Made by a program: the position numbers and the translations under genes
From: a virus
Taxonomy: Duplodnaviria > Heunggongvirae > Uroviricota > Caudoviricetes
Strand: one strand, 5' to 3'
Virus record (IMG/VR): IMGVR_UViG_3300028965_000026
Length of the DNA: 26,162 nucleotides
The notes under the pieces: generated by a model
What the model saw: only the letters and a program-made list of their open reading frames with translations
What the model was told of the DNA's origin: nothing
Database searches by the model: none
In this document: piece after piece, positions 1 to 26,162 of the stretch
Position numbering within the stretch: position 1 is the first letter of the stretch
Layout: each line of letters begins with the position of its first letter

Positions 1-5648: not shown

Positions 5649-7536
5649 TATGATGATCGCCGTCACAACCGCATTGCAGCCACTGATAAGGGCACTGCCG
5701 GTGACGCCAGTTGAATGGGCTGATCAAAATTATTATCTGCCTAAAGAGTCGTCATATGTTGATGGAGAATGGAAGACCCTGCCGTTTCAGGTTGCCATCA
5801 TGAACAGCATGGGAAATGACCGGATCCGTACTGTTAATCTGATTAAATCGGCGCGTGTGGGTTACACCAAAATGCTGCTGGGCGTGGTTGGGTATTTTAT
5901 TGAGCATAAATCCCGTAACAGCCTGCTCTTCCAGCCGACAGATTCTGCAGCTGAAGATTTCATGAAAGCGCATGTGGAGGCTACGCTGCGGGATGTCCCC
6001 TGCCTTAAAGCGTTATCGCCATGGCTGGGAAGAAAGCACCGTGATAATACACTCACCCTGAAGCGTTTTTCCTCCGGCGTGGGGTTCTGGTGCCTGGGCG
6101 GTGCCGCAGCTAAAAACTACCGTGAAAAATCTGTGGATGTGGTCTGCTATGACGAACTCTCCTCGTTTGAACCGGATGTGGAAAAAGAAGGCTCGCCGAC
6201 GCTGCTTGGCGATAAACGTATCGAAGGCTCGGTATGGCCTAAATCCATACGCGGCTCAACGCCAAAAATCAAAGGTTCCTGTCAGATTGAGAAAGCCGCG
6301 AATGAATCTGCGCATTTCATGCGGTTTTATGTCCCTTGCCCTCATTGCGGGGAGGTCCAGTATCTGAAGTTTGGCGATGATGCGACGCCGTTTGGCCTGA
6401 AATGGGAGAAGGGTAAACCGGAAACGGTGTATTACCTGTGTGAACATAATGGCTGTGTGATCCGGCAGTCGGAACTTGACCAGACCGACGGACGCTGGAT
6501 TTGTGACAATACCGGGATGTGGACGCGCGACGGCCTGGCATTTTACAGCGCCGGTGATGAGGAGATGCCGCCACCGCGCTCAATCACGTACCACGTGTGG
6601 ACAGCGTACAGTCCGTTCACCACCTGGGTACAGATTGTTTATGACTGGCTGGATGCGCTGAAGGATCCGAACGGTGTCAAGACGTTTATTAACACCACGC
6701 TCGGGGAGCCCTATGAAGAGGCCGTGGCAGAAAAACTGAGCTTTGAGCTGTTGCTGGAAAAAGTCTGCCACTATGGCGCGCAGGTTCCCCTGCGGGTGGT
6801 TTACCTGACCGCCGGGATCGACTCCCAGAAAGATCGCTATGAAATTTATGTGTGGGGCTGGGCTCCCGGCGAAGAAGCCTTTCTGATTGATAAGCAAATT
6901 ATCATGGGGCGACCGGAAGACGAGGACACCCTTAAACGTGTTGATACGGTGATCCGGAAAAAATATCGTCATGCTGACGGTACTGAAATTTCCATTTCCC
7001 GTGTCTGCTGGGATACCGGTGGTATCGACCAGGACATTGTGTATCAGCGTTCCAGGAAACACGGCACTTTTTTTGTGCTTCCCATAAAAGGGGCATCGGT
7101 GTACGGCAAGCCGGTGATCACCATGCCCAAAAAGCGCAACCAGCGTGGTGTGTTTTTGTGTGAGGTGGGCTCCGATACCGTCAAGGAAATGCTGTACGCC
7201 CGTTTTGCCCTGCCGGTGGTATCTGCCAGTGAAGCCGCCCCGTATACCTTCCGTTTTCCGGATAACCCCGACATTTTTTCGGAAGAAGAGGCGCGTCAGA
7301 TCGTGGCGGAAGAGCTGGTGGAGAAGGTGGTTAATGGCAGGGTGAAACTGCTGTGGGATAAAAAAGGGCGACGCAACGAAGCCCTCGACTGCCTGGTATA
7401 TGCCTATGCTGCCCTGCGTATTTCAGTTCAGCGGTGGCAGCTGGATCTTGAAGCACTGGCCCGTGCCAGAAGAGATGAGCAGGACGACGATGAGATGAGT
7501 CTGGAAGAAATCGCGGCTGCACTGAGTGGAGGATAA
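5620..7536 (+). CDS. A: Terminase large subunit (lambda gpA-like)
   Basis: 638 aa, collinear with lambda gpA as recalled (VEWADQNYYLPKES, KNYREKSVDV, GSVWPKSIRGSTPK, MRFYVPCPHCGE, WTAYSPFTTWVQIV, SRVCWDTGGID, RNEALDCLVYAYAALRIS). Confidence 0.95.
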   Translation: MNISELQLNNMMIAVTTALQPLIRALPVTPVEWADQNYYLPKESSYVDGEWKTLPFQVAIMNSMGNDRIRTVNLIKSARVGYTKMLLGVVGYFIEHKSRNSLLFQPTDSAAEDFMKAHVEATLRDVPCLKALSPWLGRKHRDNTLTLKRFSSGVGFWCLGGAAAKNYREKSVDVVCYDELSSFEPDVEKEGSPTLLGDKRIEGSVWPKSIRGSTPKIKGSCQIEKAANESAHFMRFYVPCPHCGEVQYLKFGDDATPFGLKWEKGKPETVYYLCEHNGCVIRQSELDQTDGRWICDNTGMWTRDGLAFYSAGDEEMPPPRSITYHVWTAYSPFTTWVQIVYDWLDALKDPNGVKTFINTTLGEPYEEAVAEKLSFELLLEKVCHYGAQVPLRVVYLTAGIDSQKDRYEIYVWGWAPGEEAFLIDKQIIMGRPEDEDTLKRVDTVIRKKYRHADGTEISISRVCWDTGGIDQDIVYQRSRKHGTFFVLPIKGASVYGKPVITMPKKRNQRGVFLCEVGSDTVKEMLYARFALPVVSASEAAPYTFRFPDNPDIFSEEEARQIVAEELVEKVVNGRVKLLWDKKGRRNEALDCLVYAYAALRISVQRWQLDLEALARARRDEQDDDEMSLEEIAAALSGG

Positions 7537-7539
7537 AGA

Positions 7540-7749
7540 ATGGTTTATACGCATGAAATGCTTTGTGATGCCCGCCGGGCATTACATGAACTGATGATCG
7601 GACGTGCTGTGGTTTCCGTCAGCAAGGACGGGCGTCAGGTTCAGTATTCGCGGGCGACGATTGGTGAACTGCGTCAGTATATTGAAGAGCTGGAAAGTGC
7701 GCTGGGTGTATCCGGACGGCGTCGCGGCCCGGCAGGAGTGGGGCTGTGA
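7540..7749 (+). CDS. W: Head-tail joining / head completion protein (lambda gpW-like)
   Basis: 69 aa. ARRALHELMIGRAVVSVSKDGRQVQY ... RRRGPAG resembles lambda W ([27 protein letters not shown] ... RRRGPAG). Confidence 0.9.
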   Translation: MVYTHEMLCDARRALHELMIGRAVVSVSKDGRQVQYSRATIGELRQYIEELESALGVSGRRRGPAGVGL

Positions 7750-9317
7750 ACGGGGAACTGGTGGATCTTCACGGGCAGCCACTGCGGCAGAGTATGGGGT
7801 ATTCCGGAGGGGGTACCGGATTTGGCGGGCAGCTTGCGGAATGGCTGCCTGCACCGGAAAGTGCCGACGTGGCGCTCTTACCTTCCATTCAGCTGGGTAA
7901 CGCCCGTGCGGATGATCTGGTCCGCAATAACGGTATTGCCGCAAACGCCGTTGAAATTCATAAAGACCATATCGTCGGACACATGTTTCGTCTGAGTTAC
8001 CGGCCCAACTGGCGCTGGCTGGGGATGTCGGAAGCCGATTCACATGTCTTTATTGAAGATGTTGAGGCAGCGTGGATGGAATTCTGCGATCCGGTGTTTG
8101 GTTCGATGGATGTGGAGGGGCGTCGCTCGTTTACCGAATTTATTCGTGAAGGGGTGGGCGTTCATACATTTAACGGTGAAATTTTTGTCCAGCCCGTATG
8201 GGATACGGAATCCACGTCATTATTCCGGACGAAATTCAAGACCATCAGCCCGAAACGTGTCAGTACACCCGGTTATGGTACCGGCGATCGTTTTATGCGT
8301 GCCGGGGTGGAAATCAACCGGTACGGAAAAGCACTGGCCTACCATGTTCAGGACGATGACTGGCCCGGTTACGGTGTCAGCAACTGGACGCGGATTGCGG
8401 CGACGCTGCCCTCCGGGCGACCGGGAATGATCCATGTGTTTCAGCCGCAGGAGGACGGGCAGACGCGCGGGGCCAACCAGTTTTATTCTGTCATGGAGCG
8501 TCTCAAGATGCTCGACACACTGCAGGCCACGCAACTGCAGTCGGCGGTGGTGCGGGCGATGTATGCCGCGACGATTGAATCCACGCTGGATTCGGAAAAA
8601 GCATTTGAATATATCGCCGGGGTGGGAGATGGCGGTAAAAATCCCCTGAACACCATCATGAAAGGCTACGCGCGTTATTACGCCACCAATACGGTAAAGC
8701 TGGGCGGGGTCCGTATTCCGCATCTTTATCCGGGGGATTCACTGAATCTGCAGACAGCGCAGAATGCAGATAATGGTTTCTCTGAACTGGAAAAGGCGCT
8801 GTTACGTTACATCGCTGCCGGACTGGGGGTGTCCTATGAACAGCTTTCCCGTGATTATTCACAGGTCAGTTATTCCAGTGCCAGGGCATCCGCCAATGAG
8901 TCGTGGCGGTATTTTATGGGCAAACGAAAATTTGTGGCCAGCCGGCTGGCATCACAGATGTTTGCCTGCTGGCTGGAGGAAGCTCTTATTCGCGGTGTGA
9001 TCCGCCCGCCGAAATCCCGTTTTTCATTCTGGGAGGCCCGTTCCGGATGGTGTCGTGCCGAGTGGATTGGTGCCGGTCGCATGGCGATTGATGGCCTTAA
9101 GGAAGTGCAGGAAGCGGTGATGCGTATTGAAGGTGGCCTGAGCACGTACGAGAAAGAGCTGGCCCTGATGGGCGATGACTATCAGGAGATTTTCCGCCAG
9201 CAACTGCGTGAAAGCCAGGAGCGACAGGCGGCTGGTCTTCCCCGCCCCATCTGGATAAAGGACACGTTTCAGCAGCAGATCCGACAGACAACGGGAGAAA
9301 AAGGCGATGCGTCGTAA
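7746..9317 (+). CDS. B: Portal protein (lambda gpB-like)
   Basis: 523-aa ORF in the conserved position between W and the head protease. GTG start overlaps the W stop. Size and order match lambda B. Confidence 0.9.
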   Translation: MNGELVDLHGQPLRQSMGYSGGGTGFGGQLAEWLPAPESADVALLPSIQLGNARADDLVRNNGIAANAVEIHKDHIVGHMFRLSYRPNWRWLGMSEADSHVFIEDVEAAWMEFCDPVFGSMDVEGRRSFTEFIREGVGVHTFNGEIFVQPVWDTESTSLFRTKFKTISPKRVSTPGYGTGDRFMRAGVEINRYGKALAYHVQDDDWPGYGVSNWTRIAATLPSGRPGMIHVFQPQEDGQTRGANQFYSVMERLKMLDTLQATQLQSAVVRAMYAATIESTLDSEKAFEYIAGVGDGGKNPLNTIMKGYARYYATNTVKLGGVRIPHLYPGDSLNLQTAQNADNGFSELEKALLRYIAAGLGVSYEQLSRDYSQVSYSSARASANESWRYFMGKRKFVASRLASQMFACWLEEALIRGVIRPPKSRFSFWEARSGWCRAEWIGAGRMAIDGLKEVQEAVMRIEGGLSTYEKELALMGDDYQEIFRQQLRESQERQAAGLPRPIWIKDTFQQQIRQTTGEKGDAS

Positions 9318-10923
9318 TTTATCGCATATTGCCGCCATGGCATTTAATGAACCGCTTTTACTGGAACCCGCCTATGCGCGGGTTTTCTTTTGCGCGCTGG
9401 GTAAAGAGATAGGGGCCGGCAGCCTTGCCGTTCCTCAGCAGGCTGTTCAGCTTGATGCTGATGGAATGCAACTGGCTGTGACTGACTATATGGTGGGCGG
9501 TCAGCGTCCGGCAAAGAGTTACCAGGTGAAGAATGGCATCGCCATTCTGCCGGTGAGCGGCACGCTGGTGCATAAACTGGGTACCCTGCGGCCTTACTCC
9601 GGCATGACTGGCTATGACGGCCTGACGGCCCGCCTTCAGATGGCGGTGAATGATCCGGATGTGCGCGGCATTTTGCTGGATATCGACAGCCCGGGCGGTC
9701 AGGCTGCCGGGGCGTTTGACTGTGCTGACATGATTTACCGTCTGCGGGAACAGAAGCCCGTGTGGGCGCTGTGTAATGACATGGCCTGTTCAGCCGCCAT
9801 GTTGCTGGCGGCAGCCTGTACCCGTCGGCTGGTCACGCAGACGGCAAAAATTGGTTCGATTGGCGTGATGATGGCGCACGCCAGTTACGAGAAACAACTG
9901 GCACAGGAAGGGGTGGACATCACGCTGATTTACTCCGGGCAGCACAAGGTTGACGGCAACAGTATTCAGGCATTGCCGGCAGGTGTGCGTGCAGATTTTC
10001 AGCGCCGTATTGATGAGGCCCGCCGGATGTTTGTCGACAAGGTGGCGCTTTATACGGGGCTGAGTTCAGAGGCGGTGATGAATACCGAGGCTGCCGTTTA
10101 TGACGGTCAGGCAGGCATTGATGCAGGTCTGGCTGATCAACTGATTAATGCTGCAGATGCCGTTGAAGTGATGGTTTCTGCACTGAATGACTCTGTTACG
10201 AAGGAGAATGCAATGACTGTTAAAAATCTCACCGTTGCTGAAGCGGTGGCCCAGGAAAATCAGCGCGTGATGGGGATCCTGAATTGTCAGGAGGCGAAAG
10301 GGCGCGAGCAACTGGCGCAAATGCTGGCAGGTCAGCCTGGAATGACGGTTGAGCAGGCGAAAACGTTGCTGGCTGCTGCGCCGGTTGCCGGTACTGACAG
10401 CACGGGTGATCAGATTATGGCGCTGCCGGAAGCAAAAGGGCGTGAGCAACTGGCACAGATGCTGGCAGGTCAGCCGGGGATGACGGTGGCGCAGGCGAAA
10501 GCGTTTCTGGCGGCAGCCCCTGCTGCCGGTGCTGCAGGCACAGGCGATCAGATTATGGCGCTGCCGGAAGCAAAAGGGCGTGAACAACTCGCGCAGGCGC
10601 TGGCTGAACAGCCGGGAATGACCGTTGACCAGGCCAAAACGTTACTGGCGGCGGCACCGGTTGCGGGGTCTGCAAGTGTCGGCGATCAGATTATGGCGCT
10701 GCCGGAGGCGAAAGGGCGTGAGCAACTTGCACAGGCACTGACAGAACAACCTGGAATGACGGTGGCGCAGGCGAAAACGCTGCTGGCAGCCGCGCCGACG
10801 GCATCGCAACCGTCACAGGAAACACTTTTTGATCGCTTTATGGCACAGCATGTTGCCAGTGCGGTTTCCGGTGGCGGAACTGCCGGGCGCGGGGAGGAAG
10901 ACCTGCTGATGAGTATGCCGTAA
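9307..10923 (+). CDS. C: Head maturation protease (S49/ClpP-like, lambda gpC-like) fused in frame to a repeat-expanded scaffold domain
   Basis: N-terminus LSHIAAMAFNEPLLLEPAYARVFFCAL and SYQVKNGIAILPVSGTL ... LLDIDSPGG ... WALCNDMACSAA match lambda gpC as recalled. The C-terminal 230 aa contain about four tandem 46-aa repeats. Confidence 0.9.
   Translation: MRRNLSHIAAMAFNEPLLLEPAYARVFFCALGKEIGAGSLAVPQQAVQLDADGMQLAVTDYMVGGQRPAKSYQVKNGIAILPVSGTLVHKLGTLRPYSGMTGYDGLTARLQMAVNDPDVRGILLDIDSPGGQAAGAFDCADMIYRLREQKPVWALCNDMACSAAMLLAAACTRRLVTQTAKIGSIGVMMAHASYEKQLAQEGVDITLIYSGQHKVDGNSIQALPAGVRADFQRRIDEARRMFVDKVALYTGLSSEAVMNTEAAVYDGQAGIDAGLADQLINAADAVEVMVSALNDSVTKENAMTVKNLTVAEAVAQENQRVMGILNCQEAKGREQLAQMLAGQPGMTVEQAKTLLAAAPVAGTDSTGDQIMALPEAKGREQLAQMLAGQPGMTVAQAKAFLAAAPAAGAAGTGDQIMALPEAKGREQLAQALAEQPGMTVDQAKTLLAAAPVAGSASVGDQIMALPEAKGREQLAQALTEQPGMTVAQAKTLLAAAPTASQPSQETLFDRFMAQHVASAVSGGGTAGRGEEDLLMSMP
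10213..10923 (+). CDS. Candidate nested in-frame scaffolding protein (lambda Nu3 analogue) translated from an internal start
   Basis: AAGGAG at 10201-10206 followed 6 nt later by an in-frame ATG at 10213 (..KENAMTVKNL..). Lambda Nu3 is likewise encoded in frame within the 3' part of C. The product would consist almost entirely of the repeat region. Confidence 0.45.
   Translation: MTVKNLTVAEAVAQENQRVMGILNCQEAKGREQLAQMLAGQPGMTVEQAKTLLAAAPVAGTDSTGDQIMALPEAKGREQLAQMLAGQPGMTVAQAKAFLAAAPAAGAAGTGDQIMALPEAKGREQLAQALAEQPGMTVDQAKTLLAAAPVAGSASVGDQIMALPEAKGREQLAQALTEQPGMTVAQAKTLLAAAPTASQPSQETLFDRFMAQHVASAVSGGGTAGRGEEDLLMSMP
10283..10798 (+). repeat. Tandem direct repeat, 138-bp unit (46 codons), about 3.7 copies, inside the protease/scaffold gene
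   Basis: Anchor AAAGGGCG recurs at 10297, 10435, 10573 and 10711 (period exactly 138). Protein units read ALPEAKGREQLAQ(M/A)LA(G/E)QPGMTV(E/A/D)QAK(T/A)(L/F)LAAAP...GDQIM; the unit ends are near-identical at DNA level and the middles are diverged. Confidence 0.9.
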
Positions 10924-10961
10924 GCGATATCCGGAATTCAGATAAATCAGGAGACTGAAAA

Positions 10962-11297
10962 ATGATTAAAACCACCACGGAAAAGCGCGCGGATGTGCAC
11001 ATTTTTGCCGGAAGCGATCCGGCGCATACCGCAACAGCCACCAGTGGTATCAGTGCTGCCACGCCTGCACTGACGCCACTGATGCTGGATGACGCCACCG
11101 GTAAACTGGTGGCATGGGATGGTCAGAAAGCCGGAACGGCAGTGGGGGTGCTGGCTCTGGCGCTTACCGGAACAGAACCCACGCTGACGTACTACAAAAG
11201 CGGTACGTTTGCCACTGAGTCGCTGGTCTGGCCTGACTCTGTGGATGCGGTGAAAAAAGCCAACGCATTTGTGGGAAGTGCCATCAGCCACGCCTGA
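10962..11297 (+). CDS. D: Head decoration protein (lambda gpD-like)
   Basis: 111 aa. SDPAHTATA ... TPLMLD ... KLVAWDG ... [10 protein letters not shown] ... VGSAIS matches lambda D as recalled. AGGAG RBS. Confidence 0.9.
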
Positions 11298-11320
11298 TGG
11301 TGAAGTGATTGACTGAAAAA

Positions 11321-11350
11321 ACGGGTCGCGATGCGGCCCGTTTGTGTTTC
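11321..11350 (+). terminator. Stable hairpin with U-rich tail between the decoration and major capsid genes (terminator or attenuator-like)
   Basis: ACGGGTCGC-GAT-GCGGCCCGT (9 bp with one G-U pair) followed by TTGTGTTTCTG. Confidence 0.35.
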
Positions 11351-11366
11351 TGAAGGAAAATAAATT

Positions 11367-12395
11367 ATGGGGTTATTTACCACGCGTCAGTTACTCGGGT
11401 ACACCGAGCAGAAAGTGAAATTTCGTGCGCTGTTTCTGGAGCTGTTCTTTCGTCGCACGATCACTTTCCATACTCAGGAAGTCATGCTGGATAAAATTAC
11501 CGGCAAAACACCGGTTGCGGCGTATGTGTCTCCGGTGGTGTCAGGCAAAGTGCTGCGCAGCCGTGGTGGTGAAACCCGCGTGTTACGTCCCGGTTATGTA
11601 AAACCCAAACACCGCTTTGATTATCAGCAGGCAGTGGAACGTCTTCCGGGGGAAGATCCGGCCCGTCTTAATGACCCGGCCTACCGCCGCCTGCGTATTC
11701 TGACGGACAACCTGAAGCAGGAAGAGCAGGCGATTGTGCAGGTGGAAGAAATGCAGGCGGTCAGTGCCGTTCTGCAGGGTAAGTACACCATGAGCGGGGA
11801 ACAGTTTGAGACGGTGGAAGTGGATTTTGGGCGCTCTGCCACCAATAACATTACTCAGGCTGGCGGCAACAGATGGTCACAGCAGAATGCTGACACCTTT
11901 GATCCAACGCACGATCTGGATGCGTACTGCGATTTTGCCTCCGGGACCATCAATATCGCGATTATGGATGGCACGGTCTGGCGTATGCTGAATGGCTTTA
12001 AGCTTTTCCGTGAAAAACTGGATACCCGTCGTGGTTCAAAATCGGAACTGGAAACCGCGCTGAAAGACCTGGGCTCCGTAGTCTCTTTTAAGGGTTATTA
12101 CGGTGATCTGGCTATTGTGGTGGCGAAAACCGCTTACGTCGATGAAAACGGGGATGAACAGCGTTATCTGCCGGAAGGCACACTGATTCTGGGGAACACT
12201 CAGGCGGAAGGCGTCCGTTGTTATGGTGCCATTCAGGATAATCAGGCACTGAGTGAAGGGATCACCTCTGCGATTCGTTATCCGAAACACTGGTTAGAGG
12301 TGGGGGACCCGGGGTGCGAGTATACCATGACGCAGTCTGCGCCGTTGATGGTGCTGCCGGATCCGGATGCGTTTGTGGTGGTTCAGGTGAAATAA
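11367..12395 (+). CDS. E: Major capsid protein (lambda gpE-like)
   Basis: 342 aa, collinear with lambda E as recalled (YVSPVVSGKVLRSRGG, PGYVKPKH, DPAYRRLRI, QVEEMQAVSAVLQGKYTMSGEQF, LDTRRGSKSELETA, YPKHW, MTQSAPLM). Confidence 0.95.
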   Translation: MGLFTTRQLLGYTEQKVKFRALFLELFFRRTITFHTQEVMLDKITGKTPVAAYVSPVVSGKVLRSRGGETRVLRPGYVKPKHRFDYQQAVERLPGEDPARLNDPAYRRLRILTDNLKQEEQAIVQVEEMQAVSAVLQGKYTMSGEQFETVEVDFGRSATNNITQAGGNRWSQQNADTFDPTHDLDAYCDFASGTINIAIMDGTVWRMLNGFKLFREKLDTRRGSKSELETALKDLGSVVSFKGYYGDLAIVVAKTAYVDENGDEQRYLPEGTLILGNTQAEGVRCYGAIQDNQALSEGITSAIRYPKHWLEVGDPGCEYTMTQSAPLMVLPDPDAFVVVQVK

Positions 12396-12400
12396 GGTCA

Positions 12401-12425
12401 GGCGGGATATTCCCGCCTTTTTCTT
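12401..12425 (+). terminator. Intrinsic terminator after the major capsid gene (GGCGGGA/TCCCGCC stem, T-rich tail)
   Basis: GGCGGGATATTCCCGCC followed by TTTTTCTTT, starting 6 nt after the capsid stop codon. Confidence 0.6.
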
Positions 12426-12445
12426 TAGCGCACGGGAGAGATGTG

Positions 12446-12811
12446 ATGACAAAAGAGCAGATGACTGAACGTTTGCAGGAACTGGCAGTGATTCTGGGGC
12501 GTGAAGCAGATATTTCAGGTTCAAAAGCCGATCTTGAGCAGCGCCTGGCGGAATGGGAAGAGGAGGCCGCCGGATTCGATGGGGAGGAGACAGGGAAGGA
12601 AGAGGTGGGCAACGATGCATCCGGCGACGGAATGCATTCTGAGCGGGGACTCGCCCGGGTGCGTATGCTGAAAACGGCGCATATGCCAGCCTGTGATGCT
12701 GTGACGGGAAAAATGTTGATGTTTGCCCGGGCCTCCAGTGTTGTGCTGGTTAATGAAGCCGCAGTTCCAGCGTTGCTGGCGGACGGTCTGGCAGAAAAAA
12801 TCCGGGAGTGA
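12446..12811 (+). CDS. DNA packaging protein (lambda FI-like)
   Basis: RBS GGGAGAG, ATG at 12446. MTKEQMTERL ... ERGLAR resembles lambda FI (MTKDELIARL ... ERGLAR) and the gene is in the FI position. The six-frame ORF from 12314 is an upstream extension. Confidence 0.7.
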   Translation: MTKEQMTERLQELAVILGREADISGSKADLEQRLAEWEEEAAGFDGEETGKEEVGNDASGDGMHSERGLARVRMLKTAHMPACDAVTGKMLMFARASSVVLVNEAAVPALLADGLAEKIRE

Positions 12812-13215
12812 TGATGTTAGATAATCTGTTCGATCAGGCCATGAGCGATGCGGATGACATCATCCTGGATACGATGGGGACGGAAATCAGCATATATCCG
12901 GACGGCACGGAAAGAAGAATCCGTGCCGTTTTTGATGCCCCGGCAGAAAACACCGGGATGAACACTGGCAGCGGCGAAATTCGTGATACTGCGCCCGTGT
13001 TATTTACCCGGAGCGCATGGGCCGCCGGTCTGAAAAAATATGACAGGGTCATGATCCACGGCGAACCCTATCAGGTAGTCGATCCCGGCTGGGGTGAGTC
13101 AGGCACTGTGGGTCAGGGGGTGATTACCATCACCCTTGCGCGTGGAGAGCCGGGGAGAAATACACCTGCTGCACCGGAACGACCGAGTAAACGTTATGGC
13201 AGTCAGAGAGCATGA
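12811..13215 (+). CDS. Head-tail connector protein (lambda FII-like)
   Basis: N-terminal LDNLFDQAMSDADDIILDTMGT resembles lambda FII (DFDNLFDAAIARADETIRGYMGT). Start is one of the tandem ATGs at 12811/12814, overlapping the FI stop. Confidence 0.7.
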   Translation: MMLDNLFDQAMSDADDIILDTMGTEISIYPDGTERRIRAVFDAPAENTGMNTGSGEIRDTAPVLFTRSAWAAGLKKYDRVMIHGEPYQVVDPGWGESGTVGQGVITITLARGEPGRNTPAAPERPSKRYGSQRA

Positions 13216-13918
13216 ACGAAGCAGTGCCCGGCAGCGACGGCTGGCACGAAACCTCGTCGTCGATATTGATGAAGATGAGGTGCTGAAAATTATCGCTAAA
13301 CTGGGTGGGTCAAAAAGTCAGATCCGTAAAGCCTGGGGCGTGGCGCTGAAAAGAGCCGCGTCTGCACTGCGGATGAAGGCTATGGCAGAGTTTAAAAAAC
13401 AGGTTGCCCCACGCAGTCAGAAAATGATCAAAAAGCGTGTTCTGCATAATTTTATCATTCGTCGTAACGGTGATGAGTTTGATGAGGCGAAGGTATGGTT
13501 CGGTCTGAATGCCATCAAAGTACGCGATCTGCGCGGACGCATCAGTGGGGGGCGACGCGGCGAACGCCATCAGTTGCGCGATGAGCGGGGGCGTTTTGCA
13601 CCAGCTTCCCGCCGCAGGAAGGCACGGGAGATCCGTTTTAAACCTGCAGGGGAATCCCTGCCTGTCACCACTTGGTCAACGGATGATGCCTTTATCAATC
13701 AGTTCGAAGCGGAAAATCGTAACGGACGTATATCAAAAAGGAAAACGATACTGATCCGACAGGCATCCGGACGACGGAGGGTGCGTGAAGCGGAAATTGA
13801 TATTTATGAAGCCATGCTGAACCGTATAGAGGATTTTGTTTTTCCGGATGCGGAAGCACTGATCCTGAAAAATTTTGAGCATGAACTGAAATTCCGGGTA
13901 TTTAAGGGGCTGGAGTGA
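13196..13918 (+). CDS. Hypothetical Arg-rich virion morphogenesis protein (possible head-tail adaptor or tail completion protein)
   Basis: 240-aa ORF between the FII-like gene and the baseplate genes; very basic (RRRKAREIRF..., GRRRVRE). Start is uncertain: ATG at 13196, or TTG at 13136 as in the six-frame track. Confidence 0.55.
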   Translation: MAVREHERSSARQRRLARNLVVDIDEDEVLKIIAKLGGSKSQIRKAWGVALKRAASALRMKAMAEFKKQVAPRSQKMIKKRVLHNFIIRRNGDEFDEAKVWFGLNAIKVRDLRGRISGGRRGERHQLRDERGRFAPASRRRKAREIRFKPAGESLPVTTWSTDDAFINQFEAENRNGRISKRKTILIRQASGRRRVREAEIDIYEAMLNRIEDFVFPDAEALILKNFEHELKFRVFKGLE

Positions 13919-14481
13919 TGGAGCCATTGATGATGGGCGCCTGGCATCAGGCGGTGATTGACAGTCTGAAACAAATTCCCTGGGTGGAAGATGCCGATGA
14001 GTACCCGGAAAAAGTGACGCAACTGGTGACGCCTGCTGTGTTTGTGGATGTACCGGGCTGGGACAAGGCTCATTTTGCTGACGGGCAAACGCGGGTCACG
14101 CTGAAATGTGATCTGTTTGTGGTGACAGACCGGGCCGGGAAGACGGAAAACGTGCCAAAACCGCAGATTTTTGCCCGTTGTCTGGCGATGGATTTATCTG
14201 ACTGGATTGAGGGAGCCACGTTCGGGCTGGATAACGTTGATCCGGCGGTTTTTATCGATGCTGAGGTGGATACCTTCGACCGGCTGCTGGACGACTACAT
14301 CGTTTTCCGTGTCTCTTTCGAACAGGACATTCCGGTCGGCGAAGATCCGTTTGCGGTTCCGGCAGGTGCGCCGTTACAGGAAGTCTGGCTGGGTAAAGTA
14401 CCGGAAACCGGCAAGAGACATGAGCAGGATTATCGTCTTATCTGGAAATCGGAGGGCACCGGTGATGAGTCTGGCAGATGA
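13915..14481 (+). CDS. Hypothetical virion protein (possible tail completion or neck protein)
   Basis: 188-aa acidic ORF, start overlapping the preceding stop (GTG 13915 / ATG 13918), 3' end overlapping the V-like gene. No motif recognised. Confidence 0.55.
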   Translation: MMEPLMMGAWHQAVIDSLKQIPWVEDADEYPEKVTQLVTPAVFVDVPGWDKAHFADGQTRVTLKCDLFVVTDRAGKTENVPKPQIFARCLAMDLSDWIEGATFGLDNVDPAVFIDAEVDTFDRLLDDYIVFRVSFEQDIPVGEDPFAVPAGAPLQEVWLGKVPETGKRHEQDYRLIWKSEGTGDESGR

Positions 14482-15088
14482 AGTGGCAGAGTTACGCCGC
14501 AGGGTGGCGGACATGGTCCGTCGCGGCGTGGTGGACGAGGTGATCCCGGGTAGCCCGGTTATGGTTCGGGTGGATATCGGGGATGTGCTTTCGCCTCCGT
14601 TGCCCTGGATTCAGGTACAGTCCGGGCGCTACATGCAAGTCAGTAATTACCCGGCTCCCGGAGATGCCGTTACAGTGATATCGGAGGCAGGCGATCTGCG
14701 TAACGGTCGGGTGTATCCGGGGGCTAATATTGACGCCATTCCTGTCCCTGAGGGCAGTGAATACGAACATGTTATTTTGTTTGATACCGGAACGGAAATC
14801 CGTTACGACCGTCAGGCTAATGCCCTGTCCATCACGCTGGCTGAAGGCGGCAGCTATAAAATTACCGGCAGGGGAACCCTGGACGGTCCGGTAGAAATCA
14901 CAGATACCCTGACCGTACAGGGTAAAGCAACCATGAATGCTGAGGCGGTGGTTAAGGCGGATCTGATGGTCGGTGGTGAGGTTTCTGATTATCACGGAAC
15001 GATGAGTCAAATCAGAATTGTCTATAACGGTCACAATCACCGGGGCGACAGTGGTGGCAGCACCGGACAGCCTGGTCAGCAAATGTAA
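14465..15088 (+). CDS. V: Baseplate hub/spike protein (P2 gpV-like)
   Basis: ATG at 14465 (MSLADEVAELRRR...). C-terminal ...HNHRGDSGGSTGQPG matches the P2 V motif ...HKHPGDSGGTTG as recalled. The six-frame ORF from 14171 is an upstream extension. Confidence 0.85.
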   Translation: MSLADEVAELRRRVADMVRRGVVDEVIPGSPVMVRVDIGDVLSPPLPWIQVQSGRYMQVSNYPAPGDAVTVISEAGDLRNGRVYPGANIDAIPVPEGSEYEHVILFDTGTEIRYDRQANALSITLAEGGSYKITGRGTLDGPVEITDTLTVQGKATMNAEAVVKADLMVGGEVSDYHGTMSQIRIVYNGHNHRGDSGGSTGQPGQQM

Positions 15089-15121
15089 TCTCCTTTCAGT
15101 TCTTTTTCCGGAATAAACAAC

Positions 15122-15478
15122 ATGATTGGTATTGATTCAGCCACCGGCAGATATCTGCACGGTAACGAACATCTGCGCCAGTCCGTCACCGATATTTTGT
15201 CAACACCGGTCGGCAGCCGGGTCCTGCTCAGGGAATACGGCAGCAGACTTTTCAGTCTGCTTGATAACCCACAGGATGATTTCACGCGGGTGAGAATTGT
15301 TCGTGAAACGGTAACCGCCCTTGAACGCTGGGAACCCCGCCTGACTCTCCGGCGGGTGGAAGTGACGTGGACAGGAGAAGGAAGCGCGTGGCTGACGCTT
15401 GTCGGGGTGAATAACGAAACTCAGGATACGATTCGACTCGAGGAGATAAAAATTGGCAACGTCTCAGGCAATTATTGA
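15122..15478 (+). CDS. Baseplate wedge protein (P2 gpW / GPW-gp25 family)
   Basis: 118 aa. GIDSATGRYLHGNEHLRQSVTDILSTPVGSRVLLREYGS ... ERWEPRL resembles P2 W (GINRRTGKLIRDHEHIRQSIRDILTTPIGSRVMRRNYGS ... ARWEPRI). Confidence 0.9.
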   Translation: MIGIDSATGRYLHGNEHLRQSVTDILSTPVGSRVLLREYGSRLFSLLDNPQDDFTRVRIVRETVTALERWEPRLTLRRVEVTWTGEGSAWLTLVGVNNETQDTIRLEEIKIGNVSGNY

Positions 15479-16367
15479 TCTGTCCGCGATACCAGTACCG
15501 GATGCGGTGGAGGTGCCGGACACCGCTGTGCTGGTCACTCAGATAGTGGCGAAGTATCAGGAGCTGGATACGTTGTTTTCGGCTCTGGTGGAATCTGATC
15601 CCGCGTATAAATGGGCAGAGGCGCTGGCTTATCGGGTGGCGCTGATGCGCCAGCAGATAAATGATGCTGTCCGTGCTGTACTGCTTGCCAGTGCCGGTGG
15701 GAACGATCTGGATCAGGTTGGCGCGAATTATCAGGTTCAGCGGCTGGTTATTACCCCGGCAGACGACAGCACCATTCCGCCCACGCCGGCGGTGTATGAA
15801 GATGATGACGCTTTTCGCGAACGTATCCAGTTGTCATGGGCACGGCTCAGCACCGCTGGCGCGAAAAATGCGTATCACTATTTTGCACAAAGTGCTGATC
15901 CTGATGTGCTGGATGTGAAGGCTTACGGGCCGGAAACACATTCGCAGGAAGGCCGGGTTTTTCTTTATGTGTTATCCCGGTCCGGAAATGGCACTGCATC
16001 ACACCCCCTGCTGGATAAGGTGGCAGCATCAGTTTGTGATGATGAAACCCGTCCCCTGACGGATTTTGTCAGTGTCCGGACGGCAGAAATTATTCCCTAC
16101 GATGTGGTGGCGGATATTCATATTCCCTACGGACTGGATGGTGAACTGGTTATGGCAAATGCCCGCAAGGCGCTGCAGTCATACACTGACAGCGTCCACC
16201 GGATTGGCTCGGTGGCATCCCGTTCTGGTATGGATGGTGCCCTTCACCAGACCGGGGTGATTACGGTGAATCTGACCTCTCCGGGCAGTGATATCGTTCC
16301 TGCGATGGGGCAGGCACCGTGGTGTCGCTCAGTCACACTGAACAAGGTGGAGACAACCGATGAATGA
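15453..16367 (+). CDS. J: Baseplate assembly protein (P2 gpJ-like)
   Basis: 304 aa. Long identity block with P2 J as recalled (NDAVRAVLLASAGGNDLDQVGANYQVQRLVITPADDSTIPPTPAV). TTG start at 15453 with GGAG 8 nt upstream; overlaps the end of the W-like gene. Confidence 0.9.
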   Translation: MATSQAIIDLSAIPVPDAVEVPDTAVLVTQIVAKYQELDTLFSALVESDPAYKWAEALAYRVALMRQQINDAVRAVLLASAGGNDLDQVGANYQVQRLVITPADDSTIPPTPAVYEDDDAFRERIQLSWARLSTAGAKNAYHYFAQSADPDVLDVKAYGPETHSQEGRVFLYVLSRSGNGTASHPLLDKVAASVCDDETRPLTDFVSVRTAEIIPYDVVADIHIPYGLDGELVMANARKALQSYTDSVHRIGSVASRSGMDGALHQTGVITVNLTSPGSDIVPAMGQAPWCRSVTLNKVETTDE

Positions 16368-16950
16368 CAAAATCAGAAGCATACTTCCTGTCAGCGCCAG
16401 CCGGGCAGAGCGGGTGGTGGACAGTACCGCCGGTGATATGCTGGCGGAAATCGCAGTATGTCTGATCCGCTATGTCAAAAATCCCGATTTATGTCCTGCT
16501 GAATTGCTGCCATGGCTGGCCTGGGAAATGGCGGTGGACACCTGGAATGAACACTGGACGGAGGCGGAAAAAAGGTCTGCGATAAAACGTGCTGCATACA
16601 TCCACCGCCACAGAGGGACTAAAGCGGCGCTGATGGCATCGCTGGCTGACAGTCCCTTCCGGTCGCAGATTGTTGAGTGGTATGAGCAGACCCCACCCGG
16701 GGAGCCGTATACCTTCCGTCTGAACGTGGAGCAGAAAGATTTACCGGTGCTGATGAATGATCATCAGGATCTGAAGCATGCGGTGCTCCGTGCCAAAAAT
16801 CTGCGCAGCTGGTTCAGTATTCACGTTTACGGGAACAGCACAGGGCGTGGATTTGGTTACGGCTATGTGATGGCGACAGAAAAAATCAGAAGTACCGGTG
16901 TGACAACAAAGACAGTGCCCACAGGCGGGCAGAGTGAGGCAGGTGTATGA
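16360..16950 (+). CDS. I: Baseplate/tail protein (P2 gpI-like)
   Basis: 196 aa. NPDLCPAELLPWLAWEMAVDTWNEHWTEAEKRSAIKRA matches P2 I (NPDTCPANLLPWLAWAFSVDRWDEKWPEATKRAVIRDA). Confidence 0.9.
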   Translation: MNDKIRSILPVSASRAERVVDSTAGDMLAEIAVCLIRYVKNPDLCPAELLPWLAWEMAVDTWNEHWTEAEKRSAIKRAAYIHRHRGTKAALMASLADSPFRSQIVEWYEQTPPGEPYTFRLNVEQKDLPVLMNDHQDLKHAVLRAKNLRSWFSIHVYGNSTGRGFGYGYVMATEKIRSTGVTTKTVPTGGQSEAGV

Positions 16951-18332
16951 ATGGACTGATTCTGACAACGTCCGGCGCTGCAGAAATTGAAGCAGCATAT
17001 CAGAACGGGCAAACCGTGACCGTCCGGCATGTTCTGCTTGGTGACGGGGGCGGGCGGGCATTGCCATCCACGCCGGATGAAATGGCAGCAATGACATCGT
17101 TGTACGGCGAATTCGGGCAGGAACCCTTTTCCGACGGTGCGGTGGAGGAGGGCTTCATCAGCGGGGATATTGTGATTGACTGTAAATCATACCCCGGTAA
17201 AACCCTTCGTGAACTGGGGATGATCAGCGACAGAGGTACGCTTATCGCGTACGGACGTTATCCCGACACCTTTTTACCAGACCAGACGGACTCTGTTATC
17301 AAGGAAGTTATTCTGACGCTGGTTCTTGGGCTGACGCACGCACAAAACGTGGTGCTGGAAGTTGATCCGGACAGGGCCATTATTACTCAGGAAATCGGAG
17401 ACAGACGCTATCTGCAACGAAAAAAGAATCTTTCGGATGTGGAAGACAAGGATGAGGCTGTTGAAAACCTCGGATTAAAACCCACGGTGGACAAGGCAAA
17501 AAATGCCGTTCAGCGTGATGGTGACACCATGACCGGGGAACTGAAAATCCGTGGTGTTAATGCGCTGAGGATTTTCAACGAAGCCTTTGGTCTGATTTTT
17601 CGTCGTTCGGAAGAGTGCCTGCACCTTATCCCTACCAGTGAAGGTCAGGGCGAGAATGGCGATATTGGTCCACTTCGACCGTTCACTATTAATCTGCGGA
17701 CGGGTGAAATATCCATGTCGCATAAAGTGTCTGTTGGCGGCGGTTCTCAGGTCAATGGTGCGCTGGGTATCGGCGTTCAGAACGCGCTGGGCGGAAACTC
17801 AATTGCTTTCGGGGATAACGATACAGGTATAAAACAAAACGGCGACGGCATTCTGGATGTTTATGCGAATGGACAGCATGTATTTCGTTTCCAGAATGGT
17901 GTGGCGATAGCGTTAAAAAATATTCAGGCCGGAAATGCTAAAAAATTCACGTTATCCAGCGCCAACAACTCCACGAAAAACGCAACGTTTAATTTATGGG
18001 GTAATTCATCCCGACCTGTAGTTGCAGAGCTTGGTGATGATTCCGGCTGGCATTTTTACAGTCAGAGGAATACGGATAACAGTATAACGTTCGCTGTAAA
18101 CGGGCAGATGGTTCCATCAAACTACGGAAACTTTGATGCCCGCTATCAGACCAAAACAGGCGGTGTACAGGATGTGCGTCTGGGCAGTGCCATTGGTATT
18201 GGGCGTGGCGGGAACGCACCATCAGGTCACCTTATCAGCGGTCTTGATGGTGGTGAAAGTATGGACTGGGCCAATGCCCGCCCGGTGCAGGTTCTGATTA
18301 ATGGCGTCTGGCGGAATGTAGCGAGTTTGTAA
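16947..18332 (+). CDS. H: Tail fibre protein (P2 gpH-like, C-terminal receptor-binding region conserved)
   Basis: 461 aa. C-terminal about 170 aa nearly collinear with P2 H as recalled (NALGGNSIAFGDNDTGIKQNGDGILDVYANGQHVFRFQNGVAIALKNIQAG ... FNLWGNSSRPVVAELGDDSGWHFYSQRNTDNSITFAVNGQM). Confidence 0.85.
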   Translation: MNGLILTTSGAAEIEAAYQNGQTVTVRHVLLGDGGGRALPSTPDEMAAMTSLYGEFGQEPFSDGAVEEGFISGDIVIDCKSYPGKTLRELGMISDRGTLIAYGRYPDTFLPDQTDSVIKEVILTLVLGLTHAQNVVLEVDPDRAIITQEIGDRRYLQRKKNLSDVEDKDEAVENLGLKPTVDKAKNAVQRDGDTMTGELKIRGVNALRIFNEAFGLIFRRSEECLHLIPTSEGQGENGDIGPLRPFTINLRTGEISMSHKVSVGGGSQVNGALGIGVQNALGGNSIAFGDNDTGIKQNGDGILDVYANGQHVFRFQNGVAIALKNIQAGNAKKFTLSSANNSTKNATFNLWGNSSRPVVAELGDDSGWHFYSQRNTDNSITFAVNGQMVPSNYGNFDARYQTKTGGVQDVRLGSAIGIGRGGNAPSGHLISGLDGGESMDWANARPVQVLINGVWRNVASL

Positions 18333-18334
18333 TT

Positions 18335-18880
18335 ATGATGCACTTAAAAAATCTTACGGTACAAAACCCTAAAACAATTGAGCAATACCAGCTGGCGCGA
18401 CAGCATAAATTTTTATTGTGGCTGCTCTCCGATGATGGTCAGGAATGGCACGAAGCCCAGGAAAAATTTCAGCCAGACACTCTGAAAGTTATTTATGTTG
18501 AAACTGGCGAAGTGGTCTGGGTTGGAAAAGACATCACCTCAATCTGCCCGGAAAATAAAAGTGTGATTGAGTTGCCGGATATTACCGCTAATCGTCGCAT
18601 TGAGGCGTCGGGATACTGGTTCTACCGCAATGATGAATTTGTTTTCGACTACAAACTTAAAGCGGAAGATGAGCGTGACGCACTGTTAAAACAGGTCAGT
18701 ATCATGACCAGCGAATGGGAAAAAGACCTGCTGCTGGGTTTAATCAGCGACGAAGACAGGGAAAAGCTCAAAGCGTACCGCATTTACGCGAAATCGCTGC
18801 AGGCGATGGATTTCAGCGCTATTACGGATAAGACCACTTACAACAATATTAGCTGGCCTGAGCAGCCACAAAATACCTGA
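18335..18880 (+). CDS. Tail fibre assembly chaperone (P2 gpG / Tfa family)
   Basis: 181 aa. MMHLKNLTVQNPKTIEQYQL ... FQPDTLKVIYVE ... VIELPDITANRR ... WPEQPQ matches P2 G as recalled (MQHLKNIKSGNPKTKEQYQL ... FQPDTIKIVYDE ... VVEVPDITSNRR ... WPEMPQ). Confidence 0.9.
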   Translation: MMHLKNLTVQNPKTIEQYQLARQHKFLLWLLSDDGQEWHEAQEKFQPDTLKVIYVETGEVVWVGKDITSICPENKSVIELPDITANRRIEASGYWFYRNDEFVFDYKLKAEDERDALLKQVSIMTSEWEKDLLLGLISDEDREKLKAYRIYAKSLQAMDFSAITDKTTYNNISWPEQPQNT

Positions 18881-18899
18881 AAAAGAAGTTAATCATCTG

Positions 18900-18921
18900 A
18901 CCGCCTGAGGGCGGTTTTTTT
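18900..18921 (+). terminator. Intrinsic terminator after the tail fibre assembly gene (ACCGCC-TGAG-GGCGGT, T6 tail)
   Basis: Perfect 6-bp stem with a tetraloop and six T residues. Confidence 0.65.
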
Positions 18922-18934
18922 ATGGGAGAAATGT

Positions 18935-20410
18935 ATGCCCGGATTACATGGTGTTGAAACCATTGAACTGACGACAGGCACGGTTGCCGTGCAGACCATC
19001 TCCACGGCAGTGATTGGCCTGGTGGGGACAGCGCCGGACGCCTCTGGTGGTGTGTGCGCTTCCGGCACAGCCGGCTCCTGGCTGCTGGGAACGGCGCTGG
19101 ATTTCACGGCGAAACAGGAAGGTCGGGCCGGTAATAAGATTTCGGTTGTTGCTGTGGCTGCCACAGAACAAAACGCGCAGACAGTGGCCTCGCTGAAAGG
19201 TACGACCCTGACGATAACACTGGGGACGGACGAACACAGCCAGGTTAACGCCACGGCGGACCGTGTGACTGAAGTGGTGAATGCGCTGGGGGATTCGCCT
19301 GTGACGGCGGCTGTCAGCACCTTGAATGCAGGAGACGCTGAAAATAAAGTGGTGTTGCCGTTCAGCCTGACGTTATCCGGCGGAGAAGATGAGGCGTTCC
19401 CGGTCAATACACCAGTGGTGGTGGCAGGGGCCATTACTCAGGCAGGGAAACTGGGCACAGCCGGAACATTATACCCGGCCCTGCGAGATATTTTTGACCA
19501 GACTGGTGCGCTGGTGATTGTGGTGCGCGCAGAAAGTAAAACAAAGACGAAAGAGGCCGAACAGCGTGCGGCGGTGATTCAGGCCATGGAGGCGCTGACA
19601 GAAAGTAAGGGCGTGACAGGCTATCAACCGCGCGTCCTCATTGCCACGGGGTACAGTGAGGATGATGGCGTGGCAAAGGCGCTGGAAACGTATGCCGTGA
19701 AGCTGCGGGCTGTGGCCTATATTGACTCGCCTTCAATGGCAACGCCGCAGGATGTGGTTCAGCGGCGCGCGTCATTTGGTGGGCGTGTGGAGCTGCTGCG
19801 TCCGCGCGTGTCAGTGACGGATGACAGCGGGCAAACGATATTTCGTCCATATTCGGCTCGTGCTGCCGGGCTGCGTGCCCGTATTGATTACGAAAAAGGG
19901 TGGTGGTGGTCCAAATCAAACCAGGACGTGATGAATATCACCGGTCTGGAGCAGGTGGATACGTTTATTCTCGGGGAGCAGAACTGCACGGCAAACCTGC
20001 TGAACATGGAAAATATCTCCACCATTATTCGCCATGACGGTTTTAAACACTGGGGTAACCGTCTGTGCACATCCCACAGTCAGTGGCGTTTTGAGCCGGT
20101 ACGCCGCACTGCAGATGTGATTGAGGACAGCATCCAGGAGGCCATGCTGCCTTATGTCGATCGCCCGCTTGATCGGGATGTGGCAGACGACATTCTTGGC
20201 AGCATTAATGCCTATATGCGTCAGCTTAAAAATCTGGGCGCGATCCACGGTGGCAGTGCATGGCTGAACGATGAACTGAACACTGCAGAAACCCTGGCGG
20301 CAGGGCAGTTGTATATCGATTATGACTTTGGGCCGAAGTCACCACTGGAGCGCCTGACACTGCGGGCAATGATTAACAATAAACTGGCGCTGGAGGAACT
20401 GACGGTATGA
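18935..20410 (+). CDS. Contractile tail sheath protein (P2 FI-like) with an extra N-proximal domain of about 110 aa
   Basis: 491 aa. N-terminus (HGVETIELTTGTVAVQTISTAVIGLVGTAPDA) and C-terminal two-thirds (WGNRLCTS..., ETLAAGQLYIDYDFGPKSPLERLTLRA) match P2 FI as recalled. About 95 aa longer than P2 FI. Confidence 0.9.
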   Translation: MPGLHGVETIELTTGTVAVQTISTAVIGLVGTAPDASGGVCASGTAGSWLLGTALDFTAKQEGRAGNKISVVAVAATEQNAQTVASLKGTTLTITLGTDEHSQVNATADRVTEVVNALGDSPVTAAVSTLNAGDAENKVVLPFSLTLSGGEDEAFPVNTPVVVAGAITQAGKLGTAGTLYPALRDIFDQTGALVIVVRAESKTKTKEAEQRAAVIQAMEALTESKGVTGYQPRVLIATGYSEDDGVAKALETYAVKLRAVAYIDSPSMATPQDVVQRRASFGGRVELLRPRVSVTDDSGQTIFRPYSARAAGLRARIDYEKGWWWSKSNQDVMNITGLEQVDTFILGEQNCTANLLNMENISTIIRHDGFKHWGNRLCTSHSQWRFEPVRRTADVIEDSIQEAMLPYVDRPLDRDVADDILGSINAYMRQLKNLGAIHGGSAWLNDELNTAETLAAGQLYIDYDFGPKSPLERLTLRAMINNKLALEELTV

Positions 20411-20925
20411 TGACGGGTGAAAAAAAACTGTTGCGCGCATGGGCGTTATTTCTTCCTGGCGGAATCCGCCTTCAGGGGGCACATGAATACACGCCACCTG
20501 CCATTAATATCACGACAGTGGATATCAAAACTGGCGCAATGGATGCACCGGTGGCAGTGGATGACGGCATGGAAGCGCTGACCTGTTCGTTTAAGATTTA
20601 TGGTTATGATGTTGCCATGCTTACGCTGCTGGGATTACAGGCCGGGCTTTATTCGCCGGAGATTGTTGTCCGCCAGGCTTACCAGGTGGGGAATGCGACC
20701 AGCGGGCAGGTGGAAACTCTGCAGGGGATGATCACCAGTATCACGCCGGATGCGCGTCCCGCAACGTCACAGGCAGAGGCTTCGGTGACGGTGGAAATGT
20801 CACTGAGTTATTACCGTCAGGCTGTTGACGGTGTGGAAACCATCTGCATTATTCCGGAGGAATTTGTGCGTCGTATTAACGGCGTTAATGTTCTGGCGGA
20901 TCTGAAAAAAATCATCCGGGTTTAA
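20407..20925 (+). CDS. Tail tube protein (P2 FII-like)
   Basis: 172 aa (same length as P2 FII), directly downstream of the sheath gene with overlapping start and stop. Confidence 0.8.
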   Translation: MMTGEKKLLRAWALFLPGGIRLQGAHEYTPPAINITTVDIKTGAMDAPVAVDDGMEALTCSFKIYGYDVAMLTLLGLQAGLYSPEIVVRQAYQVGNATSGQVETLQGMITSITPDARPATSQAEASVTVEMSLSYYRQAVDGVETICIIPEEFVRRINGVNVLADLKKIIRV

Positions 20926-20946
20926 TCCGGGGATCCTGTCATTCAG

Positions 20947-20970
20947 GCAGCTCAGGCTGCCTTTTCTTTT
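20947..20970 (+). terminator. Terminator-like hairpin after the tube gene (GGCAGC-TCAG-GCTGCC, TTTTCTTTTT tail)
   Basis: 6-bp stem with a tetraloop and a T-rich tail, immediately upstream of the AAGGAG RBS of the next gene. Confidence 0.55.
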
Positions 20971-20984
20971 TAAAGGAGATGCTT

Positions 20985-21287
20985 ATGTCGGAAAAAAACA
21001 GTGTTCCTGCCAGCAGCGTGGAAATTGTGTTATCCGTGCCGTATGTCACCGCATCAGGACAGACGATCACGCACGTCACTATGCGTGCGCCCACTGTCCG
21101 CGATCGTCTGTTGCATCGCCGGAGTAACAAACCGGAAGCAGAGGCTGATCTGGATATGATTGCCGGTCTGTGTGGGATGGACGCGGCAGACATGATGAAC
21201 ATGGAAGCGTGTGATTACCTGGCCCTGGAGCGTCAGTTTAATGTTTTTTTGCTGCCGCCGGTCCGGCGGAAGAAGAAAGCATCCTGA
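20985..21287 (+). CDS. Tail assembly chaperone (P2 gpE-like, tape-measure chaperone)
   Basis: AAGGAG at 20973-20978 with 6-nt spacing to ATG 20985. About 100-aa ORF immediately upstream of the tape measure gene. A T7 run sits near its 3' end. Confidence 0.75.
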   Translation: MSEKNSVPASSVEIVLSVPYVTASGQTITHVTMRAPTVRDRLLHRRSNKPEAEADLDMIAGLCGMDAADMMNMEACDYLALERQFNVFLLPPVRRKKKAS

Positions 21288-21424
21288 CAGCGATACGGCG
21301 TGCCGGTGCCTGGTTCGGGTGGTCTCCCGGAGATGTGATGGCGCTGCCGTATACGGATTTTGTGGCAATGATGCTGGCGGAGTCGGAAGAGAGGAAGCGA
21401 TGTTATGGCAACGGTGGGCGATAA
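20985..21424 (+). CDS. Predicted -1 frameshift fusion product (P2 E+E'-like extended chaperone); slip at 21245-21251
   Basis: Slippery heptamer T TTT TTG in the zero frame at 21245-21251. The -1 frame then stays open for 58 codons (FFAAAGPAEEESILTAIRRAGAWFGWSPGDVMALPYTDFVAMMLAESEERKRCYGNGGR) to TAA at 21422-21424, overlapping the tape measure start. Same layout as P2 E/E' and lambda G/GT. Confidence 0.5.
21244..21251 (+). other. Programmed -1 ribosomal frameshift slippery site (TTTTTTTG)
   Basis: Run of seven T then G near the 3' end of the chaperone gene, with an open -1 frame downstream. Confidence 0.55.

Positions 21425-26162: not shown

What the first reader, a model, noticed from the sequence alone, without database searches (positions are those of the whole stretch)
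10201..10923. Strong internal RBS and in-frame ATG suggest a nested Nu3-like scaffold protein made of the repeats
AAGGAG at 10201-10206 is followed at 6 nt by an in-frame ATG at 10213 inside the protease ORF, just upstream of the repeat array. This matches the lambda C/Nu3 arrangement, where the scaffold is translated from an internal in-frame start. The nested product (about 236 aa) would be almost entirely repeat units.
Basis: partly seen in the sequence, partly recalled or inferred. Interest (0 to 1): 0.45.

Follow-up and report, generated by a model that had tools for sequence, protein, structure and literature searches.

The report
Nested scaffold gene inside prophage protease
The internal ribosome-binding site and start codon are real and conserved, and mark the well-known lambda Nu3 / phage 21 gene 6 type of scaffold gene nested in the head-protease gene of an E. 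coli prophage, so this is an unannotated but ordinary member of a known arrangement.

Summary
AAGGAG lies at 10201-10206, followed by 6 nt and ATG 10213, in frame with the 538-aa ORF 9307-10923. The nested product is 236 aa. The motif alone is not above chance (2 matches in the window against 1.4 expected).

Comparative evidence carries the case. The ORF is a lambda gpC-type S49 head protease in a lambda-type head gene order. In phage 21, the nearest described relative, the homologous ATG is already annotated as the start of nested gene 6 (the Nu3 homologue), and the same repeats are annotated as 'Tri boxes'. Across 34 distinct sequence contexts from about ten enterobacterial genera and an Aeromonadaceae MAG, a GGAG-type site and an invariant ATG form an island in an otherwise variable linker. 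The site is kept through different codons. It is also the least-structured mRNA stretch in the whole ORF.

The nested protein has an 18-aa head, four 46-aa predicted three-helix units and a 34-aa tail. Relatives carry one to five units.

The homologous lambda start is Met309 (5342), not the GenBank nu3 start (5132). Translation itself was not tested. Verdict: new member of a known kind, low interest.

The parts
9307..10923 (+). Full-length 538-aa head protease-scaffold ORF (lambda gpC / phage 21 gp5 homologue). Its start overlaps the end of the portal gene (7746-9317) by 11 nt.
   Evidence: ORF list and translation. Pfam Peptidase_S49 E=2.8e-33 and PHROG 53 'head maturation protease' E=2.6e-215. 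68% identity to phage 21 gp5 and 58% to lambda gpC. RefSeq annotates it as 'S49 family peptidase' only.
9307..10191 (+). S49 (SppA-like) protease domain, residues 1 to about 295. The Ser162 codon is 9790-9792 and the Lys214 codon is 9946-9948.
   Evidence: phmmer against the PDB aligns residues 76-290 to B. subtilis SppA (3rst, 4kwb, E about 1.5e-16). Ser162 aligns with the SppA serine in 'maaSgg', and Lys214 with the position after 'sgah'. That these are the catalytic Ser/Lys of SppA is from my memory of the SppA literature. Both are invariant in the window/21/lambda alignment.
10201..10206 (+). Internal Shine-Dalgarno sequence AAGGAG (read in frame as Lys-Glu).
   Evidence: Sequence. Duplex with the 16S 3' end is -8.8 kcal/mol, stronger than the SD of the full-length start at -7.4. 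A GGAG-type core is conserved in 34 distinct contexts through different codons: GGA GGN, AAG GAG, CAG GAG, GAG GAC, AGA GGT.
10213..10215 (+). Internal in-frame ATG (Met303), the proposed start of the nested scaffold protein.
   Evidence: Invariant (2.0 bits) in all 34 distinct contexts, while flanking linker positions carry 0-1 bit. Homologous to the annotated phage 21 gene 6 start. Sits in the most open mRNA stretch of the ORF.
10213..10923 (+). Nested ORF giving a 236-aa Nu3/gp6-like scaffold protein, identical to the C-terminal 236 residues of the full-length protein.
   Evidence: PHROG 8399 'head scaffolding protein' E=2.5e-50 and PHROG 8940 'capsid assembly protein' E=1e-42. Aligns with phage 21 gp6 and lambda Nu3. 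Not present as a called protein in the 15-billion-sequence collection.
10267..10818 (+). Four tandem 138-nt (46-aa) units at 10267-10404, 10405-10542, 10543-10680 and 10681-10818. The consensus is roughly GDQIMALPEAKGREQLAQxLAxQPGMTVxQAKTLLAAAP plus an A/G/S/T linker.
   Evidence: TRF period 138, 3.7 copies, 81% matches. Unit table: 64-79% nt and 65-85% aa identity, with 12-18 synonymous codon differences per pair. These are the 'Tri boxes' of phage 21. AlphaFold2 predicts three short helices per unit, with block-mean pLDDT 70-81 inside units and about 58-65 between them, and pTM 0.26.
10819..10920 (+). Unique 34-aa C-terminal tail (ETLFDRFMAQHVASAVSGGGTAGRGEEDLLMSMP), conserved with phage 21 and partly with lambda.
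   Evidence: Alignments. Predicted helix at residues 202-213 of the nested protein, then a low-confidence segment.

Best explanation
Window 9307-10923 is the head-protease gene of an E. coli prophage that has a lambda-type head module. It encodes two proteins in the same frame. Ribosomes starting at 9307 make the 538-aa protease-scaffold fusion (S49 domain plus scaffold domain). [quoted passage not shown]

By analogy with lambda gpC/gpNu3, the nested scaffold, expected to be the more abundant product, co-assembles with the major capsid protein (gene at 11367-12395) around the portal. The shared scaffold domain would carry a few protease molecules into the procapsid. The protease would then degrade the scaffold and itself, so that the shell can mature and be filled.

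Shown here: the anatomy, the homology, the conservation of SD+ATG, and the open mRNA at the site. Inferred: that initiation happens at 10213, the relative amounts of the two products, and the assembly role.

The scaffold part is modular: four 46-aa predicted three-helix units joined by flexible Ala/Gly/Pro-rich linkers, plus a conserved C-terminal tail.
For: 1. Family and context. The ORF has an S49 domain with the Ser162/Lys214 pair and sits in the lambda head gene order A-W-B-C-D-E.

2. Direct precedent. Phage 21 records M81255 and OL657228 annotate a nested gene 6 'scaffolding protein' with its own RBS at the homologous position, and annotate the same repeats as Tri boxes. The lambda records annotate nu3 nested in C. 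[quoted passage not shown]

3. Conservation. All 82 distinct complete homologues that passed my anchor-based filter, among 147 loci, have an in-frame ATG with an SD (-5.8 to -12.0 kcal/mol) just downstream of the protease domain (Met302-309 in my numbering). So do the seven filter rejects with complete tails that I inspected by hand. Five truncated lambda-like fragments rejected for lack of the N-terminal anchor were not re-inspected. In 34 distinct 57-nt contexts the ATG is invariant and the GGAG core carries 1.1-2.0 bits, within a linker of 0-1 bit. The SD survives changes of the encoded residues (Gly-Gly, Lys-Glu, Gln-Glu, Glu-Asp, Arg-Gly), which points to selection on the RNA rather than the protein.

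4. Accessibility. The cost of opening -18..+12 is 6.1 kcal/mol at 10213, against 15.7 +/- 4.1 for all 499 codon positions of the ORF. The seven lowest values all fall at 10201-10219. The value resembles those of the D and E gene starts (4.9 and 5.7) and is lower than at the full-length start (11.5). The homologous sites lie in the lowest 1.3% in phage 21 and the lowest 4.8% in lambda.

5. The start lies 13 residues after the last residue aligned to SppA (residue 290), that is, at the domain boundary.

6. Gene callers in other data sets call stand-alone proteins starting at exactly this Met in 21-type relatives.

7. No sigma-70-like promoter on the + strand within 9000-11400, so an internal RBS on the late transcript is the simplest route to the nested product.
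Against: No expression data exist for this prophage. The phage 21 RBS and gene 6 are themselves labelled 'putative' in M81255.

The motif is not statistically unusual within the single window.

The compared sequences are related, so the 34 contexts are not independent observations.

A Gly-Gly linker followed by Met could in principle be conserved for protein reasons in the lambda and 21 types.

The 100-nt local fold around the site is no less stable than shuffles (z = -0.03). The accessibility signal therefore reflects a local A/U-rich patch rather than a global lack of structure.

The predicted structure is only of medium confidence (mean pLDDT 69, pTM 0.26), and no solved or predicted structure matched it significantly.
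Confidence: 0.85

Rival explanations
1. Only the full-length 538-aa protein is made. The scaffold function, or a free scaffold fragment, comes from self-cleavage of the fusion in the linker. The SD-like sequence and Met303 are just linker residues.
For: P2-type phages use a single protease-scaffold fusion; PMC8508860 says P2 encodes both in a single gene, and that P2 lacks a nested gene is from memory. RefSeq annotates only one CDS here. The motif alone is not above chance in the window.
Against: The ATG is invariant and the GGAG core is retained through non-synonymous codon changes, in a linker that is otherwise free to vary in sequence and length. The mRNA is most open exactly here. From memory of Shaw & Murialdo 1980 (paper not read here), C amber mutants of lambda still make Nu3. 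One protease per scaffold molecule would also be an odd stoichiometry for a catalytic enzyme.
Confidence: 0.08
2. The internal SD-like sequence works as a translational pause site. It would slow elongating ribosomes at the domain boundary so that the protease domain folds before the scaffold domain emerges. It would not be a start site.
For: The element sits at the boundary between the S49 domain and the scaffold domain. Pausing at internal SD-like sequences has been proposed for E. coli (from memory, and later disputed).
Against: This does not explain the invariant ATG at fixed spacing after the SD. It does not explain the unstructured mRNA patch typical of initiation regions, nor the genetically defined separate Nu3 function in lambda (references cited).
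Confidence: 0.04
3. A nested product is made, but from a different internal start, such as the position homologous to the GenBank lambda nu3 start (lambda 5132, window residue 235) or Met241/Met258.
For: The lambda GenBank and RefSeq records place nu3 at 5132, giving 201 aa. Window ATG 10078 (Met258) has an SD-like duplex of -6.9 kcal/mol.
Against: The residue homologous to the lambda 5132 Met is Ile in the window and in phage 21. In lambda that site has average mRNA openness (43rd percentile). Window Met241 and Met258 need 20.9 and 9.6 kcal/mol to open, against 6.1 at 10213, and both lie inside the stretch that aligns with SppA.
Confidence: 0.03

Closest known systems
Phage 21 genes 5 and 6 (head protease and nested Nu3 homologue with 'Tri boxes'; GenBank M81255 and OL657228)
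   Same: 68% protein identity over the whole gene. The nested in-frame start is at the homologous place with its own SD. The same roughly 46-aa repeat unit and C-terminal tail are present, and the gene neighbours are the same: portal upstream, decoration and major capsid genes downstream.
   Different: Phage 21 has three units (gp6 = 200 aa); the window has four (236 aa). The SD is GGAGG read as Gly-Gly in phage 21 and AAGGAG read as Lys-Glu here. The N-terminal peptide differs (MPQLTATEA against MTVKNLTVAEA). The window phage has a P2-type contractile tail module. From memory, phage 21 is a lambdoid siphovirus.
Lambda C / Nu3 (S49 head protease with nested scaffold gene)
   Same: 58% identity over the whole-gene alignment. 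The head gene order is the same. Lambda has one copy of the same unit (AENSRIMGILNCEEAHGREEQARVLAETPGMTVKTARRILAAAP) and a related C-terminal tail. It has a conserved AGGAGG-4 nt-ATG at Met309 (lambda 5342), homologous to window Met303.
   Different: Lambda has one unit preceded by a 48-residue Ser/Thr/Ala-rich spacer; the window has four units and almost no spacer. The GenBank/RefSeq nu3 CDS starts 70 codons further upstream (5132), at a Met that is not conserved in the family.
Herpesvirus UL26 / UL26.5 (protease and in-frame nested scaffold; from memory)
   Same: The logic is the same: a protease-scaffold fusion and a more abundant scaffold share a C-terminal capsid-targeting part, so a few protease molecules are carried into the procapsid.
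   Different: No sequence relationship was tested or is expected. The protease fold differs (assemblin, not S49). The nested product comes from a separate promoter and transcript rather than an internal RBS.
P2 gpO and HK97 delta domain (other solutions for scaffold and protease)
   Same: Scaffold function is physically linked to another head protein and removed by proteolysis. PMC8508860 summarises these cases.
   Different: P2 gpO is a single fusion, and the lack of a described nested product is from memory. The HK97 scaffold is the N-terminal domain of the capsid protein. Neither carries the 46-aa unit seen here.

Membership tests
Lambda gpC / phage 21 gp5-type head protease with nested Nu3/gp6 scaffold gene | N-terminal S49 (SppA-like) serine protease domain with a conserved Ser/Lys pair | tested here: met
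   Pfam PF01343 E=2.8e-33. Residues 76-290 align with SppA structures 3rst and 4kwb at E about 1.5e-16, with Ser162 and Lys214 at the aligned positions. Both are invariant against phage 21 and lambda.
Lambda gpC / phage 21 gp5-type head protease with nested Nu3/gp6 scaffold gene | Position in a lambda-type head operon: terminase A, W, portal B, C, decoration D, major capsid E | tested here: met
   Pfam hits for GpA_ATPase and GpA_nuclease (5620-7536), gpW (7540-7749), Phage_portal_2 (7746-9317), HDPD (10962-11297) and Phage_cap_E (11367-12395).
Lambda gpC / phage 21 gp5-type head protease with nested Nu3/gp6 scaffold gene | C-terminal part homologous to Nu3/gp6 scaffold proteins | tested here: met
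   PHROG 8399 'head scaffolding protein' E=2.5e-50 and PHROG 8940 'capsid assembly protein' E=1e-42 for the nested product. Alignments with phage 21 gp6 (60% identity) and lambda Nu3.
Lambda gpC / phage 21 gp5-type head protease with nested Nu3/gp6 scaffold gene | In-frame internal SD plus ATG just after the protease domain, conserved across the family | tested here: met
   AAGGAG-6 nt-ATG at 10201-10215. Present in every complete homologue examined, with 34 distinct contexts. Local minimum of mRNA structure in the window, phage 21 and lambda.
Lambda gpC / phage 21 gp5-type head protease with nested Nu3/gp6 scaffold gene | The nested product is actually translated, is needed for procapsid assembly, and is removed by the protease | not testable with these tools
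   No expression or genetic data are available for this prophage. For lambda this rests on papers seen only as citations (Ray & Murialdo 1975; Shaw & Murialdo 1980; Medina et al. 2010, 2011).

The most novel reading that the evidence does not exclude
The number of 46-aa three-helix units in this scaffold family may be a fast-changing, functionally tuned parameter rather than neutral length variation. Counts run from one to five across the family, and are 2, 4 or 5 among close relatives of this very gene. The unit would be an autonomous capsid- or portal-binding bead whose copy number sets scaffold valency or reach. Stand-alone two-unit proteins in Bradyrhizobium elements suggest the module is portable. 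Copy number could then affect assembly fidelity, capsid size control, or susceptibility to capsid-redirecting satellites.
Probability: 0.2. Interest if true: 0.5.

Novelty: new member of a known kind. Interest (0 to 1): 0.2.

Why it matters
The main value is for annotation. The nested scaffold gene is missing from the RefSeq annotation of the 100%-identical record examined (CEA224S). More than a hundred complete E. coli genomes carry this gene over at least 80% of its length, and the listed hits show only 'S49 family peptidase'. The 236-aa product is absent from a 15-billion-protein collection.

The comparative data also point to the conserved start of the lambda scaffold protein at Met309 of C, which disagrees with the long-standing GenBank nu3 coordinates. 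They further show that the scaffold is built from a variable number of one small module. That gives a natural series (1-5 units) for asking what sets scaffold length and valency in T=7 lambda-type heads. None of this changes the known picture of how such phages build heads.

Tried and rejected
- Pattern statistics. The bare SD+ATG pattern is not enriched, so I did not rest the case on it.
- Local RNA folding of 100 nt around the site gave z = -0.03 against shuffles, which is uninformative. I replaced it with a position-by-position opening-energy scan.
- Internal promoter. No sigma-70-like site on the + strand in 9000-11400, so a separate transcript was not pursued.
- Structure comparison. Foldseek of the AlphaFold2 model against the PDB and BFVD gave no match at E<=0.001. 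The best hits were C-terminal tails of other S49 prohead proteases and a few helix-hairpin-helix proteins at E of about 1-5. The weak Pfam hits of the unit (T2SSK, DUF732, Bac_DNA_binding) have no stretch that passes on its own. I treat a helix-hairpin-helix resemblance as unproven.
- Literature. I could not retrieve Shaw & Murialdo 1980, Medina et al. 2010/2011, Smith & Feiss 1993, Liu et al. 2013 (lambda ribosome profiling) or Casjens & Hendrix 2015. Which lambda Nu3 start has been shown experimentally could therefore not be checked. My recollection that UniProt P03711 gives Nu3 as an isoform initiated at Met309 is from memory only.
- My first regex filters dropped most loci because some C genes start with GTG or carry variant N-termini. 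This was corrected.
- L064 (Parvularculaceae) is a cellular SppA, not a phage gene, and was ignored.
Full report
**What is at the coordinates**

Reading the sequence confirms AAGGAG at 10201-10206, a 6-nt spacer, and ATG at 10213-10215. The only long ORF here is 9307-10923 on the + strand, 538 aa. The distance 10213-9307 is 906 nt, so the ATG is in frame as Met303. Initiation there would give a 236-aa protein.

Tandem Repeats Finder reports a 138-bp period with 3.7 copies at 10290-10797. At protein level there are four in-register 46-aa units at 10267-10818. They are preceded by 18 unique residues and followed by a 34-residue tail.

**Is it more than chance?**

Taken alone, it is not.

- The pattern AAGGAG-N4-9-ATG occurs twice in the window against 1.4 expected, and 40 of 100 shuffles reach that count.
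- 2.8% of all 885 ATGs in the window have an anti-SD duplex at least as strong, at -8.8 kcal/mol.
- Within the ORF it is the best-equipped in-frame ATG, apart from one lying four codons before the stop.

The case must rest on other evidence.

**What the gene is**

The ORF carries a Peptidase_S49 domain (E=2.8e-33) and matches the PHROG 'head maturation protease' family (E=2.6e-215). Residues 76-290 align with the solved SppA signal-peptide peptidases. Ser162 and Lys214 fall at the aligned positions of the SppA catalytic pair (the identity of that pair is from memory).

The neighbouring genes are terminase gpA, gpW, a lambda-family portal, a gpD-type decoration protein and a gpE-type major capsid protein. 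This is the lambda head gene order. Downstream lies a P2-type contractile tail module with baseplate, fibre, sheath and tape-measure genes.

The window is 100% identical to a prophage in E. coli CEA224S. Near-identical copies occur in about a hundred complete E. coli genomes.

**The precedent**

The closest described relative is phage 21, at 68% protein identity. Both phage 21 records annotate gene 5 (protease/scaffold) and a nested in-frame gene 6 ('scaffolding protein', the Nu3 homologue) with its own RBS. The older record also annotates three 'Tri boxes, function unknown'.

These Tri boxes are the same repeat unit as in the window. The phage 21 gene 6 ATG lies at the homologous place. Its DNA reads AGAGGAGGCACTATG; the window reads CGAAGGAGAATGCAATG.

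Lambda itself has exactly one copy of the unit, preceded by a 48-residue Ser/Thr/Ala-rich spacer.

**Comparative test of the internal start**

I fetched 61 loci from species-representative genomes and 80 from viral contigs. Together with the phage records and the window this made 147 sequences.

Every complete gene has an in-frame ATG just downstream of the protease domain (Met302-309 in my numbering), preceded by an SD-like sequence of -5.8 to -12.0 kcal/mol. This covers 82 distinct C-terminal regions that passed my filter, plus seven filter rejects with complete tails inspected by hand. Five truncated lambda-like fragments rejected by the filter were not re-inspected.

Collapsed to 34 distinct 57-nt contexts, the sample spans Escherichia, Trabulsiella, Providencia, Buttiauxella, Enterobacter, Klebsiella, Pluralibacter, Kluyvera, Phytobacter, Citrobacter, Erwinia, Pseudocitrobacter and an Aeromonadaceae MAG. 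In these contexts:

- the ATG is invariant (2.0 bits);
- the GGAG core carries 1.1-2.0 bits;
- the surrounding linker carries 0-1 bit.

The SD is kept through different encoded residues:

| Codons | Residues | Where |
|---|---|---|
| GGA GGN | Gly-Gly | lambda and phage 21 types |
| AAG GAG | Lys-Glu | the window |
| CAG GAG | Gln-Glu | L072-L077, L080 |
| CAG GAG GAC | Gln-Glu-Asp | L081 |
| GAG GAC | Glu-Asp | Providencia |
| AGA GGT | Arg-Gly | Buttiauxella L009 |

That pattern is what selection on an RNA signal looks like, not selection on a peptide. The sequences are related, so these are not 34 independent trials. The codon switches are independent events, however.

**mRNA accessibility**

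I computed the free-energy cost of making positions -18 to +12 single-stranded, for each of the 499 codon positions scanned in the ORF.

- The ORF mean is 15.7 +/- 4.1 kcal/mol.
- The value at 10213 is 6.1.
- The seven lowest values in the whole ORF all lie at 10201-10219.

The cost at 10213 resembles that of the decoration and capsid gene starts (4.9 and 5.7). It is about half that of the full-length start at 9307 (11.5). This fits a nested product made in larger amounts than the protease.

The homologous sites lie in the lowest 1.3% in phage 21 and the lowest 4.8% in lambda. The lambda nu3 start given in GenBank (5132) is at the 43rd percentile. No sigma-70-like promoter lies on the + strand nearby.

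**A correction to the lambda analogy**

GenBank J02459 and RefSeq NC_001416 place nu3 at 5132-5737, giving 201 aa. That Met aligns with Ile in phage 21 and in the window, and it lies inside the stretch that aligns with SppA.

The conserved family-wide start corresponds to lambda 5342: CAGGAGGGCGAATG, Met309 of C, giving 131 aa. PHROG 8399 'head scaffolding protein' has a 131-position profile. The 131-aa lambda sequence is also called as a separate protein on 165 contigs.

From memory, UniProt lists Nu3 as an isoform initiated at Met309. I could not verify this, nor retrieve the primary papers.

The homologous lambda site is not the one in the standard lambda record.

**The nested protein**

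AlphaFold2, run with a 21-sequence alignment, gives medium confidence (mean pLDDT 69, pTM 0.26). The model has:

- a longer N-terminal helix;
- four units, each with three short helices, with 10-residue block means of pLDDT 70-81 within the units;
- dips to about 58-65 in the Ala/Gly/Pro-rich linkers between units;
- a further helix in the tail, followed by a low-confidence end.

This reads as beads on a string with no fixed arrangement. It agrees with the title of Medina et al. 2011, which calls lambda gpNu3 intrinsically disordered (reference seen). No solved or predicted structure matched significantly.

The four units differ at 21-36% of nucleotides, with 12-18 synonymous codon differences per pair. 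They are therefore old copies held by selection on the protein.

**Copy number varies**

| Units | Nested product | Examples |
|---|---|---|
| 1 | 120-140 aa | lambda type |
| 2 | 144-150 aa | L080, L081, L009 |
| 3 | about 200 aa | phage 21 type |
| 4 | 236 aa | window |
| 5 | 282 aa | L077 |

The 2-, 4- and 5-unit alleles belong to the window's own lineage. The five-unit array in L077 has 95% matches between copies. It is either a recent expansion or an assembly artefact.

Bradyrhizobium genomes encode stand-alone 163-199-aa proteins made of two such units, next to an unassigned 297-aa gene and a tape-measure gene. This suggests the module can work as an independent protein.

**Mechanism**

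The mechanism is inferred from lambda. PMC8508860, citing Shaw & Murialdo 1980 and Medina et al. 2010, states that lambda encodes protease and scaffold in one gene and uses a maturation protease to clear the scaffold.

Two proteins share one reading frame. The nested scaffold would co-polymerise with the capsid protein around the portal. The fusion would use the same scaffold domain to enter the procapsid in small numbers. The protease would then digest scaffold and self. The relative strengths of the two initiation regions would set the ratio. None of these steps was tested here.

**Rivals**

- Fusion only, with self-cleavage supplying the scaffold: probability 0.08.
- The SD acts as a pause site: probability 0.04.
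- A different internal start is used: probability 0.03.

All three fail to explain the invariant, well-spaced ATG in the most open patch of the mRNA.

**Verdict**

It is a previously undescribed, unannotated allele of a textbook arrangement. Interest is low. The by-products are of modest interest: the conserved lambda start and the variable module number.

Noticed in passing
L003 (lambda NC_001416 4300-6200): 833 (= lambda 5132) versus 1043 (= lambda 5342): The GenBank/RefSeq lambda nu3 CDS starts at 5132 (201 aa). That Met is Ile in phage 21 and in the window, has no well-spaced SD and has average mRNA openness. The family-wide conserved AGGAGG-4 nt-ATG is at 5342 (Met309 of C, 131 aa). The standard lambda annotation may carry the wrong Nu3 start.
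   Followed up: partly
L077 2484-3122; L080 and L081 (gene at 1501-2838); window 10267-10818: Close relatives of the window protein carry 2 (446 aa), 4 (538 aa) or 5 (584 aa) copies of the 46-aa unit. The 5-copy array has 95% matches between copies, so it is either a recent expansion or an assembly artefact.
   Followed up: partly
L147 and L148 4001-4594; L149 465-1058 (Bradyrhizobium): Stand-alone 163-199-aa proteins made of two scaffold units, about 37-42% identical to the window unit. Each lies directly upstream of a 297-aa gene with no PHROG hit and near a tape-measure gene, with no S49 protease in the 8.6-kb neighbourhood.
   Followed up: partly
window 11319-11343 (+): A terminator-like hairpin (11-bp stem, 7 G-C pairs, then GTGTTTCTGA) sits in the 69-nt gap between the decoration gene (ends 11297) and the major capsid gene (starts 11367). 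Its role, if any, in setting relative expression was not examined.
   Followed up: no
window 5620-12395 versus 12808-24820: The prophage is mosaic. It joins a lambda-type head module (A, W, B, C, D, E) to a P2-type contractile tail module with baseplate, tail fibre and chaperone, sheath, tube-like protein, tape measure and a late tail protein.
   Followed up: partly
L017, L019-L021, L023-L027, L041, L042, L046-L050 and others (genome contigs): Many hits in unrelated taxa (Neobacillus, Chromatium, Kitasatospora, Shewanella, Pseudomonas, an Akkermansia MAG, Enterococcus) are identical or nearly identical to lambda in the region compared. Many sit on short contigs, several with coverage of about 1 or less. 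This looks like lambda DNA contamination of those assemblies.
   Followed up: no
window 10895-10911: ATG 10909 (Met535) is preceded by GGGGAGGAAG, the strongest SD-like duplex in the ORF at -11.0 kcal/mol. It lies only four codons before the stop, so it is probably a chance by-product of the Gly-Glu-Glu codons.
   Followed up: no
window 9307-9317: The protease gene start (ATG 9307) overlaps the end of the portal gene (stop at 9315-9317) by 11 nt, which suggests translational coupling of the full-length product to the portal gene.
   Followed up: no
database proteins P0046-P0152: Most database copies of this protein family are labelled 'partial' and come from short contigs. The contigs probably break inside the 138-bp repeat array, although I did not check where they end. 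If so, short-read assemblies systematically lose this gene.
   Followed up: no

What the first reader, a model, noticed from the sequence alone, without database searches (positions are those of the whole stretch)
13196..14481. Two uncharacterised proteins at the head-tail module junction
The 240-aa very basic protein (RRRKAREIRF ..., GRRRVREAEIDIYEAMLNRIEDF) and the 188-aa acidic protein occupy the slot between the lambda FII-like connector and the P2-type baseplate genes. I cannot match them to lambda Z/U or to P2 R/S from memory. They are candidates for the neck or tail-terminator adaptors specific to this hybrid.
Basis: inference. Interest (0 to 1): 0.35.

Follow-up and report, generated by a model that had tools for sequence, protein, structure and literature searches.

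The report
Phage tail-completion and tail-terminator genes
The two "uncharacterised" genes are the ordinary neck-end parts of a contractile phage tail: a divergent relative of lambda's tail-completion protein Z, followed by a tail-terminator (cap) protein like the collar of R-type pyocins and the terminator of phage Mu. The same cassette occurs in many related prophages.

Summary
Both ORFs are real, conserved and under purifying selection. They sit in an E. coli prophage that has a lambda-type head and a P2/pyocin-type contractile tail.

**The 240-aa protein (13196-13918).** It has pI 11 and a net charge of +24. It matches PHROG 27 ("tail completion or Neck1", the family that holds lambda gpZ) at E=1.6e-28. 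A profile built from it recovers proteins that pass Pfam's Minor_tail_Z threshold. It is therefore a divergent gpZ-type tail completion protein (TCP), enlarged by an Arg/His-rich insertion.

**The acidic 187/188-aa protein (13918-14481).** It has no Pfam hit, and its PHROG family has no assigned function. Its profile hits the R2 pyocin collar PA0615 (E=3e-5). Its AlphaFold model matches the pyocin collar, Mu gp37, T5 p142 and lambda gpU. It is the tail terminator (TrP).

**Context.** The order FII-like, TCP, TrP, gpV recurs in Hafnia phage yong2, Vibrio phage Valp1, Wolbachia phage WO and Salmonella/Citrobacter prophages. The pair is not specific to this "hybrid".

**Verdict.** This is an ordinary finding with minor annotation value.

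The parts
12811..13215 (+). Context: lambda FII-type head-closure / head-tail joining protein (Hc1). Its last 20 nt overlap the start of the next gene.
   Evidence: Pfam PF05354 Phage_attach E=3.8e-12. PHROG 82 'head closure Hc1' E=5e-28, the same family as lambda FII. RefSeq annotates it as 'head-tail joining protein'.
13196..13918 (+). Tail completion protein (TCP / Neck1), a divergent member of the lambda gpZ family. 240 aa, pI 11.05, net +24.
   Evidence: PHROG 27 'tail completion or Neck1' E=1.6e-28 over residues 15-239. Lambda gpZ is also PHROG 27. A profile of this protein family finds P0096 and others (E=1e-35), which pass the Pfam PF06763 Minor_tail_Z gathering score. The AF2 model has pLDDT 73, with long N-terminal helices, a beta domain and C-terminal helices. 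dN/dS is 0.09.
13544..13591 (+). Lineage-specific Arg/His-rich insertion in the TCP beta domain (residues 117-132, SGGRRGERHQLRDERG). It contains the invariant H125, R128 and G132.
   Evidence: Present in E. coli, Salmonella, Hafnia and Citrobacter relatives. Absent from the Vibrio Valp1, Wolbachia WO and lambda Z proteins and from the ~185-aa relatives. The model has low confidence here, with pLDDT about 61-64.
13918..14481 (+). Tail terminator protein (TrP) of the contractile-tail / tailocin type. 187 aa from ATG 13918; alternative starts are GTG 13915 and ATG 13930. pI 4.34.
   Evidence: A 46-sequence profile hits PDB 6u5f_A 'Collar PA0615' at E=3.1e-5. The AF2 model has pLDDT 82. Foldseek matches: pyocin R2 collar E=2.6e-8 (TM 0.61/0.69), Mu terminator 9khy E=3e-7, A-1(L) gp7 terminator, T5 p142 and lambda gpU, all at prob 1.00. 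PHROG 1072, unknown function, E=5.8e-51. dN/dS is 0.15.
14371..14448 (+). C-terminal extension of the TrP (residues 153-178 counted from GTG 13915), with the conserved L-G-x-x-P-x-x-G-x-x-H-x-x-D-Y motif. Proposed sheath-binding arm.
   Evidence: The motif is nearly invariant in 46 homologues and aligns to PA0615 residues up to 164 of 171. The model gives short strands at 156-159 and 174-178 at lower pLDDT, 56-72. The sheath-binding role is inferred from Mu gp37 and other myophage/CIS terminators (PMC11915804).
14465..15088 (+). Context: P2-type baseplate spike protein gpV. It overlaps the TrP gene by 17 nt.
   Evidence: TIGR01644 phage_P2_V E=1.1e-19. RefSeq annotates it as 'phage baseplate assembly protein V'. 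The sequence is shown.

Best explanation
The two genes encode the proteins that finish the capsid-proximal end of this prophage's contractile tail.

**Second gene (187/188 aa, acidic): the tail terminator.** By inference from its structural homologues, six copies form a ring that caps the last tube hexamer once the tube has reached the length set by the tape-measure protein. The extended C-terminal arm holds the top ring of the sheath. The upper face of the ring is the docking surface for the FII-type head-closure ring on the filled head.

**First gene (240 aa, strongly basic): a gpZ-type tail completion protein.** By analogy with phage 80alpha gp51, SPP1 gp16.1 and lambda gpZ, it most likely sits in one or a few copies inside the neck lumen. 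There it would lie between the end of the packaged DNA and the N-termini of the tape-measure protein, with its positive surface facing DNA. Its job would be to make the joined particle infectious, by placing the DNA end correctly and routing it during ejection.

**Expression.** The genes are translationally coupled to their neighbours by 20-nt, 1-nt and 17-nt overlaps, and they are expressed as part of the late operon.

**Shown versus inferred.** Family and fold assignments, gene order and conservation are shown. Stoichiometry, location in the virion, the sheath handshake and DNA contact are inferred.
For: **TCP.**
- It matches PHROG 27 at E=1.6e-28, the same family as lambda gpZ.
- An exhaustive profile search finds 191 representatives. 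Many of them are ~185-aa proteins.
- 16 of 39 sampled sequences, one of them lambda gpZ itself, hit Pfam Minor_tail_Z at E<=0.01. Seven of ten re-scanned relatives pass its gathering score, for example P0096 at 34 bits against a cut-off of 23.9.
- The secondary-structure order, helices then beta domain then helices, fits the published description of TCPs and of gpZ 'with an additional beta domain' (PMC11661146).
- Its pI is 11 and its net charge +24.

**TrP.**
- Its profile hits the pyocin collar PA0615 at E=3.1e-5.
- Foldseek matches at prob 1.00 include the pyocin R2 collar, Mu gp37, the A-1(L) terminator, T5 p142, lambda gpU and the monocin and diffocin caps.

**Gene order.** Hc1, TCP, TrP is the canonical order (PMC11099176, PMC11784142). 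Here it is conserved in phages yong2, Valp1 and WO and in Salmonella and Citrobacter prophages.

**Other support.**
- No other candidate terminator or completion gene is annotated in the late region.
- Selection is purifying.
- There is no promoter-like site and no strong (8 pairs or more) terminator hairpin inside the pair; only weak 5-7-pair terminator-like matches fall there.
Against: - The 240-aa protein itself has no Pfam hit at E<=1.
- hhalign of its family profile against the single lambda gpZ sequence is not significant.
- Foldseek finds no solved structure for its model. The only weak match in the viral predicted-structure library is E=2e-3. Its placement in the gpZ family therefore rests on PHROG 27 and on transitive profile links.
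- T5's TCP was found at the tail tip rather than in the neck (PMC11784142). No TCP has yet been seen in any myophage neck map, so the proposed lumen location is uncertain.
- The TrP C-terminal arm is modelled at low confidence. P2 and the pyocin use different terminator-sheath handshakes (bioRxiv 10.64898/2026.09.14.750843), so the exact contact cannot be read off by homology.
Confidence: 0.85

Rival explanations
1. The 240-aa basic protein is not a virion tail completion protein. It would be a nucleic-acid-binding accessory, for example a packaging or ejection helper or an internal protein, that shares only distant similarity with the gpZ family.
For: The protein is extremely Arg-rich, with a disordered N-terminus and a low-confidence basic loop. 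It has no direct Pfam hit and no PDB fold match.
Against: The PHROG 27 match runs the full length at E=1.6e-28. Graded homologues lead into Pfam Minor_tail_Z. Its position between Hc1 and TrP is fixed in every related locus. Lambda gpZ has a basic run (RRRRRKK) at the same alignment position. A DNA-contacting role is in any case part of TCP function (PMC11661146).
Confidence: 0.07
2. The 188-aa protein terminates only the sheath, as T4 gp15 does, and a separate tube terminator is encoded elsewhere.
For: Some myophages, such as T4, use two terminators (PMC11784142). T4 neck chains appear weakly in the fold search (9mkb, E=3.6e-3, TM 0.28).
Against: The best structural matches are single-terminator systems that cap both tube and sheath: the pyocin collar, Mu gp37 and A-1(L) (PMC11915804). 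No second candidate exists among the annotated late genes. P2 also uses one terminator ring, gpR (bioRxiv 10.64898/2026.09.14.750843).
Confidence: 0.05
3. This is the first reader's version: the pair are novel adaptors that arose specifically to fit a lambda head to a P2 tail in this one hybrid.
For: There is no Pfam or NCBIfam hit for either protein. Both are 'hypothetical protein' in RefSeq. Neither shows sequence similarity to P2 R or S, or to single lambda Z or U sequences.
Against: Both fall in known superfamilies. The cassette is shared by phages of Hafnia, Citrobacter, Vibrio, Burkholderia and Wolbachia. It is also found attached to a different head type, a ClpP-capsid fusion.
Confidence: 0.03

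Closest known systems
Lambda gpZ (Pfam PF06763 Minor_tail_Z; PHROG 27; 'Ne1' / tail completion protein)
   Same: Same PHROG family. Same gene position, directly after the FII-type head-closure gene and before the terminator. Same helix, beta domain, helix layout. A basic run lies at the same alignment position.
   Different: Pairwise identity is about 19%, with no direct Pfam hit. The protein is 48 aa longer, owing to a 9-aa N-terminal extension, a 16-aa Arg/His-rich insertion and a 7-aa insertion. It serves a contractile rather than a non-contractile tail.
Phage 80alpha gp51 and SPP1 gp16.1 (tail completion proteins with an experimentally defined location or function)
   Same: Same functional class and gene context. 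They provide the mechanistic model: a monomer in the neck lumen that bridges the DNA end and the tape-measure N-termini, and that is needed for head-tail joining and correct DNA routing (PMC11661146, PMC11099176).
   Different: These are much smaller proteins (112-141 aa) without the inserted beta domain. No sequence or Foldseek match was found here. They come from Gram-positive siphophages.
R2 pyocin collar protein PA0615 (PDB 6U5F/6U5J)
   Same: It is the best sequence-profile hit (E=3.1e-5) and the best structural hit (E=2.6e-8, TM 0.61-0.69) for the 188-aa protein. The conserved C-terminal G..P..G..H..DY segment is shared. From my own knowledge of the pyocin cluster, its gene also lies immediately upstream of the gpV homologue. 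This is consistent with the phage WOcauB1 annotation, 'similar to hypothetical protein of P. aeruginosa' followed by 'similar to GPV of P2'.
   Different: Identity is about 20%. The pyocin has no head, no DNA and no TCP partner, so its collar needs no head-docking face.
Phage Mu gp37 (gene K) tail terminator (PDB 9KHY/9LJ8)
   Same: It shares the terminator fold with an extended C-terminus. It is a single hexameric terminator that caps both tube and sheath (PMC11915804).
   Different: Identity is about 15-17%. Mu docks the terminator directly on its adaptor, with no FII-type stopper, whereas this prophage has an FII-type gene.
P2 gpR (tail terminator, PHROG 65) and gpS (TCP, PHROG 26)
   Same: They are the functional equivalents in the phage whose baseplate and tail genes this prophage resembles.
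   Different: No detectable sequence relationship: hhalign probability below 1%, and they fall in different PHROG families. P2 has the order R then S, that is terminator first, whereas here the TCP comes first.
Lambda-head / P2-tail chimeric temperate phages (Wolbachia WO, Hafnia yong2, Citrobacter Chris1, Vibrio Valp1)
   Same: They have the same FII, Z-like, PA0615-like, gpV arrangement. The chimeric architecture is described in the literature (PMC3235987).
   Different: Protein identity is 27-52%. WO and Valp1 lack the Arg/His-rich TCP insertion. yong2 and the Citrobacter-type locus have a different head type and place the sheath gene directly after V.

Membership tests
gpZ-type tail completion protein (PHROG 27 / Pfam PF06763 / Ne1) | Significant match to a family profile | tested here: met
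   PHROG 27 at E=1.6e-28, residues 15-239 against profile positions 4-194 of 199. Lambda gpZ matches the same PHROG at E=3e-69.
gpZ-type tail completion protein (PHROG 27 / Pfam PF06763 / Ne1) | Direct match to the curated Pfam model Minor_tail_Z | tested here: not met
   The protein itself has no Pfam family at E<=1. Membership is transitive only. Relatives found with its profile (for example P0096, E=1e-35) pass the PF06763 gathering score (34 bits against 23.9). 16 of 39 sampled sequences, lambda gpZ itself among them, hit the model at E<=0.01.
gpZ-type tail completion protein (PHROG 27 / Pfam PF06763 / Ne1) | Gene lies between the head-closure (Hc1/FII) gene and the tail terminator gene | tested here: met
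   True in the window, and in yong2, Valp1, WO, Salmonella and Citrobacter loci.
gpZ-type tail completion protein (PHROG 27 / Pfam PF06763 / Ne1) | TCP fold: long N-terminal helix, loop or beta insert, C-terminal helix | tested here: inconclusive
   The AF2 secondary-structure order fits: H40-69, strands 84-187, H203-237, pLDDT 73. Foldseek finds no PDB match and only one BFVD match, at E=2e-3.
gpZ-type tail completion protein (PHROG 27 / Pfam PF06763 / Ne1) | Tail or virion component that is required for infectivity or head-tail joining | not testable with these tools
   Needs virion proteomics and a deletion mutant.
Tail terminator protein superfamily (lambda gpU / Mu gp37 / pyocin collar PA0615) | Terminator fold | tested here: met
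   Foldseek gives 28 PDB matches at E<=1e-3, nearly all terminators, caps or collars. The top ones are 6u5j_A at 2.6e-8, 9khy_1 at 3e-7, 8kef_a, 8bcp, 3fz2 and 8iyd. The model has pLDDT 82.
Tail terminator protein superfamily (lambda gpU / Mu gp37 / pyocin collar PA0615) | Sequence-profile relationship to a solved member | tested here: met
   The 46-sequence profile against PDB hits Collar PA0615 at E=3.1e-5, and the next hit is at E>2.
Tail terminator protein superfamily (lambda gpU / Mu gp37 / pyocin collar PA0615) | Extended C-terminus that binds the last sheath ring (the myophage/CIS subtype) | tested here: inconclusive
   A conserved C-terminal motif aligns with the PA0615 C-terminus. The model has short strands there, but at pLDDT 56-72. 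No complex prediction was available.
Tail terminator protein superfamily (lambda gpU / Mu gp37 / pyocin collar PA0615) | Hexameric ring capping the tube | not testable with these tools
   Only monomer prediction was possible.
P2 gpR tail terminator (PHROG 65 / Pfam PF06891) | Sequence match to P2 gpR or its family | tested here: not met
   hhalign probability is 0.03% for the 188-aa family and 0.08% for the 240-aa family. There is no Pfam hit. gpR falls in PHROG 65, not PHROG 1072.
P2 gpS / Mu gpG virion morphogenesis protein (PHROG 26 / Pfam PF05069) | Sequence match to P2 gpS or its family | tested here: not met
   hhalign probability is 0.2% and 0.6%. gpS falls in PHROG 26, not PHROG 27.
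Lambda gpU (PHROG 37) | Sequence match to gpU | tested here: not met
   hhalign probability is 0.75%. Only the fold is shared (3fz2/3fzb/8iyd, TM 0.44-0.74).

The most novel reading that the evidence does not exclude
The enlarged, Arg/His-rich gpZ-type protein is a contractile-tail adaptation of the tail completion protein. Its conserved inserted loop (R-H-x-L-R-D-x-x-G-R-F followed by an RRR run) would clamp the cos DNA end, or the N-termini of the P2-type tape-measure protein, inside the neck. No TCP has yet been located in any myophage structure. This large and abundant variant, in an inducible E. coli prophage, could make the long-unresolved question of where TCPs sit and what they do in contractile tails directly testable.
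Probability: 0.15. Interest if true: 0.4.

Novelty: new member of a known kind. Interest (0 to 1): 0.12.

Why it matters
The practical value is in annotation. Both genes are 'hypothetical protein' in RefSeq, neither is covered by Pfam or NCBIfam, and PHROG 1072 has no assigned function. The results here allow PHROG 1072 and its enterobacterial relatives to be named tail terminators of the PA0615/Mu gp37 type, and the 240-aa family to be named gpZ-type tail completion proteins.

Biologically, the result shows that the junction between a lambda-type head module and a P2/pyocin-type tail module is built from the standard four-part neck: adaptor W, stopper FII, TCP and terminator. No bespoke adaptors are involved. 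A specialist would not be surprised.

Tried and rejected
**Searches that found nothing useful**
- Megablast of the 1.7-kb region against GenBank phages gave no match. Only protein-level searches found isolated phages.
- Pfam and NCBIfam scans of both proteins gave nothing meaningful.
- hhalign of the family profiles against single P2 gpR, P2 gpS, lambda gpZ and lambda gpU sequences was not significant in any case. BLASTP against gpZ gave E=0.6. Single-sequence templates are weak, so these negatives bear on direct family membership, not on superfamily membership.
- A profile search of the 240-aa family against PDB sequences gave only spurious hits: designed repeat proteins and eS17.
- Foldseek of the 240-aa model against PDB found nothing below E=0.4. 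Against BFVD there was one unnamed 188-aa viral protein, at E=2e-3.
- UniRef labels one TrP homologue (P0070) 'DUF3168', the SPP1 gp17-type family. No member of the 46-sequence set hit that Pfam model at E<=1, so I did not use the label as evidence.

**Ideas considered and rejected**
- That the pair are morons or non-structural inserts. Tight overlaps, conserved synteny and purifying selection argue against this.
- A programmed -1 frameshift fusing the capsid protein to the FI-frame ORF. A CCCGGGG heptamer at 12307-12313 and a 481-aa PHROG 2353 profile suggested it. The heptamer and the linker are not conserved in the Salmonella orthologous locus, and phage genomes match only the FI part.
Full report
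**Where the window comes from.** The window is 100% identical over the tested 1.7 kb to a prophage in the E. coli CEA224S chromosome. That prophage lies next to a tRNA-Ser gene and hyaA. Related copies occur in 78 of 5426 complete E. coli genomes. The late region has two parts.
- A lambda-type head module: small and large terminase, W, portal, S49 protease, D-like decoration protein, E-type capsid protein (PF03864, E=1e-65), FI and FII.
- A P2/pyocin-type contractile tail module: V, W, J, I, fibre, fibre chaperone, sheath, tube, E/E', tape measure, U, X and D.

The finding covers the two genes between FII and V.

**Checking the observation.**
- *Coordinates and sequences.* The ORFs are exactly where stated: ATG 13196 to 13918 (240 aa) and GTG 13915 to 14481 (188 aa). 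The quoted peptides are present.
- *Charge.* The first protein has pI 11.05, with 37 Arg and net +24. The second has pI 4.34 and net -18.
- *Packing.* The genes are tightly packed. The first overlaps the FII-like gene by 20 nt. The second begins inside a GTGATG, so its likely ATG (13918) shares one base with the preceding TGA. gpV overlaps the second gene by 17 nt.
- *Start of the second gene.* Homologues start at the position of ATG 13918, so 187 aa is the most probable length. RefSeq chose ATG 13930.
- *Signals.* No promoter-like site falls inside the pair, and the terminator-like matches within it are all weak (5-7 pairs).
- *Conservation.* Both proteins are conserved across genera.
- *Selection.* Against the Salmonella orthologues, dN/dS is 0.09 and 0.15, comparable to the capsid gene (0.11) and gpV (0.17).

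These are real, selected structural genes.

**The 240-aa basic protein: family assignment.**
- *Curated libraries.* Pfam and NCBIfam give nothing.
- *PHROGs.* PHROG 27, 'tail completion or Neck1 protein', matches at E=1.6e-28 over almost the whole length. Lambda gpZ falls in the same PHROG at E=3e-69.
- *Direct comparison.* Comparison with the single gpZ sequence is not significant, so I tested the link transitively.
- *Transitive link.* A 19-sequence profile was searched exhaustively against 1.84 billion representatives and found only 191 proteins. Many of these are ~185-aa proteins that match in two blocks. Of 39 sampled sequences, which include lambda gpZ itself, 16 hit Pfam Minor_tail_Z at E<=0.01. 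Seven of ten re-scanned relatives pass its gathering threshold. P0096 is an example: E=1e-35 to my profile, and 34 bits against a 23.9-bit cut-off for PF06763.

**The 240-aa basic protein: why it is larger than gpZ.** Alignments show where the extra length comes from.
- A 9-aa N-terminal extension.
- A conserved 16-aa Arg/His-rich insertion (residues 117-132, with invariant H125, R128 and G132). Hafnia and Citrobacter relatives share it. Vibrio Valp1, Wolbachia WO and lambda do not.
- A 7-aa insertion found only in the E. coli and Salmonella forms.

Lambda gpZ carries its own basic run (RRRRRKK) at the same place.

**The 240-aa basic protein: structure.** The AlphaFold model has pLDDT 73 and pTM 0.65. 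It shows N-terminal helices, including a 30-residue helix, then a beta domain, then two C-terminal helices. [quoted passage not shown] Foldseek found no solved counterpart and only one weak viral predicted-structure match. I therefore rate the fold test inconclusive.

**The 188-aa acidic protein.**
- *Family libraries.* It has no Pfam hit, and PHROG 1072 (E=5.8e-51) has no assigned function.
- *Sequence profiles.* A 9-sequence profile already hit one PDB sequence, 'Collar PA0615' of the R2 pyocin, at E=8e-4. A 46-sequence profile improved this to E=3.1e-5, with the next hit above E=2. The aligned region includes a C-terminal L-G-x-x-P-x-x-G-x-x-H-x-x-D-Y motif that is nearly invariant in the family.
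- *Structure.* The AlphaFold model has pLDDT 82. It matches the pyocin collar (E=2.6e-8, TM 0.61/0.69), the Mu terminator gp37 (E=3e-7), the cyanophage A-1(L) terminator, the monocin and diffocin caps, T5 p142 and lambda gpU, all at probability 1.00.

This is a tail terminator of the contractile-tail/tailocin subtype, which is distinguished by an extended C-terminus that grips the last sheath ring (PMC11915804).

**Context and distribution.**
- *Isolated phages.* tblastn finds both genes side by side in Hafnia phage yong2, Citrobacter phage Chris1, Vibrio phage Valp1 and several induced E. coli myophages. The terminator alone is also found in Burkholderia and many Wolbachia WO phages.
- *Gene order.* In yong2, Valp1 and WO the order is FII-like (or its positional counterpart; unannotated in WO), Z-like, PA0615-like, V. 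In WO the first gene is already annotated 'minor tail protein Z'. An older WO record describes the second as 'similar to hypothetical protein of Pseudomonas aeruginosa', followed by 'similar to GPV of phage P2'.
- *Prophages.* Salmonella prophages have the same arrangement with the same lambda-type head. A Citrobacter-type locus and yong2 attach the same cassette to a different head, a ClpP-capsid fusion.
- *Literature.* Lambda-head/P2-tail chimeras have been described since the first WO genomes and in Xylella (PMC3235987).

The pair is therefore a standard neck cassette of a widespread lineage, not something specific to this element.

**Mechanism.** The following is inference from homologues.
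- *Terminator: function.* Terminators form a hexamer that stops tube polymerisation at the length set by the tape measure and provides the head-docking surface. Losing them gives polytails or over-long tails (PMC11784142).
- *Terminator: single or double.* In Mu, P2 and the pyocin, one terminator caps both tube and sheath (PMC11915804; bioRxiv 10.64898/2026.09.14.750843). No second candidate gene exists here, so I assign that dual role to the 187/188-aa protein.
- *TCP: evidence from other phages.* TCPs are essential but long unlocated. In 80alpha/SaPI1, a single copy sits in the neck lumen, caps the DNA end with a positive surface, and forms a sheet with the three tape-measure N-termini (PMC11661146). 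SPP1 gp16.1 helps build the head-binding interface and is needed to route DNA into the cell (PMC11099176). Lambda Z-minus particles look normal but are about 500-fold less infectious (PMC11661146).
- *TCP: fit to this protein.* The +24 charge and the conserved basic insertion of the 240-aa protein fit a DNA-facing role.
- *TCP: caveats.* T5's TCP sits at the tail tip, and no myophage map has yet shown a TCP (PMC11784142). I give the location only about even odds, although the family assignment is firm.

**Comparison with P2.** The functional equivalents are gpR (terminator, PHROG 65) and gpS (TCP, PHROG 26). Neither shows detectable sequence similarity to the proteins here. The tail end of this prophage is of the gpZ plus PA0615/Mu type, even though the baseplate and tube genes are P2-like.

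**Verdict.** These are new, divergent members of known kinds. Interest is low (0.12). The only mildly interesting residue is the enlarged basic TCP variant, which could be a convenient system for locating a TCP in a contractile tail.

Noticed in passing
window 12257-12811 (with 11367-12395): The frame that holds FI is open for about 190 nt upstream of the FI start and overlaps the end of the capsid gene in the -1 frame. A CCCGGGG heptamer at 12307-12313 fits the X_XXY_YYZ slippery pattern. PHROG 2353 (a 481-aa 'major head protein') matches capsid residues 1-314 plus this ORF's residues 1-165 (E=2e-107), as if a capsid-FI fusion had been annotated somewhere. However, the heptamer and linker are not conserved in the Salmonella orthologous locus, and phage genomes match only the FI part. 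A programmed frameshift is therefore not supported.
   Followed up: partly
window 11319-11343 and 12400-12418: Two strong GC-rich hairpins (11 and 8 pairs) bracket the major capsid gene; the second is followed by a clear T run. The second lies in the capsid-FI intergenic space. They are possible partial terminators or RNA-stability elements that would raise capsid expression relative to downstream genes.
   Followed up: no
window 931-1006 and 1010-1084: Two adjacent prophage-borne tRNA genes, tRNA-Thr(UGU) and tRNA-Gly(UCC), lie in the region that holds the antitermination-protein and lysis genes in the matching RefSeq record; their place relative to those genes was not worked out.
   Followed up: no
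window 20979-21424: This is the canonical P2-type tail-chaperone frameshift. gpE (20979-21287) contains TTTTTTTG at 21244-21251, and the -1 frame stays open from there to 21424, overlapping the tape-measure start at 21405. An E+E' product is therefore expected. RefSeq annotates only gpE.
   Followed up: partly
window ~24845 to the end (26162): After gpD a second, long fibre gene begins and runs off the window. RefSeq annotates it as 'prophage tail fiber N-terminal domain-containing protein', 757 aa, followed by a DUF4376 protein. This is in addition to the P2 H-type fibre at 16947-18332, so the phage may carry two fibre sets.
   Followed up: no
L007 6712-7933 (Salmonella contig AALIXB010000051): In one Salmonella prophage the TCP and terminator genes are separated by a ~1.2-kb insertion. 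On the opposite strand it carries a TnpB/OrfB-like ORF with a C-terminal zinc-finger motif, split into 144-aa and 289-aa pieces. This looks like an IS200/IS605-type element. The otherwise identical locus L008 lacks it.
   Followed up: partly
L009 and L004 (Citrobacter-type prophage; Hafnia phage yong2): The same FII-TCP-terminator-V cassette is joined to a different head type, a ClpP protease-capsid fusion with a cement protein instead of lambda C/D/E. The sheath-tube-TMP block also comes directly after V rather than after the fibre genes. This shows module shuffling on both sides of the cassette.
   Followed up: no
window 18889-19434 (- strand): A 181-aa ATG ORF lies antisense to the start of the sheath gene. 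It is the same length as the neighbouring fibre-assembly gene (18335-18880). It is not annotated in RefSeq and is probably spurious. A remnant of an invertible fibre-chaperone segment was not excluded.
   Followed up: no

What the first reader, a model, noticed from the sequence alone, without database searches (positions are those of the whole stretch)
19046..19390. Extra domain of about 110 aa inserted near the N-terminus of the tail sheath protein
The sheath protein is 491 aa against about 396 for P2 FI. The conserved N-terminal segment (...IGLVGTAPDASGG) and the segment resuming at EAFPVNTPVVVAG are nearly contiguous in P2 FI as recalled, but here they are separated by an Ala/Thr/Val/Gly-rich beta-type block (VCASGTAGSWLLGTALDFTAK ... 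TLTITLGTDEHSQVNATADRVTEVVNALGDSPVTAAVSTLNAGDAENKVVLPFSLTLSGG). Sheath insertion domains are surface-exposed and may decorate the tail or bind host surface glycans.
Basis: partly seen in the sequence, partly recalled or inferred. Interest (0 to 1): 0.4.

Follow-up and report, generated by a model that had tools for sequence, protein, structure and literature searches.

The report
Extra outer domain in prophage tail sheath
The tail sheath protein of this E. coli prophage really does carry one extra, independently folding 113-residue domain; extra sheath domains are well known, but this one sits at an unusual point in the chain and belongs to an unannotated domain family also found in giant flagellins and other phage particle proteins.

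Summary
The sheath ORF (18935..20410 +, 491 aa) aligns with P2 FI (396 aa) and the R2 pyocin sheath everywhere except one contiguous block, residues 37/38-150. The rest is an ordinary P2/pyocin-type sheath.

Two things are less ordinary:
- **Insertion site.** The domain splits the Gp18_domIII_N segment after its first strand. In T4, phiCD27/phiCD508 and KP12 the extra residues follow that segment.
- **Sequence family.** It does not reach Pfam's threshold for sheath domain II (PF17481). It belongs to a family no Pfam model captured, with 585 clusters in the exhaustive search. Members occur as 2-22 tandem copies in giant flagellins and phage virion proteins.

Function is inferred, not shown: a passive outer decoration of the sheath. 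Glycan binding is untested and has little support. Verdict: new variant of a known kind, of moderate interest.

The parts
18935..20410 (+). Tail sheath gene, 491 aa plus stop codon
   Evidence: ORF. PHROG 23 'tail sheath', E 2e-108. Pfam Phage_sheath_1 and Phage_sheath_1C. Annotated as a sheath CDS in a 100%-identical E. coli prophage.
18935..19045 (+). Residues 1-37: N-terminal arm (1-23, disordered in the monomer model) and the first core beta strand (26-32)
   Evidence: Aligns to P2 FI residues 6-37 at 50% identity. 82% mean identity to the query across homologues. pLDDT below 50 for residues 1-23 and strand E26-32 in the model.
19046..19384 (+). Residues 38-150: the inserted accessory domain. 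It is alpha/beta, carries a conserved G-x-x-G-N motif and ends in L-x-G-G
19367..19528 (+). Residues 145-198: the remainder of the Gp18_domIII_N segment (profile positions 8-57), which resumes directly after the insert
   Evidence: Pfam match of 23.9 bits, below the cut-off of 27. The same split is seen above the cut-off in the AcaML1 sheath and in P0235. The segment is contiguous in P2 FI, T4 gp18, phiCD27 gp13 and KP12.
19577..20059 (+). Residues 215-375: Phage_sheath_1 (subtilisin-like) core domain
   Evidence: Pfam E 2.3e-14. Foldseek best match is the R2 pyocin sheath 3j9q, E 9e-23.
20072..20368 (+). Residues 380-478: Phage_sheath_1C C-terminal domain
   Evidence: Pfam E 9.5e-17.
20407..20925 (+). 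Tail tube gene (context). Its start overlaps the sheath stop codon
   Evidence: ORF. Annotated 'phage major tail tube protein'.

Best explanation
**What it is (shown).** Residues 38-150 of the sheath protein are a genuine, independently folding accessory domain. It is spliced into a P2/R-pyocin-type sheath core between the first core strand (residues 26-32) and the next (160-164).

**How it probably got there (inferred).** The domain belongs to a widespread family of about 100-residue alpha/beta modules. Its hallmark sequences are F-x-A-x-x-x-G-x-x-G-N-x-I-x-V, then L-x-I-x-L-x-x-D-x-x-G, a T-A-x-x-V-x-x-A-V-N helix, and a final L-x-G-G. The same module decorates other self-assembling polymers, namely the hypervariable middle of flagellins (up to 12 tandem copies) and several phage virion proteins. 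It is only distantly related to the canonical sheath domain II (PF17481). Because it occupies a different point in the chain from the extra residues of the three comparison sheaths, it was most likely acquired separately by this P2-like lineage rather than inherited.

**What it probably does (inferred).**
- One copy per subunit projects from the outside of the tail.
- It takes no part in the N- and C-arm handshake or in tube binding, and moves as a rigid body during contraction.
- It acts as a non-catalytic outer layer that thickens and stabilises or shields the sheath.
- It tolerates rapid surface change.
For: **Single block inserted in a P2/pyocin-type core**
- One contiguous gap against P2 FI and the pyocin sheath.
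- The core of the full-length model matches the R2 pyocin sheath best (Foldseek E 9e-23, 33% identity).

**A real folded domain**
- pLDDT 94.9 and pTM 0.88 when modelled alone; the same secondary-structure elements appear in the full-length model.

**Maintained by selection**
- 40 listed full-length E. coli matches are 1476 nt at 84-100% identity.
- The 9 alleles analysed have no indels and no internal stop codon.
- dN/dS is 0.19 in the insert, 0.04 in the core and 0.06 in the N-terminal segment.
- Sheaths of about 489 aa with the insert occur across Enterobacterales and in three phage genome records: Hafnia yong2, Citrobacter Chris1 and Acidithiobacillus AcaML1.

**Fold relatives are sheath proteins that carry extra outer domains**
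- Domain III of gp55 is the distal, flexible one (PMC11948020).

**Non-canonical insertion site (Pfam order)**
- T4 gp18: domIII_N 24-82, then domain I, then domain II, then sheath_1.
- phiCD27 gp13: domIII_N 35-93, then domain II 95-204.
- KP12: domIII_N 28-84, then about 97 extra residues.
- Here, and in yong2, AcaML1 and P0235: the insert first, then domIII_N from profile position 8-10 onward.

**Sequence family**
- The insert profile finds 585 clusters in 1.84 billion representatives. Many have 2-22 tandem copies.
- Members include proteins with Flagellin_N and Flagellin_C ends (P0140), proteins that sources name flagellin, and phage proteins hitting PHROGs for virion structural, sheath and head proteins.
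- hhalign of the insert profile against flagellin P0140 gives probability 95.5%, E 1e-8. Against phiCD27 domain II it gives probability 0.1%.
Against: - No experiment and no assembled-tail model was available. Exposure on the outer surface and the absence of a role in contraction are inferred from homologous sheaths.
- Weak PF17481 hits keep open a common origin with canonical domain II, for example by relocation. These are yong2 residues 38-81 (E 2e-5), P0224 over the full profile (E 0.07) and 5 of 35 family members.
- 'Decoration or stabilisation' is a default reading. The faster evolution of the insert could also reflect host-driven adaptation.
Confidence: 0.7

Rival explanations
1. The domain is an adhesin. 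It binds host surface polysaccharide (O-antigen, capsule) or mucus glycans weakly, holding the virion near cells as proposed for Ig-like domains on T4 Hoc.
For: - The exposed position is inferred from homologous sheaths.
- The insert diverges faster than the core: 43% mean identity to the query against 68-82%, and dN/dS about 5 times higher.
- Evseev et al. list adsorption as one possible role of extra sheath domains (PMC9230969).
Against: - Only 3 aromatic residues in 113.
- Invariant positions are Gly, Asn and Leu, and nearly invariant ones Ala, Gly, Leu, Pro and Phe, with no conserved polar patch.
- Overall dN/dS is well below 1.
Confidence: 0.15
2. The domain is a docking platform for folded-back tail fibres or for baseplate wings. 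This would resemble the Pvc3 knob in Photorhabdus PVC and domain III of phiCD508 gp55, which contacts the triplex wing in the baseplate-proximal ring.
For: - The Pvc3 knob is proposed to dock retracted fibres (PMC12546770).
- Domain III of gp55 is ordered only where it touches the gp65a wing (PMC11948020).
- The prophage has two fibre loci: 16947..18332, and a second gene after gpD.
Against: - The Pvc3 knob is built from different chain segments (residues 64-117 and 225-278).
- The same domain family is used in flagellins and head-associated proteins, where no fibres exist.
- No co-variation with the fibre genes was tested.
Confidence: 0.1
3. It is not an insertion. It is the ancestral sheath domain II, retained here and lost in P2, pyocins and their relatives.
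For: - The structural similarity is to sheaths that carry domain II.
- There are weak PF17481 hits in relatives.
- The C-terminal L-x-G-G-x-D motif is shared with the end of gp55 domain II (sequences).
Against: - The domain lies about 50 residues upstream of the canonical position and interrupts domIII_N. That segment is contiguous in T4, phiCD27, KP12 and P2.
- The insert profile shows no sequence similarity to phiCD27 domain II but clear similarity to flagellin repeats.
Confidence: 0.08
4. It is an artefact or decaying sequence, such as a mis-assembly, a gene fusion or a non-functional filler.
For: None found.
Against: - A 100%-identical copy occurs in a complete genome.
- 74 genomes have a place covering at least 80% of the gene. 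The 9 alleles analysed are open, of equal length and under purifying selection.
- More than 100 homologue clusters and three phage genome records carry it.
- The fold is predicted with high confidence.
Confidence: 0.01

Closest known systems
P2 gpFI and the R2 pyocin sheath PA0622 (one-domain 'type 1' sheaths of Evseev et al. 2022)
   Same: The core fold and sequence match: 37% identity to P2 FI over residues 146-483, and the best Foldseek and phmmer hit is 3j9q. The N-terminal arm is shared. The gene lies in a P2-like tail module: baseplate V/W/J/I, fibre, sheath, tube, E/E' chaperones, tape measure, U, X and D.
   Different: P2 FI and the pyocin sheath have nothing between the first core strand and the rest of domIII_N. 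This protein has a 113-residue domain there. Evseev et al. found that all Peduovirinae sheaths they modelled have one domain.
Two-domain sheaths with canonical domain II (PF17481): phiCD508 gp55 / phiCD27 gp13, DSY3957, Lin1278; also T4 gp18 domain II
   Different: The extra domain follows an intact domIII_N segment in those proteins, whereas here it interrupts that segment. The insert does not reach the PF17481 threshold. hhalign finds no similarity to phiCD27 domain II.
Hypervariable outer regions of flagellins, including giant flagellins
   Same: Significant sequence homology: hhalign probability 95.5%, E 1e-8 to P0140, which has Flagellin_N and Flagellin_C ends. There are 12 tandem copies in Bryobacteraceae proteins that their sources name flagellin. 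In both cases the domain is inserted between the assembly-competent ends of a helical polymer subunit.
Ig-like decoration domains on phage structural proteins (Fraser et al. 2006; T4 Hoc)
   Same: The concept is the same: a small, promiscuous, surface-displayed domain grafted onto several kinds of virion protein, here sheath, head-associated and other virion proteins.
   Different: The fold is not Ig-like. It is alpha/beta with a 10-residue helix, and it has no hit to any Ig-family Pfam model.

Membership tests
Contractile tail sheath protein (PF04984 + PF17482; PHROG 23) | Subtilisin-like sheath domain and C-terminal sheath domain, both above the Pfam gathering score | tested here: met
   PF04984 scores 54.0 bits (cut-off 31.4) and PF17482 scores 61.4 bits (cut-off 26.9). 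PHROG 23, E 2e-108.
Contractile tail sheath protein (PF04984 + PF17482; PHROG 23) | Gene lies next to a tail tube gene inside a contractile-tail module | tested here: met
   The tube gene starts at 20407, overlapping the sheath stop codon. Baseplate, chaperone, tape-measure and gpD-like genes flank it.
P2/R-pyocin-type sheath core | Closest solved structure and closest sequence relatives of the core are the pyocin and P2 sheaths | tested here: met
   3j9q: phmmer E 9e-53 and Foldseek E 9e-23. P2 FI: BLASTP E 8e-65.
One-domain ('type 1') sheath architecture of Peduovirinae | No compact domain besides the main domain; length 321-410 aa (PMC9230969) | tested here: not met
   The protein is 491 aa and has a separate 113-residue domain with pLDDT around 96.
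Two-domain ('type 2') sheath architecture (Evseev et al. 2022) | Main conserved domain plus one additional compact domain | tested here: met
   Full-length and insert-only AF2 models. Definition taken.
Phage_sheath_domII (PF17481) | Sequence match above the gathering score (31.4 bits) | tested here: not met
   No hit for the window protein at E <= 1. The best relative, yong2, scores 25.3 bits. 5 of 35 family members hit at E >= 0.001. hhalign against phiCD27 domain II gives probability 0.1%.
Phage_sheath_domII (PF17481) | Position in the chain: after the complete Gp18_domIII_N segment and before Phage_sheath_1 | tested here: not met
   Here the domain precedes domIII_N profile positions 8-57. 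T4 and phiCD27 show the canonical order, and KP12 has unassigned extra residues at the canonical position.
Phage_sheath_domII (PF17481) | Fold similarity to domain II of solved sheaths | tested here: inconclusive
Ig-like phage decoration domains (Big_2, I-set, FN3) | Ig-type beta sandwich, or a Pfam match to an Ig-like family | tested here: not met
Carbohydrate-binding modules / lectins | Sequence or fold match to a known CBM or lectin; an aromatic binding platform | tested here: not met
Flagellin_IN motif (PF07196) | Pfam match | tested here: inconclusive
   2 of 35 members at E 0.12. Homology to flagellin central repeats is nevertheless significant by profile.

The most novel reading that the evidence does not exclude
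The insert represents an undescribed, widely mobile 'polymer-surface display' domain family. No Pfam model captured it in the searches run here, and it was found in 585 clusters at 50% identity. Bacteria and phages graft it interchangeably onto flagellins (up to 12 or more tandem copies), sheaths and other virion proteins. On this reading, the P2-like lineage acquired it laterally at a new permissive site in the sheath fold. That would show the sheath has at least two independent insertion hotspots, and would link flagellar and phage-tail surface evolution.
Probability: 0.35. Interest if true: 0.55.

Novelty: new variant of a known kind. Interest (0 to 1): 0.35.

Why it matters
**Known background.** Extra sheath domains are well known, so the mere presence of one is not surprising.

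**What is useful here.**
- P2/pyocin-type sheaths are treated as the minimal one-domain form, yet a large Enterobacterales prophage clade carries a decorated version. In E. coli it occurs in 77 of 5426 complete genomes.
- The domain sits at a second permissive site in the fold. This is directly relevant to engineering display sites on tailocins, PVC-like injection systems and phage tails.
- The domain family links phage virion surfaces with flagellin hypervariable regions, and Pfam does not capture it. A family definition would improve the annotation of hundreds of 'hypothetical' repeat proteins.

**What it does not do.** None of this answers a long-standing open question.

Tried and rejected
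- **Pfam, PHROGs and PDB sequence searches with the insert alone.** These gave nothing significant, so sequence libraries could not name it.
- **tblastn of the insert against the phage collection.** It found only yong2 and Chris1.
- **hhalign of the full-length profile against the phiCD27 sheath.** It was uninformative (probability 0.5%), so Pfam domain order was used to compare insertion sites instead.
- **MAFFT alignment with KP12.** It mis-aligned the N-terminal 200 columns by forcing KP12's domIII_N under our insert. I rejected it and replaced it with Pfam coordinates.
- **The AFDB50 fold library.** It was not available, so BFVD was used instead.
- **The 462-aa allele P0004.** I checked it as a possible natural insert deletion. 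Its 29-residue deletion is in the core, opposite query residues 220-248, not in the insert.
- **The antisense ORF 18889..19434 (181 aa) over the insert.** I considered it, but it is not annotated in the identical RefSeq prophage. I treat it as a by-product of Ala/Gly/Thr-rich coding sequence.
- **A literature search for yong2.** It gave no virion data.

Full report
**1. The observation**

The ORF 18935..20410 (+) encodes a 491-aa protein. It is a contractile tail sheath:
- PHROG 23 'tail sheath', E 2e-108.
- Pfam Phage_sheath_1 at residues 215-375 and Phage_sheath_1C at 380-478, both above threshold.

BLASTP against P2 gpFI (396 aa, taken from AF063097) gives two collinear segments. Query 5-36 matches P2 6-37 at 50% identity. 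Query 146-483 matches P2 33-384 at 37%, E 8e-65. In a MAFFT alignment of the query, P2 FI and 118 homologues, the query residues opposite P2 gaps form one run, 37-150, plus a single residue at 245 (a three-sequence view is). The R2 pyocin sheath (3j9q) aligns query 149-487 to its residues 36-381, E 9e-53. The extra 95 residues of length are therefore one inserted block of about 113 residues, partly offset by a 13-residue loop that P2 has and this protein lacks.

**2. Where the window comes from**

The sheath gene is 100% identical to part of a prophage in E. coli CEA224S. That prophage lies next to tRNA-Ser and the hya operon. It has lambda-like head genes and a P2-like tail module. The gene occurs in 77 of 5426 complete E. 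coli genomes. There is no close nucleotide match among deposited phages. By tblastn, three phage records carry full-length relatives with the insert: Hafnia phage yong2 (64% identity), Citrobacter phage Chris1 and Acidithiobacillus phage AcaML1 (37%). A search of 5.8 billion proteins lists 120 best hits, nearly all 484-542 aa, from many Enterobacterales genera. Of the 118 with at least 450 aa, all carry 108-165 residues at the insertion point.

**3. Is it a real domain?**

- Modelled alone with a 35-sequence alignment (A2), the block folds with pLDDT 94.9 and pTM 0.88. It forms eight strands plus one 10-residue helix.
- In the full-length model (pLDDT 79.4) the same elements reappear shifted by 37 residues. 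The insert region is the best-predicted part of the protein, at about 96.
- The N-terminal 23 residues are disordered, as expected for the arm that becomes ordered only in the assembled handshake. That last point rests on established knowledge of sheath assembly.
- Nine E. coli alleles spanning 84-100% identity are all 1476 nt, with no indels and no internal stop codon.
- Nei-Gojobori dN/dS is 0.19 for the insert, 0.04 for the core and 0.06 for residues 1-37.

The domain is therefore under purifying selection, but with about five times less constraint than the core. This agrees with 43% mean identity to the query in the insert against 68-82% elsewhere. An artefact or decaying filler is excluded.

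**4. What fold is it?**

No Ig-like or carbohydrate-binding family is detected. The domain has 3 aromatic residues. Its invariant positions are G26, N30, L110 and G113, and the nearly invariant ones are Ala, Gly, Leu, Pro and Phe. The whole-protein model matches the R2 pyocin sheath best (Foldseek E 9e-23).

**5. An unusual insertion site**

Pfam gives the following order of segments.

| Protein | Order of segments |
|---|---|
| T4 gp18 | domIII_N 24-82, domain I 96-188, domain II 200-344, sheath_1 348-541 |
| phiCD27 gp13 (near-identical to phiCD508 gp55, E 1e-299 over all 473 residues) | domIII_N 35-93, domain II 95-204, sheath_1 208-365 |
| P2 FI | domIII_N 26-86, sheath_1 113-279 |
| Klebsiella phage KP12 | intact domIII_N 28-84, about 97 extra residues, sheath_1 from 182 |
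| Window protein | insert 38-150, then domIII_N 145-198 covering profile positions 8-57 only |
| yong2 | domIII_N 145-197, profile 9-58 |
| AcaML1 | domIII_N 149-202, profile 8-58, 35 bits, above cut-off |
| P0235 | domIII_N 152-200, profile 10-58 |

In this clade the extra domain splits domIII_N after its first strand. That is about 50 residues upstream of where T4, phiCD27 and KP12 carry their extra residues. The canonical site corresponds to query residues of about 200-210, which is only a short loop here. The Pvc3 knob of PVCs uses yet other segments, residues 64-117 and 225-278 (PMC12546770).

This favours an independent acquisition over retention of an ancestral domain II. I did not build a rooted phylogeny to prove it.

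**6. Which sequence family?**

Pfam does not assign the insert:
- No hit for the window protein.
- PF17481 is reached only weakly by relatives: yong2 residues 38-81, E 2e-5, 25.3 bits against a cut-off of 31.4; P0224, E 0.07; 5 of 35 A2 members, best E 0.001.
- hhalign of the insert profile against phiCD27 domain II finds nothing (probability 0.1%).

An exhaustive hmmsearch of the A2 profile against 1.84 billion representatives finds 585 proteins at E <= 0.001 and 83 at E <= 1e-10. Only a handful of these are sheaths, all with the domain at about residues 38-155. Many of the rest carry 2-22 tandem copies. Those I examined fall into these groups:
- **Flagellins.** P0140 has Flagellin_N and Flagellin_C ends with three copies between them; hhalign to the insert profile gives probability 95.5%, E 1e-8. 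P0123 and P0272 (2181 and 2572 aa, 12 copies) come from Bryobacteraceae, and cluster members are named 'flagellin' by their sources. At least 11-12 of the 150 listed proteins have flagellin termini.
- **Phage proteins.** P0121 (1046 aa, 6 copies) lies in a contig that looks phage-derived, directly upstream of a gene that hits a minor-tail PHROG and, faintly, a tube family. It hits PHROG 8757, 'virion structural protein'. P0128 hits PHROG 8757 and a sheath PHROG. P0178 also hits a major-head PHROG. P0135 has two copies and a sub-threshold DUF3383 match.
- **Uncharacterised viral proteins.** BFVD Foldseek finds uncharacterised viral proteins, the best with TM-score 0.80.

The sequences share hallmark motifs: F-T-A-x-x-x-G-x-x-G-N-x-I-x-V, then I-x-V-x-L-A-T-D-x-x-G-x-I-T-S-T-A-x-x-V-x-x-A-I-N, and finally L-x-G-G.

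**7. Mechanism**

*Shown:*
- It is a discrete folded domain.
- It is grafted into a loop of a P2/pyocin-type core.
- It is conserved in length and under purifying selection.
- It has homologues in flagellins and in phage virion proteins.

*Inferred from solved sheaths (PMC9230969, PMC11948020):*
- The domain projects from the outer face of the tail, one copy per subunit.
- It is not part of the handshake or of the tube interface, and moves as a rigid body on contraction.

My best reading is a passive outer layer that thickens, stabilises or shields the sheath. None of these is excluded experimentally. The adhesin idea lacks any positive sequence or fold signal.

**8. Comparison with what is known, and novelty**

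Multi-domain sheaths are textbook knowledge. Evseev et al. (2022) classify them as types 1-3 and report that all Peduovirinae sheaths they modelled have one domain. This protein is a type-2 sheath built on a P2/pyocin-type core. Its extra domain sits at a non-canonical site and comes from a family Pfam does not capture. I rate it a new variant of a known kind and of moderate interest. Its functional suggestion is only partly supported.

Noticed in passing
window 21244-21250 (within 20979..21287 and the downstream -1 frame to about 21421): There is a P2-type slippery heptamer T TTT TTG near the end of the tail-assembly chaperone ORF. The -1 frame stays open for 57 codons (AAAGPAEEESILTAIRRAG...), as for the P2 E/E' programmed frameshift. 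RefSeq annotates only the short product. The listed +1-frame ORF 21211..21459 is Cys/Arg-rich and looks spurious.
   Followed up: partly
window 18889..19434, minus strand: A 181-aa antisense ORF overlaps the insert-coding region. No CDS is annotated there in the identical RefSeq prophage. It is probably a by-product of the GC-rich (59%) Ala/Gly/Thr coding sequence.
   Followed up: partly
Homologues P0034, P0040, P0042, P0059, P0073, P0082 and P0100; alignment A2 columns about 41-95: Some sheath homologues have a further 25-50-residue Pro/Glu/Ser/Ala-rich segment nested in the loop after the third strand of the insert, giving inserts of up to 165 aa. Another group (P0043, P0070, P0077, P0096; inserts of 127 aa) has a 12-residue addition after the helix. 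The insert itself therefore has permissive loops.
   Followed up: partly
P0123 / P0272-P0274 (Bryobacteraceae; 1552-2572 aa), P0134 (5977 aa), P0144 (3886 aa): Giant proteins carry 8-22 tandem copies of the same domain. Several are named flagellin by their sources. P0134 and P0144 are unannotated apart from the label 'beta strand repeat-containing protein'.
   Followed up: partly
L004 10001-13141 (P0121) and neighbouring genes: A metagenomic contig that looks phage-derived encodes a 1046-aa protein with six copies of the domain. It has a conserved N-terminal helix and C-terminal segment shared with the 707-920-aa relatives P0124 and P0128. It sits just upstream of a gene that hits a minor-tail PHROG and, faintly, a tube family. 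Its role (sheath-like, or a capsid or tail decoration) is unresolved.
   Followed up: partly
window 16947..18880 and from about 24845 to the window end (L001 25911-28184): The prophage has two tail-fibre loci. One is a tail-collar fibre plus assembly chaperone between the baseplate genes and the sheath. The other is a 757-aa 'prophage tail fiber N-terminal domain' gene, plus a DUF4376 gene, after the gpD-like gene.
   Followed up: no
window 21405..23057: The ORF in the position where a tape-measure gene is expected is only 550 aa and is annotated 'hypothetical protein'. If it is the tape measure, the tail would be shorter than that of P2. I did not verify this.
   Followed up: no
P0004 (E. coli, 462 aa) and hits H121/H122: One allele has a 29-residue deletion in the core, opposite query residues 220-248. 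Two genomes match only the first 76% of the gene. These are probably defective prophage copies.
   Followed up: partly
L018 (Klebsiella phage KP12 sheath), residues 85-181: This rV5-like sheath has a P2-like core and about 97 extra residues at the canonical site after domIII_N. No Pfam family is assigned to them. It is another unannotated sheath accessory domain.
   Followed up: no

What the first reader, a model, noticed from the sequence alone, without database searches (positions are those of the whole stretch)
21244..21424. Conserved -1 programmed frameshift in the tape-measure chaperone gene
The heptamer T TTT TTG lies in the zero frame 12 codons before the chaperone stop. Slipping to -1 opens a 58-codon extension ending at TAA 21422-21424, inside the 5' end of the tape measure gene. 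The six-frame track instead shows a +1-frame ORF (21211-21459), which is probably not the functional frame.
Basis: partly seen in the sequence, partly recalled or inferred. Interest (0 to 1): 0.45.

Follow-up and report, generated by a model that had tools for sequence, protein, structure and literature searches.

The report
Tail chaperone -1 frameshift, P2 type
An E. coli prophage makes a longer version of its tail-assembly chaperone by letting some ribosomes slip back one base at T TTT TTG, the same well-known trick and the same slip sequence as phage P2, so the finding is real but ordinary.

Summary
The chaperone gene (20985-21287, Pfam Phage_TAC_7) lies between the tail tube gene and the tape measure gene. 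It carries an in-frame T TTT TTG at 21245-21251. The -1 frame is closed by a TAA one codon upstream of the heptamer. From the heptamer it runs 57 codons to TAA 21422-21424, 20 nt inside the tape measure gene.

The heptamer alone is not unusual in this window. Conservation is what makes it significant:
- T TTT TTG/A and an intact -1 ORF are present in every close relative examined (11 other E. coli records, 33 IMG/VR loci, and six diverged loci at 54-83% identity).
- The wobble T before the heptamer never changes, although its codon's amino acid does.
- Variable sites switch from third positions of the zero frame to third positions of the -1 frame.
- The +1 ORF is truncated variably and is not coding.

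Phage P2 gpE/gpE+E' uses the same heptamer at the same Pfam profile position. This is a new, unannotated member of a known kind. Two corrections apply. The extension is 57 sense codons, not 58. The junction peptide is more likely ...NVFLAAAG... than ...NVFFAAAG.... An invariant GGAG 14 nt upstream may be a Shine-Dalgarno-like stimulator (unproven). No conserved downstream RNA structure was found.

The parts
20985..21287 (+). Zero-frame tail assembly chaperone gene (gpE-like), 100 aa, 11.1 kDa. Its ribosome-binding site AAGGAG lies at 20973-20978.
   Evidence: Translation. Pfam PF10109 Phage_TAC_7, E = 2.1e-12, 47.3 bits against a cutoff of 25. RefSeq annotates the same coordinates as 'phage tail assembly protein'. 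Mass.
21227..21230 (+). GGAG within CTG GAG (Leu-Glu), 14 nt 5' of the heptamer. Candidate internal Shine-Dalgarno-like stimulator (inferred, not shown).
   Evidence: CTGGAG is invariant in all 10 lineages compared and in all 33 close IMG/VR loci, while neighbouring degenerate codons vary at third positions. The published spacing range for SD stimulators of -1 frameshifting is 9-14 nt (PMC5009743).
21239..21241 (+). TAA in the -1 frame that closes that frame one codon upstream of the heptamer. The extension ORF can therefore only be entered at the heptamer.
   Evidence: In the window, and in most but not all relatives, the -1 frame opens at 21242, one codon before the heptamer.
21245..21251 (+). 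Slippery heptamer T TTT TTG (X XXY YYZ) in the chaperone frame; site of the -1 shift.
   Evidence: It is conserved as T TTT TTG, or T TTT TTA in L017, in every relative at 54% identity or more. The first T is the wobble base of a codon whose amino acid varies (V/A/D/N), yet it is always T. Phage P2 has the identical heptamer with an annotated -1 frameshift.
21251..21424 (+). -1 frame extension (E'-like): 57 sense codons, AAAGPAEEESILTAIRRAGAWFGWSPGDVMALPYTDFVAMMLAESEERKRCYGNGGR, then TAA at 21422-21424.
   Evidence: Translation. The protein is conserved in relatives, with 14 invariant columns. 21 of 33 variable sites in 21288-21404 lie on -1-frame third positions. hhalign to the E' of BcepMu-like phages gives probability 92% and E = 7.6e-7. 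The first start-type codon in this frame is GTG at 21335, codon 28, after the conserved motif.
20985..21424 (+). Predicted frameshift fusion product (gpE+E'-like), 146 aa, 16.0 kDa: residues 1-89 come from the zero frame (through TTG) and residues 90-146 from the -1 frame.
   Evidence: Built; mass. tblastn with the fusion finds two-piece, frame-switching matches covering residues 16-143 in phages PhiKM and KP12. No fusion of this family is present among 5.8 billion database proteins, only the two halves separately.
21405..23057 (+). Tape measure protein gene (550 aa), the presumed client of the chaperone. Its first 20 nt overlap the end of the extension.
   Evidence: ORF. PHROG tape-measure families match at E down to 5.6e-10, and phrog_3654 at E = 4.9e-215. 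It occupies the gpT position, upstream of gpU, gpX and gpD homologues. Some RefSeq records name it tape measure protein.

Best explanation
This is a programmed -1 ribosomal frameshift of the phage P2 E/E+E' type in the tail assembly chaperone gene of an E. coli prophage.

Most ribosomes read 20985-21287 and release the 100-aa chaperone. A minority pause with tRNA-Phe on UUU (21246-48) in the P site and tRNA-Leu on UUG (21249-51) in the A site. Both tRNAs slip back one base onto UUU UUU, and translation continues from GCU at 21251 in the -1 frame for 57 more codons. The result is a 146-aa fusion that ends 20 nt inside the tape measure gene.

By analogy with lambda gpG/gpGT and P2 gpE/gpE+E', the shared N-terminal domain coats the tape measure protein. 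The rarer C-terminal extension recruits the tail tube subunit. The fixed ratio set by the slip efficiency is what tail assembly needs.

What is shown here: the sequence anatomy, the conservation of the site, and purifying selection on the -1 frame.

What is inferred: that the shift is ribosomal, its efficiency, the roles of the two domains, and a possible boost from the conserved GGAG 14 nt upstream pairing with 16S rRNA.
For: 1. Context. The gene order is sheath, tube, chaperone, tape measure, gpU, gpX, gpD, as in the P2 F operon.

2. Anatomy. The in-frame heptamer is T TTT TTG. The -1 frame is closed by a TAA one codon upstream and then bridges the 117-nt gap to the tape measure gene.

3. 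Site conservation.
- The heptamer and an intact -1 ORF are present in 11 other E. coli records, in six diverged loci from Salmonella, Citrobacter, Trabulsiella and unnamed read-archive assemblies at 54-83% identity, and in 33 of 33 close IMG/VR loci.
- Within 30 codons upstream, the only invariant degenerate positions are CTG-GAG, the wobble T of codon -1, and TTT. Leu is always TTG or TTA, never CTN.

4. Coding phase. Variable sites fall on zero-frame third positions upstream (43 of 54) and on -1-frame third positions after the zero-frame stop (21 of 33, binomial p = 3.5e-4). This includes 10 of 13 sites upstream of the first possible start codon.

5. Homology. The -1 peptide is conserved. 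It aligns with the E' of BcepMu-like phages at probability 92% and, weakly, with the FHWPPSEL motif of P2 E'.

6. Precedent.
- P2 has the same heptamer. Its TTG Leu aligns to the same PF10109 profile position as here (profile 78 of 79; residue 85 in P2, residue 89 here).
- The GenBank record and the literature state a -1 shift at TTTTTTG giving E and E+E' (PMC3091744).
- The frameshift is widely conserved in long-tailed phages (PMC5009743).
Against: - There is no protein-level evidence for this prophage.
- U UUU UUR sites are much less slippery in E. coli than A AAA AAG (PMC5009743).
- No significant or covarying downstream structure was found: z-score +0.75, covariation term +0.34.
- The extension does not reach Pfam PF06528 (P2 E'). 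The window sequence gives no hit, and 4 of 10 relatives give only sub-threshold hits.
- The GGAG is a minimal 4-nt core at the outer edge of the active spacing range, and it is absent in the more distant Citrobacter phage Chris1.
- A T7 run could also support low-level RNA polymerase slippage.
Confidence: 0.9

Rival explanations
1. The same fusion is made by transcriptional slippage. RNA polymerase adds one extra U on the T7 run, and normal translation of that mRNA reads into the -1 frame, giving the junction ...NVFFAAAG....
For: The run is 7 T long in the window and in the E. coli lineage. Transcript slippage on A/T runs is established in bacteria (PMC5009743).
Against: - The cases reviewed involve runs of 9 A or T. 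Here the run is 7 T, and only 6 T in the diverged relatives L014, L017, L018, L019 and L020, which still conserve the site.
- What is conserved is the in-frame X XXY YYZ pattern ending in a purine (TTG/TTA). That pattern is what tRNA re-pairing needs, and polymerase slippage does not need it.
- The P2 literature treats the identical site as a translational frameshift.
Confidence: 0.06
2. No recoding occurs. The -1 ORF is a separate small gene translated from its own start codon, as PGAP calls it in some genomes, or the 117-nt gap is simply non-coding.
For: RefSeq annotates a stand-alone 45-aa hypothetical protein in this frame in some E. coli records.
Against: - That ATG exists only where a Thr-to-Met change created it. 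In the window the codon is ACA.
- The first start-type codon here is GTG at 21335, codon 28, downstream of the invariant RRAGAWFGW motif.
- -1-phase constraint is already visible in 21288-21334, where 10 of 13 variable sites are third positions.
- The -1 frame opens exactly at the heptamer, and the peptide is conserved from its first residues.
Confidence: 0.03
3. The +1-frame ORF at 21211-21459, shown by six-frame translation, is the real second gene.
For: It is an 82-codon open frame with a GTG start in the window.
Against: - In relatives it is truncated at variable points, 9 to 70 codons past the heptamer.
- Variable sites fall on its first codon positions (21 of 33).
- It has no Pfam match.
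Confidence: 0.01

Closest known systems
Phage P2 gpE / gpE+E' (-1 frameshift at TTTTTTG in the FI-FII-E-E'-T-U-D tail operon; Christie et al. 2002, cited in PMC3091744)
   Same: - The heptamer T TTT TTG is identical and in the same register.
- It sits at the same position of the PF10109 chaperone domain: the TTG Leu aligns to profile position 78 of 79 in both.
- The shift direction is -1 in both.
- The extension has the same length (57 aa) and ends a few nucleotides inside the tape measure gene.
- The flanking gene order is the same.
- No downstream structure is found in either (PMC3091744).
   Different: - The proteins are only remotely related: whole-protein hhalign gives E = 0.043, and E' aligns only over the hWxPxE motif at probability 28%.
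- The extension does not reach the Pfam E' family PF06528.
- There are 11 rather than 6 zero-frame codons after the site.
- The host element is a mosaic prophage with lambda-like head genes, a 491-aa sheath protein and a 550-aa tape measure protein.
- This family has an invariant GGAG 14 nt upstream. P2 instead has TAAGGTGG only 4 nt upstream.
Phage lambda gpG / gpGT (-1 frameshift, about 30:1 ratio; Levin 1993 and Xu, Hendrix & Duda 2004, 2013, 2014, as summarised in PMC5009743)
   Same: The logic is the same. A chaperone gene lies just upstream of the tape measure gene. A low-level -1 shift near its 3' end produces a fusion with a shared N terminus. The presumed division of labour is also the same: the N domain binds the tape measure protein and the extension binds the tube subunit.
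   Different: - Lambda is a siphovirus.
- The chaperone belongs to a different protein family.
- The slip site is not T TTT TTG (G GGA AAG, from my own knowledge).
- The functional roles are shown experimentally for lambda and only inferred here.
Phage Mu tail assembly genes (-2 frameshift) and BcepMu-like relatives
   Same: The chaperone family is the same (PF10109, described as 'E, or 41 or 14'). The E'-like peptide is homologous.
   Different: In PhiKM and KP12 the E' frame is +1/-2 relative to the chaperone and there is no T-rich heptamer. The review states that Mu uses -2.
E. coli dnaX (-1 frameshift at A AAA AAG with a 5' Shine-Dalgarno-like element and a 3' stem-loop)
   Same: Both have a heptamer plus an SD-like element within the 9-14 nt range known to stimulate -1 shifts.
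   Different: Here the SD-like core is only GGAG, at 14 nt. No conserved 3' hairpin is present. The efficiency is expected to be a few per cent rather than 50%. This is a resemblance of mechanism only.

Membership tests
Frameshifted tail assembly chaperone pair of long-tailed phages (lambda G/GT paradigm) | Two overlapping ORFs lie between the major tail/tube gene and the tape measure gene. | tested here: met
   The tube gene is 20407-20925, the chaperone 20985-21287, the -1 ORF runs to 21424, and the tape measure gene is 21405-23057.
Frameshifted tail assembly chaperone pair of long-tailed phages (lambda G/GT paradigm) | A slippery sequence lies in the overlap, and the second ORF has no start codon of its own. 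| tested here: met
   T TTT TTG is the only X XXY YYZ heptamer in the 21242-21287 overlap. The -1 frame opens one codon before it. The first start-type codon is at codon 28.
Frameshifted tail assembly chaperone pair of long-tailed phages (lambda G/GT paradigm) | The second frame is under protein-coding selection and is conserved with the site. | tested here: met
   Codon-phase switch, p = 3.5e-4. Conserved extension peptide. Heptamer present in all close relatives.
Frameshifted tail assembly chaperone pair of long-tailed phages (lambda G/GT paradigm) | A fusion protein is actually produced at a fixed low ratio and is required for tail assembly. | not testable with these tools
   This needs western blot or mass spectrometry and genetics.
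P2 gpE / gpE+E' type | The N-terminal chaperone domain belongs to PF10109 (Phage_TAC_7). | tested here: met
   47.3 bits against a cutoff of 25. P2 E+E' scores 47.8 bits against the same model.
P2 gpE / gpE+E' type | A -1 shift at T TTT TTG at the C-terminal boundary of that domain. | tested here: met
   Same heptamer and register. In both proteins the TTG Leu is the last residue aligned to the profile.
P2 gpE / gpE+E' type | The extension belongs to Pfam PF06528 (Phage_P2_GpE, the E' peptide). | tested here: not met
   The window extension gives no hit even at E up to 10. 4 of 10 relatives give sub-threshold hits, best E = 0.0088. hhalign to P2 E' gives probability 28% over 22 columns. It is a remote relative at best, so I file this as working like P2 E/E+E', not as a P2 E' family member.
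P2 gpE / gpE+E' type | Tail operon order: sheath, tube, E/E', T, U, (X), D. | tested here: met
   PF04984/PF17482, PF04985, PF10109, tape measure gene, PF06995, PF05489 and PF05954 (the last below its threshold) occur in this order.
dnaX / IS-type -1 frameshift with a 5' Shine-Dalgarno stimulator | An SD-like sequence lies 9-14 nt 5' of the shift site. | tested here: inconclusive
   GGAG lies 14 nt upstream and is invariant at synonymous positions in all close lineages. It is only a 4-nt core, at the edge of the range, and it is absent in phage Chris1. Its function was not tested.
dnaX / IS-type -1 frameshift with a 5' Shine-Dalgarno stimulator | A stimulatory 3' stem-loop or pseudoknot lies 5-9 nt downstream. 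| tested here: not met
   Fold z-score is +0.75. The consensus fold is -7.7 kcal/mol with no covariation. The 6-bp CCGCCG/CGGCGG hairpin starting 3 nt downstream is specific to the E. coli lineage.
Transcriptional slippage site | A homopolymer run long enough for efficient RNA polymerase slippage (about 9 A or T in bacteria). | tested here: not met
   The run is 7 T here and 6 T in diverged relatives. The criterion comes from PMC5009743.

The most novel reading that the evidence does not exclude
In this prophage lineage the T TTT TTG frameshift may not be unassisted, as reported for P2. It may be tuned by a conserved internal Shine-Dalgarno-like GGAG 14 nt upstream. GAG and the preceding G are invariant at synonymous positions in every lineage, while all neighbouring degenerate codons drift.

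More broadly, this single chaperone family (PF10109) switches its recoding device at the same gene junction among:
- -1 at T TTT TTR,
- -1 at G GGT TTT,
- an imperfect T TTT ATG,
- an RF2-like +1 at CTT TGA,
- a +1/-2 site in BcepMu-like phages.

That would make the family a natural series for asking how frameshift direction and efficiency evolve under a constant protein-ratio requirement.
Probability: 0.25. Interest if true: 0.35.

Novelty: new member of a known kind. Interest (0 to 1): 0.15.

Why it matters
Practically, it is an annotation fix. RefSeq/PGAP and the protein databases hold only the short chaperone and, in some genomes, an orphan 45-aa 'hypothetical protein'. The 146-aa essential tail protein is missing from at least 74 complete E. 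coli genomes.

Biologically, it adds one more lineage to the known rule that long-tailed phages fix the chaperone-to-fusion ratio by recoding. This lineage is a prophage with a lambda-like head and a P2-like tail, and it has no DNA match among 50,697 phage records. It uses exactly the P2 heptamer even though the proteins have diverged almost beyond recognition.

It does not open a new question. The only mildly new angle is the conserved upstream GGAG and the variety of recoding sites among homologues.

Tried and rejected
- DNA search of the phage collection with 20900-21500 found nothing. The same was true for a distant relative, L066.
- The genome-contig scan with the single protein returned only one locus, so diverged relatives were fetched through the look-up of encoding contigs instead.
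- Downstream stimulatory RNA structure is rejected. The fold is no better than shuffles (z = +0.75) and the alignment fold shows no covariation.
- A weak 5-bp hairpin at 21219-21236, flagged by the terminator scan, depends on CTG...CAG codons and was not pursued.
- Pfam, PHROG and PDB sequence searches of the extension alone gave no assignment.
- Christie et al. 2002 (PMC135442) is not held, so P2 experimental details are cited second-hand from PMC3091744 and PMC5009743.
- A second in-frame heptamer, A AAA AAC at 20993, was considered and dropped. It is not conserved (absent in L006, L007 and L014-L020), and its -1 ORF ends after 42 codons inside the gene.

Full report
**Where the window comes from.** The window is 100% identical to part of the E. 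coli CEA224S chromosome, and related copies occur in 74 of 5,426 complete E. coli genomes. RefSeq annotation of the region shows a prophage with lambda-like head genes: terminase, portal, S49 peptidase, decoration protein, major capsid and FI. It also has a P2-like contractile tail module: V, W, J, I, fibre, sheath, tube, 'tail assembly protein', a 550-aa protein, gpU-like, tail protein X and gpD-like. The prophage lies next to tRNA-Ser and hyaA. No record among 50,697 phage genomes matches the region at the DNA level.

**Checking the observation.**
- Bases 21244-21250 are seven T followed by G at 21251.
- The chaperone ORF runs from ATG 20985 to TGA 21285-21287 and encodes 100 aa. AAGGAG lies 6 nt upstream of the ATG.
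- In that frame the run parses as GT|T TTT TTG, so the X XXY YYZ heptamer is 21245-21251. TTG is the 12th codon before the stop.
- From 21251 the -1 frame gives 57 sense codons, AAAGPAEEESILTAIRRAGAWFGWSPGDVMALPYTDFVAMMLAESEERKRCYGNGGR, and then TAA at 21422-21424.
- The next gene starts at ATG 21405. The extension therefore bridges the 117-nt gap between the two annotated genes and ends 20 nt inside the downstream gene.
- The +1 ORF at 21211-21459 is present.

The one adjustment is that 58 codons should be 57 plus the stop.

**Is it more than chance?** The heptamer alone is not. TTTTTTG occurs 6 times in the window against 6.8 expected. The + strand genes contain 31 in-frame X XXY YYZ heptamers in 7,517 codons, and only three of these lead into a -1 ORF that outruns the zero-frame stop. 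The case rests on position and conservation.

**Identity of the genes.**
- The 100-aa protein is a Phage_TAC_7 tail assembly chaperone (PF10109, 47.3 bits against a cutoff of 25).
- Upstream lie a sheath gene (PF04984, PF17482) and a tube gene (PF04985).
- Downstream lie gpU (PF06995), tail protein X (PF05489) and a gpD-like protein.
- The 550-aa protein matches PHROG tape-measure families.

**Comparative evidence.** I compared 11 other E. coli records at 89-99.5% DNA identity and six diverged loci whose chaperones are 54-83% identical. The diverged loci come from Salmonella-, Citrobacter- and Trabulsiella-type sequences plus unnamed read-archive assemblies. I also compared 33 close IMG/VR loci.
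- Every one has T TTT TTG in frame, or T TTT TTA in L017, and an open -1 frame of 54-64 codons reaching the tape measure start.
- In the window and most relatives a stop closes the -1 frame one codon before the heptamer, so there is no other way in.
- A codon table across 10 lineages shows that, within 30 codons upstream, the only invariant degenerate codons are CTG-GAG at -7/-6 and TTT at 0.
- The third base of codon -1 is always T although the amino acid is V, A, D or N. Leu is always TTG or TTA, never CTN. That is the signature of selection on the nucleotide heptamer itself.

**Which frame is coding.**
- Among the E. coli sequences, 43 of 54 variable sites upstream fall on zero-frame third positions.
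- In 21288-21404, 21 of 33 fall on -1-frame third positions (binomial p = 3.5e-4).
- These same sites are first positions of the +1 ORF.
- 10 of the 13 variable sites in 21288-21334 are -1 third positions. That stretch lies upstream of the first start-type codon in that frame (GTG at 21335, codon 28), so independent initiation cannot explain the constraint.
- The +1 ORF is cut at variable points in relatives, from 9 to 70 codons past the heptamer.
- The extension peptide is conserved, with 14 invariant columns and the motif RRAGAWFGWxPxEvMALPyxDF.
- tblastn with the fusion finds frame-switching two-piece matches in phages PhiKM and KP12.
- A profile of the extension aligns with their second-frame peptide at 92% probability.

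**Comparison with P2.** The GenBank P2 record annotates E (91 aa) and E+E' (142 aa) with a -1 frameshift. The sequence there is GGT TTT TTG, the same heptamer in the same register. P2 E+E' matches PF10109 over residues 7-85 (profile 2-78). The window protein matches over residues 14-89 (profile 2-78). In both, the Leu encoded by the heptamer's TTG is the last residue aligned to the profile. Both extensions are 57 aa and both end just inside the tape measure gene.

The literature accessible here states that the P2 -1 shift occurs at TTTTTTG, that it is conserved in P2-like phages, and that no downstream structure is found (PMC3091744). It also states that G-T type frameshifting is widely conserved in long-tailed phages, with -1, -2 or +1 used in different phages, and that the lambda G domain binds the tape measure protein while the T domain binds the tube protein (PMC5009743).

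The proteins themselves are only remotely related. The extension does not reach PF06528, and it aligns to P2 E' only over the FHWPPSEL-like motif. I therefore file this as working like P2 E/E+E' and belonging to the PF10109 chaperone family, but not as a member of the P2 E' Pfam family.

**Mechanism and stimulators.** The standard tandem-slip model puts tRNA-Phe on UUU and tRNA-Leu on UUG, both re-pairing on UUU UUU. This predicts the junction ...NVF-L-AAAG.... On the HIV site U UUU UUA both products are made, 70-80% Leu and 20-30% Phe (PMC5009743), so both peptides should be searched for.

- Downstream, folding is no better than shuffled sequence (z = +0.75) and the alignment fold has no covariation. 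A 6-bp CCGCCG/CGGCGG hairpin starting 3 nt after the heptamer is specific to the E. coli lineage and shrinks to 3-5 bp elsewhere.
- Upstream, GGAG (21227-21230) lies 14 nt from the heptamer. It is invariant in all close lineages, whereas another Glu codon eight codons earlier is mostly GAA.
- SD-like stimulators of -1 shifts act at 9-14 nt, so a modest stimulatory role is plausible but unproven.
- Hafnia phage yong2 has GAGGAGG 10 nt upstream of the equivalent site, but Citrobacter phage Chris1 has none.

**Rivals.**
- Transcriptional slippage is unlikely as the main route. The run is 7 T here and 6 T in diverged relatives, against the 9-nt runs of the known bacterial cases. The conserved feature is the in-frame heptamer ending in a purine.
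- A stand-alone E' gene is excluded by the missing start codon and by -1-phase constraint upstream of any start. PGAP's 45-aa 'hypothetical protein' appears only where a Thr-to-Met change created an ATG.
- The +1 ORF is excluded, as described above.

**Annotation status.** Neither RefSeq nor a 5.8-billion-protein collection contains the fusion. They hold only the 100-aa chaperone and orphan 45-60-aa fragments of the extension.

**Verdict.** It is a new, unannotated member of a thoroughly known kind. Interest is low (0.15). The small residual novelty lies in the conserved upstream GGAG and in the variety of recoding sites among homologues (see the items noticed in passing).

Noticed in passing
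L062-L089 (IMG/VR loci; e.g. L066, around 760-950): These are distant homologues of the chaperone (31-36% identity, PF10109). They carry the E'-like peptide (..LGFSSAEIMSMSFSDMIWWL..) in the +1 frame. In most of them the zero frame ends ...GAG CTT TGA, which is an RF2-like CUU UGA +1 frameshift site. The host is unknown and there is no match in the phage collection.
   Followed up: partly
L002 2750-2890 (Escherichia phage PhiKM) and L003 (Klebsiella phage KP12): In these BcepMu-like phages the homologous E' peptide (LARWFRFQPGEIDAL...) lies in the +1/-2 frame and there is no T-rich heptamer. A GGGG run at L002 2762-2765 is a candidate site. The records annotate only the short protein.
   Followed up: partly
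L025 about 955-965 (Hafnia phage yong2), L026 (Citrobacter phage Chris1), L027 934-940 (Vibrio phage Valp1): These relatives (about 28-44% identity) keep a conserved -1 extension ORF but use different sites. yong2 and Chris1 have GTT TTT ATG, an imperfect heptamer that would need a P-site-only slip. Valp1 has G GGT TTT, one codon upstream. In yong2 and Valp1 the extension is annotated as a separate small hypothetical protein.
   Followed up: partly
window 20945-20971: A terminator-like hairpin (AGGCAGC TCAG GCTGCCT followed by TTTCTTTTTA) lies between the tail tube gene stop (20925) and the chaperone start (20985). It may be a partial terminator that lowers expression of the chaperone, tape measure and downstream genes relative to sheath and tube.
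   Followed up: no
window 20993-20999: A second in-frame slippery heptamer, A AAA AAC, lies at codons 3-5 of the chaperone gene. Its -1 ORF runs 42 codons and stops inside the gene. It is absent in L006, L007 and all diverged relatives, so it is probably chance.
   Followed up: yes
window 12308-12446: An in-frame C CCG GGG lies 27 codons before the end of the major capsid gene (11367-12395). The -1 frame there is open straight into the downstream FI-like packaging gene (annotated start 12446; open from 12314). It could be chance or a capsid-FI overlap worth a look.
   Followed up: no
window 21287-21424 equivalents in L004 559-696 and L005 557-694: PGAP annotation is inconsistent between genomes. 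The extension is called a 45-aa hypothetical protein only where ACA (Thr) has become ATG. The tape measure gene is named 'hypothetical protein' in most records and 'tape measure protein' in a few.
   Followed up: yes
whole window (= NZ_CP166080.1 1101905-1128066): This is a mosaic prophage. Lambda-like lysis and head genes (antiterminator, holin, terminase, portal, S49 peptidase, decoration protein, capsid, FI) are joined to a P2-like baseplate and contractile tail. It is integrated next to tRNA-Ser and hyaA. A 601-nt query from the region found no DNA match among 50,697 phage records.
   Followed up: partly
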